A stretch of DNA of 64,000 bases from positions 11,792 to 75,791 of IMG/VR virus record IMGVR_UViG_3300031721_000685. One strand, given 5' to 3'. Source of the DNA: a virus. The notes beneath the pieces were generated by a model. That model did no database searches, was not told the origin of the DNA, and worked only from the letters and a program-made list of their open reading frames with translations. The position numbers were made by a program, and so were the translations under genes. Positions 1 to 64,000 of this stretch are shown piece after piece (position 1 is the stretch's first letter; every line of letters starts with the position of its first letter).

Positions 1-251
1 TACAACGCAGCAGCATATGACCCCAATCTTGTTTTACCACCTGGAATCTTCTCAATCAATCGTTTTAGTTTGAGAATCATTAGATCGTATAAACCAAAGG
101 CATCTCGTTCTTTGATTGTGCGTAAATTCTTTCTACTCTTGAGTAGTTTACCACGCTCATCGATTATCCCAAGTTTATACGCTTGCCATTCGCTGAAAGG
201 AGTGGCAAGTCTTTTAATCATGTTGTATACTAGAAATAAATCGACTATCAT
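1..251 (-). CDS. Conserved T4-like phage hypothetical protein, partial (runs off window start)
   Basis: Not in the ORF track. ATG at 249-251 overlaps the upstream TAA (TAATG coupling). Reads MIVDLFLVYNMIKRLATPFSEWQAYKLGIIDERG... with no stop before base 1. Confidence 0.75.
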   Translation of the reverse strand, partial: MIVDLFLVYNMIKRLATPFSEWQAYKLGIIDERGKLLKSRKNLRTIKERDAFGLYDLMILKLKRLIEKIPGGKTRLGSYAAAL

Positions 252-625
252 TAGATGTTCCTAATTTTCTCTATTACATGCTGATCCATACCAATGTCCG
301 TATTTCGTTTTCGTTGTTTGTTATATACTACAAAATCTGGCATAAAGTTGAGTTTAAGAAGAAACGGCTTTAGAACTTTAGAGTGTTCTTCTAGTTTTAA
401 AAATAATATATTAGTTGCTGCTAAACCAAAACAGTTATAGAGTACAATAATATGATTGAGTATTAGCCGTTCTTTTAACTCACCTGAATTATCATAACGA
501 TTGAAGAGTCGCTTGAGATATTGTATACGTTTCAAATCCTCCTCGAACTCTTCTTGACTAGTACACTGTGGATTATCATAGTACTTTGCTGCATATAGTA
601 AAAATGTTTCGTCAGTTAGTTCCAT
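251..625 (-). CDS. Conserved T4-like phage hypothetical protein
   Basis: YDNPQC..EEFEEDLKRI.YLKRL..LKERLILNHII pattern is typical of a protein conserved in marine T4-like phages. Confidence 0.75.
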   Translation of the reverse strand: MELTDETFLLYAAKYYDNPQCTSQEEFEEDLKRIQYLKRLFNRYDNSGELKERLILNHIIVLYNCFGLAATNILFLKLEEHSKVLKPFLLKLNFMPDFVVYNKQRKRNTDIGMDQHVIEKIRNI

Positions 626-658
626 AATAAATCCACAGTGTTACAATGTTACAAAAAA

Positions 659-1231
659 TTAAGATACTGTAATTGTACCGGCTGCTGTTCCGATTGCTAC
701 TAGACTAGTAATAGTAGAGTTGGTAGCAGTGCCCTTGTCTTTAATAGTACCACTGTTTAGAGCAAGAGGATTGGCTACAACAGATACAACATCTGTTGCA
801 AGTAGTTCACCCGATGACCATATATGAGTAAACACAAGTTCGTTTGTACCCGTGCCAGAAGCATATGGTAGAACGATGTTGACACTAGTACTTGTACCAG
901 CGCTATCGTTTGTTACAGTTAGCTGTGGCGTACCGCCAGTAGTAACAACATCAACTTCTTCATTGAACCGAACACGAACTGATAGAGCAGCGGCTGTTGC
1001 AGCAGCAATGGCAGTTGTAATGAATTCGATTTCTGTAATGTCAGCGGCAGCAAGACTAACGTTCAACCCGCCAACACAGGCAAGAACTTCTGGTGCTGCG
1101 TCTGGATTACCTGTTGATAGACCAGGCTCTGCTAGCCAACCTGCGGCTGTAGCATATACCTGCTTCTTTTCTGCGACTGTTAAATATTTTGGTTTTGCTT
1201 CGTCAGCGTCTGATGTACCCCAGAGTGCCAT
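659..1231 (-). CDS. Probable virion structural/decoration protein
   Basis: MALWG N-terminus and a Thr/Ala/Gly-rich beta-sandwich-like body (V.FNE.V.V, Y.SGTGTNEL.F), as in T4-like structural proteins. Confidence 0.55.
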   Translation of the reverse strand: MALWGTSDADEAKPKYLTVAEKKQVYATAAGWLAEPGLSTGNPDAAPEVLACVGGLNVSLAAADITEIEFITTAIAAATAAALSVRVRFNEEVDVVTTGGTPQLTVTNDSAGTSTSVNIVLPYASGTGTNELVFTHIWSSGELLATDVVSVVANPLALNSGTIKDKGTATNSTITSLVAIGTAAGTITVS

Positions 1232-1260
1232 GGCGTGTTTCCTTTTTTGATTTTAATTAG

Positions 1261-1458
1261 TTACTTTTTGGCTTCTTGTTTAGCAATAGCCTTTGAGATT
1301 GCTCCCCGGCGCTTTTTAAGATATTTATCAGAAGAATCTACATCGCCATCGTTGTCGATATCAGCATCGTCTTGTCCAACAGGATCCATGCCATCGCCAT
1401 CATCAGTCTTCTTACTGACCTTTGCAAATTTTTCATTCATATCTTTAGCCATCAGCAT
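1261..1458 (-). CDS. Small hypothetical protein with DxDxDGD (EF-hand-like) motif
   Basis: DIDNDGDVDSSDKYLKKRR; coupled to neighbouring genes. Confidence 0.6.
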   Translation of the reverse strand: MLMAKDMNEKFAKVSKKTDDGDGMDPVGQDDADIDNDGDVDSSDKYLKKRRGAISKAIAKQEAKK

Positions 1459-1720
1459 ATTCCTCTATTTTAATTTTTAACCTATTCTTACCTTTATGAA
1501 GACGATGAAACGTTTCTTTTGGTATATATAATGTATTTGTGCTATTTATAAGAAATGGTAAGTCATTATCATACTGAAACATCCAACCATCGCCTTCGAC
1601 GACTTCTATGAGCCTGTCTTTCTTGTCACGATGCCATTCAAGCTCATGCTCATTAGCACTATCATCAAACTCACGAAACCAAATATCACCGACTCTCTCA
1701 CAATCTATATATGGCTTCAT
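1445..1720 (-). CDS. Small cupin-like hypothetical protein
   Basis: WHRD...E and IPKETFHRLHKG resemble the two cupin motifs. Confidence 0.55.
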   Translation of the reverse strand: MKPYIDCERVGDIWFREFDDSANEHELEWHRDKKDRLIEVVEGDGWMFQYDNDLPFLINSTNTLYIPKETFHRLHKGKNRLKIKIEEYADG

Positions 1721-2151
1721 AATATTATGCCCTTCTCAATCAACAGTTCTCTATTTTTCAAATGCCGATTTTCGATGTCATCTTTTGACTGGCCAAAATA
1801 CGCAACGCCTATGTGATCACGAATCATTACTTTATGAAGAAACACCTCGCTATCTGTAAGACCGTCGTAAATTTTAAATTTTCCGAGTATCCTTCCAAAC
1901 TTTCCTCTCGCATCATCCTTTTCTGTGACGAGCGTTTGGTAGGATTTGAGTGGTAAAAATTTCTTAACATAATCTTTAGCCAATAATCCATATTTTTTCT
2001 CAATCTTATCACGAGTTCTAGATTCTGGTGTGTCAATACCAAACAGTCTAACTCTTTGATTTGCTAAAACGATATCAAAGCCAAGGTCGATATCAACGTC
2101 AACAGTATCGCCATCAATAATCTTGACCATCTTACATTTATATTCGTACAT
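1717..2151 (-). CDS. Thermonuclease (staphylococcal nuclease-like) family protein
   Basis: IIDGDT, RVRLFGIDTPE and GKFGRILG SNase motifs. Confidence 0.85.
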   Translation of the reverse strand: MYEYKCKMVKIIDGDTVDVDIDLGFDIVLANQRVRLFGIDTPESRTRDKIEKKYGLLAKDYVKKFLPLKSYQTLVTEKDDARGKFGRILGKFKIYDGLTDSEVFLHKVMIRDHIGVAYFGQSKDDIENRHLKNRELLIEKGIIL

Positions 2152-2154
2152 TTT

Positions 2155-2691
2155 TTACCACCATGAACTAGGATTGTCAACTTGCATACCAAGCATCTTA
2201 GCATATCGTGGTAGGCGACATGCCCAATACAATGCCTTTGTTTTATCGTTTCTCGTATCACATTTAAATCTAGCTGCAAATGACTTTCTAGCAGCAACGT
2301 TGTTAATTTTAACGTTAAGTCCTGTTGTGTCACCCCAAGTAACTTTCTTTATATTACCTGTAGATGGGTCTTTCACATACACATAGAACTTCTTTGGACC
2401 ACCACGCTTTGGCTTATTCAGTTCTGGCTCAGCTTCTTCGACAAGAGGACAGTCAAGAGGAATTTCTTCCCCTTGATAATCTGCCATCTCGCCGAGATTA
2501 GTATCTAGAATTTGAGCATCAAGCGGAGATACTTTCAGCGTACCGTCTTTATAGTAACGTCTTGCTTCACGAAAGAATTGAAAGTAACTTTCTGAAAGTG
2601 GACGATACACATTATCTACGAATGAAACGTTATTCGCTTCCATAAACCACATAGCTTTCTCTACATCCACATATTGCTCAAATTTCATCAT
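2155..2691 (-). CDS. Conserved phage hypothetical protein, possible internal head protein
   Basis: MKFEQY N-terminus, a VEE site, then the conserved KKFYVYVK..GNIKKVTWGD..ARKSFAAR..CD..YWAC domain. Confidence 0.65.
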   Translation of the reverse strand: MMKFEQYVDVEKAMWFMEANNVSFVDNVYRPLSESYFQFFREARRYYKDGTLKVSPLDAQILDTNLGEMADYQGEEIPLDCPLVEEAEPELNKPKRGGPKKFYVYVKDPSTGNIKKVTWGDTTGLNVKINNVAARKSFAARFKCDTRNDKTKALYWACRLPRYAKMLGMQVDNPSSWW

Positions 2692-5210
2692 TGTCCTGGA
2701 GTATCCTTTTTATACTTTGCGTTCAACTCATCTGTGCCTTGCTCGCCTGCACCATACTCTTCTTCTACCATTTTAGCAAGCGCTCTGGGGTTTAGGTTAA
2801 GACTATATTTACGGATAACTTCTGCTGCCCAATAACCAACACTACGAGACCTGTCTTTGTCTCTTTCTTTTTTCACTAATTCAACAGCTTTTTTGTATTT
2901 GCCTTTGTTTAGCATAATGCCTAATTTGGATTCATCTACATCTAAAGATTCTACAACAGACGGCACAAATCCATCCTCTGCTTGTTGTTCCGAAAATTCA
3001 ATAGTAAACATTGTATCGTTAATCATAGCATTAAACGATTCAATCACGCCCTCATGCTCAACTTCTTCATTACGAACTTTAGCTGCTTTTGCATCACGAA
3101 TCCATTTTTTAGCTGCTGGCCTTTTGGGTTCTTTCTTGACCCATACTGCCATTCTTTTATATATAGCCATTGCAGCAGCATCAAAACGAACTTTAGCTGC
3201 TTTTGCATTCACCTCTTCTGAAGTGTCAATTACGATGAAGTTTCTCCCGAATTGGGTTTGGAAGCTTCCAATGTTGCGCTGTACAGCATTCCACATCTTC
3301 TCAACTTCATCTTCTGGTAATGTGCGCTCACGGGCTTTGTTGCGAGCCTGTGCAGTTTTAAGGTCTGAGTTGACGAAAATCATTGCAGTATCATAACCGA
3401 GCAATTCTAATTCGTCAGCTTGTTGTTTAATCTTACTGTAATTTTTACCAGTGCCATCAATGATAAGTCCTAAACGACCATTCAATGCGAGTTTTTGTTT
3501 TAGCCCTGTAAGTGCTACCGCACGACTACGAACTTTTTGACCTTTAGGTGAGAAAATATCTTCAGGCGTTGCTTTCAACCCAACCTTCTTCAGTAGTGCT
3601 TCGAACGCATCATCAGAATTGACTAGCTTCAGCCCCAAAGCAGTCAATGCTGTTTTACCAACAACAAATGATTTACCTGATCCTGGACCACCTGCAAGAA
3701 ATACAGCTTTGAAGATGGCTGGATCATATACGCCTTCATCAAGATCAAATTCTTCATTACGAACTTTAGCGGCTAAGTCAGCATCAGCTTTACCCCATGT
3801 ACCCTTTCCTTTTGTAATGAAAGAGTTTACACGAGCATATGCCCACTGTTCTTGAAGAGCGCCTGGGCGATGACCAGTTCTCCAAGCAGCCATACCTCTA
3901 TCATAGACCTTCTTGAGAATGCCATAAGAAATGCCAGACTTCTCTGCTTTCTTCTCTAATCCTGCAAGAGATTTTTCTACAATCACTTCTTCAAACATCT
4001 CGTTCAAAACGTCATCGAGCATATAGTCCACTTCTTCGATGAGGCCCTTTTCATCAAGTTCGACTGGTGCTGCTCTGTTGACTCTATAGCGCTTAAATCT
4101 CTGGTCGTGCTTGACTACACCTTCTTTACCAAACATTTTATGATAGCGCTTTGTGTGCTTTGAAGTCTTTGTAACAGCATCTACACTCTCTTCTGCTGGT
4201 CCTTCTCTAACCTTTGCGAGTCTTTCTTTCTCAGCTTTCTTTACAAGAGGTAGCAGTTTCTTAGCAATTTTACCAATCGCTGCCTTTTTCTTTTCAACTT
4301 GTTTATCAACTGACATTCTCTCTGACGGAGACAGTTGATCGTAATTGACGCCCTTTTTACCAGCAACTTTCTTTCTAATGATTTGAATTGCTTTTTTACG
4401 AGCACGAATTTTTAACTTCTCAGGTGATGCCATCTTCTTTGCAGCAATCCTGCGACCACGCATAATCTTAGATTTTGCTTTCTTAAAAGCCATCGCTCTC
4501 TTCTTACGAGCAGCAACACTGAGAACAGCTTCGAACATCAAGTCTTCGCCGAGTTCTAGTTCCATCTCTTCAGCAATCTTCATACCATCTCTGATTGCTT
4601 GAAATATCTTACTTGAAGAACTCTGTAGCTTCTTAGGAAGACCCGTTTTAAAGGCTCTCTCATCGCCGTCAGCAGCCGCAGCTCGCATCTTTGATGCTGA
4701 CATACCTTCTGCGCCTTCAGCATCAGGGTCACGCTCACCAGCAGAGACGACTTCAATAGAGTCGAATGTGTATTCTTTACCGTTGTATTTGTTGAGTAGA
4801 GTTTCAAACTCTGCAACTCTATCAGAGCCAGCAACCATAATGAGTTTTGTATGACCCATGTCTTCAAGCTCTTTAGCAACTTGCATAATTGTCTTTGAGC
4901 GAGACTTTGTGACCATACTACCAAAGGCTTTCTTTGCGATCGCAATCTTAGTAACATATGGCAATGGATTCTTCTTCGAATCATATGTTTGCGAAAGATA
5001 GAGATGTGGCATCGCATCATTTTGTGCTGCGATTGCGTTGATCTTAGCAACGACTTTTTCGTGCCCAATCGTAGGAGGGTTCATTCTTCCAAAAGAGAAT
5101 ACTGCTGTTGATGATACAGCTTCTTCTAACTTAGGATTAAGTTCAATCGTATTTTTTACGACAGCATCATTCTTCTTCTTGTCCTTTTTGGACTTCGTGT
5201 CGTCTTTCAT
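2688..5210 (-). CDS. Polyprotein: HIGH-family nucleotidyl(cytidylyl)transferase, basic domain, DUF5824-like domain and zeta-toxin-like P-loop kinase
   Basis: FGRMNPPTIGH and SASKMR (HIGH/KMSKS); VYDRGMAAWRTGHRPG..QWAYARVNSF; FLAGGPGSGKS, LIIDGT and ARNKARER kinase motifs; acidic LEE/LDE linkers between domains. Confidence 0.75.
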   Translation of the reverse strand: MKDDTKSKKDKKKNDAVVKNTIELNPKLEEAVSSTAVFSFGRMNPPTIGHEKVVAKINAIAAQNDAMPHLYLSQTYDSKKNPLPYVTKIAIAKKAFGSMVTKSRSKTIMQVAKELEDMGHTKLIMVAGSDRVAEFETLLNKYNGKEYTFDSIEVVSAGERDPDAEGAEGMSASKMRAAAADGDERAFKTGLPKKLQSSSSKIFQAIRDGMKIAEEMELELGEDLMFEAVLSVAARKKRAMAFKKAKSKIMRGRRIAAKKMASPEKLKIRARKKAIQIIRKKVAGKKGVNYDQLSPSERMSVDKQVEKKKAAIGKIAKKLLPLVKKAEKERLAKVREGPAEESVDAVTKTSKHTKRYHKMFGKEGVVKHDQRFKRYRVNRAAPVELDEKGLIEEVDYMLDDVLNEMFEEVIVEKSLAGLEKKAEKSGISYGILKKVYDRGMAAWRTGHRPGALQEQWAYARVNSFITKGKGTWGKADADLAAKVRNEEFDLDEGVYDPAIFKAVFLAGGPGSGKSFVVGKTALTALGLKLVNSDDAFEALLKKVGLKATPEDIFSPKGQKVRSRAVALTGLKQKLALNGRLGLIIDGTGKNYSKIKQQADELELLGYDTAMIFVNSDLKTAQARNKARERTLPEDEVEKMWNAVQRNIGSFQTQFGRNFIVIDTSEEVNAKAAKVRFDAAAMAIYKRMAVWVKKEPKRPAAKKWIRDAKAAKVRNEEVEHEGVIESFNAMINDTMFTIEFSEQQAEDGFVPSVVESLDVDESKLGIMLNKGKYKKAVELVKKERDKDRSRSVGYWAAEVIRKYSLNLNPRALAKMVEEEYGAGEQGTDELNAKYKKDTPGQ

Positions 5211-5286
5211 TTTTCTCTCCAGGTTTTCCGTAGACTTGACTGGTCTATGATATATTGATTATTTAGTAGAATACTACGTTTATTTA

Positions 5287-5745
5287 TTATAATTTTTTTC
5301 TCAAAATTCCAAGAGTTTTAAATCCATCCTCTTTAGCTAAAATTGAATCATATCCACACAACTCTAAGAATGTGGCAAAGTCTTTGCTGTCATACCAAAA
5401 CTTATCAACTGATTGAACTTTATCTCCAAAGGCTTTTTTTAATTTGATATAAATTGGTTTCAATTTAGCTAAATCTGTATTTTTAGATTTTTCTTTCATA
5501 ATCAAATTTAACAATTCTGTTATTTTCATTCTTTTTTCAGAATTTCCCACATCAAAAGTATTAGTAGGATTATAATCAATTGAATCTACTTCTGCATTTT
5601 TGCGATAATAGGCATACCCATCAGCAACCTTTTTATCGTATGAGAACCAAACTATTGGCTTCTTACCGTAAAGAGTATCACCTTTATCAAATCCTCTATA
5701 TAATTTTTTTTCATAAAATTGTTTGAAGCTTTTCATTTTTGCCAA
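5287..5745 (-). CDS. Putative ADP-ribosyltransferase-fold protein (ART-PolyVal-like) with capsid-targeting-like N-terminus
   Basis: LYRG...VWFSYDKKVA..YA...GYDSI matches the (H/R)G, F-S/T, A..Y and GYDG pattern of ART folds; N-terminal MKSFKQFYE. Confidence 0.45.
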   Translation of the reverse strand: MAKMKSFKQFYEKKLYRGFDKGDTLYGKKPIVWFSYDKKVADGYAYYRKNAEVDSIDYNPTNTFDVGNSEKRMKITELLNLIMKEKSKNTDLAKLKPIYIKLKKAFGDKVQSVDKFWYDSKDFATFLELCGYDSILAKEDGFKTLGILRKKL

Positions 5746-6962
5746 CCCTTTTGTACATCAGCAGAAAAGTTAGCATGGCTAAACTGAAGTCTATCAACTA
5801 GTTTTACAGCAGTGCCTTTCAACTTATCTACAGCAACGAAGCCTTCTTGACCTGTGACTTTGTATCCATCTTTCGTAGAGAGTAGTGTGTTGATTGTAGC
5901 TGCTTGGTCCATCTTCTTGATGATGATATCTTTGGCTTGAACAATCTTGTCCATTAGGTCGAAGATGAGTTTAATTTTTCTTTTATCAGTCTTTGTAAAG
6001 TATTCCATTACAGATGTTTGACGACCACGAACCCCAGACTTGCCCTTTTCTGTCTTACGCTTACCTTCTTCTTTTCCAAAGTAATCCATAAGATACTGCA
6101 TGAGGTCTTTCGTCAACTTCGTTGTATTACCCATTCTCTCACCGACACGAACTTTTGTGTTTAAGAATGTTTTTGTTCTCATAAGAAGTTCATCATTATC
6201 TGAGATGCCGTTGAGTGTAGCACGGTCAATCTTATTGAAAATCTTACCAGCGTCTGCTAGGATTGTTGTAATCGTAGCAGTCTCTTTTTCAGTCATCATT
6301 GCTTTGCCAGAAACGTCACGATATGCAGCATCAGTAGAGAATATACTAGATGTGTCTTTTAGATTTGATGCAATCTGCTTCGCAAAGCTAGCTTGCATTG
6401 TTTCAAATGAGTCACCCGTGTAAGTAGTATGCCATACGACGCCGATGCTGGCTCGTGCGATTTGGCGACCCAATGGAGTGTCTTTTGGTACAGCGTAAAC
6501 AATGGTATTAGGATGAAAAGTAATATGCTTGACACCATTATAGGTAATGTCTTTCGTGTCACCTTTAGTAAAGAGCAGGTCGCCTTGAATGACGCCTGTG
6601 ATACCAAGTTTCGGAAACTCTTGTAACGCAGTCTTGAGTTTATCTGCCAAATCCCCAGATGTATCGGCATCAACATCAGCTTCTGTTTTATATACCTTTG
6701 GGTTCTTGTTAAAGATACCCTTCTTGGCAACGAAAAATTTGTCATCATTTGGATCAATCCCTGCAAAAATGGCGGGCGAACCGTCCCATTTAACTGTAGC
6801 ATCAACTGTAGTCTTCGCATCGCCTGAGAGCATATCACGAAGTGAGCGTAAAAAATTAATCGCTTCACGAGCGCCATCCACACCGCCATTGAGAACGTTG
6901 TCCTCAATATGCTCCATGTGTGTATTCTTTTGTTCTATGAGGTAGGAGTTAAAGTTTTTCAT
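5733..6962 (-). CDS. RNA-ligase-like covalent nucleotidyltransferase (DUF6267-like)
   Basis: TVKWDG (motif I KxDG), IQGDL (III), QEGFV (IV), VKLVDR (V). Start moved from 7070 to MKNFNSYLIE at 6962, which avoids a long overlap with the upstream gene. Confidence 0.65.
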   Translation of the reverse strand: MKNFNSYLIEQKNTHMEHIEDNVLNGGVDGAREAINFLRSLRDMLSGDAKTTVDATVKWDGSPAIFAGIDPNDDKFFVAKKGIFNKNPKVYKTEADVDADTSGDLADKLKTALQEFPKLGITGVIQGDLLFTKGDTKDITYNGVKHITFHPNTIVYAVPKDTPLGRQIARASIGVVWHTTYTGDSFETMQASFAKQIASNLKDTSSIFSTDAAYRDVSGKAMMTEKETATITTILADAGKIFNKIDRATLNGISDNDELLMRTKTFLNTKVRVGERMGNTTKLTKDLMQYLMDYFGKEEGKRKTEKGKSGVRGRQTSVMEYFTKTDKRKIKLIFDLMDKIVQAKDIIIKKMDQAATINTLLSTKDGYKVTGQEGFVAVDKLKGTAVKLVDRLQFSHANFSADVQKGWQK

Positions 6963-6972
6963 ATTACGTTCC

Positions 6973-8088
6973 CTACAACTTAATCTTAAATCCAACACGG
7001 GTTCCAGCAGCAGATGGACCACCATATGTTGATAATCTAAATTCTTTAAATAGAGGTAATTCGTCAACAATTTTTTTATTGATTTTTAATATATTATTTT
7101 TCGAATTTACATTATATAATTCAAAAGTATCATTTGACCTATTGTGAATTACAAAATAGTCATCACCACCTTTTATAAAATGTGATAATATCATTTTATG
7201 AATTTTTATCATTAATCCACTACTTGTAGTTTTAAGTGCAGATGGTAGTTTGCCAGATTTACCCACCCCCTTATCTCCAGCATATCCAATAGTAGGGTCA
7301 AGACTTTTATAATATTCCATTATAGCATGAAATGCACCACCTTCATTACCACGTTTTTTACGAATTTTATTCCACTCATTACCTCCTTTTTTAAACACAT
7401 TTGTAAGTTCTGAAACACTCTTAATATATAACTCAGATGTACTATCCAATTCTACCTTACCCGCTTCCGACTTTTTGTTTTGTTTTCTTCTTGCAGTAAT
7501 ATCAAAAAAAGTGATTTCATTTTTTCTAGCATTAGTTCCCTTAATCTCAAATTGAATTCTTTTTCCACCAATAGTCATAACCAAATCTGGTTTTGTTGAA
7601 CCACTAGGTGCAACAGAGAATTCTGATTTAAATTCTATCCCTTCCTTCAAACACAGTTCTTTTATGTATGCAGCGCATTCTTCTTGAGTTTTTGTTCCAG
7701 CGGCAACTCTTTTTTGCCTCTTACCGCCCGGTTTTTCAACATGAGCTATCATGATATACCCATCAAAAGGTTTATCATAAGATTTTAATGATACCTTTGC
7801 AAACCATGATCTTCCTATAAGTTTATGAAGAGTTGCTGGAGCAACAAACCAAACAGTAGTGTTTGCAGAAATTGTTTTAATTACTTCCCCATTTTTGTCA
7901 ACTAAATCTGTTTGTTTTAATGTTGGAAACCCTTCTGGATATGCATAATCCTCACCAGCTACTGGTGGATAAATAGTTCTTTCTCCTGATTGGGGTTTAT
8001 CACCTCCCACTCCGTTAGGAAAATTAGCCGGCCCAAATGATGCTTCAGAGAGCGTGTTCTTATTAATAAACTGTTTTAATCCAAGCAT
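6973..8088 (-). CDS. PD-(D/E)xK restriction-endonuclease-like protein
   Basis: Upstream helix with TQEE, then KPDLVM...QFEIKG catalytic motif; visibly AT-rich. Confidence 0.6.
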   Translation of the reverse strand: MLGLKQFINKNTLSEASFGPANFPNGVGGDKPQSGERTIYPPVAGEDYAYPEGFPTLKQTDLVDKNGEVIKTISANTTVWFVAPATLHKLIGRSWFAKVSLKSYDKPFDGYIMIAHVEKPGGKRQKRVAAGTKTQEECAAYIKELCLKEGIEFKSEFSVAPSGSTKPDLVMTIGGKRIQFEIKGTNARKNEITFFDITARRKQNKKSEAGKVELDSTSELYIKSVSELTNVFKKGGNEWNKIRKKRGNEGGAFHAIMEYYKSLDPTIGYAGDKGVGKSGKLPSALKTTSSGLMIKIHKMILSHFIKGGDDYFVIHNRSNDTFELYNVNSKNNILKINKKIVDELPLFKEFRLSTYGGPSAAGTRVGFKIKL

Positions 8089-8125
8089 GGCATGTCCTTA
8101 CAATTCTCATTTCGCTCTGTTTCGT

Positions 8126-8359
8126 TTATTTATAAGAACATATCTCTTTGCCCACGGACTCTGCTTCTCGAAAAGTCTTACGAGAGAACAATGCGACCAG
8201 CTTATCATTCTTATAGACGAACGTATGAAAGACTTTTGGTTTAGACCATATCATCGTTTTGAAAGTTTGTACCCAATTTAGATCATATTTCTTCATCATC
8301 TCAGCATCTTTATACCATTTGAGATTGTATTTCGCTTGTTCGATTCTATATGTTTTCAT
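8126..8359 (-). CDS. Hypothetical protein
   Basis: ORF in the minus-strand operon; ATGA coupling to the upstream ORF. Confidence 0.5.
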   Translation of the reverse strand: MKTYRIEQAKYNLKWYKDAEMMKKYDLNWVQTFKTMIWSKPKVFHTFVYKNDKLVALFSRKTFREAESVGKEICSYK

Positions 8360-8523
8360 TGATTAATCCTTTCATATACTTCCTTGACCATGAAGTATGG
8401 CAAACCAGAGAGCCGTTCAGCAGTCTCTAACATATGCGATTCGTTGTATTCTTCACAACCAAATTCGAGGACTTTTGCCTCATCAATCGCTTCGACAGCA
8501 ATTTCTTTTACTGTTTTATTCAT
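8356..8523 (-). CDS. Small hypothetical protein (55 aa, below ORF-track cutoff)
   Basis: MNKTVKEIAVEAIDEAKVLEFGCEEYNESHMLETAERLSGLPYFMVKEVYERINQ; fills the gap exactly, with its stop overlapping the next ATG. Confidence 0.55.
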   Translation of the reverse strand: MNKTVKEIAVEAIDEAKVLEFGCEEYNESHMLETAERLSGLPYFMVKEVYERINQ

Positions 8524-8525
8524 CT

Positions 8526-8792
8526 CTAAGATTCCTTATCTTCGCCTAACAAAATATTATTTTCGTTAGCAATCAGTTCTTCTTTAATATCATATATCGT
8601 TTCGTGTTTTATCATATTAATGATAGTATTGGTCAACGATACTTCCCGTTTAAGGTATCCAATTTTACGCTCTAACTCTGAAAGTTCTTTAAGGTAGTAA
8701 TCGAGTTCTTGTTCTTTACGCAACTTTTGTTCGATGAAATCGCTCATTAGTATAATGCGTTGTTCTTCGCTCACCATATTAATCCTTTTCAT
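8526..8792 (-). CDS. Coiled-coil hypothetical protein
   Basis: EQKLRKEQELDYY..ELSELERKI heptads; lies directly after a sigma70-type promoter. Confidence 0.6.
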   Translation of the reverse strand: MKRINMVSEEQRIILMSDFIEQKLRKEQELDYYLKELSELERKIGYLKREVSLTNTIINMIKHETIYDIKEELIANENNILLGEDKES

Positions 8793-8809
8793 TTCACTCT
8801 TATGAGTAT

Positions 8810-8838
8810 AGTATAGTATATTTAATATCGTTTGTAAA
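8810..8838 (-). promoter_or_regulatory. Sigma70-type early/middle promoter
   Basis: TTTACA-17bp-TATACT on the minus strand. Confidence 0.6.
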
Positions 8839-8849
8839 GACTTTTTTTA

Positions 8850-8857
8850 TATAAATA
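8850..8857 (+). promoter_or_regulatory. T4-type late promoter driving the plus-strand operon
   Basis: Exact TATAAATA about 40 nt upstream of the first ATG. Confidence 0.75.
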
Positions 8858-8897
8858 GTCGAATGACATAATGTTAAATTATATTAGGATTGATGAT

Positions 8898-9443
8898 ATG
8901 AATAGATTTATCATTGCTTTGTTCGCTTTGATTTTCGCATCTACGAGCGTTTATGCTCAAACAGAAGACAAAATAACGACTGATAATACCAGTAAGATCG
9001 ACTCTAAGACTACGGTCACGTCTCCGCCACCGTCTGCTATCTCTCCTACTATCAATTCATCTAACTCTGATTTGTGTACAATCGGTGTAGCGGGAGCAGT
9101 GCAGACTCAGATTCTAGGTCTCTCTGCTGGTAAGACTGTGCGTGATATGAACTGCGAAAAACTGAAGAATGCTAAGACGCTATATGATATGGGTATGAAA
9201 GTTGCAGCAGTGTCTGTGATGTGTCAAGACAAACGTGTTTTTGATGCTATGATGCACGCCGGAACACCTTGTCCATATGATGGCTTGATTGGCGCTGAAG
9301 CTAAAGCAGGCTGGCAAAATGATGAAGAAAAAGCACCGAAAGAAGAAAATACAGTTAGGAGTGTAATGGATGATGATAGCACGATTACCCTTATTGGTGG
9401 CGGCATTGTTCTTGGTTTGCTTACCATTCTCAGCATACTCTGA
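8898..9443 (+). CDS. Exported Cys-containing protein with C-terminal membrane anchor
   Basis: Signal peptide MNRFIIALFALIFASTSVYA; Cys-flanked amphipathic hairpin (DLC..GAVQTQILGLSAG..DMNC); GTPCP; C-terminal hydrophobic helix. The track start 8871 is probably too early. Confidence 0.7.
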   Translation: MNRFIIALFALIFASTSVYAQTEDKITTDNTSKIDSKTTVTSPPPSAISPTINSSNSDLCTIGVAGAVQTQILGLSAGKTVRDMNCEKLKNAKTLYDMGMKVAAVSVMCQDKRVFDAMMHAGTPCPYDGLIGAEAKAGWQNDEEKAPKEENTVRSVMDDDSTITLIGGGIVLGLLTILSIL

Positions 9444-10224
9444 AACTAAATCTGCAACTTCAAGGAACGCAGCAGATAATGTGACAGTATGGGATATGGA
9501 TCTGGTTCTACCACCTGAAACTGGTCTAATCGTAAATCAAGTGCGTTACAATTATACAGTAAATAAAATCCGTGAAGATGCTTTCTCGGTGACAATTCAG
9601 AACAAAAGAGTTGGCGGTGGTGATAAGAATGTTTTTGAAAGCACTGATGATTGGTCTGGCGTAGAAGGTCAGACGATTGTCAAAAATCTAGCTGTCGCTA
9701 ATATACCGAGAATACTCTGGGGCGAAGGCAGTCTCAATACAACGGGCGAAGGTGAAGTCGTAGATGCTAATGTTCGTTATAGCTATACGTTTGATAATTG
9801 TGTTAATCCACTTACAAATCCATTATGTCCTCAACCGGTTGAAAATAGGGAATTACCACTGATTATAAATCCCTTTGACTCAGAAGAGGTGCAAAACGCT
9901 CTTGCACAAACAGTTGATATTGAAGAAGATGATGAGCGCAAAGCCGATGAAGAAAATTCACTTGAAAATAAAGACAGAAGGCGACAACTAGCACGATCAA
10001 ACAACCCCTTAATGACTAATGCTGCTCAACTTGCTGCATTATTTGAACAAATGGCTTTGGTTCCTAAGTTTGAAGAATATTATGCTGTCGAACTACAAGG
10101 CGGCACCTATAAAGAAACTGTTGAATTAAAAGATGCTACATTACCTGACAATAGAAAAGCAATGAGAAGTTTATCTAAAGATCAGAAGTTTAATAAGATA
10201 ATTAGGTCACAATACGAAAAATAG
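9370..10224 (+). CDS. Exported protein: beta-sandwich, CxxPxxxPxCP motif, helical tail
   Basis: Signal peptide ending AYS; beta-rich N-terminal domain; NCVNPLTNPLCP. Confidence 0.65.
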   Translation: MMIARLPLLVAALFLVCLPFSAYSETKSATSRNAADNVTVWDMDLVLPPETGLIVNQVRYNYTVNKIREDAFSVTIQNKRVGGGDKNVFESTDDWSGVEGQTIVKNLAVANIPRILWGEGSLNTTGEGEVVDANVRYSYTFDNCVNPLTNPLCPQPVENRELPLIINPFDSEEVQNALAQTVDIEEDDERKADEENSLENKDRRRQLARSNNPLMTNAAQLAALFEQMALVPKFEEYYAVELQGGTYKETVELKDATLPDNRKAMRSLSKDQKFNKIIRSQYEK

Positions 10225-10237
10225 AGAGGATAAAAAT

Positions 10238-10756
10238 ATGCTCAATAAAGTTCAAATGAGATATTTTTTGTTATCGGCGGTTGCAGCAGTATTTGCAACG
10301 ACTGCTTTGGCAAACGAAGACGCTCCCATCACAGGTACAGTAGAATCTAAATGCGTAATCTTCACCGAAACGCAAGGTATCTATGGCACTCCACTAGCTA
10401 GTAGGCTTTCTACTGCTGTGGCAGATGGTGGCGTACAACCAATCATTCGTTATGATGTAGCGCTTGCTGATGCATTTCTTGGAAAGATTACCTTTCCTAG
10501 CGCATTTTCAAGTTCTCCATCGCTATCTGATACTCAAACGTTTACGGGCAACGTAGAGGTTCACAGTGTATCTGATGCTTTGATGGCAGATTATGACACA
10601 GATAAAATTACGTTTAACAACACTCACGAATATGATTTGACTATTGCTGGTACAGTACGATTCAAAATTTCTTCACAGGTCGACTACGGCGTCAGTAAAG
10701 CGTTTCCTGCTGGTACGTATACATCACTCGTAAATGCGGAGTGCATCGCAAAGTAA
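10238..10756 (+). CDS. Exported fimbrial/pilin-subunit-like protein
   Basis: GAGAGG RBS; signal peptide ending ALA; ITGTVESKC at the mature N-terminus and FPAGTYTSLVNAEC at the C-terminus, as in chaperone-usher/Csu (spore-coat-U)-type pilins; about 150 aa mature. Confidence 0.55.
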   Translation: MLNKVQMRYFLLSAVAAVFATTALANEDAPITGTVESKCVIFTETQGIYGTPLASRLSTAVADGGVQPIIRYDVALADAFLGKITFPSAFSSSPSLSDTQTFTGNVEVHSVSDALMADYDTDKITFNNTHEYDLTIAGTVRFKISSQVDYGVSKAFPAGTYTSLVNAECIAK

Positions 10757-10768
10757 GGTAGATATGTT

Positions 10769-11140
10769 ATGAAATATGTAGTTATAGCAGCAGCGCTATT
10801 GTTATCGTTTAGCGCTGCTGCTCATGAAATGACGCCAGCTTATATTAAAGTTAAACCTTCGGGCGTGCCCAATGTTTATCTCACCGAGATAAAAATGCTT
10901 AATAGAAGAAGTGATGTATCATACTATGAAATAACCGCCCATGATGCTGACTGGAAAAAATTACCCTTTGCTTCTTTTGAAAGGGTATTTAAACTTCCAT
11001 ACACAAAAAGAAAGACTATTAAGATATATTTTAAAAAGAAAACTGTAGACAAGCTTGTCTATGTATGTACGAAATCGAAGATAATTAAAGGAAAAGGAAC
11101 GCTCGTCTCATCTCGAATATGTTCTAAATTTAACCGATGA
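10769..11140 (+). CDS. Exported single-domain pilus-chaperone-like Ig-fold protein
   Basis: Signal peptide ending AAA|HEMTP; P-then-strand N-terminus, MLNR and FKLP..KRKTIKIYF resemble the PapD-type N-terminal domain; two Cys. Confidence 0.45.
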   Translation: MKYVVIAAALLLSFSAAAHEMTPAYIKVKPSGVPNVYLTEIKMLNRRSDVSYYEITAHDADWKKLPFASFERVFKLPYTKRKTIKIYFKKKTVDKLVYVCTKSKIIKGKGTLVSSRICSKFNR

Positions 11141-11544
11141 AATATATTGCTTTTTTGATGATACTGTTGATGAGCACCTCGGCATATGCTCAATCAACTA
11201 GTTTGAATTTAAGTATTCCGAGCGCATCTAACTCGTTTGGAAGCGACAGATTTCGTGCAGGCGATCTAGACTGTCAGAACTCAATAGGTTCTGCTACAAA
11301 CTTCGAATTTGGCGTCACTGGTGTACGAAAGGGAGAGAATACTAATCCTCTCAGTTCAAATTTTGGCAAATCGTCACCAGATGTAGGCGTATATGCTAGA
11401 ATCGTGATACCGCTAGGCGCAAGACCAAAGGCAAGAATTAACTGTGATACGCTATATCAATTAGAACTATCAAAGAAACGATTAGAAATTCTTAAACTTC
11501 AAAAAGAACTCAGTGAACTGAAAGCATTGCAGTTTGAGAATTAG
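11137..11544 (+). CDS. Exported protein with Cys-bracketed amphipathic beta-strands and coiled coil (candidate oligomeric outer-membrane pore)
   Basis: Signal peptide ending AYA; NFEFGVTG and VGVYARIVIPLG alternating strands between two Cys; C-terminal heptads. Confidence 0.5.
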   Translation: MKYIAFLMILLMSTSAYAQSTSLNLSIPSASNSFGSDRFRAGDLDCQNSIGSATNFEFGVTGVRKGENTNPLSSNFGKSSPDVGVYARIVIPLGARPKARINCDTLYQLELSKKRLEILKLQKELSELKALQFEN

Positions 11545-11553
11545 GAGAGCGTA

Positions 11554-12033
11554 ATGGCCGAAGTAGAAATTGCTGGAATAAACCTCAAAGGGGGCAAAAT
11601 CATGGTCCTCTTTACAGTTCTATCTACTCTCGGTGGTGGGCTGTGGGGCGGCTTCGAGTTTTATTCAGACTATAGAGCGATGAAAGAAGTTGTTGAGAAC
11701 ATCGACATTCAGGAAATCAAAGCAGGCAATGCTCTTGTGATTACCAAGTTAGATGAAGCAATCGATTACACCAGAGATATTAAACAGGGACTCAAAGCCG
11801 ATATCATTCGTACAGAGAAAATAACAGACGATACGAGCCGTCGTATGAAAGACCTTGAAAGAGGTATCGATGTTCGTATGAGAGAATTGTCAAAGCTTTC
11901 TCGTGAGTCTGAAAAGGATGTTAGAAATACAATGCGTGAAACAGAAGAACGCATAGACCTCAAGATGGAAAAGCTGGATACTAGTCTGAGAGAGTCGCTT
12001 CAAGAAGCACTTGATAATCCTCTAACAAAATAA
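11554..12033 (+). CDS. Membrane-anchored coiled-coil protein
   Basis: AGGAG RBS; N-terminal TM segment IMVLFTVLSTLGGGLWGGF; long charged heptad region. Confidence 0.7.
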   Translation: MAEVEIAGINLKGGKIMVLFTVLSTLGGGLWGGFEFYSDYRAMKEVVENIDIQEIKAGNALVITKLDEAIDYTRDIKQGLKADIIRTEKITDDTSRRMKDLERGIDVRMRELSKLSRESEKDVRNTMRETEERIDLKMEKLDTSLRESLQEALDNPLTK

Positions 12034-12039
12034 ACATTT

Positions 12040-12528
12040 CTAATTGACATATATTCCTTGACGATTAAAATTATTCATAATGAATTCTTTTGCTAATGGA
12101 CCTTGCAAGGCATATGCTTCTGTTTCCCACGGCTCTTTTTTAGAGAATCTCCTGTATTTGCCATCCTTGCATCTCCAGCTATGAGTGCTTACCATACGTT
12201 TAGTTGCATTTTGCATAACATGAACCATTTCATGACAAACGGTAGAAATGAATGCATCAACGCCATCATCAATCCCTTCTATAATTCCATCACGAGATAA
12301 TCGATTATCTATTTCAATAACATATGATTTATAACCAACATCTTTATAGCAAAACCCATATGCATTCTCTTTTAAAGTGTTTCGGATTATGCATTGAATA
12401 TTTAAATTTCGATGCCGTGATAATAATTTCTTAACACAAAAATCCATAACATTTTCAGCAAGAATTCGGTCTTCTTTGATGCCACCTCTTGTTTCTATAA
12501 TAATCATCGTATTAACAGAAAGCAACAC
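12040..12528 (-). CDS. HExxH zinc metallopeptidase-like protein (SprT-like)
   Basis: TVCHEMVHVMQ and EPWETEAY. The true start is probably MIIIETRGG. Confidence 0.7.
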   Translation of the reverse strand: MLLSVNTMIIIETRGGIKEDRILAENVMDFCVKKLLSRHRNLNIQCIIRNTLKENAYGFCYKDVGYKSYVIEIDNRLSRDGIIEGIDDGVDAFISTVCHEMVHVMQNATKRMVSTHSWRCKDGKYRRFSKKEPWETEAYALQGPLAKEFIMNNFNRQGIYVN

Positions 12529-12659
12529 AACAAAAGAATAAGAATATAAACTATTTCTATAACCATCATTACTCCCACGGAAACTATAGAATACATACCT
12601 GTTGGAAAATAAAGCTGATAGAATGAGCTATTAAGAAAGAGATTAATTAAATATTTCAT
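12504..12659 (-). CDS. Possible small hydrophobic leaderless protein
   Basis: ATG about 7 nt downstream of a TATAAT box; hydrophobic 51-aa product. Weak support. Confidence 0.3.
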   Translation of the reverse strand: MKYLINLFLNSSFYQLYFPTGMYSIVSVGVMMVIEIVYILILLLCCFLLIR

Positions 12660-12666
12660 ATAAGCT

Positions 12667-12694
12667 ATTATACAGCATATGCGAGAAATGTCAA
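12667..12694 (-). promoter_or_regulatory. Sigma70-type early promoter
   Basis: TTGACA-16bp-TATAAT with an A/T-rich UP-like tract upstream. Confidence 0.7.
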
Positions 12695-12755
12695 CCCAAA
12701 ACACGATAAAAATGAAAAATAATTCAAAAAAGTTTCGTTTTAAATACATTTTTTG

Positions 12756-12763
12756 TATAAATA
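12756..12763 (+). promoter_or_regulatory. T4-type late promoter
   Basis: Exact TATAAATA. Confidence 0.65.
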
Positions 12764-12767
12764 GAAC

Positions 12768-12929
12768 ACTGGGTGCGTGTTAGTGTATTCAAAGGAGTAC
12801 AAGAGGCAAGTGTTAGGATCATATCAATCCAAAGCAAGGAAAAGTCGAAGTCACACTAAGGTGTCGCTGGGGTTGCGTTCGACCACGCTGATAGGTAAAT
12901 AAAACCGCTTCTTCGAGGCGGTTTTTTTT
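12768..12929 (+). ncRNA. Candidate structured small RNA (about 160 nt)
   Basis: Bounded by a late promoter and a terminator, with no ORF. Pairings: GCGTG/CACGC, GTCGAA/TTCGAC, TTAGTGT/ACACTAA, GTATTC/GAGTAC, GGAT/ATCC. Confidence 0.5.
12901..12929. terminator. Intrinsic terminator, probably bidirectional
   Basis: AAAACCGCTTC-TTC-GAGGCGGTTTTTTTT; also lies just past the gp41 stop on the minus strand. Confidence 0.8.
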
Positions 12930-12944
12930 GTCTTCAGCAAATGA

Positions 12945-14360
12945 CTACGCAAAACTAGCCTTCCATATATTCTTGCCAAACTTTTTAGAAAGGCTAGAGT
13001 CTTTCTCTTCTTCCTCCCATCGTTTACCAAACGGACTATTGCTCATAACAGGAGTATCATCTACGAGACCGTCTTGAGCAGATTGTTCTACGTTATAAAA
13101 CCTCATTCTCGAACGGTCAATACCAACAACAAATCGTTTATGGTTATTTGGGTCAGCCCATCGATTTTTCAACTGTTTGAACATAATTTGACCAAGTTGC
13201 TCTAACTCTTCTGTAGCAATGAGAGCGATCATAAAATCAGCCGTTGCAGGTAGACCAAACGACTCAGAAGTATCTTCAAGACCAACATCTGAACTACTAA
13301 ACCCAGAGCGAGTCGTTTGAGTAGCAGATACAATTGGAACATTAAATTCTACAGCAAGACCACGAAGTTCTTCGGCAATAGACTTGATTAGAGTATAAGA
13401 GTTCGCCATAGCGTTTGCTTTTATGCGGCTACTTGTACAAATATTCAGATAGTCGATGTAGATGATATCTGGTGTAATATTCTTCTTGAGTTTTAATTCG
13501 TTTAGCAGATGACGGAAATGGCCAGAGCCAGCAGATGCTGTTGGATATTCTTTTATAATCAACTTGCCTGTAGTTTTACTCTTCAGTCGATTGATTTTCT
13601 TTTCAAAAACATCTTTAGGCATCATATGAATTTCGTCAATAGATGCGTCAAGTAGGTTTGCATCAATACGTTCAGCGATTCGTTCTTCGGCCATTTCCAT
13701 TGTAATGTACAATACGTTCTTGCCATGCATAAAATTACTAGCAGCAAAATGACACATTGCAAGTGATTTACCTACGCCTGTGCCAGCAAGAATGATATTG
13801 AGGGATTTACGAGGAAGACCTCCCTTCGTGACTGTATTTAGTAGATCGATATCAAATTCAAGGCGGGCCTCTTTATGATGATAAAATTCATATCGCTCAT
13901 CAACGTTCTCAAGAAAATCGTGACCTACGCTATTGTCAAAGGATACACCCAAAGCGTCTTGAAGTATCTTTGGTATAGACCCCTTGTCTAGGTTGTTGTC
14001 CTTCTGGTCTAAAACACCAATTGATGTTCTAATAGCATTGTATAGAGCCTTGTCTTGACAAAACGTTTCAGTCTTATCAAGCAACCAGTCTTCACTATTC
14101 TTCTCATCATATGATAGTTCATCAACAGTTTTACATACCACATCGAGCTGTTCTTGGGATATGCTACGAGACTCTTCCAACGAAAAACGCAAAGCATCAT
14201 TTGTTGGTATAGAGTTGTAGTCTTTGATATAGGTATCAATCGTTCGATAGATTAGCTTGTGTTCTAAACTTTCGAAATACTCTTCTTCTAAAAACGGTAA
14301 TACTTTCCTTGTGTATTCTTCATTATGTAATAGACTCCCTAGAATGAGAGATTCGATCAT
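12945..14360 (-). CDS. 41: Replicative DNA helicase (T4 gp41-like, DnaB family)
   Basis: LAGTGVGKS, ITMEMAEE, IDYLNI, SATQTTRSG, SESFGLPATAD, KQLKNR. Confidence 0.95.
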   Translation of the reverse strand: MIESLILGSLLHNEEYTRKVLPFLEEEYFESLEHKLIYRTIDTYIKDYNSIPTNDALRFSLEESRSISQEQLDVVCKTVDELSYDEKNSEDWLLDKTETFCQDKALYNAIRTSIGVLDQKDNNLDKGSIPKILQDALGVSFDNSVGHDFLENVDERYEFYHHKEARLEFDIDLLNTVTKGGLPRKSLNIILAGTGVGKSLAMCHFAASNFMHGKNVLYITMEMAEERIAERIDANLLDASIDEIHMMPKDVFEKKINRLKSKTTGKLIIKEYPTASAGSGHFRHLLNELKLKKNITPDIIYIDYLNICTSSRIKANAMANSYTLIKSIAEELRGLAVEFNVPIVSATQTTRSGFSSSDVGLEDTSESFGLPATADFMIALIATEELEQLGQIMFKQLKNRWADPNNHKRFVVGIDRSRMRFYNVEQSAQDGLVDDTPVMSNSPFGKRWEEEEKDSSLSKKFGKNIWKASFA

Positions 14361-14403
14361 GTATTTTTCCTCTATTTACGGCCATCCAGCAAAAACATTA
14401 TCA

Positions 14404-15468
14404 CTACCCGTTTGCTTCAGCAAAAACATCCTCTTCTTCTGGTGCGAACATCGAGTTTTCTCCAATAGTGTAACGACTCTTAATATACTCTGAAAAGTCG
14501 GTGGTTGTAAACATATTTGTCCAAAATTTTCCATTATCTTGGATTTCTTTTGCTCGCATCTTGTCGCCAACGAGTTCGCCTGTTTCACGATCTACGAGTT
14601 GATACCAACCGTTTGAAGGCTTCGCTAGATAGCTCGCTTCAAGAGCAAGAGCCATCAAACCAGACCACTTATTAATACCACCATTCCATGTAACTGAAAT
14701 TGGAATCTTTGACTTCTCCTTGATGAATCGAGATTTTTCAATGTTAATGATGAAATTATAACCAGCAATATCAGTGCCATCTTTCTCTTGTTGGCGACCA
14801 ATAATCCAAATAGAATCTGCCGAGTAATAGATGCCTGTACCACCAGATACAACATCTTTAGAATACATTTCTTGCGTTTTGTAAGTATGATTAACAGCAA
14901 TCAATGGAATATCTTTGAGCGTAAGATGTGGTGTTACCATACGAAACAAAGACTTCATCTGCTTTGCACGAGACATATCTGCAACAGACTTGCCATCCAT
15001 AGCGTCATCAACTTCTTTCTTAGATGCTAGATTGCCCACAGAATCGATGACGATACACACACGGTCACCTCTATCAATCCCGTCAAGTTGCTTCATAATA
15101 TCAAACTTTAGTTGCTCAACATCCATAATAGGAGTATGAACAACACGATTCATATCAATATCAAAAGATTCGAAGTAGTTCTGTGGTGTGCCGAACTCAG
15201 AGTCATAGAACAACACAACAGCATCATCATATTTCTTTAGATATGCACTCGCCATTAGTAGTGAGAATGCAGTTTTGAAGTGCTTAGATGGTCCTGCAAG
15301 CACCGTAAGCCCAGGCATCAATCCGCCATCAATCCGACCAGATAGTGCGACGTTAACCATAGGTACCTGTGTTGGCACCATTTCTTTCTTACCATATACT
15401 TTAGAGTTGGCAAGCGTAGCAGTAAGCTTAACTGTACTATTCTTAGTCAATTTATCAAGTAGGCTCAT
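14404..15468 (-). CDS. uvsX: RecA-like recombinase UvsX
   Basis: AGPSKHFKT, FYDSEFG, IDSVGNLASKKE, VSGGTG. Confidence 0.95.
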   Translation of the reverse strand: MSLLDKLTKNSTVKLTATLANSKVYGKKEMVPTQVPMVNVALSGRIDGGLMPGLTVLAGPSKHFKTAFSLLMASAYLKKYDDAVVLFYDSEFGTPQNYFESFDIDMNRVVHTPIMDVEQLKFDIMKQLDGIDRGDRVCIVIDSVGNLASKKEVDDAMDGKSVADMSRAKQMKSLFRMVTPHLTLKDIPLIAVNHTYKTQEMYSKDVVSGGTGIYYSADSIWIIGRQQEKDGTDIAGYNFIINIEKSRFIKEKSKIPISVTWNGGINKWSGLMALALEASYLAKPSNGWYQLVDRETGELVGDKMRAKEIQDNGKFWTNMFTTTDFSEYIKSRYTIGENSMFAPEEEDVFAEANG

Positions 15469-15471
15469 AAT

Positions 15472-15738
15472 TTATCCTTTGTAGATTTCTGTCAATTTAT
15501 CTCGGAATTCTTCAATCTTATCTAGACGATTAGGCCAGAAGATATAACTCTTTTCTGGATTTGCTGCTAGATTATTAAGTAGTGGTAATACAGATGAGTA
15601 TAGCGCATCTAGACGCTCTTGTATACCTAAAACCTCAAAGGAAGCAGAACTTTTTTCTTCTGCTAACTTTTGTACGACTTCAAGCTCATCTTCATCAACG
15701 GCCGTAAATCCGAAGTCAAATGAATAATCTTCTACCAT
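15472..15738 (-). CDS. Conserved hypothetical protein
   Basis: FDFGFTAVDE..PLLNNL..NPEK.YI.WPNR pattern common in marine T4-like phages. Confidence 0.7.
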   Translation of the reverse strand: MVEDYSFDFGFTAVDEDELEVVQKLAEEKSSASFEVLGIQERLDALYSSVLPLLNNLAANPEKSYIFWPNRLDKIEEFRDKLTEIYKG

Positions 15739-15742
15739 CTAC

Positions 15743-16024
15743 TTACCCTGCTACAAGGGCATCGAACGCAGATGTGTCAACTGCTGCTGCATTTTGTAGT
15801 GGAGTCAAATCTTCAGTTGTCCAGTAACCTGTCTTTCCTAGAATGATATTACAATGCTCAATATTGCGTGAAAGAATGGTTGCATCATCTGTGTAATCAG
15901 CAGGTGTAGCAATGACCGCATTGATTAGATCAACAGAATTCATACAAGCGCTGTACGTATGTGCAATCTTTGCGGTCTTTTCTGCGTCTGTCCAACCTTC
16001 AAAATCTGTGTCTGCGTCTGCCAT
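15743..16024 (-). CDS. Small acidic hypothetical protein, possibly fibre-associated
   Basis: SVDLIN..RNIEHC..YWTTEDLT; AAGGA RBS; ACTAAATA late-promoter variant at 16063-16070. Confidence 0.55.
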   Translation of the reverse strand: MADADTDFEGWTDAEKTAKIAHTYSACMNSVDLINAVIATPADYTDDATILSRNIEHCNIILGKTGYWTTEDLTPLQNAAAVDTSAFDALVAG

Positions 16025-16065
16025 ATTTTGTATCCTTATTATTTGTTGTTTGAGTTGTTATCTAT

Positions 16066-17037
16066 TTAGTATCCGTTAGGAATAATGACGTAATGAATCA
16101 ACAGAACGATGCCAACGCTAACGCCAAGCCCAATCATCATCTTCATGAAGTCTCTTGTAACAAGTGGAAACACTTGCTTCATCTTCGTATTATGAACAGT
16201 TGCGATAGCAAGTTCACGACCAGATAATAGACCAACAAAGACCCAAGTAGTAGACATTGGAATGTTATTGAGTTCTTTGAAGAAGTATAGAATAACGAAG
16301 TATACTAGGTCAATCAGACAAGCACTTCGAATATACTTCGTCGAAGATTTTTCAATAACAATTTGTTGAATCTTACCACCACGCTCTCGAAACATCCAGC
16401 CAAGACCACCAACAAAGATAGCGCTGATAGCGAGCATCATATCAATAGGCACTTCACGAGGCAAGAATACAGCGATGTTAGCCATATCGTGAGACAACCA
16501 AGTCCACCACAGAAGACCGGTAGTACACCACTGAACAACTCGCCAGTATGGACGAGACCAGTGATTGCCAATCGGCTTTCTTTCATCAATCGCTCGACTA
16601 ATCAGATGCCACAACAAATATGCTGCTACTGCTGCCACTGCATATCCCATAATCGACTTCATCAACATCTTTTCTAAAACAAAAGTAGATGCGAATGCAG
16701 AGAGTACGAGGAATGATGTTGATACGGGAACTCCAGCACGAGTGAGACAAAGCAGAATAGCGGGTGCTACTGCGTGATACCACTTAACTTCTTGAAAGGG
16801 AATCTTTGTGAGACGCTCGTAAGAAATGTCTCCGCTATTGATGTACCAACCATACCAGAGAGTTGCTAACAGTACGACTGATGCTGCGACCCATAGAACC
16901 TTCCAATCAAATCTTTCATTGTTGGAAGCAATCCATGTTCCGAGTGTCTGAACAGAATCGTTAGCAATAACTGAATAAGCAGAAAAAAGAAAGCCAATTG
17001 CCATCCAGAGAGTCAGTTGATCCATAATATTCTCCAT
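16066..17037 (-). CDS. Multi-pass membrane protein, PiT (inorganic phosphate transporter)-like
   Basis: Many hydrophobic segments with two internal-repeat motif pairs (VIANDSVQTLGT/PVSTS and LSHDMANI/PMSTT) resembling the PiT GANDxAN and PxSxxH signatures. Confidence 0.6.
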   Translation of the reverse strand: MENIMDQLTLWMAIGFLFSAYSVIANDSVQTLGTWIASNNERFDWKVLWVAASVVLLATLWYGWYINSGDISYERLTKIPFQEVKWYHAVAPAILLCLTRAGVPVSTSFLVLSAFASTFVLEKMLMKSIMGYAVAAVAAYLLWHLISRAIDERKPIGNHWSRPYWRVVQWCTTGLLWWTWLSHDMANIAVFLPREVPIDMMLAISAIFVGGLGWMFRERGGKIQQIVIEKSSTKYIRSACLIDLVYFVILYFFKELNNIPMSTTWVFVGLLSGRELAIATVHNTKMKQVFPLVTRDFMKMMIGLGVSVGIVLLIHYVIIPNGY

Positions 17038-17040
17038 AAC

Positions 17041-17068
17041 AAAATGGGAGGAGACGAATCTCCTCCCA
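17041..17068 (-). terminator. Intrinsic terminator after hsp20
   Basis: TGGGAGGAGA-TTCG-TCTCCTCCCA-TTTT on the minus strand. Confidence 0.7.
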
Positions 17069-17085
17069 GTGCTAATAGCAAATTG

Positions 17086-17541
17086 CTATACGATATTCAC
17101 TTTACGAGGCTTTTGCTCGTCTGGGACAATATCTTCCAACCAGACTTTCAGCATCCCGTTTACCATCTCAGCACTCGTTACTTCAACGGTATCAGCAAGT
17201 GTGAATTGACGGGTGAACTTTCGTAGACCAATCCCACGATGAAGCCATTCTTCGCCACTAGGCTCTTCTTTCGTCTTTACGTCAGATTTGATAGTGAGTG
17301 TGGAATCTTTGTGTTCAATGTCAATATCCGCTTTGTCGAAGCCTGCTACGGCAATTTCGATAACGAACTTATTGTAGCCAATCTTTTTAACGTTAAAGGG
17401 AGGATAAGATTGTTGATTGAACTGTTCTGTGGTGGTTTTGATCCTCTTAATCATATCTTGATAGCCGATGAAATATGGCTGATAGATTGGATCGTTAAAG
17501 ATGGAGTGTACCACCTTAGTAGTATGTGTGTTAATAGTCAT
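17086..17541 (-). CDS. hsp20: Small heat-shock protein (Hsp20/IbpA-like)
   Basis: YPPFNV, IAVAGF, LHRGIG.RKFTRQFTL, NGMLKVWL, PRKVNI. Start MTINT at 17541 with AAGGAG RBS. Confidence 0.92.
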   Translation of the reverse strand: MTINTHTTKVVHSIFNDPIYQPYFIGYQDMIKRIKTTTEQFNQQSYPPFNVKKIGYNKFVIEIAVAGFDKADIDIEHKDSTLTIKSDVKTKEEPSGEEWLHRGIGLRKFTRQFTLADTVEVTSAEMVNGMLKVWLEDIVPDEQKPRKVNIV

Positions 17542-17542
17542 T

Positions 17543-17569
17543 ACTTTACTCCTTATAAGCAAGTTAAGT
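17543..17569 (-). promoter_or_regulatory. ROSE-like RNA thermometer hairpin sequestering the hsp20 SD
   Basis: ACUU-A-ACUUGCU-UAUA-AGGAGU-A-AAGU: UUGCU pairs with AGGA with a bulged G. Confidence 0.65.
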
Positions 17570-17615
17570 GTGTTTAATAAAAAAAGCATGAGACCCGTTT
17601 GGCATCTCATGCTTA

Positions 17616-17646
17616 TATTTATATCATATTAATTATAGCATGTCAA
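17616..17646 (-). promoter_or_regulatory. Overlapping sigma70-type and late promoter for hsp20
   Basis: TTGACA-17bp-TATAAATA. Confidence 0.7.
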
Positions 17647-17662
17647 TCTTTTTTATCGTTGT

Positions 17663-18130
17663 TTAAGAGTAGTTAATATCCGAATACCACACTCCAGCAC
17701 TTCTTTTAACCATACCTTTATACGGCCCATCGTGATAATATGCTAACTTTGAGCATGTGGGTTGCAGTTTATTCTCTTGCTTTTCTCCATAAAATAGCCC
17801 AATCCATACACCGTCTCTCAAATATGTTTGCATAACTTTGATATAATTTTCGTGACTAATTCTGCGAGCTATAGCGCCTTTTACCTTATTTCTTTCATTC
17901 TTTTTTTCTGACGACACTATCTCTTTTTGTATTTTAATCCATTCCTTAATCTTATCTGGATGGAGGTCATCATCTTCATCTAGATTATGCAGAGAAGAGT
18001 GAATACCAGATTTTCCATAATTAGGATTTCTTTCAGCACGAGTTGCCCGGGCTTTCTTGAGACGTTCGATAGCTGCTTGGCGTTGGTCTTCCGTCATAGG
18101 TTTACGTTTTTTACGAATCTTCTTAGCCAT
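17663..18130 (-). CDS. Basic conserved hypothetical protein
   Basis: KKRKPMTEDQRQAAIERLKKAR..YLRDGVW..FYGE. Confidence 0.65.
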   Translation of the reverse strand: MAKKIRKKRKPMTEDQRQAAIERLKKARATRAERNPNYGKSGIHSSLHNLDEDDDLHPDKIKEWIKIQKEIVSSEKKNERNKVKGAIARRISHENYIKVMQTYLRDGVWIGLFYGEKQENKLQPTCSKLAYYHDGPYKGMVKRSAGVWYSDINYS

Positions 18131-18483
18131 TATTTAAAACCACCGCTTATGTAAGAATTTAACAAACCGTTTGCAAGTAATGCAAGTCCAACAGAATTAA
18201 CAACTAACAATGCACGATCATTCCAAAGAATTGCAACAATCAACCAACCAAGAAGCCCGACTCCATGAAACAACATATTCCAAGGATACAAATTATTAGT
18301 TGTTAAAAGTATACCAATTATAATCATAACACTAGAAAACCATTTTAAATACCAACTCAAACCACTAGTTGGCGTGACAGTTTTTGTAGCTATCTCATGA
18401 GTTTTTAATTCAATACTACTAGTTCTAGTTTTATCTTCGATATCCGGATTCAATTTTATATTCTCTATCAATTTCTTAATCAT
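18130..18483 (-). CDS. Small membrane protein
   Basis: WYLKW..YPWN..W.DRAL..N with about three hydrophobic segments. Confidence 0.6.
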   Translation of the reverse strand: MIKKLIENIKLNPDIEDKTRTSSIELKTHEIATKTVTPTSGLSWYLKWFSSVMIIIGILLTTNNLYPWNMLFHGVGLLGWLIVAILWNDRALLVVNSVGLALLANGLLNSYISGGFK

Positions 18484-18512
18484 ATTATAGACTGGTCGAC
18501 GGGCAGTGTCAA
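18484..18512 (-). promoter_or_regulatory. Sigma70-type promoter
   Basis: Perfect TTGACA-17bp-TATAAT. Confidence 0.7.
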
Positions 18513-18518
18513 CCCTTT

Positions 18519-18911
18519 TTATCGTTTGCCACCAATATTATATTTTGCTACTAGCTCCCATTCGACTTTCTCTTTGTATGGTAAAATCTTAATTTGTGCT
18601 AGTGGTGCAATAACATCTTGCGTTTTCTCTGGTTCTACAATCTTCACTAGATCCCACTCGTCGAGTAGGTTAGCAATCGTATTACGACGCCCCTTGTCTT
18701 CTTCTGAAAACGAAGAACTCTTACCGTCTAGGGTAAACAGTTCCTTGAAGTGAACGATATAATACTTGCCTTTCTTATGTAGTATATGACAAGACTGATA
18801 TAGTTTTTTGTCTTTTCTGGATGCAACACCGATACGAGTCAGAGTTTCCTTTACTTTGAGAAATGCTTCTTCGTTACCTAGTTCCACCTCCACTAATGTT
18901 TCAACACTCAT
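18519..18911 (-). CDS. regA: Translational repressor RegA
   Basis: FLKVKETLTRIGVAS..LYQSCHILHK.G.YYIVHFKELF.LDG. Confidence 0.97.
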   Translation of the reverse strand: MSVETLVEVELGNEEAFLKVKETLTRIGVASRKDKKLYQSCHILHKKGKYYIVHFKELFTLDGKSSSFSEEDKGRRNTIANLLDEWDLVKIVEPEKTQDVIAPLAQIKILPYKEKVEWELVAKYNIGGKR

Positions 18912-19306
18912 TTCACGCCACCTTTTTCTTGTTTTTGTTTGATATGACCTATCTGTTCCAATGAAAGAATCTTTAGATACTGTAGGGCAACTTTTTTATT
19001 GCAGCCATAATAACTGTGTATTATATTTATATTTTCATCATCTTCAGGCTTTGACCACTTAGCAAAACGTTTTCGGCGGCGAAGAACGTTATTGTAGTAG
19101 TCAAACTGCAATATATTGTCGAGGTGATGTAGCGTGTTCATCTCATTTGCGTGTAGTATTGCATCTGGATGATATGAGAGCGCTCTATTAGAGAGAAAGG
19201 CGTTGTAGTTTTTCTCAGCAAGAGTATCGTTCTCAGTGCCTCGCATGAGGTCTTTCTTGGTATCTGATACTGCTTTGACATAATCAAAGGGATTGCTCAT
19301 TTCCAA
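18908..19306 (-). CDS. 62: Clamp loader small subunit (gp62)
   Basis: NRALS..D....NEMN, RKRFAKW; synteny between gp44 and regA. Confidence 0.9.
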   Translation of the reverse strand: MEMSNPFDYVKAVSDTKKDLMRGTENDTLAEKNYNAFLSNRALSYHPDAILHANEMNTLHHLDNILQFDYYNNVLRRRKRFAKWSKPEDDENINIIHSYYGCNKKVALQYLKILSLEQIGHIKQKQEKGGVK

Positions 19307-20235
19307 GAGACCTCAAACATGATAGCAGTGAGAAACGCCATGATGTTGATTTCAGGATCAGCAACAAACGAGTGTTTGTACTGATACTCGCCAAGAGTAA
19401 TCACAACACCAGGAACAGAGTTATCAGACACTTCTTCCCACGCAGCATCATAGAATGCACGGAAAAACTGTGATGCATCTATATCACTGTTCTCGCCAAC
19501 CCACTTACGAACAGATTGATAGTCTTTCGCTTTCATGTAAGTTAGTAGTTGTTTAAACGATTCTTGACTTAGATTTGCTAGAATGCCAGAATCAATACGA
19601 CCAGTAGAAGCGTAACGTTGGCATTCGTTGATAACCCTGCGCCAGTCAGGAAAGTGTATGTTAACCAATTCAGCAACGACTTTACTCTCAAATTCAACAT
19701 TTTCATTCTTGAGAATGCCACAGAGTCGTTTGTAGAATTGTGATGCAAGTTTAGCTTTTTCCGCACCTTTAGTTTTAAAATCAATAACTGTGCACCGAGA
19801 ATGTAGTGGTTCGATGACACGGTTCTTGAAATTACAAGTAAGAATGAACCCACAGTTTTTACTAAACTCTTCCATAAAGTTACGAAGAGCGGGTTGAGTT
19901 GATTGAGGGTTGAGGTAATCAGCCTCGTCAAGGATGACATACTTACGGCCTCCAGTAAAGGATACTGCTGAAGCAAATTGCATGATTTCAGTTCGCAGCG
20001 TATCAATGTTACCGTTCATTGAGCCATTGATAACAATATAGTCAGCACCAAGTTGTTCGCATAATGCTTTCGCAACAGTCGTCTTACCAATACCAGCACT
20101 ACCAGTCAATAGTAGATTAGGGATATTCTCTTGGTTGACAAACTGCTGAAAAGTTTTCTTTAATTCACTTGAAAGAATCGTATCAGCAATCGTTTTAGGA
20201 CGATATTTCTGCACCCAAAGAAACTCTTCGTTCAT
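19297..20235 (-). CDS. 44: Clamp loader large subunit (gp44)
   Basis: LWVQKYRP, GSAGIGKTT, ILDEAD, SRC. Confidence 0.97.
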   Translation of the reverse strand: MNEEFLWVQKYRPKTIADTILSSELKKTFQQFVNQENIPNLLLTGSAGIGKTTVAKALCEQLGADYIVINGSMNGNIDTLRTEIMQFASAVSFTGGRKYVILDEADYLNPQSTQPALRNFMEEFSKNCGFILTCNFKNRVIEPLHSRCTVIDFKTKGAEKAKLASQFYKRLCGILKNENVEFESKVVAELVNIHFPDWRRVINECQRYASTGRIDSGILANLSQESFKQLLTYMKAKDYQSVRKWVGENSDIDASQFFRAFYDAAWEEVSDNSVPGVVITLGEYQYKHSFVADPEINIMAFLTAIMFEVSWK

Positions 20236-20264
20236 ATCGAAACTCCATCATATAATAAAAATCA

Positions 20265-20304
20265 AGTATAGCAGAAAAGGGGATGAGCGTCAACCCATCC
20301 CCTT
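20265..20304 (-). promoter_or_regulatory. Sigma70-type promoter overlapping a terminator-like hairpin
   Basis: TTGACG-17bp-TATACT (20265-20293). The -35 box lies in the loop of the AAGGGGATG...CATCCCCTT inverted repeat, followed by TTTT on the minus strand. Confidence 0.6.
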
Positions 20305-20310
20305 AAAGTT

Positions 20311-20583
20311 TTAGCTCAGAGTAGAGAGATCAGCATCATCTACTGCTTCAACAGGCACTTCAGCGACTTCTGCTGGAGCAGCCCCGCTAGATGCAGCATC
20401 TGCTTCTGCTGCCGCCTTCTGCCTATCCACTTCTTCTTGTAGGATTCCAGCAAATTTTTCACGAAGGGTGCCAACAGAAGTCAGTTCTGGGCCACGGATA
20501 GCACCACGAGCGCAAACGGCGTCAATCACACGAACAACAGCGTCAATATCTTGTAGGGTGATTTGAGTAGCTTCTTCAGTCAT
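20311..20583 (-). CDS. Conserved hypothetical protein
   Basis: ITLQD..V.VID....RGA..G.EL..VG pattern; GGAG RBS before MTEEA. Confidence 0.65.
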   Translation of the reverse strand: MTEEATQITLQDIDAVVRVIDAVCARGAIRGPELTSVGTLREKFAGILQEEVDRQKAAAEADAASSGAAPAEVAEVPVEAVDDADLSTLS

Positions 20584-20584
20584 A

Positions 20585-21244
20585 TTATTCTCCAAATGTA
20601 GAGTTAGATTCAATTGCAATAAAATATTTTACATTGTCCGAAACGAAGCACGATAGCCCCTTTGATGATAGATTAACCATATAATCATTCGGCATTAGTT
20701 TTAGATTTTCAACTTTGAGATACATATTAAACGCATCTGATGTCGAACCAACAACGACACCATAACGGTCAGTTGTTGGATTTTTAGAGTTTACAGCCTC
20801 CAATACGATTTCACCATTGACCCCTGAAAAGGCAATCTCTGGTAAACCAAGCACAGAAGCAGCCTTGAGAACAGACTGCATATCACTCCAAGAAATATTC
20901 ACATTTACCTCACAAACAGGCATAGAGATATCTTTTTCTGGTGGTTGTAAAATCATAGAAACATCAGCAAGAGTATATTCAACTTTTTGCTTGTTCTCCA
21001 TGATATTGATTGATTTATCATTGAAAGCAATCTCAGGTGTTTCGAACAACGATACTGTTGCGAGAAAACGAGATAGGTCATAGATACCTGCTTCAGATGA
21101 AAAATCATCTTTACCGTTAGCAATAGCCATAATAGTCTTTTGAGGAGAAATTGTTCTCAATGCGCTACCAGGTTTGATAACGATAGAAGGATTAATAGAA
21201 GAGAAATTCTTCAAGATGTCCATAGTATATTCGTTTAGCTGCAT
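20585..21244 (-). CDS. 45: Sliding clamp (gp45)
   Basis: LKNFSSIN.SI, GIYDL..FL, KVENLKL, YFIA.E. Confidence 0.95.
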   Translation of the reverse strand: MQLNEYTMDILKNFSSINPSIVIKPGSALRTISPQKTIMAIANGKDDFSSEAGIYDLSRFLATVSLFETPEIAFNDKSINIMENKQKVEYTLADVSMILQPPEKDISMPVCEVNVNISWSDMQSVLKAASVLGLPEIAFSGVNGEIVLEAVNSKNPTTDRYGVVVGSTSDAFNMYLKVENLKLMPNDYMVNLSSKGLSCFVSDNVKYFIAIESNSTFGE

Positions 21245-21258
21245 TATATAGATCTCCG

Positions 21259-22212
21259 TTATTTACGATTGCGCTTACGAGTAGCACGAGTAGTTTTAGC
21301 CTTTTGTCGTTCTTTATTTATATGAGTTTTTTTACCCTCTTTGTAGTATTTTTGGTTCGATTCGTCGCTTGCAGTAGGTGACGCACTAATAGCAGCCATT
21401 GCACCAAGGCTGCCACCGAAGATATATGAACCAACATGCTTGAGTTCCATCCAAGGACACATCCATACCTTCATACCAGCTTTACGAACATTCTGACAGA
21501 ACATATAGTCTTCTGATAGATAACGCTTCGTCTCTGGGTCAATGATACAGTCAAAGTAAGCCATAATCTCACGAGAGCCATCAAAAGCGTCTGTGCGAAT
21601 ATGGTCTGGTAGATAGTGATATTCTGGATATGCCTCCTCATATTTCTCAAATGTATTACGAGGAATACACATGAAACCAGTACCAGCTTCTAGTACTTCT
21701 ACTGGTTGGTCAACACGAAACCCCGTGACTCCCTTTGCTGGATTGAACACGTAGTCGCCAACAAAGTTCTCAAGATTAAACGGATTCTCATCAGCATGGC
21801 CCATCTTCACTGCCTTAGCAATCTTTTCCCATGAGATAGATTTCTTAGGATATGGACCTGTGATGATATCTGTATTATCTGGATCAGCCATTTGCAACGC
21901 AAGCAAGGCAAACACATCGTTCGGCTGAAAGCCAATATCGCTATCAATGAACATCATATGAGTGCAATCACTACGCATGAACTCGTCCACACAGTAGTTT
22001 CTAGCACGAGTAACAAGAGATTCGTTGAATAGATAATAAAACTTCAGTTCAACACCATACTTGACTGCCGCCATACCAAGGTCGTTGGTAGATTTAGTGT
22101 ACATGCCAGCGCATTGACCGCCGTACATAGGTGTTGCAACGAACACCTTTGCTTTTCGTAACTCCTCAACTTGAATTTTTAGTTGCATAGGCATTCCTTT
22201 CATTAGTATCAT
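21259..22212 (-). CDS. GT-A fold glycosyltransferase-like protein
   Basis: VATPMYGG, ESLVTRARN, FIDSDI (DxD), GTGFM, LSEDYMFC. Confidence 0.7.
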   Translation of the reverse strand: MILMKGMPMQLKIQVEELRKAKVFVATPMYGGQCAGMYTKSTNDLGMAAVKYGVELKFYYLFNESLVTRARNYCVDEFMRSDCTHMMFIDSDIGFQPNDVFALLALQMADPDNTDIITGPYPKKSISWEKIAKAVKMGHADENPFNLENFVGDYVFNPAKGVTGFRVDQPVEVLEAGTGFMCIPRNTFEKYEEAYPEYHYLPDHIRTDAFDGSREIMAYFDCIIDPETKRYLSEDYMFCQNVRKAGMKVWMCPWMELKHVGSYIFGGSLGAMAAISASPTASDESNQKYYKEGKKTHINKERQKAKTTRATRKRNRK

Positions 22213-22498
22213 CTTTCGCTTCCCAAACGTTTAGATGATTGTTATCATGATCATGTAGAGCTATGATAGCATAGTGAATGACCTTTGTCAAGTCATTTCG
22301 CCAATCTTCCACACTTCCTTTATGCCCATATCGTTGAGCGTACTTCATAATATTACCAATACAAAAACCAGCACCATGACCACTATCTAAAATAAACTCA
22401 GTAGCTTGATACTTGTTCTGCGAATAATGCTGGCTGTAGGTAGAGTCTACATACTCTAAGATTTCTGCCAGCAGCTTGTCTTCACTATACTTATACAT
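22166..22498 (-). CDS. DUF3310-like protein (T7 gp1.7 nucleotide-kinase-related)
   Basis: HY..., GFCIGNIMKYAQRYG.KG...DL.K..HY. Confidence 0.7.
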   Translation of the reverse strand: MYKYSEDKLLAEILEYVDSTYSQHYSQNKYQATEFILDSGHGAGFCIGNIMKYAQRYGHKGSVEDWRNDLTKVIHYAIIALHDHDNNHLNVWEAKDDTNERNAYATKNSS

Positions 22499-22515
22499 CG
22501 CCTCTACCTCTAGCT

Positions 22516-22893
22516 TTACGAAACCCCATTATATATCATTCTCTTCAACTCTGGTTTACGATAATTCGGACCCTTGAGAACTTTGCCGTCCTCACGATAG
22601 ATAGGCTTTCCGTCAATTCCTAATTTACTCATATTACTATTATGCACTTCTTCGAGGCATTTGTCAAGATCAATTCCAAAAGAATGTCCAGCACCATATA
22701 CAACGTATAAAATATCAGTCAGAGCATCTGCAACCTCAACGATATTTCTATCGTCTAATGCTTCACGAAGCTCTATAACTTCTTCTTCAATCAATGCATA
22801 GCGTAGTTCAGCAACAGAAGACCACTGTGGTTCAGTCTCAACATTTTGACCAAACGCATCCATAAACTCTTCTACTTTTTCAAAGTTAGTCAT
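22516..22893 (-). CDS. MazG-like NTP pyrophosphohydrolase
   Basis: LIEEE..EL, EVADALTDILYV, EVH.SNMSKL, REDGKVLKGPNY. Confidence 0.85.
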   Translation of the reverse strand: MTNFEKVEEFMDAFGQNVETEPQWSSVAELRYALIEEEVIELREALDDRNIVEVADALTDILYVVYGAGHSFGIDLDKCLEEVHNSNMSKLGIDGKPIYREDGKVLKGPNYRKPELKRMIYNGVS

Positions 22894-22896
22894 ACA

Positions 22897-23811
22897 TTAT
22901 TCTCCATAATTTTCAATAAGAATCATACCATAGTTATTCGTTTCGGAAAGCATTTTCATATCAGGTTTGTAGCGTAGTTTATTCTTTTTGAAAGGCCCAT
23001 AATCAACATGATGATGCCAACGACCATATTTCCAAGAAATACGAGCAACGTCTGGATGCATTTTAACGAGCATCTCTGATTTGTTCACTGTACCTACAGC
23101 GTTATAACCAATATTCTTCATATCTTCAGCTTTATCTAAAACTTCAGTGCCTAATTCTTTATGATAGAATTCCTCAGTGTTGCCACCCTTCACAGTTTGA
23201 GTGGCTGCTTTGCCTTGAAGAAAGGAATTGAATTGAATAGTACAATCGCCATCCTTTAGCACACGAAGAGATAGGTCAGTATCTTCATTATAACGACCAC
23301 GCCAACGATGCTTGCACTCATTATCAATGAGCAAGCAAGAATAGATACGAGTGTTTGTAACAAAGGGCGGATAATGCTGATTTGGAGCAATAAAAAAACG
23401 ATACTGAAAACCAGACACTGGAACATTCTCAAAACGATCTATAAAGTCTTCTGCTGCTTTGAAGATAGCGCCACTGCCGACACGAATACGTTTGTTCTTA
23501 TGTAGTCTGTAGAAGTCGGCAATATTATCATCCATTACCCAATGCTTTTCAGCACCAATAGAGATAGCATGATCCCAGCACCAGTTTCTTGCTCTGCCTG
23601 GTCCATCACCATGATTGCTGAATGGGGCAACAAGTAAGGTTACCCATTCACGAATATTGAAATTATCTAACGCTTTCTCATAATTATCTAAATCTTGTGG
23701 CTCAATCGCAATATAATGTGGTACACCGATCTTACATAAAGACCTTGAGGTACCCATAGATTCGTGTCTGCCTTTAGAAACAATATAAACTGGCTGTTCA
23801 GGATTAGTCAT
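22897..23811 (-). CDS. TET-associated/GREB1-like DNA-base glycosyltransferase (related to T-even glucosyl-hmC transferases)
   Basis: YIVSKGR, ARNWCWD, VMDDNI, YNEDTDLSLR, KGGNT. Confidence 0.7.
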   Translation of the reverse strand: MTNPEQPVYIVSKGRHESMGTSRSLCKIGVPHYIAIEPQDLDNYEKALDNFNIREWVTLLVAPFSNHGDGPGRARNWCWDHAISIGAEKHWVMDDNIADFYRLHKNKRIRVGSGAIFKAAEDFIDRFENVPVSGFQYRFFIAPNQHYPPFVTNTRIYSCLLIDNECKHRWRGRYNEDTDLSLRVLKDGDCTIQFNSFLQGKAATQTVKGGNTEEFYHKELGTEVLDKAEDMKNIGYNAVGTVNKSEMLVKMHPDVARISWKYGRWHHHVDYGPFKKNKLRYKPDMKMLSETNNYGMILIENYGE

Positions 23812-24664
23812 TCAAAAAGTTCTCCAGATTATTACCACGTTTAGAGTATGCTTTGTTCCAGTGACATCTCCATTTGCCAAAATCACGAAAGCCACCATCC
23901 TCTCTCTTTACATTACCAACAGTTATATCTTTGTAAACGATTTCAAACAAGCCAGGAAACATTTTCGCTATAGTTTCGTGGTCTCTTTGCGTATCTTCGA
24001 CAGTCTGTTCATCCCATATGACAGATTTCATAGTCTTATTATTAACACTTTTGTTCACAAAACAAAACTCTTGGCTTACTCTGTTGCTGAATCCTCGTGT
24101 GAGTAGAGATAGAAGAAATACGATATCTTCGCCGACTTTGACCTCAGTTAGTTTTAAATCGGGCAACACATGAGCAAAGTCCTTTCCGTTAATCCAATAT
24201 TGACTGCCCAAAGAAACGTTCGTTGAATAGGCTTTAATCCTAGGAGGATGTTCAATGTGACTGCATCCACACACAGTAACATCATCTTCTAGCCAAGAAG
24301 AATACATTTCAAACATCTCTAAAATATCATCAGGTGTGCATTTGCGTTTAGACTTTTTCATACTAGAGATGTCAGACCAATATTTAGTATTACGACGATA
24401 AAAAGTGATATCATCATCTAGTAGAGCGTATTTCATATCCTTAGCTTCATTGTAGATTATGTTGCGTGTCTCAGATATTGCTCTAGGATGCTCTAATGTA
24501 ATATACTCTGGTAGAACCAAATAGTCAACATTAAAATCGTATTTTTCTCGTTCCCACGACTGAACAACGAACACTACCTGACGTTTGAGTTCATCAGGTA
24601 GAGCATTGTATGTGATTTGATTGTCAATTCGATTCACAGTGGGAATGAATATCTTATCCATCAT
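23804..24664 (-). CDS. Second GT-A/GREB1-like glycosyltransferase
   Basis: IFIPT.NR, ETRN.I, LLDDDI, GEDI...L.LL..G. Confidence 0.65.
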   Translation of the reverse strand: MMDKIFIPTVNRIDNQITYNALPDELKRQVVFVVQSWEREKYDFNVDYLVLPEYITLEHPRAISETRNIIYNEAKDMKYALLDDDITFYRRNTKYWSDISSMKKSKRKCTPDDILEMFEMYSSWLEDDVTVCGCSHIEHPPRIKAYSTNVSLGSQYWINGKDFAHVLPDLKLTEVKVGEDIVFLLSLLTRGFSNRVSQEFCFVNKSVNNKTMKSVIWDEQTVEDTQRDHETIAKMFPGLFEIVYKDITVGNVKREDGGFRDFGKWRCHWNKAYSKRGNNLENFLND

Positions 24665-25029
24665 TCTTCTTCTATCCAGCGTAATAGAGAGTTAGCTGTC
24701 TTATCTAGTTTTGGATGCCAGATTACTGGGTTGTTTTTAGATTTAACTGATGGGTATTGTCCGATCAATTCGCAGAACTCGTTGTAGTCTTCTTCATTTC
24801 TAAAATGAACGTAGATAGTTTTGAACTTACCGTCTTTATTAACAGCATTCTCGAACTCGGGCATGCCTTGCCAGTGCTTTTTCCAATAATTTGGATGCGA
24901 AGTTTCAACGTCTGAAATGTCATCAACGAAGTCTTCAAGTGTTGATTCTTTTGACTCAACTTTCTCAGACATTTCTTTCATATAGTTATCGTAATCTCCA
25001 CTTTCTTTTACTGTCATTATCATCTCCAA
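24661..25029 (-). CDS. Hypothetical protein of the modification cluster
   Basis: W..HWQGMPEF, VHFRNEEDY..F..LIGQ, IWHP; translationally coupled to the glycosyltransferases. Confidence 0.6.
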   Translation of the reverse strand: MEMIMTVKESGDYDNYMKEMSEKVESKESTLEDFVDDISDVETSHPNYWKKHWQGMPEFENAVNKDGKFKTIYVHFRNEEDYNEFCELIGQYPSVKSKNNPVIWHPKLDKTANSLLRWIEEE

Positions 25030-25962
25030 TTAGAAAAAACTTTCAAGTGTTACTTTTTTATTCTTATTGTATTTCATGTTTTCAACTTCTAAATTGAAAT
25101 CAGGCATAGGTATGTTTTTCTTATTTGCTCTATCGGTTATGTCATACCAAATTAGATCAACGTCTTTTGGGTAAGATTGGTGGAACCAATCGAAAGTCGT
25201 CTTACCTATACCAGCGTCTTTTTTCGAATCTGGCATAGGTTTTAAATATTTCTTGGCAGTCTTATTGAGAGGATAGATGTATCGAAACATATAGCCAGAA
25301 ATACGTTTAATACCTTTCTTTTGCATGAAATCGGACGTTAACCAAAACACTTGTTCTGGTCGTTTGAGTTTATCCCATCTGCCATCATTCTTTTCTTTTA
25401 AGAACAAAGCGTTTTCTTTACATAGTTCTTTGGATGTTCTAGGATGCAATTTCTCACCATTTTCCATGAGATATACATCTGTAAAATATTTATTGCCAAA
25501 ATAAAAGTTGGATGCTTGATATACATAACCACATTTCCCCATGATGCCGTCTGCCATCGTGTATAGAAAAAGACACTTCGGATGATTCTCTTTTAACCAG
25601 CGAATAGTGGCAGACAACATTTGTGATTCTGAATTCCTAGGCATAGCGTCTGTCATACACATTTTACCAATCTCAAAATAGTAATTAGAAATCGGATGTA
25701 TATACTTTCCATCCTCAGTTTTCTCATTGACTTCATCTTTGAAACCAACAAACATTTTTTTAAATGTATCTCTTGGTCTTGTACCCCATCCAAGAGTCAA
25801 CGCACCTACCAAAGCACTATCTAGATAAAAACCTAAATAGTGCTTTGTGATCGCAGGCATGACAGGAGAGTAATGATGATTTTCTACGAACTGAACAGCA
25901 ACATGTTTATTAAGTTCTTTTACTTCAAACTTTACTTTTATGGTGCCTGTCTTATTTCTCAT
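25030..25962 (-). CDS. Mom-like (GNAT-fold) DNA-base modification enzyme
   Basis: FV..HHYS, LGWG, EIGKMC, PRNSESQML, YTMADG, GYVYQASNF, which match Mu Mom-family motifs; ends in TLESFF. Confidence 0.65.
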   Translation of the reverse strand: MRNKTGTIKVKFEVKELNKHVAVQFVENHHYSPVMPAITKHYLGFYLDSALVGALTLGWGTRPRDTFKKMFVGFKDEVNEKTEDGKYIHPISNYYFEIGKMCMTDAMPRNSESQMLSATIRWLKENHPKCLFLYTMADGIMGKCGYVYQASNFYFGNKYFTDVYLMENGEKLHPRTSKELCKENALFLKEKNDGRWDKLKRPEQVFWLTSDFMQKKGIKRISGYMFRYIYPLNKTAKKYLKPMPDSKKDAGIGKTTFDWFHQSYPKDVDLIWYDITDRANKKNIPMPDFNLEVENMKYNKNKKVTLESFF

Positions 25963-26030
25963 GTTATGAATAGTTTACCTTGATGATCAACCGCTTACCT
26001 TCCTTCGAAATGTTTTTCTGATTGTGTCTA

Positions 26031-26059
26031 ATAATAGCACACGGAAAGGAGTGTGTCAA
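26031..26059 (-). promoter_or_regulatory. Sigma70-type promoter for the modification operon
   Basis: TTGACA-17bp-TATTAT. Confidence 0.65.
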
Positions 26060-26064
26060 GTGCT

Positions 26065-27258
26065 TTATGCCGCAACCTCAAGTGCTTTGTCAATTTCCAT
26101 GAAGTCAGTTCTCTCAGCCTTCTTCTTTTTCTTTGGAAGATTAGCAATTACCTTCTCATATGGAATCAACCTACCACCATATACTTCCTGTTCACCCACT
26201 AGCTGTGGAATACACCCCTCAATTGTCCAAGGACGATACTCTGGAATGTTATCTTTGATAAACGGGTCAAGGACGGGCATCACGACTCTTACCAAATTAA
26301 AGCAGTTCTGATAAGCAGTCTCTATTGCATCAACAAAGGTTTGAGTGTTTTTCTTGATATCGGCAGGTTTGCGCTTCTTGCTATAGAGGATGATTCGCAC
26401 TGGGTCAGTGCGTTGTATCTTTATACATGCAGGAACAATAGCGTCTGCCATAAGACGGTCTGCATATCGCATGTTATCAACACATACAACAAATAGATTT
26501 TTATCAAAGTTACCATTAGAATCTTTCTCTTTGTACCTATTTTCCTGTGCCCATGCATCTGCCTTGGGGGTATCCATGAATATAGATAGTTCGTAAGGTG
26601 CATTTCCCAACTCAACAATCTTATTGAGAATTTCCTTTTGTGTGCTTGCTGATAGAAACCGTTCCTTATAATTCATGCGGTCTTCTAACCAAGTGAGTGC
26701 AGAGGCTCTGTCTCCATCAATGATCCCTTCCTTGATAAATTTTACACCTGTCTGGATGTAGTCATCTTTCTTATTAGTCCGTACACTACCAATAAGGTTA
26801 TTTGCCTTCTGTGCTGCTTCTATGAGGTATTGGTACACTTCTTCATCAGTGAGTCCTTCATCTGGCGTATACACTGCAATGGGAATAAATTTAGCACCAC
26901 GTTCAATCGCACCACGAAAACGGCGGCGACCATTGATTGCTTCAATATCTCCATCCTCAGTTTCCATAAACTGTGGTGGTGGACCCTGTTTAGTATCCCA
27001 ATCAAGACGAGTATAGGAATCCTGCATCTCGTTACTCGCTTCTGCTTCGCCATCATCGAAACGAATATTGTACTGTTCTAGATTTTTGTAAAAAGTGCTG
27101 GTGGTGTTGTATTGCCTGATATCCAAAATATAGATATACTGGAACGTAAAGCCAGTATATTTTGGCATTTCCATATCTAGATAGTTTGTGAGGTCTATTG
27201 TGGAATTTGCATCATTGAATGATGGAATTCGGGTGTCTCCGATAAATCGGTTCTTCAT
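26065..27258 (-). CDS. ParB/Srx-like domain protein
   Basis: PPP....DG...INGRRRF (GxxR motif) followed by a helical region; AAGGAG RBS. Confidence 0.5.
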   Translation of the reverse strand: MKNRFIGDTRIPSFNDANSTIDLTNYLDMEMPKYTGFTFQYIYILDIRQYNTTSTFYKNLEQYNIRFDDGEAEASNEMQDSYTRLDWDTKQGPPPQFMETEDGDIEAINGRRRFRGAIERGAKFIPIAVYTPDEGLTDEEVYQYLIEAAQKANNLIGSVRTNKKDDYIQTGVKFIKEGIIDGDRASALTWLEDRMNYKERFLSASTQKEILNKIVELGNAPYELSIFMDTPKADAWAQENRYKEKDSNGNFDKNLFVVCVDNMRYADRLMADAIVPACIKIQRTDPVRIILYSKKRKPADIKKNTQTFVDAIETAYQNCFNLVRVVMPVLDPFIKDNIPEYRPWTIEGCIPQLVGEQEVYGGRLIPYEKVIANLPKKKKKAERTDFMEIDKALEVAA

Positions 27259-27346
27259 GGTCTTTCTCCTTTTGCACCGCCAAAATTAGCGTTGTGCTAC
27301 ACTCCGTGATTGCAACTAGGCTGGGGAATGTAGTTATTTAACTTCT

Positions 27347-27377
27347 TATTTATAACACATTATTCAATGTGTGTCTA
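27347..27377 (-). promoter_or_regulatory. Overlapping sigma70-type and late promoter
   Basis: TAGACA-17bp-TATAAATA. Confidence 0.55.
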
Positions 27378-27384
27378 GAGGTTT

Positions 27385-29877
27385 TTAGAAAAAACTTTCA
27401 AGCGTCGATTGCTCTTCAACTGTCCATCCAACAGCATCAAGAATCAAACGAATCGGCTCAACAAACGTTTTACCATACTGCATATCATAGTCGATAAAAC
27501 GGTGTAAGTCAAACTCTTTTGGTAAAATATCTGGGAATGAGATAACATTTTCACGAATGGGATTAGGCATCTTCAGATAGATGAACTTAATCTTCTCGCC
27601 GTTCTTGATTTCACCAAGACGATTGTTCAGACGATGCTGTTTCAACAGATGATTGTATAGCAGAGAGCCTCGAACATGGATGGGCGTGCCCTTACCGTAT
27701 ATAGCCTTTGCATCAGCGTTCTTTTTTATATCGCTCACACCACGAGGAAACGCAATGTCTTCTGGGTTCTGGCTTGAAAACTCTTTACGGAAGTCAGCAA
27801 TGAATGTCTGAATATCTTTGTTAGTACCAGACATAATCAACTCGAATGCTTCTTTGAAACGGTCACGGCAAATCTGAGGCGTTGAAGACTTGATAGCCTC
27901 AATGCCCATAATCTTCATCTTGGGTTCAGCGTACTGGACGCCCTCATTGTTATGAACGTTCAGAATGTAGCGCTTCTTAGCAGTCCACACGCCACGGTCA
28001 GCAATCGCTTCTCGACCCATAACCATACGATTTTCATAACCACCCATCTGCTTGTAGAGTTTGTCAAACGATTTTGTGATTACAGGCTCAATCGCTTGAG
28101 AGCAGACTTTATCGAGATATTTTACAGTGTCTTCTTTGCTGTTATTTGGGTAGGTCTTCTCTACCAAATCTTTCATATTGAGATAGACAGAATCAGTGTC
28201 AATGGCAATCACATAATCTTTATCTGTTTTCAAAACATTGTTGAGATATTTGTTGATAGACTTCTCAGCGCTTAGCACAGACAGTTGACCAGAGAGCGTG
28301 ATGCCTTCAGCGATGCGCATATCAAAGTAACGGAAGTATTGATTACCTAGCGCACCATAAAGAGAATTTAAGAGAATTTTAATTGCCATCTGCTGGTTCT
28401 CATATCGATTGACGTCACGCTCAACCTCATATGACTTGCCAAACTTCTCAAGTTTCTTCTGTGCTTCAATCATCTTGCTCTTTACTTCAACACGTTCAGA
28501 GTAGTATGCTGTAACGATAGAAGGTAGAACACCACGATGGTTTGTACGAAAATATGTGCCGTTAGCTGCCATTGCATAGTCAGTATCGTTTACGACTTCA
28601 CCAGACAGACACTTGCTGACAGAAGCATTGAAGTTTCTATCGTTCTCAACGATTGTCTCAGGCGACATATTGTATTGCACAATGAGATTAGGATACAGAG
28701 AGTTCAAGTCAAATGAGCATACCCAATCGTGCATACCCACTTGTGGGTCTTTCACATAACCACCAGGATAGTCGCTCTTCATCTTTCCTGCATAGGGTAG
28801 AATGGCAATCTTCTTTTGACAGAGGTTGCGATAGATAATCGTGTCCCAGATGCCAGTTGTGCCGAATGTATCATTGTAGTTGACGCCAGCTTTATAAGCA
28901 ATCGTCATCGCAAGTACAATCAGCCCCATCTTGTCTTCAAGACGGTCTACAAGTTGAACGTCTTTGATATTGTAATCAATAAATTTCTGATGATCTTCTT
29001 TGTAAAGCGTGTATAGATTGCCATATTCTTCATAAGACAACTTACGCTCACCAAGTACGACATAAGCAATGTGGTCTAGTCGATAAGATGCTTGTGTGCC
29101 ATATGAATAGCCAAACTTCTGAAACAAGTCCAGATAGTCTAGTTGAGAGATGCCAGTCATCTCATACGTATTCATTTCTTTCATCTTGTAGCGAACAGAT
29201 TTCTGCTCAACCATCTCCCACGGAGACATTTTCTTTGTTAGCTTTTCGCCAATCACACGATGCATACGATTGATGATGTATGGCACATCGAAGAATCGAA
29301 CGTTCCAACCCGTGACAACATCTGGCTTCAGATTTGACCAGAACAGCAAAAACTTCTCAAGTAATTCCTTCTCATCACGACAGTACATATACTGAACTTT
29401 AGAAACAATCGACTTTGATGTATCATATTCGCCGAGACCCCAGACATAGTAGTTCTCATCTTTGTTAGACTTGAGAGCAATAGAGATTACTGGGTGATTT
29501 GCTTGGTCTGGCTCTGGGAAGCCCTCGTCAGATGCGACTTCAATATCAATATTCACAATGTTGACTAGATTTGAATCAAACTCGACCTCATCAGGCCAGC
29601 GTTCTTGAATGTATTGACTAATATATTTTGTGTTGCCATAGACGTTGAACCCATCGACACCGGTGTACATCTCCATGAACTGCTTTGCTTCACGCATAGA
29701 GTCGAACTTCATGGGTTCTACGTTGACGCCATCAAGGGCTTTCCAGTCGCTCTCATTCTGCGATTGAGCATAGAGTGTGGGCTGAAACTTAATCTTCTGC
29801 TGAATGGGCGACCCGTTACGATACCCACGATATAGAAGGTTCTGACCGTAACGTGAGACATTTGTATAGAAGTTCAT
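27385..29877 (-). CDS. 43: Family B DNA polymerase (gp43)
   Basis: DIEV, GWN..FD, YN..D exonuclease motifs; FDLNSLYP, KILLNSLYG, IDTDS, KKRY. No intein or intron seen. Confidence 0.98.
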   Translation of the reverse strand: MNFYTNVSRYGQNLLYRGYRNGSPIQQKIKFQPTLYAQSQNESDWKALDGVNVEPMKFDSMREAKQFMEMYTGVDGFNVYGNTKYISQYIQERWPDEVEFDSNLVNIVNIDIEVASDEGFPEPDQANHPVISIALKSNKDENYYVWGLGEYDTSKSIVSKVQYMYCRDEKELLEKFLLFWSNLKPDVVTGWNVRFFDVPYIINRMHRVIGEKLTKKMSPWEMVEQKSVRYKMKEMNTYEMTGISQLDYLDLFQKFGYSYGTQASYRLDHIAYVVLGERKLSYEEYGNLYTLYKEDHQKFIDYNIKDVQLVDRLEDKMGLIVLAMTIAYKAGVNYNDTFGTTGIWDTIIYRNLCQKKIAILPYAGKMKSDYPGGYVKDPQVGMHDWVCSFDLNSLYPNLIVQYNMSPETIVENDRNFNASVSKCLSGEVVNDTDYAMAANGTYFRTNHRGVLPSIVTAYYSERVEVKSKMIEAQKKLEKFGKSYEVERDVNRYENQQMAIKILLNSLYGALGNQYFRYFDMRIAEGITLSGQLSVLSAEKSINKYLNNVLKTDKDYVIAIDTDSVYLNMKDLVEKTYPNNSKEDTVKYLDKVCSQAIEPVITKSFDKLYKQMGGYENRMVMGREAIADRGVWTAKKRYILNVHNNEGVQYAEPKMKIMGIEAIKSSTPQICRDRFKEAFELIMSGTNKDIQTFIADFRKEFSSQNPEDIAFPRGVSDIKKNADAKAIYGKGTPIHVRGSLLYNHLLKQHRLNNRLGEIKNGEKIKFIYLKMPNPIRENVISFPDILPKEFDLHRFIDYDMQYGKTFVEPIRLILDAVGWTVEEQSTLESFF

Positions 29878-29900
29878 GCATATCTCCAAAGTGAATAGAC

Positions 29901-29929
29901 ATTATATCTCATATTCAGAGGTATGTCAA
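29901..29929 (-). promoter_or_regulatory. Sigma70-type promoter for gp43
   Basis: Perfect TTGACA-17bp-TATAAT. Confidence 0.75.
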
Positions 29930-29949
29930 GCTAAAAGCTTTTTCAACAT

Positions 29950-31659
29950 CTATGCTGCAATCCTAGAAAAGTTCTTTACCTTCTCAAAACGAAGAGTGCT
30001 ATCGAACTTGTCAATCAACTGGTCAGTCTTGTGACTGATAACAAACACGTTAGAGTCGCCAGTGATATCAGTCAAAATTTTCATGAATTCTTCTGTGCCA
30101 TTAGCATCAAGAGAGCCATCGAATACCTCATCCATAATCAACAGATTGGTCGAAACAGAGTTGCGTAGCTTTGAGACTGTTCGCCATGTGAATAGCAGAG
30201 CCAGATCAATACGCATTTTCTCACCCTCAGAGAACGACTCATATGAAAACTCATCACGAAAGCGAGAACGAATCGTTTCATTGAACTGCTCATCAAGCTC
30301 AAACTGGACGAAGAAATCCATCTCAGCAAGATACTTGTTGATTAGCTTGTTGATAATAGGCACGTATTGACGAATGATCTGTGTCTTGATACCACCATCT
30401 TTGAGTAGATTAGCAACAACGCCCATCGTATCACGGTCAATCGTTAAATCACGATGGTCATCATTGTATCCCTCAAGTTCATTATGTAACGATTCAATTG
30501 TGCTAGTATCAATAGACTCCGCTTCTTTTTGTGCGTTTGTCAACTCAGTCTTCAGAGAAATAATATTGCGCTCATTAGAAGCATAGGTAGCATTCTTAGC
30601 ACTCATATCAAAACCATGTTGATTGACATGACCATGAACTTCGCCAATCTCAGTCTTACGATTTTCTACAGAGGTAAGCTCATTCTCCATCACATCAAGA
30701 CCATTTTCAATATCGTCTTGTTTGATACGTTTTTTAGATACAATGTTTATTTTGTGCCCATCATCTATATCTTGCTTACATACAGGACATTCATCATTGT
30801 CTTTATAGAACTGAAGTTCTTTTGCTATCTCTTTGACCTTAGAACGAAGGTTCTTATCCCAGCGAACTAGTTCCATATACTTCTTATTTACAGACTTCTC
30901 ATCGCTAATAGATTTTTTCAATTCACCAATTGAAATCTCCATCTCTTTTACATCATCAAGAAGGATACTATTGTCTTTGATTAACTCTTCAATACGAGAT
31001 TGAGTCTTCTCAGCATCAGCTCGTTTCATTTTCAAAATAGAATCGTTATGCTTGTTCGCAGAAGCAATGCGGTCTGTAGTCAAATCAATTTGATATTTGA
31101 TGTTCTGTAAATCGGTCTTGTTTTGTGTGATACGTTCCTTGAGCAGAACGTTCATCTTGGTGAAAATTTGAATGTCGAGAAGGTCTTCAATAATTTCTCG
31201 ACGATGTGCTGCTGGTAGCTGCATGAAAGGAACAAAAGTGCTGCTACCAAGCACAACAATCTGACCAAACGATTTGAAATTCAGCTTCAGGATGTTCTGC
31301 TCAAGATGACTCTGATAATCTTTGTTTGCCCCATCCTGATTTAGAAGATTAGCATTCTTGTATACTTCAAAGATATTGGGTTTGATGCCACGACGAATCA
31401 TATATTCATCACGCCCAATGTTAAAGTCTAACTCAATAAGCAAGTCTTTTTGATTGATACTGTTAAGTAGCTGTGGTTTGTTTACCTTACGAAAGGGCTT
31501 ACCATAGAGAGCAAACGAAAGCGCATCTAGAATTGTAGATTTACCAGCGCCATTTTCACCAACAATCAGAGTCGTCTTTTGACTGTTGAGTGAGATTGTA
31601 GTGAAAGCATTGCCAGTTGATAGAATGTTTTGATATCGTATAGTTTTAAACTCAATCAT
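29950..31659 (-). CDS. 46: Recombination nuclease ATPase subunit (gp46, Rad50/SbcC-like)
   Basis: GENGAGKS, CPVC hook, FSEGEK, IMDEVFD, SH. Confidence 0.96.
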   Translation of the reverse strand: MIEFKTIRYQNILSTGNAFTTISLNSQKTTLIVGENGAGKSTILDALSFALYGKPFRKVNKPQLLNSINQKDLLIELDFNIGRDEYMIRRGIKPNIFEVYKNANLLNQDGANKDYQSHLEQNILKLNFKSFGQIVVLGSSTFVPFMQLPAAHRREIIEDLLDIQIFTKMNVLLKERITQNKTDLQNIKYQIDLTTDRIASANKHNDSILKMKRADAEKTQSRIEELIKDNSILLDDVKEMEISIGELKKSISDEKSVNKKYMELVRWDKNLRSKVKEIAKELQFYKDNDECPVCKQDIDDGHKINIVSKKRIKQDDIENGLDVMENELTSVENRKTEIGEVHGHVNQHGFDMSAKNATYASNERNIISLKTELTNAQKEAESIDTSTIESLHNELEGYNDDHRDLTIDRDTMGVVANLLKDGGIKTQIIRQYVPIINKLINKYLAEMDFFVQFELDEQFNETIRSRFRDEFSYESFSEGEKMRIDLALLFTWRTVSKLRNSVSTNLLIMDEVFDGSLDANGTEEFMKILTDITGDSNVFVISHKTDQLIDKFDSTLRFEKVKNFSRIAA

Positions 31660-32723
31660 AAATTCACTGCCTCAGTATATAATGATGCCACAATATCGGT
31701 CACACGACCTTTATTATTACGAATCTCTAGCCCATCAACATACTTGTTTAGAATAGTCAGAGTGTCTTCGGCCTCATCAATCAGATTGTCCTCGTCAACA
31801 ATATCAAGATTCATATGGTCCTCAACTGTCTTGATATCAGCACATCCCATATCAATTAGCTTGTTCATCCATAAATCAAACAAATAAGGATTAGACTTGT
31901 TCTTTACTATAACCTTTACGTAGCTATTTGTCAACTCTTTTTCGAATTTTAAATCTCCAATGTCATTCAATGACATATTCGTGTCATCATACCACAGCTT
32001 GTGAAATAGGCAATGAGGATTTTGAATGAACTCTAACTCTCGTGTATTAGTGTCTAGAATATGAAAACCACGAGGATCATCATAGTCACTCCAAGTCATT
32101 TGATAGGGAGTACCTAAATACGAAATATTACCGTGGGTAGACTTATGATGGAAATGACCAGACAGTACCATATCAAACTTACTAAAAATATTTTTATCAA
32201 GTCCGTTATGGTTAACTGCACCTCGATACATTTCAAATCCTTGTATCTCAAAATGTCCCATAAGAATTTGAGCATCTGTTTCCTCAATCGCTTTCATTGT
32301 TACTTCATAGTTCTCATCGCAAATCCACGGCACAAGTAGCACCTTCAAACCATCATAGTTTCTCTCTACAGGCTTCTCCCAGTAACAACCAAAGTTGTAG
32401 AATGAATGCCCATACAACTGACCCATACTGTTAATTTCATTCGTGTTTTTGAAATATACGTCATGATTGCCAATAATCATATCAGTTGGGATATTACGCT
32501 CGTGAATAGGTTTGATTAGATGTTCTTCTAGTTGGGAACTAGTGACGAAATTAATATACTTTCGACGATCACACACATCGCCAAGATGAATAACACGGTC
32601 AATATTATGAGTATCGATGTACGGAAAGAACTGCTCGTCAAAAAAAGAATTAATGTGATCAGCAATAATACGATTGTCATTACGGACTCCGAAGTGAGTA
32701 TCAGTTACGATAGCAATTTTCAT
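31656..32723 (-). CDS. 47: Recombination nuclease subunit (gp47, Mre11/SbcD-like)
   Basis: DTHFG, LGD, GNHD, GH, SGHFH. Confidence 0.96.
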   Translation of the reverse strand: MKIAIVTDTHFGVRNDNRIIADHINSFFDEQFFPYIDTHNIDRVIHLGDVCDRRKYINFVTSSQLEEHLIKPIHERNIPTDMIIGNHDVYFKNTNEINSMGQLYGHSFYNFGCYWEKPVERNYDGLKVLLVPWICDENYEVTMKAIEETDAQILMGHFEIQGFEMYRGAVNHNGLDKNIFSKFDMVLSGHFHHKSTHGNISYLGTPYQMTWSDYDDPRGFHILDTNTRELEFIQNPHCLFHKLWYDDTNMSLNDIGDLKFEKELTNSYVKVIVKNKSNPYLFDLWMNKLIDMGCADIKTVEDHMNLDIVDEDNLIDEAEDTLTILNKYVDGLEIRNNKGRVTDIVASLYTEAVNL

Positions 32724-33286
32724 TCTTCGTTCTCTTCCTCATCATCATAAAACAACTCAACACCACTCTTCTTTTTTATTTTAGGAATCTTCTTTTTCTC
32801 AAGATTTTTCTCAAATTCCTCAACGAAGTTGTTCATATAATCAGTAGCTTGCGAACTTTGATTGTTGGATAAGTCTGCACCAGAACTATCATCATATAGT
32901 TCGCCCATCACCGCCATCGATGTGTACATCTTCTGCTTTGTGTATAACTGCGTCTTCTCCTTTGCGATTCTTCGAAGGAACGCATAGTAAATGATTTGCG
33001 TAAAATACGCAAAGGGATTGGCAGACTTCGCTGGGTCAAAGTTGTTTAGCGCTCTAATAGCATTCTCAATGCCATCTGCGACCATCTCTTCACGAAATGG
33101 ATAGTTGATGAAGTTAGGTTTGTATGCGAGCCTCGTCGAGATGTCTATCATGCAGCGCCCAATGTAATCGGGAATAATCGGACGGGATTCGCCCGAATCT
33201 TCAGCATCGATGCGGGCTTGACGATATTCCACCATCACTTCAAAAAACTTTTTATTGTCGATATATTGATTCTTGCTTTTAGCCAT
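32720..33286 (-). CDS. 55: Late-transcription sigma factor (gp55)
   Basis: YIDNK.F, PNFINY.FREEM..DGIE, NPFAYFTQI.YYAFLRRI.KEK.Q. Confidence 0.96.
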   Translation of the reverse strand: MAKSKNQYIDNKKFFEVMVEYRQARIDAEDSGESRPIIPDYIGRCMIDISTRLAYKPNFINYPFREEMVADGIENAIRALNNFDPAKSANPFAYFTQIIYYAFLRRIAKEKTQLYTKQKMYTSMAVMGELYDDSSGADLSNNQSSQATDYMNNFVEEFEKNLEKKKIPKIKKKSGVELFYDDEEENEE

Positions 33287-33320
33287 TGAATCTTTTCCAC
33301 TTTTTATATTCACTACTATT

Positions 33321-33349
33321 AATATATACTAAAACGTGACGTGTGTCAA
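33321..33349 (-). promoter_or_regulatory. Sigma70-type promoter for gp55-47-46
   Basis: TTGACA-17bp-TATATT. Confidence 0.65.
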
Positions 33350-33373
33350 CCTAAATTATTATTAATAAAAGTA

Positions 33374-33401
33374 TTGACATTATTTTAAAATGCTGTATAA
33401 T
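33374..33401 (+). promoter_or_regulatory. Orphan plus-strand sigma70-type promoter, antisense to the uvsW operon
   Basis: TTGACA-16bp-TATAAT with no plus-strand gene downstream. Confidence 0.55.
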
Positions 33402-33431
33402 AGCATTATGCTTATTGATAATAATAGATGA

Positions 33432-33800
33432 TTAGTTATAGCGATTCTTATCTGGTGCTATCAACTGTTCGAAGACATCATCAACCAAAGAATCAGTTTC
33501 GTTAACGCTAGTGTGGTAAGATTCAAGAGCAGCAGTATTGACTTTCTTAGCCTCATACATATATGTATGATAGTAGTATTCAGCGAGTTCGTTTGCTTTA
33601 CCCAAATTACTGAGTATATTGTCCTTAGATATATATGTAGTATTATTGACAACTAAGCTCATCCAATGCTTCATGGCTACTCCAGCATTTGGATTGAAAA
33701 CAACAGTGCAAGGGTCTTCAATGATATATCCTGTTTCAGATTCGTCTGTTACCAATGCGAAGATGTCTTCACCACTTATAAGTTTAAACACATATAGCAT
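33432..33800 (-). CDS. Sm-like conserved protein downstream of uvsW
   Basis: FKLISGEDI....., IEDP, HW; occupies the usual position between uvsW and gp55. Confidence 0.7.
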   Translation of the reverse strand: MLYVFKLISGEDIFALVTDESETGYIIEDPCTVVFNPNAGVAMKHWMSLVVNNTTYISKDNILSNLGKANELAEYYYHTYMYEAKKVNTAALESYHTSVNETDSLVDDVFEQLIAPDKNRYN

Positions 33801-33802
33801 GT

Positions 33803-35260
33803 TTATTCCTTTATTTCAACGTTGTACAGTTTCAATTTAAAGCCCTCTTTTGAATATGTATCTACTCTCTCCATGAAGTGTTTTAACGCAAAGTTTCTCT
33901 TCTTTTTGTAAGCCAAGTCATCTACAATATCGTATAAGGTGGCTTTCTCTTTGCTTTCATGAGTTCTAAGTCCTCGGCCGATAGATTGAAGATTACGGAT
34001 CCTAGACTTTGAAGGAGACGCAAAAACAATATTATGCAGATTACGTATATTGATACCAGTAGAATAAGTACCATAACTGGCAAGAATAATAGTATCGCTA
34101 CTGTCTTCAACAAGCCTTCTAATATTTTCTCTCTCATTTGAATCGACTCCACCGTATACGAAATGAACTTCTTTATCACCTGATTGAAGCATTGGATGTA
34201 ACAACTTACCATGCTTCTCAACGAACTGAAAGAGTATGAGTGTATTACCCTTTAGACTCCATGCGAGATTGCGAATAAACTTGTTTCGTGCTTCATTTGT
34301 AACAATAAAATCAATCTCTTCTTGATATGTTTTGTTACGAATTAGCTTTCTTGTAGCATCAGAATATTCTAATACGATGCCCTTAATCTCAAGGTCTGCT
34401 AGAATATTCTGATCCATCAACTCTGATGTACTGACAACTTGTTTTACTGTTCCGAATAAACCCTCTAATACTAATTTATGCGTTGTTGTTCCGTCAAGTG
34501 TGCCAGTGAAACCATAGCGATATCTACAATCGTCCATTTTAGATAGGATATTAGTTAGGGATTTTGCTTTGAATAGATGTGCTTCATCGCCAATCACAAC
34601 ATCATATGATTGAAACCATGGCTTCTTTAGCTTATGAATCGACTGCCATGTTGTAACAACTATCTTATTATCTATATCTTTCTCAGCACCCGCCATAATC
34701 TTGTGTATGTCCATTGGCTGATTATTGTTGTATTCAACAAAGTCTGATGCCATTTGGTGAACGAGTGATGTAGTCGGTACAATGATAAGAATTCTTCTAT
34801 CTTGCGCAATATGCCATTGTGTAAGTAAATATATGATAAAAGATTTGCCACTACCAGTAGGCGATAGAAGCAACTTACGCTCTGAGTTTAAACATTCTAC
34901 GAACGCTTCATTCTGATAGTCTCTTAATTCGTATGGTGCTTTGACCAGGGTTGCTAAAGCATAGCCAGATTTTTCGCCATATTTAGCTATTGGTTTCCAT
35001 TTTTCTGATACGACACATTCATAGCTTCTATCATTACAGAACGATACTACATAAGGTAATAGGCCAGCGTAAAGCAGTCTTGTCATATTGTTAAGCAGTC
35101 GTATTTTTCCGTCCCACATTTTATTGCGATACGCAGGAGAAAACTTCGCTCCGGGAACATCAAACTCAAAATACTGAGACATTTCCATAATCACAGACGC
35201 TTCAGCATCGATGCGAAGATATACCTCATTGTGCTTTTCAATATGAACCGTATCTATCAA
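33803..35260 (-). CDS. uvsW: SF2 helicase UvsW
   Basis: WDGKIRL, LRDYQ, SPTGSGKS, GDEAH, GFTGT, QSIGRGLR. Confidence 0.97.
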   Translation of the reverse strand: MIDTVHIEKHNEVYLRIDAEASVIMEMSQYFEFDVPGAKFSPAYRNKMWDGKIRLLNNMTRLLYAGLLPYVVSFCNDRSYECVVSEKWKPIAKYGEKSGYALATLVKAPYELRDYQNEAFVECLNSERKLLLSPTGSGKSFIIYLLTQWHIAQDRRILIIVPTTSLVHQMASDFVEYNNNQPMDIHKIMAGAEKDIDNKIVVTTWQSIHKLKKPWFQSYDVVIGDEAHLFKAKSLTNILSKMDDCRYRYGFTGTLDGTTTHKLVLEGLFGTVKQVVSTSELMDQNILADLEIKGIVLEYSDATRKLIRNKTYQEEIDFIVTNEARNKFIRNLAWSLKGNTLILFQFVEKHGKLLHPMLQSGDKEVHFVYGGVDSNERENIRRLVEDSSDTIILASYGTYSTGINIRNLHNIVFASPSKSRIRNLQSIGRGLRTHESKEKATLYDIVDDLAYKKKRNFALKHFMERVDTYSKEGFKLKLYNVEIKE

Positions 35261-35324
35261 AATTTAAATACCCACCATTTCCAACTATACTAAGCATACA
35301 TAATATATATGCAAACTCAATTAG

Positions 35325-35639
35325 CTAAAATCCTATGCTTTCGCCACATCCACAAGTCGATTTTACTTTTGGATTATCAATTACGAAACTTTGTGAAAAT
35401 AGAGTATATTGATAATCCAATGTAGAATCTTGGAGATACATCATACTAAAAGAATCAGTAACAGCACCCTCTCCTATGTCAACATCGTCATCTTGTCTAT
35501 TTGTCACATCAAAAATGTATTTGAATCCAGTGCAACCACCTCCTTGTAGTTCAACACGAAATACTCTATCTTCAGGTTGCGATTGAATACCATTTAGTAT
35601 CACATCAATTTTATCTAGTGCTGTTTGTGTTACAATCAT
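35325..35639 (-). CDS. A-type Fe-S cluster carrier (IscA/SufA/HesB family)
   Basis: GGGCTGFKY, NP....CGCGES. Confidence 0.92.
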   Translation of the reverse strand: MIVTQTALDKIDVILNGIQSQPEDRVFRVELQGGGCTGFKYIFDVTNRQDDDVDIGEGAVTDSFSMMYLQDSTLDYQYTLFSQSFVIDNPKVKSTCGCGESIGF

Positions 35640-35702
35640 TGATTTATCTCCAATCTTGACTATTTTTGTATTTAGATTCTAAAAAAGATGTAAGGACCTA
35701 CA

Positions 35703-36140
35703 TTAGATTGCCCCAGTTCTAAACTTTTCAAAATTTATCATATTGGTAATCAAAAATCCACGATTGTTAATCGATTTGATGATATTCTCTAACAAGTCCA
35801 CCTTCTCTGTTGCATCGCCAATCTTTAGTTTCATTTTGATAATGAAAGAGTCTGCTTCTAGAAGGTCTTTCTGATAACCCTTTGGCGTTCGTTTGAGATT
35901 AGGTTCCCAACCATATTCTTTCAAGTCTTCTTCTGCCATCGACCCATCATGCCATTCTGTTCTTAACACTTTGAGACGTTTTAAATCTGCTTCCATCTTG
36001 CGTTGCACACTATGCTCGTATGTATAATATCTGTAATACTTGGCGTGCAACTTAGGTATCTTTCTCGCTTCTTCAGTTAAGTTAGAAGGGTTCATATCAG
36101 TATCTTTTTCCCATTCAACATGAATGTCATCGATGTTCAT
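35703..36140 (-). CDS. uvsY: Recombination mediator UvsY
   Basis: W.KD, IPKLHAKY, I.NRGF.I.N.I.F.KF..G; synteny. Confidence 0.9.
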   Translation of the reverse strand: MNIDDIHVEWEKDTDMNPSNLTEEARKIPKLHAKYYRYYTYEHSVQRKMEADLKRLKVLRTEWHDGSMAEEDLKEYGWEPNLKRTPKGYQKDLLEADSFIIKMKLKIGDATEKVDLLENIIKSINNRGFLITNMINFEKFRTGAI

Positions 36141-36143
36141 TAT

Positions 36144-36587
36144 CTAATCTTCCTTTAAAAATCGACTGATATCAAGACTAATCTTACTGTCGATACGGGC
36201 TCTCAATTCCGTTGATGAAAATCTATGTCTACGAGTATTGTAATATAATTCAATGCCATTGGTTTTGCAGAACGTTTTACCAGTGAATAACTTATCCTTA
36301 TACTCTTCGCCCAAGATTCGAATGTTGATTGGATATGTCTGAAGAATATCTTCCAAATCACTTTCCCATTCATATGGCACAATTTCGTCTACGTATGATA
36401 CTGCGCTTAGTTGTGTATATCTTTCTACAATGGTTTGTACCGGTTTGTCTTTGTTTGCTCTATCGTTTGATGGATCAATTTGTAGACCACAAATAAGATA
36501 GTCACAAACACTCGCAGCTTCTCGTAACATCATAATATGACCAGAATGTAACAAGTCAAATGTTGATGCCGTAAATCCCACTTTCAT
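36144..36587 (-). CDS. Cytidylyltransferase (TagD/RfaE-like)
   Basis: FDLLHSGH (HxGH), KP....ER, SST.LR. Confidence 0.88.
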   Translation of the reverse strand: MKVGFTASTFDLLHSGHIMMLREAASVCDYLICGLQIDPSNDRANKDKPVQTIVERYTQLSAVSYVDEIVPYEWESDLEDILQTYPINIRILGEEYKDKLFTGKTFCKTNGIELYYNTRRHRFSSTELRARIDSKISLDISRFLKED

Positions 36588-37287
36588 CTTGTAAAATCTC
36601 CCATGTATGTTTCCAACCATTTACTTGGTGTGTATACCCCATTTGGTTGTCTTCAATCGCTTTTGCTAGTGGATAGTCGTTTCCACCCTTATATGTAGTG
36701 TCGCCAAAGAATACGAGTTTGTCTTCAGTGCTGTCGAAATCTTTTACTATCTGACCCTTATCTTTACCTTTCTCAGTAATATCCATACCAATATCACCAG
36801 CAACTTGAAATTGATATTGCGTAAATTCTTGTGATAACTCTTCGGCAATTCGATTTCGTTCTTTGTGTACCAAATCGAATTTAACGTATTCTAATCTCTG
36901 TTCAGGATTGGCGTTCCTGCCAACTGTAGAGAAGTTGATAAGTCCCATGCGGTGTTCAATGTGATTGCCTGTTTTGGTCAGATGTTTGCTCTGCGCAGAT
37001 TTCTCTTTGAGAGACTTTAATAATTCTATAGATACTTTCATTTTATTCTGACTGACAACCCTGTCGCCTTCCCATACTTCATTACCTGAGCAGTTGTATA
37101 CTCTCTTAGCAGCAAAATATGTGGGAATACCTATTTGTTCGATTGTTTTGACTCTATCTGAGCCAGTAACTAGATACACGCTATTTTTATTAGAGAAATT
37201 AAAGAACCAGGTTTGAAAATCCTGATCCATCAAACTTCTGCTTGGTGTTAATGTACCATCAACGTCAAACACATAATGTAATATCAT
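36556..37287 (-). CDS. HAD-IIB phosphomannomutase-like enzyme (eukaryotic-type PMM family)
   Basis: FDVDGTLT, VTGSD, HIE.R..LINFS..GRNA..EQR, FFGD....GNDY. Confidence 0.85.
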   Translation of the reverse strand: MILHYVFDVDGTLTPSRSLMDQDFQTWFFNFSNKNSVYLVTGSDRVKTIEQIGIPTYFAAKRVYNCSGNEVWEGDRVVSQNKMKVSIELLKSLKEKSAQSKHLTKTGNHIEHRMGLINFSTVGRNANPEQRLEYVKFDLVHKERNRIAEELSQEFTQYQFQVAGDIGMDITEKGKDKGQIVKDFDSTEDKLVFFGDTTYKGGNDYPLAKAIEDNQMGYTHQVNGWKHTWEILQDESGIYGINI

Positions 37288-37309
37288 AGTACTCTCCATA
37301 CTTCATTAT

Positions 37310-37338
37310 ATTATACATCATATATTGGTTATTGTAAA
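37310..37338 (-). promoter_or_regulatory. Sigma70-type promoter for the PMM-cytidylyltransferase-uvsY operon
   Basis: TTTACA-17bp-TATAAT overlapping the end of gene 3. Confidence 0.6.
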
Positions 37339-37815
37339 CCTTTTATATTTGAAACTTACTGTGGCTTCAGAATAAACTACATCCACTGCCTTTACGTCCA
37401 ACGCAATTTCAGAGAGACTTGCTGGCATGAGGTCTTCAAAATTTATTTCAATATTAGAATTTTTTGTAGAGTTCAAAATCGTGAGTGTCGCATCTGAAAA
37501 AATGCCTGAATTGTCGCCATCTTCTCTCGTAACTAGATTTTTATGCTGTGTGAAATTATCCGGAAACGCTATACCAATCAACCAATCATGCATCTCTAGG
37601 TAGTTAGTCATATTTTCATCAACCCGAAATGTGATGCTAAAATCGCCATATTCTAATTTATCTGGGCTGAACGAGAGATTCGAGAATGGAGTAGCTACCG
37701 TGGCAAAACCAGCAGTCAGTGACGGAACTGAAGCCGATTGTATATAATATTCAATATTAGGCGCTCTTTGCAGAACGAATCTGAACCCTATCGGTGAAAG
37801 GAAGTTTTGAGCCAT
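37318..37815 (-). CDS. 3: Tail tube terminator / tail completion protein (gp3-like)
   Basis: NFLSP.GF.F, F.VDE.M.NY.E..DW, SDATL.IL, P.SLS; late promoter at 37883-37890. Confidence 0.85.
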   Translation of the reverse strand: MAQNFLSPIGFRFVLQRAPNIEYYIQSASVPSLTAGFATVATPFSNLSFSPDKLEYGDFSITFRVDENMTNYLEMHDWLIGIAFPDNFTQHKNLVTREDGDNSGIFSDATLTILNSTKNSNIEINFEDLMPASLSEIALDVKAVDVVYSEATVSFKYKRFTITNI

Positions 37816-37898
37816 GTTTGCTCCATATTTTTTCAAAAATTAAAAAAAAGCGCTAGACATTTGATGAGAAGCACTTATATTATATTTATATGATAAAG

Positions 37899-37923
37899 AG
37901 AGTCGTACGACTCTAGAGTCGTA
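37899..37923. repeat. Two interlocked perfect palindromes
   Basis: AGAGTCGTACGACTCT (37899-37914) and TACGACTCTAGAGTCGTA (37906-37923). Confidence 0.85.
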
Positions 37924-37933
37924 TTTGATGCGC

Positions 37934-37964
37934 AAAAAAAGGGAGAGCCGAAGCTCTCCCTTTT
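37934..37964 (-). terminator. Intrinsic terminator of gene 23
   Basis: GGGAGAGC-TTCG-GCTCTCCC-TTTTTTT, with a C(UUCG)G tetraloop. Confidence 0.92.
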
Positions 37965-37997
37965 CAGTCTTTTGGTAGGTTAACCCTACTCTTGGTA

Positions 37998-39284
37998 TTA
38001 CATGATGTTAGTGATTGCAACTCGGCGATAGTATGTGTTTTGATCGCCAGCAGCAGGACTTGTGTTGTCGATAGCGCCTGCACCATTTGAGGTAGCAAAT
38101 GGGTTAGCAACCATGCCGTAACGAGTCTTGAAGCCAATCTTAGGTTGGAAGCTACTCTCACCAACCGCACGAACCATTTGCAATGGAACATATGGGCAGT
38201 AGAAGATGCCAGCATCGAATGCGCTAGAACCCTTGTAGCCAACAATCATGTAGTTAGCGCCTGCATATGGGTCGATGTAGACTTTCATGCGGCCATTAAT
38301 GACACCAGCGAATGTGTTGCCTGTGTCATCTACATTTAGCTTAGATGCGAGAGCAGGAGCATAGTCGAGGACGCCTGCCATCTGAAGTGCAGAAGCAACA
38401 TCAGAAGAACAAACAACAACGTTGCCTTTACCACGACGGGTCTGCTTTGCGATTTCATTAGCTTCACGTTCAATCTGGAACATGAGACCTTTGAACTTTT
38501 CAACACTCCAACGACCGTTAGCATCAACGTCTAGGTTGAATGTACCAGCAGCAGCGGTGTTTGTTTGAGCGCCAGCTTTGGCTGTGTGATAGATTGTGCG
38601 AACAACTTCACGATTGATTTCTGCAAGAATTTCAGCAGAAAGAATGTTAGCAAGTTCTGTTTCAGCGTCAAGACCATGAATAGCCTTTAAATCTTGTGCT
38701 AGTTCAGTAGTGTACTCTGCTTTGAGCGCACGAGACTTGGCAGTAACAGTAACCTTGTCGATTTCGAAGCCCATCTGAGCATAAGCAGCTTCAGCTTCCA
38801 TTGTAGCCGTAGCAACACCAACACCAGTCGTTTCGGATCCAGCACCGAGAGCATTAGCGTGTGTACCTGCGCCAGAGAAGTCTGTGTCAGCTTCGCTGTG
38901 CAGCGCTTCAGTTGTAACAGTTGTCGTGTTAGCATACATGGACTTCATGGCAAAGATAAGCCCAGAAGGACCGGTCATTGGCTGAACACCACAAATGTCA
39001 TATGCCATCAAATTAGGCATAGAACGACGAACGAGGCTAATCAACACAGGATCGTAAGTGTCGGTAGAAGCAACGCCACCAGAAGCGCCATCACCAATAG
39101 AGTTGGCAGGTGCGGCTTCCATCAGTAGGCTATTAGGTGACCAAGCAGCGCTTTCTCTTAGAGCCTTTTCGGTGTTCTCTAGGACAATAGCAGTAACTGC
39201 TCTTTTGTGATTATCTGTGATAGCTTCGAGGTCTGGATGCTCCAGAATAGGACGCCATTTGTTGTTTAGTTCTTCATTTAACAT
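37998..39284 (-). CDS. 23: Major capsid protein (gp23)
   Basis: GVQPMTGP.GLIFAM, SRALKAEYT.ELAQDLKAIHGLDAE, FYCPYVPL, FQPKIGFKTRYG; late promoter at 39323-39330. Confidence 0.98.
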   Translation of the reverse strand: MLNEELNNKWRPILEHPDLEAITDNHKRAVTAIVLENTEKALRESAAWSPNSLLMEAAPANSIGDGASGGVASTDTYDPVLISLVRRSMPNLMAYDICGVQPMTGPSGLIFAMKSMYANTTTVTTEALHSEADTDFSGAGTHANALGAGSETTGVGVATATMEAEAAYAQMGFEIDKVTVTAKSRALKAEYTTELAQDLKAIHGLDAETELANILSAEILAEINREVVRTIYHTAKAGAQTNTAAAGTFNLDVDANGRWSVEKFKGLMFQIEREANEIAKQTRRGKGNVVVCSSDVASALQMAGVLDYAPALASKLNVDDTGNTFAGVINGRMKVYIDPYAGANYMIVGYKGSSAFDAGIFYCPYVPLQMVRAVGESSFQPKIGFKTRYGMVANPFATSNGAGAIDNTSPAAGDQNTYYRRVAITNIM

Positions 39285-39330
39285 TTTAGAAGATTCTCCT
39301 TAACTAAGAATATTTATTTAACTATTTATA

Positions 39331-40227
39331 CTATTTGATATTTCTGAAAGTCTTGCTGATGGATTTAGCATAGAGAGCCATCTGAGGGTCAACATACTTC
39401 GCATCTGATTCCTCATTTACTGGATCTAATTCGTCCGTCTCTTCAACAATTGCTGATTTGCCAAAATAGTTTTCTTTGATGATTTCAACTTTACGACTGT
39501 AATCATCAAGGTCTACATATTCTAGGCCTTCGGTGAGCGAACGCAGCTTTTCAGTCTGTGTATCTGCTAGTCCTTCTGAAAGAACATCGAATACGTCCGA
39601 CTTCTTAGCTTCATCAAGCTCTTTGGAAACCTCAATGTTTGTATCAAGCTGTTCGTTGAGGCTCTTTTCAAGCTCTTCGATCTTCTGTGCCATTTCAGCG
39701 ACCAGATCGACTTCTTCGTCAGGAACATCAATATGATGCTCTGAGAAAAGTTCTTTAAGACCAGAGATGAACGACTCTGCAATATCAGAGCGAATTCCAC
39801 TCTCCACTGCAAGTTCGTTTGCTTCCATCCACTGCTCTGACACGTAATCTAGATATGAGTCAACCTTCTTAGTGAGGTCTTCTGTAGCTAGTTCTACTTG
39901 CTCATCTAGTTTGAAATTAAATTCTTCTTCTAAACGAGAAACTTCTGCATTAACTTTTTCTAAAACAACTGCCTCAAAGAGAACAGCAGCCTTTTCTTTA
40001 AAATCTTCTGATAGTTCTTCACCACCAAAAATTTCTTCTACTGCTTCGCTCATAGAGTTATCGGCACCTATTTTTGTTTCGCTATCAGATACCGTATCAT
40101 CGGAATCATCAGCAATTACTTCATCAGCTTTACGCTTCTTGACACTAACTGCGGCCGATTCCATTACTTCGGAATCACTTGCAGATGCCTTCAACTCGTC
40201 TAACTGATCAATTTCTTGATCTGACAT
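39331..40227 (-). CDS. 22: Prohead core scaffolding protein (gp22)
   Basis: LSEDFKEKA..LFEA, KVDSYL.YV.E.W, ESF..GLK.LF.EH; late promoter at 40263-40270. Confidence 0.92.
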   Translation of the reverse strand: MSDQEIDQLDELKASASDSEVMESAAVSVKKRKADEVIADDSDDTVSDSETKIGADNSMSEAVEEIFGGEELSEDFKEKAAVLFEAVVLEKVNAEVSRLEEEFNFKLDEQVELATEDLTKKVDSYLDYVSEQWMEANELAVESGIRSDIAESFISGLKELFSEHHIDVPDEEVDLVAEMAQKIEELEKSLNEQLDTNIEVSKELDEAKKSDVFDVLSEGLADTQTEKLRSLTEGLEYVDLDDYSRKVEIIKENYFGKSAIVEETDELDPVNEESDAKYVDPQMALYAKSISKTFRNIK

Positions 40228-40277
40228 ATGTTGTCTCCTTCGAGTTTATTAGTTATTTAGTTTATTTATAAAAAATG

Positions 40278-40946
40278 TTATTTTGAAATATTATTCAAGA
40301 ATTTTGCAAATATTTTGAACTTTTGTTCTTCGAGTTTACGAGGAGAGAGTTTTTTAGTCTCTGCTACAATCTGTTCAACCATTTGTTCACGCATCCAGTT
40401 ACCAGAAGCGATATCATAAAACCATTCTGACCCTTCCATAATACCCTTTACGAAAGCATCAGGAGCAGATGGGTCAGCGACGATATCGCCAGCAGTAGCG
40501 AGCATGAAATCGCCCTGTACTTCCATAATACCTTTCCCTGTTTGCTTAATTGACCCCATGCCACGAGATGATACGCCAAGTGTTGCACCTTCGTCCATAA
40601 GATTCTTTACTACCTTACCCATTGGAGTATCCATAATCTTTGCTTTACCAACAAAGTTTGAGCCCTCTTGATGTAAGTCAGTAATCATATGTGACACTCG
40701 CTCAAGGTTGATGGTTGGTCCATCAGGATGTCCGAGTTCACCAAAAGCTCTTTTTTTCTCTACAAATTCTTTATTATATCTCTTCACTTCTTTCGCAATA
40801 ACTTCAGAAGGATAGACACGCCCATTACGATTTTTGAGGTCGCCTTGCATGAAGACGCCTTCAATGAAATAGTTTTTTGGCTTACCTTCTTCGGCAGCTT
40901 CTGTGATGTATTTAACATCATCGTTTATTTCGCAGATTAATTTCAT
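40278..40946 (-). CDS. 21: Prohead protease (gp21)
   Basis: NRNGRVYP, GELGHP, VSH, GVSSRG.GS, D.VADPSAP.A. Confidence 0.97.
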   Translation of the reverse strand: MKLICEINDDVKYITEAAEEGKPKNYFIEGVFMQGDLKNRNGRVYPSEVIAKEVKRYNKEFVEKKRAFGELGHPDGPTINLERVSHMITDLHQEGSNFVGKAKIMDTPMGKVVKNLMDEGATLGVSSRGMGSIKQTGKGIMEVQGDFMLATAGDIVADPSAPDAFVKGIMEGSEWFYDIASGNWMREQMVEQIVAETKKLSPRKLEEQKFKIFAKFLNNISK

Positions 40947-40955
40947 TGTCCTACC

Positions 40956-41246
40956 CTAACCGTTAGAAACTGGTGTTCTGAAAACGTGGTCGCAAGCGGC
41001 ATTTAAACTAACGTAAACTTCGCCATCGCCCGCAGCACCGCTTCTAAGTTCACCAATGTCGATAAGTACGACATGCCCCGGTCCTACTGTAATCATAGTA
41101 GAAACCGCTGAAGAGGTTGTTCCAAATGAAACATTAGCAATGACTGTTGTATTACTATTGTAAATTCTTTGAAATCTACCATCTGTGATTTCAGCATGAG
41201 TAGCTGTGACTGCTACTGTATTTGCTATAAGTTTGATTGCTGGCAT
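40956..41246 (-). CDS. Small probable virion protein
   Basis: Beta-rich 96-aa ORF in the head operon; GGAG RBS. Confidence 0.55.
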   Translation of the reverse strand: MPAIKLIANTVAVTATHAEITDGRFQRIYNSNTTVIANVSFGTTSSAVSTMITVGPGHVVLIDIGELRSGAAGDGEVYVSLNAACDHVFRTPVSNG

Positions 41247-41257
41247 ATTTATCTCCC

Positions 41258-42772
41258 TTACATTGCTTGCTTGGCAAAGGCAAGAATCTCACTATTAGAT
41301 TTCTTGTCTTGCATAAACTTAGCGAGCATTGTCTTTGTGTTTGCAGGGTTCAACGACTTATATAGATTATTGAGCGCTGCTGCATCATCTTTAGAAACCT
41401 TTACCGTACTACCATCTTTAAGTTTCATGTCGGTAGCGCTGAAATTAACTGCTTCATCAAGGTCAACGGATTCGTATACTTCGTATGTCTTACCAGCAAC
41501 TACGAAAGTTTTATCACCCTTTTCTTTAGCTGCTTTTAGCGCCATTCCAAATGCGTTACCTTCCTTCATCATCTTATTAATCTCAGCACCCTTCATGTTG
41601 TGCTTCGTAATAAGTTTTGTAACTGCACTTTGAGTTACAAAAGGAATGTCCGCTTTTACCAACTTAATAAGCATCGCTTTATTGTCAGCAAACTTATTCA
41701 TAATGGCAGATAGCTTCTTAGCGTTATCTAAACTGATTTTCTTATCACGCATTGGCTCATATGCTTTTTTGAGTTTAGCAATACCTGCTGCGCTTTCCTC
41801 TAACTCTTCATTTGGGCCATAGCCTTTAGGAGTTACATCTTTAGTGCGTGACGCAACATCTTTTTTTGATTTACCCTTTGCCATTCTTTTAGCAGCATCT
41901 GGGTTTAAATTACCTTTCTTATCAAGAAACTTTGCAAGATGAGGCGGCAACCCATTTGATGCTTCATCAAGGTCAACTTCTTCAATTACATTTTTAGGAA
42001 ACGATTTTTCAATATATTTCACTACATCTTGAGTAGACCTACTATCCATTTTTGCAACAATCTTAAACTTACTACCAGATTTAGATGCAATTGTTTGGCC
42101 GCCCATTCCAGTTTTCTCTAACTTCTTTCCATCAGTTGATAACATTTTACCATTCATAGATTTACCACTATAGAACGCATCTACAACTTGTTTATCTTTT
42201 GGATTTAATGCTTCATCAAGGTCAACTTCTTCTGGAACATATTCATTCTTCTGCATCATTTTCATTGCCCCAGTTGCAAGTTTGACAATAGGAAGTTTTT
42301 CCATCTTCTTCTTGGTTGCGTCATTTACCTTGTCATAGATTTGCGAAATAGCAGATGCAGTGAAAGAATCGACCATAACACCATCAATCTTTGCAGCAGA
42401 TTTCTTGGAGGCAATCTCTTTTACCTTGTCGATAACACTCTCATTACAAATTTGTTTTGCAAACATTACGGCTTTCCAGCTTTCGCCATAAGTAGCTCGT
42501 AATGATTCTTCATTCATTTCGCATTCACAATCTTCACATCCACAGTTTTCACATTTACACTTAGTAATATTTTCTTCATAAACCGCAGCGTCTTTACCTT
42601 CTTCACTATCAGCAATACGTTTCTTCTTACCAGGAGACTTTTTTGTACCCTTTAAAGTTTCTGCATCGTTTAGCGGATGGTCAACGATACCAACGACGTG
42701 CTTGTCTTTGAAACGTTTTTCGCCAGCAGCTTTTGGCTCCAGCAGTTCTTGTAAATCTTTAAAGGATAGCAT
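41258..42772 (-). CDS. Modular prohead-core/internal polyprotein (gp68 position)
   Basis: Lies between gp67 and gp21. MLSFKDLQE start with AAGGA RBS; Lys-rich modules separated by EEVDLDEA / ELEES linkers. Confidence 0.7.
   Translation of the reverse strand: MLSFKDLQELLEPKAAGEKRFKDKHVVGIVDHPLNDAETLKGTKKSPGKKKRIADSEEGKDAAVYEENITKCKCENCGCEDCECEMNEESLRATYGESWKAVMFAKQICNESVIDKVKEIASKKSAAKIDGVMVDSFTASAISQIYDKVNDATKKKMEKLPIVKLATGAMKMMQKNEYVPEEVDLDEALNPKDKQVVDAFYSGKSMNGKMLSTDGKKLEKTGMGGQTIASKSGSKFKIVAKMDSRSTQDVVKYIEKSFPKNVIEEVDLDEASNGLPPHLAKFLDKKGNLNPDAAKRMAKGKSKKDVASRTKDVTPKGYGPNEELEESAAGIAKLKKAYEPMRDKKISLDNAKKLSAIMNKFADNKAMLIKLVKADIPFVTQSAVTKLITKHNMKGAEINKMMKEGNAFGMALKAAKEKGDKTFVVAGKTYEVYESVDLDEAVNFSATDMKLKDGSTVKVSKDDAAALNNLYKSLNPANTKTMLAKFMQDKKSNSEILAFAKQAM
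41450..42232. repeat. Three in-frame direct repeats encoding (EE)VDLDEA
   Basis: 25-nt ATGCTTCATCAAGGTCAACTTCTTC at 41959-41983 and 42208-42232; 18-nt core at 41450-41467. Confidence 0.9.
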
Positions 42773-42797
42773 TTGTGAGTTCCTTATAATTTGTTTT

Positions 42798-43025
42798 TTA
42801 GTATTCTGTGCTGTCAACGTCTGGTTCATCGTCGAGATCAACGTTTAAATCAAAGTCGTCCTCTTCGGCACCATTCATCATCTGCTGTGCAATATCTTCT
42901 CTTTTAGCATCGATAGCAGCACTAATCTTGTCCTGCATTATGTCTTGAAATGCGGTTTGAAAATCGTTTGGTTGATTTTCGTGAGCGTGTTTCAACAAAT
43001 CTACTATATTATTTTCTACCATCAT
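42798..43025 (-). CDS. 67: Prohead core protein (gp67-like)
   Basis: Small acidic ORF right after the portal gene; late promoter at 43038-43045. Confidence 0.7.
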   Translation of the reverse strand: MMVENNIVDLLKHAHENQPNDFQTAFQDIMQDKISAAIDAKREDIAQQMMNGAEEDDFDLNVDLDDEPDVDSTEY

Positions 43026-43049
43026 ACCAACTCCATATATTTATATCAA

Positions 43050-44621
43050 TTAAGATTGTTCTGTTTCATCATTTGGTTCTGCTTCGACGCTCTGGTCATC
43101 ATCTTCTTCACCTTCATCATCAAGGTCATCATCACCATTTGCTTTTGCTTCAATAGCAATTTGCTCATCAATGTCTTTTATATCGTCTTCTGATTGTTGA
43201 AGTACGTTCATACGAACCCATTTTTCAGAGTAGTATTTACCAGTATATTCGTCAATATCAGCAACAATCTGTAGTCTATTTTGTAGTATTTCAGCCTGTT
43301 TCAATTCTTCAAAATGATTATCGTGCATAAAGTCGAAGCGAATAGCCGATTTAATCTTAGGCCAATCTTCTGGTGCAATCACACCTTTCAGAATTAATTG
43401 CTTCTCAAGAATTTTATTGAATAGAATAGAGAATCGATTTCGTAGTCGATTGATGAACTTAGAAAACTTCACTTCATCTCTCGTGATTTCAGAAGCTCTA
43501 CCGAGAGCAAACCCACTCTCCGTTTCAAGCCTTGAAATAGGCACGTTCAGCGATTGAAACACTCTCTTTTGAAAATATAAAATATCGTCCATTTCACCAA
43601 GATTTTGACCACCTGGAAGAGTTGTGATTTCTGTACCTTTACCACCTTCTCTTCTTGGAAGCCAGAAGTCTTCCATCATCGTCATGAACTTACGGTCATC
43701 ACGAACTTCGCCAGTAGTCGCATCATAAACGAGTCTGTTCTTATGTTTTGCCATCATATCTCTTAGATATTGCTCTGCCTTCATCTTAGGTAGATTACCA
43801 ACATCAATATAGAAAATACGGCGCTCTGGCGCACGAGAAATACGATAGATAACAGCAGCATCTTCAAGCATTCTCAATTGATTCATAGGCTTGATTGCCT
43901 TATGAAGATGAGAGAGAACGAGCGAGTTGTTTTCGTTTAAAATGCCAGATGTGGTGTGAACAATAGAATCTTTAGAAATTTTAAGACCCTTCGTGCCATC
44001 CATTCCACCAGCAGAACCGATAGAAGCTGTCTGTGCAGAAAATCCCTTGTCACTAAAGATATAGTATTCATTCTTCGTTTTTTGTATTACTGTTTCGCCT
44101 TCACGCTTCTTCTCAACTTCTTTTATCTTACGAATCTTTCTTGGATCAATAAAACGTAACTCTTTAATGCCTTCACGAACATTATTTTCGTCAATGATTG
44201 CATGATAGTAGAGCCTACCATCAACATACCATTTTTGAAAAACATCGTAGCCGACATTGGAAAAATCTAACAGGCGAATAACTTCGTCAAACTCTTCACG
44301 AATTCTTTTTTTAATCGAATCTGGTTGGTCTAAGTCGTCTGTAACGCACTCGACAACTTTTTTGTTATCAGTTACAACAACTGCTTCATTTACAATATCT
44401 TCAACTGCTTTTTGAACTTCGGGTTGTTGAACCATATTGCGATATTTTGTGACAAGCTCTGCTTCGTTTTTAGCGCCACCTTCTAAATCAACATATGTGC
44501 CATAAGCACCACCAGCAGCTACAACTAAAGAACCTTCGTCATCTGTTGCGGGAGCAAATGACTTAATGTCTTTTGTATTATCACTTTTTCTTTTAATTTC
44601 AAAACCGAACAGATTTGCCAT
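43050..44621 (-). CDS. 20: Portal protein (gp20)
   Basis: WYVDGR, IDPRK, YRI.RAPERRIFYIDVGN, EDFWLPRREGG.GTEI.TLPG; late promoter at 44683-44690. Confidence 0.98.
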   Translation of the reverse strand: MANLFGFEIKRKSDNTKDIKSFAPATDDEGSLVVAAGGAYGTYVDLEGGAKNEAELVTKYRNMVQQPEVQKAVEDIVNEAVVVTDNKKVVECVTDDLDQPDSIKKRIREEFDEVIRLLDFSNVGYDVFQKWYVDGRLYYHAIIDENNVREGIKELRFIDPRKIRKIKEVEKKREGETVIQKTKNEYYIFSDKGFSAQTASIGSAGGMDGTKGLKISKDSIVHTTSGILNENNSLVLSHLHKAIKPMNQLRMLEDAAVIYRISRAPERRIFYIDVGNLPKMKAEQYLRDMMAKHKNRLVYDATTGEVRDDRKFMTMMEDFWLPRREGGKGTEITTLPGGQNLGEMDDILYFQKRVFQSLNVPISRLETESGFALGRASEITRDEVKFSKFINRLRNRFSILFNKILEKQLILKGVIAPEDWPKIKSAIRFDFMHDNHFEELKQAEILQNRLQIVADIDEYTGKYYSEKWVRMNVLQQSEDDIKDIDEQIAIEAKANGDDDLDDEGEEDDDQSVEAEPNDETEQS

Positions 44622-44690
44622 ACTGATATTATACCCCTATAGATTGGAGGGGACCGAAAATGTCAGTCCCCTCATACAAATCTATTTATA

Positions 44691-45239
44691 TTAGGCGGTT
44701 GAGTTGCCTGTGATGCCACCAGAAACTTCCCAGAAATCATATTGGAACGTAACTGTGAATTCTTCAATCGCATCAGTTGTTTCCCAAGCCATTTCAATAG
44801 CGGAAACTTCAGTTGGGAACATACCGTTGAAAGTATACTCACGAATAGGAACACCAGTCTTAGAGAACTGTGTAATCTGAGCATTCGATTTGTATAGTAG
44901 TGGTGAAGCAGAACCAAACTCACGAATATTACCAGCGTGAGAGTTGATCGAGTTTGACCACTGTTCCATTGCGTTACGGATGAGAAAGTCTTCATCGTTG
45001 ATGATAGTGACGGTCCATTCAGCGAATGTTCTATCACCAGCAACTTTAATCTTGCGACCAAAGTATGGCACTTCAATCACACCTGTGGTAGATGCTGGTA
45101 TCTGTGCTGCTTTGACCATGAATGGTACTTTAATGTCACCGGCACCATTTGCTGGATTAGAAATCTGTACTTGAAAGAGCGATGCTCTCGCTCCTCCAAG
45201 TGTCAGTTGGCTTCTAATTTCTTGAATGTTGAAAGCCAT
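44691..45239 (-). CDS. 19: Tail tube protein (gp19)
   Basis: GGAR..LF.V, GR.IK.AGDRTF..WT.T..ND, IEEF.VT. Confidence 0.96.
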   Translation of the reverse strand: MAFNIQEIRSQLTLGGARASLFQVQISNPANGAGDIKVPFMVKAAQIPASTTGVIEVPYFGRKIKVAGDRTFAEWTVTIINDEDFLIRNAMEQWSNSINSHAGNIREFGSASPLLYKSNAQITQFSKTGVPIREYTFNGMFPTEVSAIEMAWETTDAIEEFTVTFQYDFWEVSGGITGNSTA

Positions 45240-45283
45240 TATTTAATAACTCCTTTGTTTAATGCTATTTATTCGTTTTGTTA

Positions 45284-47143
45284 TTAGAACTTACCTACAA
45301 TTTCTTCAAACTCTACGCCAGTTCTAACTGCAACGAAGTTCAACTGAATGAAGTTGATTGATCTAGCAGGCTTAATATAAATGTCGCCAATAAACTCGTT
45401 ACGGTCAATAACTTCGCCAGTATTGTTCGATGTATCACAAACAACTCGGAAGTCATAGATACCACGACGACCTTGAACGTCACGGAGGAATGGTTCAACT
45501 AGATTTCGAAACTGTGCCCGTGTAAACTCATCATTGAATTCGAAGAGTGAATATTTAGCAGCAGTAGCGATTGCTTTTTCAAGAACAATAAAGAGACGAC
45601 GAACGTTAATGCGGTCAAATGCGCTTGGTCTAGCAAGTAGTGTCTTGTCGCCAAAGAGTAGTGTGCCCTGACCAGCTTGTGTAATAACTGGGTTTACGCC
45701 AGCTTTGTAGAGTTGATCTCGTTCACCTTTCTTAGGATTGTATGCTAATTTAACAACGTTCTTGATGATACCACGATTGTAACCTGCTGGCGAATACCAT
45801 GGGTCACGAGTTGTGTCTGTGCGAACGCAAAGACCAGCAATGTCACCGTTAAGTGGCACATATCGGAACTTATCGTTATATTTGTCATACTGATATTTGT
45901 AACCAGAGTCAACAACAGCATATGAAGATTGAGTTAGAGCAGCTTCGAATGCTAGAACTTGATCAAGTTCAGCACCAATTGCTTGCTCAACAACGTCAGT
46001 GCGTTCTGGTGAGATGAATACGACACAATCTTTACGATTTTCAGCGACATTATCGATGATATAGTTAGCAGTCGTTGTATTAGCTTTACCTGCGAGGAAG
46101 AGAGAGATATCAATCTCTTCAGCATTCTGATAAAGGTCAATACCTCTAGCGAGCCTTGAAAGAGCAATTAATGATTCAGTACCGTTAGTGCCTTCAGAAC
46201 CATTTGAGAATGATATGTAGTTGGCACTATCAGCAAGTGCAACAGCAGTTGCCCAAACGTAGCTTGAACGTTCGTTGACTACATCTTTGTAGTAAATAGA
46301 GCTGCCTTGGTCATCTAAGTCGCCATCTGTTACGCTAACATCAGAGTATACTTCGAGGATTGTGTTAGCTGTACCTGAGATGCCGCCATCTTCGTCAACA
46401 ACGACGATATGTGCGTTAGAACCAGTAGGAGCGCCATCAACGTTTAGATAGTATGCCCATTTACGAGTTGCTGTTGTTGGTGATGTGTCTGATAGACGAT
46501 ATGCAGGAGCAAAAGTGATAGTAGCAGCACCGCCAGCAAGCGCTGTTGATACAACAGTCAAATCTTGAAATCCAATAGTTGAACTACCAACACGAAGAAC
46601 ATCACCAGCAGCTAGATTTGTAGTGCCGTTAGAACCCGCAACAGCGGTATCCAATTGCGTATTAGCACATCCAACTGTTGTATTGCCCGTTTGTAGTCCA
46701 GTCGCAAGAGTGATTGCTTCAGAGAAGTCAGCAGCATCAAAGCACACAGAAGTTTCTAGGTTGTTACCCCACGTACCAGCAGATTGAGCGACGAATACGC
46801 CTTGACCAGTAAGCGCTTCCGCTTCTGTGCGTGTTTCGATGAGGATTGTCGTGTTACCAGAAGAAGAAGCAGTTACAGCATCTGCGGCTGTGACACGAGT
46901 AACATATAGCTTGTTACCGTATGACAGGAAGTTGGCAGCAGTTAAGAATGTTTCATAGTTATTTACGGTTGGTTTACCATAACGAATAACCAAATCTTCT
47001 TCTGACGTGATAAGAGTTGTTTGTTCTACTTGACCTTGTGTGAAAACGCCAACAATGACACCTTCTGTTGTTGATACGGCAGGAACTACGGTAGAGAGGT
47101 CAATCTCTGACACGTTAACACCTGGACTTACTTGAAATGGCAT
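45284..47143 (-). CDS. 18: Tail sheath protein (gp18)
   Basis: SPGV...E.D, PW.SPAG..RG, GDKT, FDRINVRRLF, FEFND; late promoter at 47193-47200. Confidence 0.97.
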   Translation of the reverse strand: MPFQVSPGVNVSEIDLSTVVPAVSTTEGVIVGVFTQGQVEQTTLITSEEDLVIRYGKPTVNNYETFLTAANFLSYGNKLYVTRVTAADAVTASSSGNTTILIETRTEAEALTGQGVFVAQSAGTWGNNLETSVCFDAADFSEAITLATGLQTGNTTVGCANTQLDTAVAGSNGTTNLAAGDVLRVGSSTIGFQDLTVVSTALAGGAATITFAPAYRLSDTSPTTATRKWAYYLNVDGAPTGSNAHIVVVDEDGGISGTANTILEVYSDVSVTDGDLDDQGSSIYYKDVVNERSSYVWATAVALADSANYISFSNGSEGTNGTESLIALSRLARGIDLYQNAEEIDISLFLAGKANTTTANYIIDNVAENRKDCVVFISPERTDVVEQAIGAELDQVLAFEAALTQSSYAVVDSGYKYQYDKYNDKFRYVPLNGDIAGLCVRTDTTRDPWYSPAGYNRGIIKNVVKLAYNPKKGERDQLYKAGVNPVITQAGQGTLLFGDKTLLARPSAFDRINVRRLFIVLEKAIATAAKYSLFEFNDEFTRAQFRNLVEPFLRDVQGRRGIYDFRVVCDTSNNTGEVIDRNEFIGDIYIKPARSINFIQLNFVAVRTGVEFEEIVGKF

Positions 47144-47235
47144 AGTTCATTTCTCCTTGATATCTTAGATTCTGGTTACCGATTATTTTTATTATTTATA
47201 AAAAACGATATTTTACTGCGTTGCTAAAGCTCGTT

Positions 47236-48837
47236 CTACCATTCTCCAGTTGTCGGAACAAGGTCTTGAGATTGGTCATCATGACCTGAGTCGTAAAATC
47301 CAAATGGTAGAAGGTCTTGCATCATTTGCTCTTCGCTTTTTTGTCTCAATTTTGTCATAGTATTAATATCTGTAATAGAATTAAAATATTGTTGAGCGGA
47401 TAACCAAGCAAAAAGAACTAAGCACATAACTAAATCATCGTGACTTCCTGATTCTGCCTCATAGCTATTACCTTTTCTGGAGAATGTAGAAAGTTCTTTG
47501 ATAGTGTCAAAATCGTTAATTATAATTTGGTCTTGCTCTATCATCAATTTGAGAATGGAAGACCCAGTAGATTTAACAGATTTTGTTGTTCGTATACCTT
47601 TGTCAATATTTTTACCACCAAATCCACTTGATACTCTTTTTCCTGATCTACCAGCAGATTCTGTTGTTATTAAGTTTTCGACTTCATATTCAAAATATAA
47701 TAAATCAGCAACTTGCCCGCCAATATCGTTTATTTCAATGAGTGTGTGTGCATCATTATAATATGTTACTATTCTATGTATAGTTTCAGTGTATTCTATT
47801 GGAGTAACAAGACTGTCTCTATATATGCACACTTGTTTATAAGGCATTGATGTAACATCTATAACTTGAAACGCCGAATAATCTAATCCTTTACCTCTTG
47901 ACACATCAACGACACACGTATATATTCTGTCTTTTTCTGGTTGTTCATATACTTTAATACCCGCTTGATCTTGAATGGGGTTTTTATGAAACAATTGTTG
48001 CAGTTTAGATCCATCGATTAATGTACCAGAACTACCAAGAAACTCGCAACAAAATTCCTGTGAAAACTTTTGTGTATCAAAGTCCATAGAAGCAAGAGTT
48101 TCTTTCTTCCATTTTTCACCTCTACCAGGCACTTTATACCACGGCACTTCTACAAAAGCATATCCGTTGCGATCTTCTTTCGCACCCTGAAAAGTCTTAT
48201 AGAAATGATTGAGTCCGTTTGGTGTAGAAGTCAGTAGAATTTTTGTAGTAATGCCAGATGAAATTGTTGGAAACACCGAAGCGAAAAATGAGTCCCAATT
48301 CTCTACGAATGCTGTTTCATCAATATAGAGATATGATACAGACTTACCACGAATAGCGCTACTGCTTGTTGCAGTGGCAATAATCTTACATCCATTTTCA
48401 AATTCAACAGAGCCTTTGTTCCACTCAACTACACCTTGTTGAATCCATTTTGGTAATGCTTCAAATGCAATCTTAATACGGTCAAGAATCTCTCTAGCAG
48501 CATCACCTTTATTAGCGAGTAATGCTACAGTCTTGTGCCCATTGAATAGAATGTAATGAAGAATGAGTACAACTGCTGTAGTAGTTTTGCCCGCCTGTCT
48601 TGATGTATTGACGACGACGTTTCTAGATTTTTCTGATTTGTTAATAATGTCTTTTTGATAGTCGTAAAGTACAATAGGAATTAGCCCACGGTCTACATGA
48701 ACAATTTGAATATATTTTTCTGCAAAATAAGCAATGTCCTTACTACATTTAACATACTCGGCTACAAGTTCTTGTGACCATTCAATCCGAGTGTCTTTTC
48801 TTTTGAGGTTGACATTCCCCAAATAACCTCTTTCCAT
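47236..48837 (-). CDS. 17: Terminase large subunit (gp17)
   Basis: YLGN.NLK, SRQAGKTT, YIDE.AF, STPNG, DVSRG...DYS, HDDLVM. Confidence 0.97.
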   Translation of the reverse strand: MERGYLGNVNLKRKDTRIEWSQELVAEYVKCSKDIAYFAEKYIQIVHVDRGLIPIVLYDYQKDIINKSEKSRNVVVNTSRQAGKTTTAVVLILHYILFNGHKTVALLANKGDAAREILDRIKIAFEALPKWIQQGVVEWNKGSVEFENGCKIIATATSSSAIRGKSVSYLYIDETAFVENWDSFFASVFPTISSGITTKILLTSTPNGLNHFYKTFQGAKEDRNGYAFVEVPWYKVPGRGEKWKKETLASMDFDTQKFSQEFCCEFLGSSGTLIDGSKLQQLFHKNPIQDQAGIKVYEQPEKDRIYTCVVDVSRGKGLDYSAFQVIDVTSMPYKQVCIYRDSLVTPIEYTETIHRIVTYYNDAHTLIEINDIGGQVADLLYFEYEVENLITTESAGRSGKRVSSGFGGKNIDKGIRTTKSVKSTGSSILKLMIEQDQIIINDFDTIKELSTFSRKGNSYEAESGSHDDLVMCLVLFAWLSAQQYFNSITDINTMTKLRQKSEEQMMQDLLPFGFYDSGHDDQSQDLVPTTGEW

Positions 48838-49220
48838 TATAATTCTTTCAACGCTTTTTGTAAATCTGCCGTTGAACCTACAAACAAATTGTTATTAACT
48901 GTCTGTGGTCCAAAGTCTTCTTTAGGAGCGAGTTCTTGTTTCTTTTTAGAAAGATCAAGAAGGTCTTTGTTAGCATTAACAAGAGTGGTCATCAATGTGG
49001 AAACAACTTCATACGCTCTTGGATGCTCTGAAGCACGAGCAACATCTATCATTTGCTCAAGTGCATGATTGCCCTGTTCAATGACAGAATACAAATTTTC
49101 TCTTGTGTATTTGAAATCGTTTTCAATATCATTATCTGTCTTTTTAGGAACAATAACAGAAACGCTTTCACGCTTTACTGGTTCTAAACCCAAAGCAGTT
49201 GTGATAGTTTCATCGTCCAT
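48837..49220 (-). CDS. 16: Terminase small subunit (gp16)
   Basis: D..Y.RENL, SEHPRAYEV, NNLFVGST.DLQK.L. Confidence 0.93.
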   Translation of the reverse strand: MDDETITTALGLEPVKRESVSVIVPKKTDNDIENDFKYTRENLYSVIEQGNHALEQMIDVARASEHPRAYEVVSTLMTTLVNANKDLLDLSKKKQELAPKEDFGPQTVNNNLFVGSTADLQKALKEL

Positions 49221-49221
49221 A

Positions 49222-50280
49222 TTAACTATCCTCTATAATAACAACGTATGCCCAGTTATCATCTTTGTTGATTTCGGTATGAGCAACTGATTCATTATCA
49301 GGTACTGAAATCGTCACTGTTGGTGATGATGCATAACCAGAACCAGCACTTGTGATAGTCAGTTCACGAACACCATCATTTACAACATTAGCACTTGCTG
49401 TTGCTGTATTACTGCCCGAATCAGGAGCAGCGATTGTAACAGTAGCGCTGTTGTAGCCAATACCATTAGTAATAACTTCAAACGACGATACACTATCACC
49501 AGTAATCTGTGCGTTTGCTGTAGCACGAACTGTTTGACTTGAAACGAATCCTGCTGGGTCACCATTTGCTAGTAAGCCTGGATATACCTTGACGCTTTGC
49601 ATTGAACTGTTAGAATAATCACCGTTTGCAAACTGACTATAGAAGTTGACATTAGCAAACTTGATGATTTTCTTAGTCGTGACTGGACCAAAGAAGTAGC
49701 CCTTCATTGTGAAGGTTAATGTCCAAATCACAACTCGTCTTGTATTAAAATCCCCGTCATACACTTCTTCACTACTGACAGAATTCATGATTGTGGGTAT
49801 GTCAAAATATTCATCTAAAGCATCAACAAGTTTGACAGAAGCAGTCCACTCTGGTTTGAAGAATGGAAGAATCTGTTCTAAAATTTTAGTACCATCTTCA
49901 GAATACTTTGCCATAATGGACAGCGTAAAGTCCATATTATATGGTGCTGGCGCAAACTGAGTTGTTAAAATTTGATTGTTAGCGGATACTGATTTTGTGT
50001 TACGAATTCTACCAGTCAATCTACGCTCTGGGTCGTATGAGACATTCGTCATCTCGAATGATATACGAGGCAATGAGATTGCTGCGGCATTAGTTAAACT
50101 TGAGTCGCCCTCAAGTCTTGCAAGAAATTTCTGCATTGGACCATAAGCTATAGGCACACGAAACTGCTTTTTAGTTACGCTACTGTTATTTTCACGAGAG
50201 ATTAAAATCTCGTTGAATAGAGTGCCAAACACAGTGACATATCTACGAAGAGTGCCGTGATAAAAGCTATGTCCAAACAT
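49222..50280 (-). CDS. 15: Tail sheath stabiliser/completion protein (gp15) with C-terminal insertion
   Basis: FGTLFN.I, VPIAYGP..KFL.R, LPR.SFE, EQILPFF.P, WTL.F..K.Y.FGP. Confidence 0.92.
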   Translation of the reverse strand: MFGHSFYHGTLRRYVTVFGTLFNEILISRENNSSVTKKQFRVPIAYGPMQKFLARLEGDSSLTNAAAISLPRISFEMTNVSYDPERRLTGRIRNTKSVSANNQILTTQFAPAPYNMDFTLSIMAKYSEDGTKILEQILPFFKPEWTASVKLVDALDEYFDIPTIMNSVSSEEVYDGDFNTRRVVIWTLTFTMKGYFFGPVTTKKIIKFANVNFYSQFANGDYSNSSMQSVKVYPGLLANGDPAGFVSSQTVRATANAQITGDSVSSFEVITNGIGYNSATVTIAAPDSGSNTATASANVVNDGVRELTITSAGSGYASSPTVTISVPDNESVAHTEINKDDNWAYVVIIEDS

Positions 50281-50942
50281 TAGAACCTACCTCCTTCAGA
50301 GAAAGGATCAGCTTCAGAGAAATCGATGATACCATCCGCTGCTGTCTCAATCGTGCTGTTATCAGCAAATGGGTCTTGGGATTCCAAGTACTCAATAGAT
50401 GTATTAGAAGTTGTTTCGTAACCAGCAAAGAGCGTATCAATCTCGGATACACCTGTGCTGAAAGTCTCTTGTGAATATTCAAACATTTCACATCTTAAAT
50501 CGTACATCTGTAGAGCGCCCATCTGATAAAACACTGGCTCATGCTCAACAAACTTAACCTCAAACATCTTCTTGTTGAGTGGGAAATAAATCAAGTCACC
50601 TTCAAGTGGTCTATCGTTCGCAGTATATGATGCTACGTCAAGTTCAAATGTTCTTTTAGCAATCGTCAATGTCATCTCATCACGAATCTCTAAACCAAAC
50701 TTCGATAAGAAGTCGCCTTCGCCTTCAAACCCATCAAAGTTCTTGATGTACATATCAATGAAGTCTGCTCTCTTGAATTCAGAGAGGTCATCTTCGTTTA
50801 GAATATCATCTACTGCACCAGCAGTTCTTGTGATGTAATAGATATCATGCCCGTGTAATTTGATTGACTCAATAACCAAATCTTCTATGAGATACTGCTC
50901 CATAGAAGACTCAAAGTTATTAAAATATACTGAGGTTGGCAT
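50280..50942 (-). CDS. 14: Neck protein (gp14)
   Basis: EQ.LIEDL..ESI..G, SKFGL...DE, RP.EGDLIYFP, FYQ.G, DFSE..PF. Confidence 0.95.
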   Translation of the reverse strand: MPTSVYFNNFESSMEQYLIEDLVIESIKLHGHDIYYITRTAGAVDDILNEDDLSEFKRADFIDMYIKNFDGFEGEGDFLSKFGLEIRDEMTLTIAKRTFELDVASYTANDRPLEGDLIYFPLNKKMFEVKFVEHEPVFYQMGALQMYDLRCEMFEYSQETFSTGVSEIDTLFAGYETTSNTSIEYLESQDPFADNSTIETAADGIIDFSEADPFSEGGRF

Positions 50943-50947
50943 AAATC

Positions 50948-51688
50948 TTATCCTGTCATATCATGTACGGGTAAGGAATAAGAAGTAGTCATATCTTCTT
51001 CGAGACGCTGAATCTCTTCTCGTGCATCAGAAAGAATTTGTTCACCGTTGAATGTTACGCCACCCGGTAGTTGCATTCCATTGAACTTTGTGAGGTTTGA
51101 CCCCCACTGATATTTAATCTTTGCTGTGGCATAATTCTGTAGCCAACGGTCTTTGTAAACATCACTATATGTTGCTGGGTCTACAATCTGGTAGCATTCT
51201 GCAACAACAAAATCCCCAGCATTTACTTTTGCCCAATCCATATCAATATGAAGACGGTTGATGTGTCGATTGTAGCGAATAGGCTGCTTACCAACAAGCA
51301 TCTCTTCAATGAACTGAATATGTTGCATTGCCATCATATATTCTTGAAGTCTATATGAACTCATATTATACATATCGTTGAGAGCAAACTGATAGCGAAT
51401 GTTGAATAGATTATTGACAGAAAGAGAGTCGCCAATATCAAAAATATTCACTACACCAATAATGTTTTCTGCGATAGTAATATACTTGTTTGTAATATCA
51501 GTAGAAGTGAGAGCGTGTTTTAGAAACGTCTTTTCTGTACCATCGAAATGATAGTCCCAATAGTATGAGAATGACTCATCAATACGATCATCAACTTGGT
51601 CATCGTCTACGTTAATTTCAATCACAGGCTTACCTAGCTTTCTGAGGCACCACTCTTTGAATTCTGGTTTTGTAGTTGGCTGTGCCAT
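50948..51688 (-). CDS. 13: Neck protein (gp13)
   Basis: LRKLG.PVI.INV..DQ..DRID, YH.DG, K.QWG.NL.KF.G.QLPGG; late promoter at 51713-51720. Confidence 0.95.
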   Translation of the reverse strand: MAQPTTKPEFKEWCLRKLGKPVIEINVDDDQVDDRIDESFSYYWDYHFDGTEKTFLKHALTSTDITNKYITIAENIIGVVNIFDIGDSLSVNNLFNIRYQFALNDMYNMSSYRLQEYMMAMQHIQFIEEMLVGKQPIRYNRHINRLHIDMDWAKVNAGDFVVAECYQIVDPATYSDVYKDRWLQNYATAKIKYQWGSNLTKFNGMQLPGGVTFNGEQILSDAREEIQRLEEDMTTSYSLPVHDMTG

Positions 51689-51735
51689 GCAAGACTCCTG
51701 TTATTTTCTTTTTATTTATAAGAATTCATTATGTA

Positions 51736-54700
51736 TCATAAGCTTTTAGTTAAAGTGGCAATTTGAGATTTGAGTTCCTCAATTTGAGTAGATAATTCTT
51801 GAATAGCTTTAATAGCAACTGGAAGAAGTTTGCCAGGAGCAGCTTCCAATCTGTCTGGGTTTGTTTTTAACACAAGGTTCAAAACATCTTCAATGCCTGC
51901 ATCTTGCTGTGCTTGATCCAATTCTTGTGCTATAAACCCAGTCTCTTTCTGTCCTACTTTAGCTCCGTCTCTCATGTTCCATGCAAACTGAACAGGATTT
52001 AATTTGTTGATGAAGTCAAGACCAAACGGAAGTTCTTTGATGTCTGTTTTATCTCTACGATCTGACAATGCAGAAATGCTTGTGACTTGAGCACGAATTG
52101 CTGAAATATTAGCGTCACCCAGAGTAATTTCATTGCTGACGTCCACTGCCGATGCTGCCGCATCGTGACCAATGAGGGTATTGTTGCTTCCGGTCGTCAG
52201 TGCGTCACCGGCGTTCGTGCCGAGAATAGTATTGTTGCTACCGGTTGTAACGTTAGAACCTGCTTGATAGCCCATTATAACGTTTACTGCTCCGCTGGTT
52301 AAATCGTAACCGGCTTGATAACCAATAGCGACATTATAATCACCAGTAAGAACGCCTAAGCCAATAGCAGTGTAACCAATAGCGACATTATACTCAGCAC
52401 TAGTTGCGTTAATGCCTACTGAATGGCCTTGGAAGTTATTACCGTGAGTGGTAGTTAACTTATAGCCTGCTCTATAGCCAAGTAATATGTGATGGCTTCC
52501 GGTAGTTAAAATACTACCAGTCTCTTGTCCAATACCAATATTATAAGTGCCAGTAAGAACGCCTAAGCCCAGTGCTGAATATCCAACACCGAAATTATAA
52601 TCACCACCAGTTACGTTACCGCCTGCATTATAGCCTTGGAAGACGTTATGCGCACCATCAGTTAAATCGTTGCCAGCCAAACGTCCAATAGCGATATTAT
52701 AACTACCAGTAAGGACACCTGCGCTAATTGCACCGTAACCAATAGCGACATTATGACTACCAGTAGTTGCGTTAGCGCCTGCTTGATAGCCTTGGAAGAC
52801 GTTTGTAGTGCCGCTGGTTAAATCGTAGCCAGCTTGAAAACCTAGAGCAATGTTATTGTCGCCAGTTAGGACACCTAAGCCAATTGCATCTCTGCCAATA
52901 GCGACAGTATAGTTAGCAGTAGTTGCGTTACGGGCAGCGAGCACGCCAGCAAATACGTTATTATGCCCGCTGGTCAAATCTTCGCCAGCTTGACTGCCAA
53001 TAGCGACATTACCAGCACCAGTTAGAACGCCTGCGCCAATTGCTTCTCTACCAATAGCTACAGTATTAGTAGCAGTAGTTGCGTTCCTGGCTGCTACTAA
53101 ACCAATAGCGATATTATCAGCACCAGTTAGAACACCTGCGCTAATTGCTTCTTTACCAATAGCTACAGTATTAATAGCAGTAGTTGCGTTAGCGCCTGCT
53201 AGATAGCCTAGAGCGATATTATCACTACCAGTTAGAACACCTGCGCCAATTGCTTCTCTACCAATAGCTACATTCTGCGAACCAGTAGTTGCGTTATAGC
53301 CTGCTGCATAGCCTTGGAAGACGTTATGCGCACCACTGGTTAAATCATAGCCAGCATAACGTCCAATAGCGATATTATAATCACCAGTAAGAACGCCTAA
53401 GCCAATTGTCTGGTATCCAATAGCGATAGTATAATCAGCAGTAGTTGCGTTATAGCCTGCTGCATAGCCTTGGAAGATGTTGGCAGCACCACTGGTTAAA
53501 TCATAGCCAGCATAACGTCCAAGAGCAATATTATAACTACCAGTAAGAACGCCTAAGCCAATAGCAGTGTAACCAATAGCGACAGTATAGGTAGCAGTAG
53601 TTGCGTTAAAGCCTGCTGCATAGCCTTGGAAGATGTTGGCAGCACCACTGGTTAAATCTTTGCCAGCATCACGTCCAAGAGCAATATTATAATTACCAGT
53701 AAGAACGCCTAAGCCAATTGCGTTTGTGCCAATAGCGATAGTATAATGAGCACTAGTTGCGTTAAAGCCTGCTGCATAACCTTGGAAGACGTTATGCGTA
53801 CCACTGGTTAAATCATAGGCAGCAGAACGTCCAATAGCAATGTTATGGTCGCCAGTTAGAACACCTAAGCCAATTGCATTTCTGCCAATAGCGATAGTAT
53901 CATTAGAAGTAGTTGCGTTATAACCTGCTCGATAGCCTTGGAAGACGTTATATGTACCACTAGTTAAATCATAGCCAGCCTGGTGACCAATAGCGATATT
54001 GTCAGCACCAGTTAGGACACCTAAGCCAATAGCACTGTAACCAATAGCGACAGTATAGTTAGCAGTAGTTGCATTATAGCCTGCTCGATAGCCTTGGAAG
54101 ACGTTATATGCACCACTAGTTAAATCGTTGCCAACTTGACGGCCAATAGCGATGTTATCAGTACCAGTCATAACGCCTACACCAATTGCTTCATAGCCGA
54201 TAGCAATAGGATAGTTTGATGTAGTGGCTTGTAATCCTGCTTCGTACCCAACAAATACACCACCAGTGCCTGAAGTAATGTCTTCACCAGCTTTATAACC
54301 TAATGCGGTGTTATAGTTGTCCGAACCATCATCATTAGCTAAAGCATCAGTGCCTAGACCAATTGTTTTACCACTATCTAGTGTTTTGGCGTCGGACAGA
54401 TCATTAATAGCTAATGCACCAGTACCAGCATTGATTCTATCATCAATAGCGGCAGAGGTCATCAACGATGTATCATTATCAGCGAATGATTCTGCTGAAG
54501 TTTGAGCAGTAGTGAACGTTATACTATCAAAAGTAAATCCAGTACCGATTGATGGTGAAGTCAAAGTCTTATTGGTAAGTGTTTGACTACCAGTAAGGGT
54601 CGCAACAGTAGAGTCAATAGCGAATGTTCTATTAGCACCAAGTGTGCCACCACCAGTTAACCCAGTACCAGCAGTCAATGTTCGTGAAGTGTATACACCA

Positions 54701-56796
54701 TTAGTGACTGTTGCAGCATTACCTGAAGTTGCTTGATTACCAGCAGTATTGACGCCTGGTAAATTTATGTTTCCAGTACCGTCAAACGAAACACCGCCAA
54801 TTGTTCTCGCAGTCGCAAGTGCAGTTGATGTTGCCGCAAGTGCTATCGCAATATTACCAGTGCCATCAAATGATGTTCCACCAATAGTTCTAGCTGTTGC
54901 AAGTGCAGTTGTTGTTGCAGATAGTGCTACCGCAATATTAGCGGTTCCATCAAAAGAAGTTCCACCGATAGTTCTAGCAGTCGCAAGTGCTGTTGCGGTT
55001 GCAGCATTACCTGTAACCTCACCAGTTAATGTACCAACAAATCCTGTAGCAGTTACTTTACCAGTACTTGGATTGTATGTTAATGTTCCATCAGATTCTA
55101 GTCCAAGATTACCACCATCAACATCGCCACCAGCAGTGAAGATAAGAGCATTACTTTCGTTCGTAGATTCGTTATCTGTTATTGTAACCGTTGTTGCAAG
55201 TGTAGCTAGTGCAACATCAATGTTAGCAGAACCGTCAAATGAGGTTCCACCAATTGTTCTAGCTGTTGTTAAGGTAGCAGCACTTCCTGAAGTATTTTGG
55301 TTACCAGCAGCATTGACGCCGGGTAGATTAATGTTAGCGCTACCATTGAATGATACGCCACCAATAGTCCTAGCTGTTGCGAGTGTAGTTGCTGTTGCAG
55401 CAAGTGCTACCGCAATGTTAGCACTGCCGTTAAATGAGGTTCCACCAATGGTCCTAGCAGTCGTTAGAGTTGCAGCAGAACCAGAAGTATTTTGGTTACC
55501 AGCAGTATTGACGCCGGGTAGATTGATATTTGCAGAACCATTGAATGATACGCCACCGATAGTCCTAGCAGTCTCTAATATGGTAGCAGTTGCAGCATTA
55601 CCTGTGATAGCACTAGAAGTTAATGCGATTGTGCCCGTTGCATTTGGCAATGTGATAGTACGATCAGCAGTTGGGTCTGTGATTGTAAGTGTTGTTTCGT
55701 ATTCATTAGGAGTCGCACCTTCGAATATGATAGCATTTGCTGCATTCATCGTAACAGTGTCAACAGTTGTTGTTGTTCCTGCTACAGCAAGATTTGGTAC
55801 GAGCAGTGTTCCTGTACTTGGATTGTAACGTAATGCGCCCGTATCGTCCAACAATGCATTTGACTCATTGTGGAAGACTACAGGATAATTCGCATTTGTA
55901 GTGCTATCTGTAACTGTAGCAAGAGTTGCGAGAGCAGCAGTTCCGCTTGTGTTTTGATTACCAGCAGCATTAACGCCGGGCAGATCAATATTTGCACTAC
56001 CATCGAATGAAACGCCGCCAATATTTCTAGCTGTAATGCTTAACGTTACAGTACCAGATGCACCACCACCACTCAATCCAGTCCCAGCAGTTACGCCAGT
56101 AATGTCGCCAGCAGTTGCAGGCGCTTCCCATCCAGCTTCGCCGCTGGAGTCTACAGTAAGGACGTAATTATCTGTTGCGGTACTGTCTTTGACTATAAAG
56201 TTGAGTCCAGGAATCCTAAACTTGGTAATGGCTGTGTGGCCTAGCGTAATCTCGTTGGACACACCCACTGCTGATGCTGCCGCATCGTGACCAATGATGA
56301 TGTTATTGCTGCCCGTGGTTAGCGCATCACCGGCGTTCGGGCCGAGAATAACGTTGTCGGCTCCTGTTGTTGCGTTAGCGCCTGCTTGATAGCCAGCAAA
56401 TACGTTATATGTGCCACTAGTTAAATCGTAGCCAGCTTGATAACCTAGAGCAATGTTATGGTGGCCAGTTAGAACGCCTAAGCCAATCGCTTGAAATCCA
56501 ATAGCGACAGTATAATCAGCAGTAGTTGCGTTAAGGCCTGGAGCATAGCCAGCAAATAAGTTGCCAAACCCCGTAGTAACATCTTCGCCAGCTTTGTAAC
56601 CTAAAGCCGTATTTTGATTTGTTGAACCATCATCATTAGTTAGAGCGCCCGTGCCTATACCAATTGTTTTACCGCTTGAATTAGTAATAGCATCAGACAA
56701 ATCGTTAACAGCGCTAGATGCTAGAGTTGTGAAATTTTCGTCTAATTCGGCATAAGTAAGCGCTGAACCTTTTGTTGCTCTAAGTGTAATCGCCAT
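51736..56796 (-). CDS. Long repeat-rich tail fibre with C-terminal intramolecular chaperone (peptidase S74-like)
   Basis: N-terminal LR..KGS.LT..ELD.NF; TARTIGG repeats; about 42-aa Gly-rich N.A.G repeats; SDRRDK..I...GL..I..L.PV.F.W..GFIAQE. Confidence 0.85.
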   Translation of the reverse strand: MAITLRATKGSALTYAELDENFTTLASSAVNDLSDAITNSSGKTIGIGTGALTNDDGSTNQNTALGYKAGEDVTTGFGNLFAGYAPGLNATTADYTVAIGFQAIGLGVLTGHHNIALGYQAGYDLTSGTYNVFAGYQAGANATTGADNVILGPNAGDALTTGSNNIIIGHDAAASAVGVSNEITLGHTAITKFRIPGLNFIVKDSTATDNYVLTVDSSGEAGWEAPATAGDITGVTAGTGLSGGGASGTVTLSITARNIGGVSFDGSANIDLPGVNAAGNQNTSGTAALATLATVTDSTTNANYPVVFHNESNALLDDTGALRYNPSTGTLLVPNLAVAGTTTTVDTVTMNAANAIIFEGATPNEYETTLTITDPTADRTITLPNATGTIALTSSAITGNAATATILETARTIGGVSFNGSANINLPGVNTAGNQNTSGSAATLTTARTIGGTSFNGSANIAVALAATATTLATARTIGGVSFNGSANINLPGVNAAGNQNTSGSAATLTTARTIGGTSFDGSANIDVALATLATTVTITDNESTNESNALIFTAGGDVDGGNLGLESDGTLTYNPSTGKVTATGFVGTLTGEVTGNAATATALATARTIGGTSFDGTANIAVALSATTTALATARTIGGTSFDGTGNIAIALAATSTALATARTIGGVSFDGTGNINLPGVNTAGNQATSGNAATVTNGVYTSRTLTAGTGLTGGGTLGANRTFAIDSTVATLTGSQTLTNKTLTSPSIGTGFTFDSITFTTAQTSAESFADNDTSLMTSAAIDDRINAGTGALAINDLSDAKTLDSGKTIGLGTDALANDDGSDNYNTALGYKAGEDITSGTGGVFVGYEAGLQATTSNYPIAIGYEAIGVGVMTGTDNIAIGRQVGNDLTSGAYNVFQGYRAGYNATTANYTVAIGYSAIGLGVLTGADNIAIGHQAGYDLTSGTYNVFQGYRAGYNATTSNDTIAIGRNAIGLGVLTGDHNIAIGRSAAYDLTSGTHNVFQGYAAGFNATSAHYTIAIGTNAIGLGVLTGNYNIALGRDAGKDLTSGAANIFQGYAAGFNATTATYTVAIGYTAIGLGVLTGSYNIALGRYAGYDLTSGAANIFQGYAAGYNATTADYTIAIGYQTIGLGVLTGDYNIAIGRYAGYDLTSGAHNVFQGYAAGYNATTGSQNVAIGREAIGAGVLTGSDNIALGYLAGANATTAINTVAIGKEAISAGVLTGADNIAIGLVAARNATTATNTVAIGREAIGAGVLTGAGNVAIGSQAGEDLTSGHNNVFAGVLAARNATTANYTVAIGRDAIGLGVLTGDNNIALGFQAGYDLTSGTTNVFQGYQAGANATTGSHNVAIGYGAISAGVLTGSYNIAIGRLAGNDLTDGAHNVFQGYNAGGNVTGGDYNFGVGYSALGLGVLTGTYNIGIGQETGSILTTGSHHILLGYRAGYKLTTTHGNNFQGHSVGINATSAEYNVAIGYTAIGLGVLTGDYNVAIGYQAGYDLTSGAVNVIMGYQAGSNVTTGSNNTILGTNAGDALTTGSNNTLIGHDAAASAVDVSNEITLGDANISAIRAQVTSISALSDRRDKTDIKELPFGLDFINKLNPVQFAWNMRDGAKVGQKETGFIAQELDQAQQDAGIEDVLNLVLKTNPDRLEAAPGKLLPVAIKAIQELSTQIEELKSQIATLTKSL
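52150..54300. repeat. Tandem 126-nt (42-aa) repeats in tail fibre 1
   Basis: Recurring NIAIG..AG.DLTSG..NVFQGY.AG.NATTA.YT.AIG..AIGLGVLTG; boundaries approximate. Confidence 0.85.
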
Positions 56797-56801
56797 TAAA
56801 T

Positions 56802-57044
56802 TTATTCTCCGCTAAGTTCGCCTGTATCGCTAATATATATGCCGACATAACTAGCAAAAGAATTTCCAGCAATACCCGGATTATTTTCAACATAATCACT
56901 GGTCGTATAATTAAATAATTCTTTTTCCGCATCAGTAAGTGGTTCATTAAATATATAACACTGAGCAATCAATGCTTGTTTTGCTGTAGCATCCGTCTCA
57001 GCCGCAATTTGTGCAAGTAGTGATGCGTAATTTGGATTAGCCAC
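56802..57044 (-). CDS. Small hypothetical virion-region protein
   Basis: ORF coupled between the PAAR gene and the fibre gene. Confidence 0.55.
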   Translation of the reverse strand: MANPNYASLLAQIAAETDATAKQALIAQCYIFNEPLTDAEKELFNYTTSDYVENNPGIAGNSFASYVGIYISDTGELSGE

Positions 57045-57354
57045 CGGAGTCGCTACCTACGCCATTTGCGTATACTGTTGTTGAACCTGTAGCAGCGGAA
57101 TTTCCTGGCCAAGTACCATGACCGCCCGTCGGATCAGTTGTTCTATGTACAGCAATATTATTTATAAAAACAGAAGGAGAGCCTCCTGTTGCTGGGTCAC
57201 CACAATAAGTCTTATCTCCAATCCTAACTGCTTTTTCACCATTAACATATACGCTAGACGAACCCTCTTCGTATGATGTCCTATGAAAGGGGTTAGGGCT
57301 TGGAGATGCGTGCCCTATATGGTCATCTACGTTTGTTCTAACTATTCCTGGCAT
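57037..57354 (-). CDS. PAAR-type spike-tip protein (gp5.4-like)
   Basis: D.H.GH, GS.SV.VNG..AVR.GD...CG, GS.SVF.N..VHR..D...GH. Confidence 0.85.
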   Translation of the reverse strand: MPGIVRTNVDDHIGHASPSPNPFHRTSYEEGSSSVYVNGEKAVRIGDKTYCGDPATGGSPSVFINNIAVHRTTDPTGGHGTWPGNSAATGSTTVYANGVGSDSGG

Positions 57355-57382
57355 CGTTTAATAACCCTATATTGCCATTTTT

Positions 57383-57712
57383 CTACCTAGTAATTTCTGG
57401 TGATATTGTAACAATACCTTGTAGAACTCTTGTGACCACGCTTGTTGGAGATACAACTTCAACGTCATAAAGATATCTGCCAGCAGCGATGTTTGCAGTG
57501 TAAGCAGAAGTCATTGAGAGAGTTACCTCACTCGCTGAAGCGTCGATTGCAACTGTAAAATCTTTGCTAGTAGAAGACGTAACACTTTTTCTCATAGCCG
57601 CACGACCAGTGTAACTGGTCAATGTCATTACAGCGCCCGCAGAGTTTGTAGGCGATATAGTGACAGAATAATCTGATCCCTGGTCTATGATAAGGTTAGA
57701 CTTGGTAGCCAT
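57383..57712 (-). CDS. Small virion structural protein (baseplate/fibre-adaptor-like)
   Basis: NL.IDQG.D, L..YT....RK, AGRY.YD.E, RVL.G.VT..P..T. Confidence 0.7.
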   Translation of the reverse strand: MATKSNLIIDQGSDYSVTISPTNSAGAVMTLTSYTGRAAMRKSVTSSTSKDFTVAIDASASEVTLSMTSAYTANIAAGRYLYDVEVVSPTSVVTRVLQGIVTISPEITR

Positions 57713-57765
57713 ATTCTACATACCTTTTCTTTTGTTGTATTTATTAGTCTGTTTTTAGTTAGGGA

Positions 57766-60700
57766 CTAGTTCTCGCCATCGCCATCGCCGTGACTATGAC
57801 CAGAAGCTGACACGGTGCCCTTTGTCTGGGTTATGGTTAATGCACGACCTGAAATACTAACAGATAGCCCCGTCACCACGTTACCGGAACCACTAGTTGC
57901 AACTGATACAGATGTAATACCAGTATCAGTCGGCGTTATCCAAGTAAACGAGCCATCACCATCTGATCTCAAGAACTGTGTAGATGAACCATTACCACTA
58001 ACATTTAACTCGCTTGCTCCAACAGCATCAGCAGCTATCTCGCTTGCACCAACAGCATTAGCAGCTATGTGTTCTGCACCAATTGCATTATCGGCAATCT
58101 TAGTTCCATCAACGATATCAGCGGCAAGATGAACTTTATCAATACTACCATCTACATACTGGTTGCTGTCAACTGAATTAGCAGACATATGAGCAAGATC
58201 AATACTACCGTCCACATACTGATTGCTGTCAACTGAATTAACAGACATATGAACAAGGTCAATACTGCCATCTACATACTGGTTGCTGTCAACTGAATTA
58301 GCAGACATATGAGCAAGGTCAATACTACCGTCTGTGTAATGCTCAGAGTTAATTGCATTATCAGCAATCTTAGCACCAGTTACAGCATCAGCACCAAGTT
58401 TAGCACTAGTTACAGCACTATCAGCAATTCTAGCACTTGCAAGTGTGCCAGATGAAATATTGCTTGCGTTTAATGATGTGAGTGAAGCGCCAGAACCAGC
58501 GAATATTGTCGCTGTTGCTGTGCCTGTAATCGTTACACCGCCAGAAGCAGTAGCGAGTTTAGCATTACCTGCGTTGTAGAGTGTCGCAACACCGGAAGCT
58601 GCTTTGATTGTTGCTCTATTAGTGCCTGCTGTTACAGTATAGATTGTTAGAATACCGTCTTCACTATCAGTTGTTGGGTCTGAGATTAGACCTTGAATGG
58701 AAGCGTAGCTGTGATTTGTACCAGCAGCATTATCAGCCTGAAAGAATATTTGTCCAGTTTCATCATTAGAAGCAGGAGATGCACTATCATTCTTTAGTAT
58801 TAGGTCAGGGCCTTGGGCGCCAGAGTCATTATTATAGACTGTTAATGAACCAGTTGATGGTATGAATGTAAATGCAGTAGCATTACTATCAGTGCCGTCA
58901 CGAATATAGAAGTTACCAGTGTTGATATCAGCGTATAGATGTGAACCATTATGATAGATTTCAGCATCACTGTCGCTACCAAAGCGGAGGCTAAGACCGT
59001 CATCAAACTTCATATAACCACCATCAACTATAAATGAAGTTGAGGATGTTGTAGCACCATCTAATGTAACTGCACCATTAAAGTCTGTTGTATCAGAGAA
59101 TGTTTTGTTGCCTGCGATTGTCTGATTACCGGTAGTATAGACGCCGTTTGTTACAGTGGCAGCATTGCCTGATGTACTTTGGTTACCAGCAGCATTTACG
59201 CCCGGTAGATTTATATTAGCACTACCGTTAAATGATACGCCGCCAATTGTTCTCGCAGTCGCAAGCGTAGTTGCAGTTGCAGCAAGTGCTACAGCAATAT
59301 TAGCACTACCATTAAATGAGGTTCCACCAATTGTTCTAGCAGTTGTTAGCGTAGCAGCACTACCTGTAATACTCCCAGCAATCGTTGATGAGAATGTCTT
59401 AGTTCCAGCAATAGTTTGATTACCAGTCGTTTTAACAGCAGTGGTTGGTAATCTAGCGTCAGCAATAGTGCCAGATGAAATATTGCTTGCGTTTAATGCT
59501 GTGATTGAAGCGCCAGAACCACTAAATGCTCCACTAAACGTTGTTGCGGTCGCTGTGCCTGTAATCGTTACGCCACCAGAAGCAGTAGCGAGTTTAACGC
59601 TACTACCATTATAAAGATATGCAACACCGGAATCTGCTTTGATTGTTGCTCTATTAGTGCCTGCTGTTACAGTATAGATTGTTAGACTACCGTCTTCACT
59701 ATCAGTTGTTGGATCAACAATTCTACCATCAAGATAAGCGTAGCTGTGATTTGTACCAGCAGCATTATCAGCCTGAAAGAATATTTGTCCAACTTCATCA
59801 GTCGCAGCAGGAGATGCACTATTATGCCTTAGTGTTAGTGTTGGTCCATCATCACTAGCATCATTATTCCAGAGTGTTAATGCACCAGTTGTTGGTGCGA
59901 ATGTTAATGCAGTAGCATTACTATCAGTGCCGTCACGAATATAGAAGTTACCAGTGTTGATATCAGCGTATAGATGTGAACCACTATGAAAGATTTCAGT
60001 ATCAGCGCCTGTACCAAGATTGATAGCAACACTATCATTGAACGTTAAATCGCCGGCAGTTTTCACCGCCGCGGCGGTAAGTTGCATGAGAGTGCTATCA
60101 GCGTCAATTGTTGCTTGTGCTACTACTGCTGCACGGTCATCAATAGCGGCAGCGGTCATCAACGATGTATCATTATCAGCGAAAGTCTCAGCGCTTGTTT
60201 GAGCAGTAGTAAACGTAATACCGTCAAAAGTAAAGCCTGTGCCAATAGAAGGTGAAGTAAGTGTTTTATTCGTTAGTGTTTTTGTTGTGCCGCTGAAATA
60301 TGTATCAAGAGTTGTTAGTGCAACTTGCTTCATTGCACCAGCATCGTTGTATACAACTCTATCTGCGCCAGCGGCAGTGATTGAAGACGCAGCAGTACCA
60401 CCATCAACTTTATTCAGTTCTGTAACTGTTGTAGTGAGACTTGTAAGTGTTGTTGCTGTTGCAGCATTGCCTGTAATGTTAGACGAAATTGATGCTGGTA
60501 GTCTAGCGTCAGCAATAGTGCCATCCGAGATATTACTAGCATTTAATGCTGTGAGTGTTGTGCCAATGCCGTGAACATTATCAGCATAAACGTGTGTCCA
60601 ACGAAGGGCGTCCGTGCCAAGAGTTCGTGCAGAATCCGATGATGGAACAACGTCACTATCAACTCTTGCTGTAATCGTAACTGTATCAGAAGTAGCGTTA

Positions 60701-63321
60701 CCGATATCTGTGTTGCCAACAACACTCAATGTTGTAACAATAGAATTATTGACCGTAAAATTACCACTGCCAGCAAAAGTAGCAGTACCATCTACAACTA
60801 AATTGCCAGTAATATCTACATTATCTCCAACAAACAAGTCGCCAGCGATGCCAGCACCACCAGCAACCGTTAGTGCTCCGTTATTATTGGCACTAGAAGC
60901 AGTCGTTGCAGTAACTGCAACTACACCAGCAGAACTAATCGTAACAGCATTAGGATCACTAGCAGAACCTAATGAACCACCGTCTTGGATTGTCAAAGAA
61001 GCAGCAAAGGTAGGCCTAGCAGTAAAGTTAACCACACCACCAGAAGAAATGCTTAATGCATCCAAGTCACTGGCAGAACCGATAAGACCACCATCCTTAA
61101 CAACCAAGTCACCAGCAACTTGCAAGTCACCGATTGAACTTAATGTTGCTTTAGCAGTTGCGCTAGAGGCAGCAGTTTCAGACACGCCTGTTGTAAATAC
61201 TAACTTGGTTGCATTTGCGCTTGCGCTAAATGTTCCTTCAGCAATCGCATGAATACCCGCTGCGACTGTAGCACCATCTGTACCATCTGAGTCCCCAGCG
61301 GCAAATTCTAGCGAAGCAATAACCTCATTTGCTAGAATCTCATCTTCTTCAGATTTCAGTTGAAGAACGATTGGTAGATTATCACCAGCAGTAACATGGG
61401 TTAGTGTAAGTCCAACATTATGGACATGAGCCAATGTGATTTCAGAATTAGTGCCAAACGAAACTACAGCAGCATCAGAAAGGAATCTTAAATCATCACC
61501 GATAGACAAGTCGCCAGCAATACCCGCACCACCAGCAACAGTTAGTGCTCCGTTGTTAACAGCACTAGAAGCAGTCGTTGCAGTAACTGCAACTACACCA
61601 CCAGAGGAGATTGAGATTGCGTCAGTGTCTGAAGCAGAACCAATCGTTCCAGCATTAGGAATAATAATGCTACCACCAGTGGTCATAAGACCAGCACCAG
61701 TGTATGTTCCACTTGCGTTTATGTTCGCATTAACATCTAACAAAGTTGCGTTCAGTTCAATCTCATCGGTAGCATTAATATCTAGAATAGCATTAGTAGG
61801 CGCATTGATAGATTGACTTGCATCGTTGAACTGAATAGCCATTGTGCTATTCAATAGGATACCAGTATTATGAACGTGGGTTAGAGTCACATCACCATCA
61901 GCGCCAAAGGATATTGTAGCAGCGTCATGTTGGAGTTCTAAGTCTTGTGTTAAAGTTACATCACCATCAGCACCGATAGCAATCGCATCTAAGTCTGAAG
62001 CAGAACCAATCGTTCCAGCATCAGGTATAATGATATTACCGCCAGTGGTCATAAGACCAGCGCCAGTGTAAGTTCCACTAGCATTGATATTTGCATTAAC
62101 ATCTAAGAGAGTTGCGTTAAGTTCAATCTCATCAGTAGCATTGATATTCAAAGTAGCATTAGTAGGCGCATTGATAGACTGGCTTGCATCGTTGAACTGA
62201 ATAGCCATTGTGCTATTGAGTAACAGACCAGTGTCAGCAACGTGAGTCAGAGTCACATCACCATCAGCGCCAAATCCTAGAACCGCTGCATCACTAATCA
62301 GTCTAAGGTCATCACCAACGCTTAGGTCAAGCGCAACGCCAGCACCACCAGCAACCGTTAAGGCACCAGTTGTTTTTGAAGTTGATACAGTTGTAGCAGT
62401 AACTGCAACTACACCACCAGAACTAATCGTAACAGCATCAAGGTCACTAGCAGAGCCTAATGAACCACCGTCTTGAATCGTTAGGGAAGCAGCAAAAGTA
62501 GGTCTAGCAGTGAAGTTAACCACACCAGCAGAAGAAATGCTTAATGCATCTAAGTCTGAAGCAGAACCAATAAGACCGCCATCTTTGAGCACTAAATCAC
62601 CAGCGACTTGGAAATCACCAATAGAACTTAGTGTTGCTTTAGCAGTTGCGCTAGAGGCAGCAGTTTCAGACACGCCTGTAGTGAAGACCAATTTAGTCGC
62701 ATTGGAACTAGCAGAGAATGCTCCTTCAGCGATTGCATGAATACCCGCAGCAATCGTTGCACCGTCTGTACCATCTGAGTCGCCAGCAGCAAATTCGAGA
62801 GAAGCAATAACTTCATTAGCCTCAACAACATCTTCTTCTGATTTAAGTTGTAGAACAACAGGAAGATTATCACCAGCAGTAACATGGGTTAGTGTAAGTC
62901 CAACATTATGGACATGGGTCAATGTGATTTCAGAGTTAGTACCAAATGAGACAATTGACCCATCTGATGTAAGATTTAAGTCATCTTTAACTGTTGCATC
63001 GCCGTATACGAATAAGTTGTCGGCCGATGAACCACTACCAATTTGTGTGTTCGAAGTAATGAGAAGAGTTTGCGAGTTTGCAAAACTGGTTGTTACAGTA
63101 CCACCTCTAAGGGCAGTTTTAACGACTAATTCATTAGACGAAAAGATACCGTTAACGTAACTGTTGCCCGTCGTTGTGGACTCATTCGTTAAATTAGCCA
63201 GAGAGACTGCTTTTGCTGTTACTATGATCGTTGACATATCATAGTAAAGTTCGTTTGCTTTACTCAACCAGCCAGCAAAAGTTCCTGTTGTAGAGTTTAC
63301 ATTGGTATATGCTTTGGCCAT
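57766..63321 (-). CDS. Giant repeat-rich tail fibre/structural protein
   Basis: N-terminal TF..W..K.N; Ala/Thr/Gly-rich; large internal duplications; TARTIGG, LTNKTL and DGSID/IADNAI repeats. Confidence 0.8.
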   Translation of the reverse strand: MAKAYTNVNSTTGTFAGWLSKANELYYDMSTIIVTAKAVSLANLTNESTTTGNSYVNGIFSSNELVVKTALRGGTVTTSFANSQTLLITSNTQIGSGSSADNLFVYGDATVKDDLNLTSDGSIVSFGTNSEITLTHVHNVGLTLTHVTAGDNLPVVLQLKSEEDVVEANEVIASLEFAAGDSDGTDGATIAAGIHAIAEGAFSASSNATKLVFTTGVSETAASSATAKATLSSIGDFQVAGDLVLKDGGLIGSASDLDALSISSAGVVNFTARPTFAASLTIQDGGSLGSASDLDAVTISSGGVVAVTATTVSTSKTTGALTVAGGAGVALDLSVGDDLRLISDAAVLGFGADGDVTLTHVADTGLLLNSTMAIQFNDASQSINAPTNATLNINATDEIELNATLLDVNANINASGTYTGAGLMTTGGNIIIPDAGTIGSASDLDAIAIGADGDVTLTQDLELQHDAATISFGADGDVTLTHVHNTGILLNSTMAIQFNDASQSINAPTNAILDINATDEIELNATLLDVNANINASGTYTGAGLMTTGGSIIIPNAGTIGSASDTDAISISSGGVVAVTATTASSAVNNGALTVAGGAGIAGDLSIGDDLRFLSDAAVVSFGTNSEITLAHVHNVGLTLTHVTAGDNLPIVLQLKSEEDEILANEVIASLEFAAGDSDGTDGATVAAGIHAIAEGTFSASANATKLVFTTGVSETAASSATAKATLSSIGDLQVAGDLVVKDGGLIGSASDLDALSISSGGVVNFTARPTFAASLTIQDGGSLGSASDPNAVTISSAGVVAVTATTASSANNNGALTVAGGAGIAGDLFVGDNVDITGNLVVDGTATFAGSGNFTVNNSIVTTLSVVGNTDIGNATSDTVTITARVDSDVVPSSDSARTLGTDALRWTHVYADNVHGIGTTLTALNASNISDGTIADARLPASISSNITGNAATATTLTSLTTTVTELNKVDGGTAASSITAAGADRVVYNDAGAMKQVALTTLDTYFSGTTKTLTNKTLTSPSIGTGFTFDGITFTTAQTSAETFADNDTSLMTAAAIDDRAAVVAQATIDADSTLMQLTAAAVKTAGDLTFNDSVAINLGTGADTEIFHSGSHLYADINTGNFYIRDGTDSNATALTFAPTTGALTLWNNDASDDGPTLTLRHNSASPAATDEVGQIFFQADNAAGTNHSYAYLDGRIVDPTTDSEDGSLTIYTVTAGTNRATIKADSGVAYLYNGSSVKLATASGGVTITGTATATTFSGAFSGSGASITALNASNISSGTIADARLPTTAVKTTGNQTIAGTKTFSSTIAGSITGSAATLTTARTIGGTSFNGSANIAVALAATATTLATARTIGGVSFNGSANINLPGVNAAGNQSTSGNAATVTNGVYTTGNQTIAGNKTFSDTTDFNGAVTLDGATTSSTSFIVDGGYMKFDDGLSLRFGSDSDAEIYHNGSHLYADINTGNFYIRDGTDSNATAFTFIPSTGSLTVYNNDSGAQGPDLILKNDSASPASNDETGQIFFQADNAAGTNHSYASIQGLISDPTTDSEDGILTIYTVTAGTNRATIKAASGVATLYNAGNAKLATASGGVTITGTATATIFAGSGASLTSLNASNISSGTLASARIADSAVTSAKLGADAVTGAKIADNAINSEHYTDGSIDLAHMSANSVDSNQYVDGSIDLVHMSVNSVDSNQYVDGSIDLAHMSANSVDSNQYVDGSIDKVHLAADIVDGTKIADNAIGAEHIAANAVGASEIAADAVGASELNVSGNGSSTQFLRSDGDGSFTWITPTDTGITSVSVATSGSGNVVTGLSVSISGRALTITQTKGTVSASGHSHGDGDGEN
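58139..58333. repeat. 60-nt tandem repeat, about 3.2 copies
   Basis: Near-identical units encoding DGSIDLAHMSANSVDSNQYV. Confidence 0.9.
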
Positions 63322-63330
63322 TCTTTTCTC

Positions 63331-63531
63331 TTACCTATTCTGGTTTTCTACAAGTTTGATGAGAAGGTTTTTGATCTCACTCATTTCATTTTTGATAGAA
63401 TCTACTTCATCCTTCAAATCAAGAATCTTTCTTGATTCTGCTTTACGAGCCTTGTATCTACGCAACCCATCTATATCAGTATTTATAATAGCATTGGATG
63501 TAGCATCTCGAATAAATTTATGTTCTGACAT
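63331..63531 (-). CDS. Small coiled-coil conserved protein
   Basis: RD..SNAIINTD....Y and LK.E...IK.LL pattern found after the large baseplate structural gene in T4-like phages. Confidence 0.75.
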   Translation of the reverse strand: MSEHKFIRDATSNAIINTDIDGLRRYKARKAESRKILDLKDEVDSIKNEMSEIKNLLIKLVENQNR

Positions 63532-63532
63532 T

Positions 63533-64000
63533 TTATGCTAATGCAATCGCACGAAGGTCACGAAGTCTCGGTACTCTATGGAACGAAGCACCTTTAAGCA
63601 CTATCTTGATTGCAAAGTATCTGAAATTTGATGCTTGAAAAGTGCCATCAGTATATTTAAATGCGCCTGAGTTAAGAAAAGCAGAACCGGTCACACCAAC
63701 ACTTGTTGGTAGATTAAAAGCATACTCTTTAAAGTCAAATCGATTTGTATTCTGAGAAATCGGATTTGAAGCTTCACTGCTAAATAATGTCCAAGGCTTT
63801 TGATCTAACGGGTCAGAATCAGACTCTGATAACAACTTAGCATAAACTTCAATCGACGTACCAGCAGGTCTATATGCAGTCAAAAACACTTTCAAATCTT
63901 CAGCATCTAGTGAATCAGCAAGAGATACTACTTTAGTGATATATTTAGAAGAAGCTAATCCTATAGAAGTATCTTCGTCTGTCGAAACATTGTTAATAAT
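63533..64000 (-). CDS. C-terminus of a large virion structural/baseplate protein (partial)
   Basis: Frame is open to the window end: SKYITK.V.L...AEDLKV.LTAYRP..., F..FAIKIVL, VP...DLRAIAL. Confidence 0.75.
   Translation of the reverse strand: MINNVSTDEDTSIGLASSKYITKVVSLADSLDAEDLKVFLTAYRPAGTSIEVYAKLLSESDSDPLDQKPWTLFSSEASNPISQNTNRFDFKEYAFNLPTSVGVTGSAFLNSGAFKYTDGTFQASNFRYFAIKIVLKGASFHRVPRLRDLRAIALA

Follow-up and report, generated by a model that had tools for sequence, protein, structure and literature searches.

A repeated linker in a head-operon gene of an uncultured marine T4-like phage is the place where wild populations exchange small lysine-rich modules

Introduction

Why would a gene in the head operon of a T4-like phage carry the same 25 nt, to the letter and in one reading frame, at two places in its coding sequence, with unrelated peptides in between? 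The internal proteins of T4 are the textbook injected phage proteins, with IPI blocking a restriction enzyme and Alt reprogramming the host RNA polymerase, and the diversity of internal proteins beyond the T-even phages is poorly mapped. The gene in question lies in a virus record from an uncultured marine T4-like phage (IMGVR_UViG_3300031721_000685; 75.8 kb, 42% complete), of which we analysed a window of 64,000 nt on one strand (record positions 11,792-75,791). An initial annotation had read the repeat both as a recombination handle and as a proteolytic release site. Here we ask how the gene is built, where it varies among relatives and within wild populations, and what its linkers may do.

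Position and leader of the gene

The gene (41258..42772, minus strand) runs from an ATG at 42772, preceded by an AAGGA ribosome-binding site, to a stop codon at 41258-41260, and encodes 504 aa; relatives start at the same Met, so that the boundaries given in the initial annotation are correct. In all type I loci with flanks that were compared, the gene order is gp19, gp20, gp67-like, polyprotein, orf96, gp21, gp22 and gp23, the polyprotein gene always lying between the gp67-like gene and orf96/gp21. A T4-type late promoter (TATAAATA, 43038..43045, minus strand) stands ahead of the gp67-like, polyprotein, orf96 and gp21 genes, which are separated by gaps of 9-25 nt, and late-promoter sites in the window (17 vs 5.5 expected) are placed before head genes. 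Two genes downstream of the polyprotein, in the same late unit, is a gp21-family prohead protease (40278..40946, minus strand; Peptidase_S77, PF03420, 1.5e-36; phrog_207, 7.7e-79), the presumed processing enzyme, whose own sequence contains ITE|A at residue 16 and IME|G at residue 171. The polyprotein would be expressed late, together with this protease.

The chain opens with MLSFKDLQE (42746..42772, minus strand; aa 1-9), a leader that resembles a capsid-targeting sequence and ends in L-x-E. Among distinct MLSF-type leaders in the family, 82 of 88 have L-[Q/E/K]-E at residues 7-9, and the variant leaders MKTYKQIVQE and MKTIKSILEE resemble, as a pattern match only, MKTYQEFIAE as taken from the T4 record. 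The rules for T4 capsid-targeting sequences and for cleavage at L/I-x-E have been described (PMC9026906), and the leaders of T4 IPI, IPII, IPIII and Alt likewise are hydrophobic at positions 4 and 7 and end in L/I-x-E (PMC9026906, PMC3012670). By this analogy MLSFKDLQE probably brings the whole chain into the scaffolding core, like the T4 sequence does for IPI, IPII and IPIII. In T4, processing of IPIII is blocked by an Asp at position 10.

Identical DNA joins unrelated modules

The 25-mer (ATGCTTCATCAAGGTCAACTTCTTC on the plus strand) is identical at 41959-41983 and 42208-42232, 249 nt (83 codons) apart, and the identity ends at both edges. Its 18-nt core occurs at exactly three sites (41450, 41960 and 42209), the third copy being 41450-41467. 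A search allowing <=3 mismatches returned four sites, namely the three exact ones and a 3-mismatch site in the portal gene, which none of 100 shuffles reproduced (shuffle mean 0.08); no further copies were found elsewhere in the 75.8-kb record, and once two giant repeat-rich ORFs are set aside this is the sole repeated 25-mer of the window. On the minus strand the copies are read in one frame as PEEVDLDEA, IEEVDLDEA and YESVDLDEA, and given these amino acids and the codon usage of the window, the sharing of all six codons by the three copies has P ~3e-5. Coordinates and frame confirm the 25-nt pair, the 18-nt third copy and the VDLDEA coding reported initially, as well as the description of the peptides between the copies as unrelated and Lys-rich: these segments contain 16-20% Lys and are similar to one another only at their linker tails.

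Judged from its sequence, then, the polyprotein chains unrelated small lysine-rich modules through a short linker that matches the predicted cut site of the head protease. Linker 1 (42208..42232, minus strand) and linker 2 (41959..41983, minus strand) both encode EEVDLDE|A, with predicted cuts after E187 and E270, respectively, and linker 3 (41450..41467, minus strand) encodes VDLDE|A, with a predicted cut after E440. We consider it probable that the gene product is a precursor chain for head-internal proteins, in which the linker doubles as the joint for module exchange.

Behind the leader lies a constant basic N-terminal segment (42572..42745, minus strand; aa 10-67) that ends in VYEE, is predicted to be disordered (pLDDT 30-54), belongs to a function-unknown family (phrog_26626) and has 87% nucleotide identity in all type I relatives, with homology breaking at aa 67. 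It is followed by an optional Cys-rich mini-module, A1 (42446..42571, minus strand; aa 68-109; CKCENCGCEDCEC), replaced or missing in relatives such as P0004 and P0007, and by A2 (42233..42445, minus strand; aa 110-180), modelled as a folded alpha/beta unit (pLDDT 79-85). The stretch of A2 (gene nt 329-563) recurs with 95% nucleotide identity in the otherwise unrelated genes L018 and L019, up to linker 1. Module B (aa 188-270; body 41984..42207, minus strand) is predicted to be an alpha-beta4-alpha domain that folds by itself (pLDDT 86 and pTM 0.73 when modelled alone), and type II genes, as well as a distant T4-like phage with a portal of just 54% identity, share it from linker to linker (gene nt 539-818) at 92-94% nucleotide identity; no type II polyprotein was found in the present record, itself 42% complete. 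Module C (41468..41958, minus strand; aa 271-440) is made up of C1, C2 and C3, whose sub-junctions follow E326 and E404; breaks in homology lie at aa 310 and aa 404, loose ends fall at 41563, 41782 and 41839, block-mean pLDDT over residues 331-430 is 62-84, and C2 also occurs in Pelagibacter phage HTVC008M. The constant C-terminal module D (aa 441-504; 41261..41449, minus strand, for aa 442-504 here; pLDDT 82-92) is last in 76/76 complete type I proteins, with only 73-75% nucleotide identity vs 84-93% in neighbouring modules. In the predicted structure, all three linkers fall within segments of pLDDT <50 between folded units.

The modules are without match to a known family or fold. No Pfam family reached threshold on the modules, nor did any functional PHROGs family on the polyprotein. 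Fold searches were run with the whole-protein model, which includes C2, and with module B alone: Foldseek against the PDB gave no match for either, VIA-align reached a best Z of 5.0 for each and no fold above Z = 5, and matches in BFVD and the ESM Atlas were to uncharacterised phage proteins only.

Modules vary among relatives and in wild populations

Relatives are numerous (>1,100 word-index homologs; 1,641 cluster representatives), and they keep the leader and the 64-aa tail while the intervening modules vary. The initial annotation had anticipated that the number and order of modules would vary and that junctions would fall at the repeat, and comparison of the locus in related phages bore this out: module content is variable, not invariant, with 31 architectures among 76 complete proteins, constant first and last modules, and DNA homology blocks (modules A2 and B) that stop at linkers. 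Segmentation of 285 proteins gave 214 segment families, and across loci the polyprotein ranges from 442 to 759 aa between flanking genes of 85-98% protein identity. Over their aligned parts, two relatives (P0004 and P0006) share 99% identity with the window protein, but exactly module B is missing from them; another (P0005) has a different 73-aa module in its place. Natural protein ends also coincide with module edges, as in P0206, which begins at P1', and P0244, which stops just before a linker, and modules are further found at the start or the end of a protein, or making up the whole of it, with their ends at P1 or P1'. Family members are carried by the cultured pelagiphage HTVC008M and the cultured methylophage Melnitz. 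A literature search on polyprotein genes with prohead protease or internal proteins, and on the motif strings, found no description of such genes.

The same variation is present within wild populations. In contigs from ocean metagenomes of two studies (X14 and X16), position 41958 is joined to 42208, leaving out 249 nt between linkers 1 and 2, and 25 letters at this joint match both sides. The deleted contigs have depths of 74 and 165, compared with 1-12 for module B, and the full form is present at lower depth in the same samples; in runs X2 and X12 the full form was found. A joint at 41958/42208 with 25 shared letters is the signature of exchange or deletion inside the repeat, and it is precisely at the 25-base linker repeat that modules are gained, lost and swapped in wild populations. 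Further loose ends lie in clusters at the three linkers (41454-41477 for linker 3), and the X16 contig has extra sequence at ~42572-42580, with 303 record letters between two aligned pieces that overlap by 9 nt on the window. Uncovered run parts and short-sided joints (20-24 nt) were counted for position only.

Both relatives and population forms are metagenome contigs, and rarer mosaics could therefore partly be assembly chimeras. Many short-sided joints depend on the linker alone, and modules with 90-95% identity could mislead assemblers, but it is very improbable that the mosaic as such is an assembly artefact made of chimeras of co-occurring phages with common modules: identical architectures turn up in many assemblies made independently and from different sources (ENA, JGI, Tara and MGnify), the deletion form was assembled at high depth in two studies, its contigs reaching 105 and 253 nt beyond the joint on their shorter side, cultured HTVC008M and Melnitz have family members, and the final k-mers of the usual assemblers are longer than 25 nt.

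Linker codons point to shared DNA ancestry

In 147 linkers from 45 genes, Leu is encoded by CTT in 96% (vs 31% elsewhere in the same genes), P4 Asp by GAC in 94% (vs 25%) and Val by GTT in 96% (vs 49%), and LDE[AG] sites outside linkers use different codons. We considered and rejected extra synonymous conservation of the linkers among orthologs, since orthologous module bodies are equally conserved (0.87-0.96 at synonymous sites, the value of the linkers) and linkers are not singled out. Given this equal conservation, the codon signal is one of shared DNA ancestry among differently placed linkers rather than of extra selection, and it is carried only by comparison between linkers at different positions.

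These results bear on an alternative that we regard as unlikely, in which the linkers serve solely for cutting and the identity of their DNA is a passive by-product: a cassette would move with its own linker by illegitimate recombination or duplication, selection would keep the in-frame products, and the repeat would not promote exchange. The equal synonymous conservation of module bodies, the marginal agreement of P4 linker type within a gene (0.48 vs 0.43, P = 0.03) and the shortness of 24-25 nt for homologous recombination speak for such a scheme. It sits poorly, however, with a wild deletion joint that lies inside the 25-nt identity with no letters gained or lost, with homology blocks of unrelated genes that cross both flanking linkers and end within a few nt, and with the retention of GAC at P4 and GAT at P2 over dozens of differently placed junctions; T4-type phages are also known to recombine at short conserved motifs (PeSLs, PMC2839356; the glycine-rich motifs of gp38, PMC3157838). 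The data show exchange at the linker, and the cassette exchange proposed initially holds, because the population joint falls inside the 25-nt repeat, linkers of unrelated modules share their codons, and module content varies among relatives.

Linker codon choice so far from background usage might also be taken as a sign that the repeat is maintained for what it does as nucleic acid, for instance as a signal in RNA or DNA, as a site of pausing or as an internal start. This we find barely credible: no hairpin is common to the three linkers (z-scores -1.9, +1.2 and -0.2) and none is attC-like, there is neither a Met nor a ribosome-binding site behind the linkers, and P4 changes freely from GAC to GAA or GGC while the Leu and Glu codons hold, which places the constraint on the linker at the level of the peptide.

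The linker as a putative maturation site

Every junction in relatives takes the form x-x-x-[D/E/G]-L-x-E. Across about 370 junctions, sampled by their flanking modules and independently of the motif, L stands at P3 and E at P1 in >95%, with P4 (D/E/G/N/K) and P2 (D/E/N/H/T) variable. The linker agrees with the L/I-x-E consensus to which it had initially been fitted, and the gene lies in the head operon near the Peptidase_S77 protease; the capsid protein of the same phage carries LME|A where T4 has its LTE|A site, and the scaffold protein carries ELDE|A. Cutting would yield about four products of roughly 20, 9, 19 and 7 kDa, three of them basic (predicted product A, 19.8 kDa, pI 5.7; B, 9.1 kDa, pI 9.2; C, 18.6 kDa, pI 9.7; D, 7.0 kDa, pI 9.6).

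Alternatively, the chain could stay whole as a multi-domain head or core protein, e.g. a scaffold accessory in the gp68 place, with EEVDLDEA as flexible acidic spacers and module variation reflecting the protein's tolerance of domain changes. Linker cleavage is a prediction from the motif, L-x-E is not avoided within modules, the gene fills the gp68 slot, and the constant N- and C-terminal parts suggest a role for the whole chain. We nevertheless think an uncut protein doubtful, since a spacer needs no invariant P3 Leu and P1 Glu with free P2 and P4, the same motif is found at the maturation site of the capsid protein, modules also stand first, last or alone with ends at P1 or P1', and there is no gp68 similarity. 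Homology to T4 gp68 was rejected (BLASTP E = 3.5 against the polyprotein and E = 23 against orf96), and no prohead-core PHROG or Pfam family matched the polyprotein. Avoidance of L/I-x-E in modules, considered as a sign of protease pressure, proved uninformative, with no depletion in module bodies of the whole family (96 observed vs 94 expected) and 0 observed vs 2.5 expected (P = 0.06) in modules of the window protein.

Proposed mechanism

For a cleaved precursor of head-internal proteins, T4 precedent suggests a course of leader targeting, linker cleavage, packaging and injection. As the head matures, each L-x-E linker is probably cut behind its Glu by the gp21-family protease; the released products would remain alongside the DNA and probably accompany it into the host. 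At the DNA level, a linker of roughly 24 nt that is identical beside unrelated modules makes in-frame exchange possible, and T4-type general recombination or repeat slippage could delete, insert or replace modules, with the cut sites regenerated after each exchange. The initial suggestion that no dedicated recombinase is involved agrees with the record, in which UvsY and UvsW genes are present and no match to a tyrosine recombinase (PF00589) was found over its 75.8 kb (42% complete). T4 recombination is reported to need patches of <50 bp (PMC2839356). A length of 25 nt is short for T4 recombination, and repeat slippage could yield the same joint, which counts against the proposal.

A stronger version is possible, and we put it forward tentatively: the linker may be dual-coded, as protease release site and as frame-keeping portable recombination site, so that phages trade injected mini-proteins without a dedicated recombinase. 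The traders would then be abundant ocean phages, including lineages with portals only 54% identical, and the traded mini-proteins presumably host-takeover or counter-defence factors in a head operon that is otherwise frozen.

Comparison with known systems

The T4 internal proteins offer one close comparison for the predicted products, being small, mostly basic, fast-diversifying and mutually unrelated, and being expressed late with the head genes of a phage that has a gp21-family protease. They are, however, encoded by separate genes with their own leaders in scattered variable regions, whereas here one leader precedes a chain in a conserved operon; the polyprotein has internal predicted cut sites and no sequence similarity to any of them. 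The acidic product A is unlike the T4 internal proteins, an observation that counts against the favoured explanation. The T4 core proteins gp67, gp68 and gp22 are cut by gp21 into several fragments (PMC9026906), to which the several L-x-E sites here are a likeness, and T4 gp68 lies between gp67 and gp21, in the slot of the polyprotein. The T4 core fragments are not folded domains, and most of them are lost from the head; the units between sites in the polyprotein, in contrast, are predicted to be folded and are exchanged between phages.

As for exchange, a PeSL is an intergenic unit of promoter and terminator, about 100 bp long, and its authors draw the comparison with integrons themselves (Arbiol et al. 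2010, PMC2839356). PeSL mini-circles have been assayed by inverse PCR. PeSL shuffling resembles the exchange proposed here in that short conserved repeats flank non-essential cassettes, which general recombination inserts, deletes or replaces without a dedicated recombinase; unlike a PeSL, the polyprotein repeat is ~24 nt long, coding and in frame, and also encodes a predicted protease site. In the adhesin gp38, glycine-rich motifs (Trojet et al. 2011, PMC3157838) are, like the linkers, conserved coding motifs within an ORF that lie between variable segments and can serve as crossover points. The gp38 motifs make up the structural core of a single domain and the segments between them are loops, whereas the linkers are predicted to be disordered and lie between independent domains. 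Tetart et al. reportedly described in 1998 'His boxes' of gp37, conserved coding motifs that separate variable segments. The integron-like array of the initial annotation stands as far as in-frame module exchange goes, but the likeness is a loose analogy: integrons hold promoterless cassettes behind a common promoter, and here in-frame modules of a single ORF, with constant array ends, no attC-like hairpin and no IntI-type tyrosine recombinase found in the 42% complete record, lie behind a single late promoter. ASFV pp220 and pp62 and adenovirus pVII and pre-Mu are internal virion proteins cut by a viral maturation protease at a short repeated motif; these are of fixed content without cassette exchange, and their viruses and proteases are unrelated to those of the phage studied here.

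The family would be a compact way to load many internal proteins with one leader, reshuffled module by module, and the operon in which it sits is the most conserved one of very common marine phages related to HTVC008M and Melnitz, for neither of which a virion proteome was found in the literature. Its hundreds of small, presumably autonomous folds are candidate host-takeover or counter-defence factors, and the locus is a natural, population-level example of exchange at a 25-nt coding repeat. The order of leader, module and L-x-E linker may also serve as a design rule for loading T4-type heads with several foreign proteins.

Polyvalent proteins (Iyer et al. 2017, PMC5512222) share with the polyprotein many unrelated domains, predicted packaging and injection, and possible proteolytic release. 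They differ in having recognisable enzymatic domains and often their own peptidase, compared with tiny unannotated modules, stereotyped linkers and a separate head protease here. The place of the gene in the head operon would be in keeping with delivery alongside the DNA from a portal- and terminase-type phage. The related linker EEFDLDEG, which the initial annotation had placed in a further polyprotein at 2688-5210, is indeed present (3732..3755, minus strand; GAA GAA TTT GAT CTT GAT GAA GGC), but the protein around it is an 840-aa fusion of enzyme-type domains with no comparable array of mini-modules. This multi-enzyme neighbour comes closer to the polyvalent class than the polyprotein does.

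A modular polyprotein gene in the head operon

The window comes from a T4-like myophage and spans 64 kb of a 75.8-kb IMG/VR record that is ~42% complete. On its minus strand the head genes run in the order tail tube gp19, portal gp20 (Portal_T4, 2.4e-174), a 75-aa gp67-like prohead protein, the target gene (41258–42772), a 96-aa ORF (orf96, 40956–41246), prohead protease gp21 (40278–40946; Peptidase_S77, 1.5e-36), scaffold protein gp22 (39331–40227; T4_CASP) and the major capsid protein. The best cultured matches of the portal, at 54–57% identity, are cyanophages and Sinorhizobium phages. Gaps of 9–25 nt separate the genes from gp67-like to gp21, and one copy of the T4 late promoter TATAAATA, which occurs 17 times against 5.5 expected, lies immediately upstream of the gp67-like gene. 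Genes for UvsY and UvsW lie near the locus; phosphomannomutase-like and cytidylyltransferase-like genes (36144–37299, minus strand) separate uvsY from the capsid gene block.

The target gene starts at ATG 42772, downstream of an AAGGA ribosome-binding site, and encodes 504 aa: a leader (residues 1–9, MLSFKDLQE), a constant basic segment predicted to be disordered (10–67), an optional Cys-rich mini-module A1 (68–109, window 42446–42571, minus strand; CKCENCGCEDCEC), modules A2 (110–187) and B (188–270), a composite module C (271–440) with sub-junctions after E326 and E404, and a constant C-terminal module D (441–504). Linkers 1, 2 and 3 end A2, B and C, respectively. The initial annotation had described these linkers as copies of one repeat separating unrelated Lys-rich peptides, and this was confirmed throughout: 41959–41983 and 42208–42232 are an identical 25-mer, 249 nt apart, an 18-nt core recurs at 41450–41467, the whole record holds only these three occurrences, and all three encode VDLDEA within one ORF. 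The intervening stretches (16–20% lysine) match each other only in their linker tails. Given the peptide and local codon usage, the chance of three copies with identical codons is ~3e-5.

AlphaFold2, with a 60-sequence alignment, predicted folded units at ~111–176, 331–430 and 441–504 (pLDDT roughly 62–92) and placed all three linkers in segments with pLDDT <50; module B, modelled alone, reached pLDDT 86 (52 in the linker tail) and pTM 0.73. Family, PHROG and fold searches of the modules gave no functional assignment. A1, which is found in some close relatives and missing from others, may bind metal; a similar CxxCxC stretch occurs in the type II protein (see below) of Methylophilales phage Melnitz.

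The linker as a putative protease site

T4 gp21 cleaves after Glu in L/I-x-E (PMC9026906), a consensus that the linkers had been proposed to fit. When about 370 junctions were sampled through their flanking modules, without using the motif, >95% carried the eight residues x-x-x-[D/E/G/N/K]-L-[D/E]-E-x, and a deeper alignment of module B added NLHE↓A, NLNE↓A, ELTE↓A and RLDE↓A (arrow, predicted cut). Leu at P3 and Glu at P1 are therefore fixed, and P2 and P4 are free, which upholds the proposed fit. All seven L/I-x-E sites of the 504-aa protein fall at module junctions, and among natural relatives P0206 has its first residue at P1' and P0244 stops immediately short of a linker. Sites of the same kind occur in other head proteins of the phage, with SLLME↓AAP in the capsid protein at the position of T4 FLTE↓AEI, and KELDE↓AK in the scaffold protein, where five L/I-x-E-[A/G/S] sites include ELDE↓A. 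Self-processing has been proposed for T4 gp21, and ITE↓A at residue 16 (N-terminal) and IME↓G at residue 171 (C-terminal) of the protease homolog are candidate sites for it. Counting against a protease-site reading, L/I-x-E is not depleted inside modules. Cleavage at the linkers would give products of ~20, 9, 19 and 7 kDa, three of them basic, and we infer that these are targeted, cleaved, packaged and injected.

At 43107–43147 (minus strand), the portal's acidic C-terminal tail (DDDLDDEGEE) and the gp67-like tail (DFDLNVDLDDE) are linker-like in both peptide and DNA (GAC CTT GAT GA). This may be chance in acidic tails; alternatively, the tails may likewise serve as protease or core-binding elements.

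Two frames sharing one pool of modules

A word-index search returned >1,100 homologs of the target gene, and an exhaustive search 1,641 cluster representatives, 550 with E below 1e-10; in most of them the match covers just a portion of the query, frequently with high identity. Members occur in the cultured Pelagibacter phage HTVC008M and in Melnitz. The family has two frames. Type I, with leader MLSFKDLQE and tail ...ILAFAKQAM, occupies an identical head-operon slot in all loci with flanking sequence, and its neighbours keep 85–98% protein identity while the polyprotein itself varies from 442 to 759 aa. orf96, which is neither basic nor Lys-rich, is kept at 69–73% across all type I loci, with no family match and no similarity to T4 gp68. 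Type II, with leader M[ST]xYxKTM... and tail ...ERKNG, is represented by genes in L048 (2956–4680), HTVC008M (L001, 5338–6456) and Melnitz (L061, 3321–4709), and no such gene was found in the 75.8-kb, ~42% complete record. Type II polyproteins are a second frame drawing on the same module pool, and in the hybrids L031 and P0262 a type II leader is combined with a type I tail. In a distant T4-like lineage (L038 and L039), whose portal is 54% identical, the portal-protease slot likewise holds a polyprotein gene (2290–4176), with leader MKTIKSILEE. Further leaders in the family are MKTYKQIVQE and MKTFKTLVSE; the N-terminus of T4 IPII and IPIII is MKTYQEFIAE (T4 record). Arrays hold from two to >10 modules, 285 proteins resolved into 214 segment families, and 76 complete type I proteins gave 31 module architectures, the first and last module being constant in all.

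Module exchange at the linkers

Comparison of relatives established that module content is not invariant and that the junctions lie at the repeat, as had been predicted. Two proteins 99% identical to the window protein over their aligned parts (P0004, P0006) lack module B, with ...EYVPEEVDLDEA joined directly to SNGLPPH..., and in a third (P0005) an unrelated module of 73 aa takes the place of B. Module B DNA is 92–94% identical from linker to linker (nt 539–818 of the gene) in type II genes and L038, which have no match to the window gene outside it; the 92% identity in L038/L039 suggests that this one module moved horizontally between distant phages in the recent past. A2 is likewise 95% identical (nt 329–563) in L018 and L019, and divergence varies by module within one gene pair (87%, 84% and 75% for L005).

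Some part of the stretch was detected in 20 metagenome runs from 17 studies, and at least half of its sampled words in 17 of the listed marine runs; contigs of four runs (X2, X12, X14, X16) were aligned to the gene. The full form is found in X2 and X12. In X14 and X16, which belong to two separate studies, 41958 is joined to 42208 and the 249 nt between are missing; 25 letters at the joint are compatible with either side, and the contigs concerned have depths of 74 and 165 and shorter sides of 105 and 253 nt. Because the module B interval persists there at a depth of only 1–12, both alleles co-exist in these samples. The 25-nt overlap at this wild joint is direct evidence for the repeat as an exchange handle and fits homologous exchange or slippage between repeats. 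The X16 contig also carries an insert at ~42572–42580, after VYEE, with 303 record letters between two aligned pieces and a 9-nt overlap on the window; this extra sequence matches the form seen in P0004. Short-sided joints and loose ends concentrate at the three linkers and the sub-junctions. The modular architecture, exchange sited at linkers and polymorphism within populations are thus directly observed.

Codon usage also bears on the origin of the linkers. For 147 linkers in 45 distinct genes, the core sequence is GAA GAA GTT GA(C/A) CTT GAT GAA G, with Leu as CTT in 96% (31% elsewhere in the same genes), P4 Asp as GAC in 94% (25%) and Val as GTT in 96% (49%); P2 Asp, in contrast to P4, is GAT in 93%. 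LDE[AG] sites outside linkers use TTA or CTA. Since these codons are shared beside unrelated modules, the linkers descend from, or have been homogenised to, one DNA sequence, and did not arrive at the peptide motif independently. A control sets a limit to this claim: orthologous module bodies proved equally conserved at synonymous sites, which gives no indication that linker DNA is under additional selection. Linker types within a gene agreed only marginally.

Comparison with known systems

In its working the target gene seems most like the T4 internal-protein system, whose basic proteins of ~8, 10 and 20 kDa carry a 10-residue capsid-targeting leader with residues 4 and 7 serving targeting and 8 and 10 processing (PMC9026906), here recast as an in-frame chain of cassettes behind a single leader within the head operon. 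The protein has no detectable homology to T4 gp68, whose slot it fills, or to any T4 internal protein. Its exchange logic resembles known cassette shuffling in T4-type phages, which relies on short conserved sequences and needs no special recombinase; examples are PeSLs (intergenic shuffling repeats) and gp38 with its glycine-rich motifs (PMC2839356, PMC3157838); PeSLs were likened to integrons by their authors, and the recombination system needs <50 bp of homology (PMC2839356). The initial annotation's integron-like array without a dedicated recombinase stands as to exchange at linkers. The ~42% complete record encodes no tyrosine recombinase, which, with no hairpin common to the three linkers, led us to reject an integron as such. 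Nor does the target protein have the enzymatic domains by which polyvalent proteins are defined (PMC5512222). A literature search found no publication on such a gene.

An 840-aa fusion at 2688–5210 (minus strand), by contrast, resembles a polyvalent protein. Its N-terminus is cytidylyltransferase-like and is combined with a basic stretch, a DUF5824 domain and a P-loop kinase (AAA_33/Zeta_toxin), and the related linker EEFDLDEG is present as first reported. The homologous proteins of L048 (839 aa) and Melnitz (651 aa), whose genes directly precede the type II genes, differ in domain set; a downstream 178-aa ORF (2155–2691, minus strand) matches their C-terminal domain, so that this domain is separate in the window and fused in the homologs. 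Dense internal DNA repeats, with many 18–25-mers recurring at a spacing of ~156 nt, mark two giant minus-strand ORFs at 51736–56796 (1,686 aa) and 57766–63321 (1,851 aa), which probably encode fibre or surface proteins built of repeat domains.
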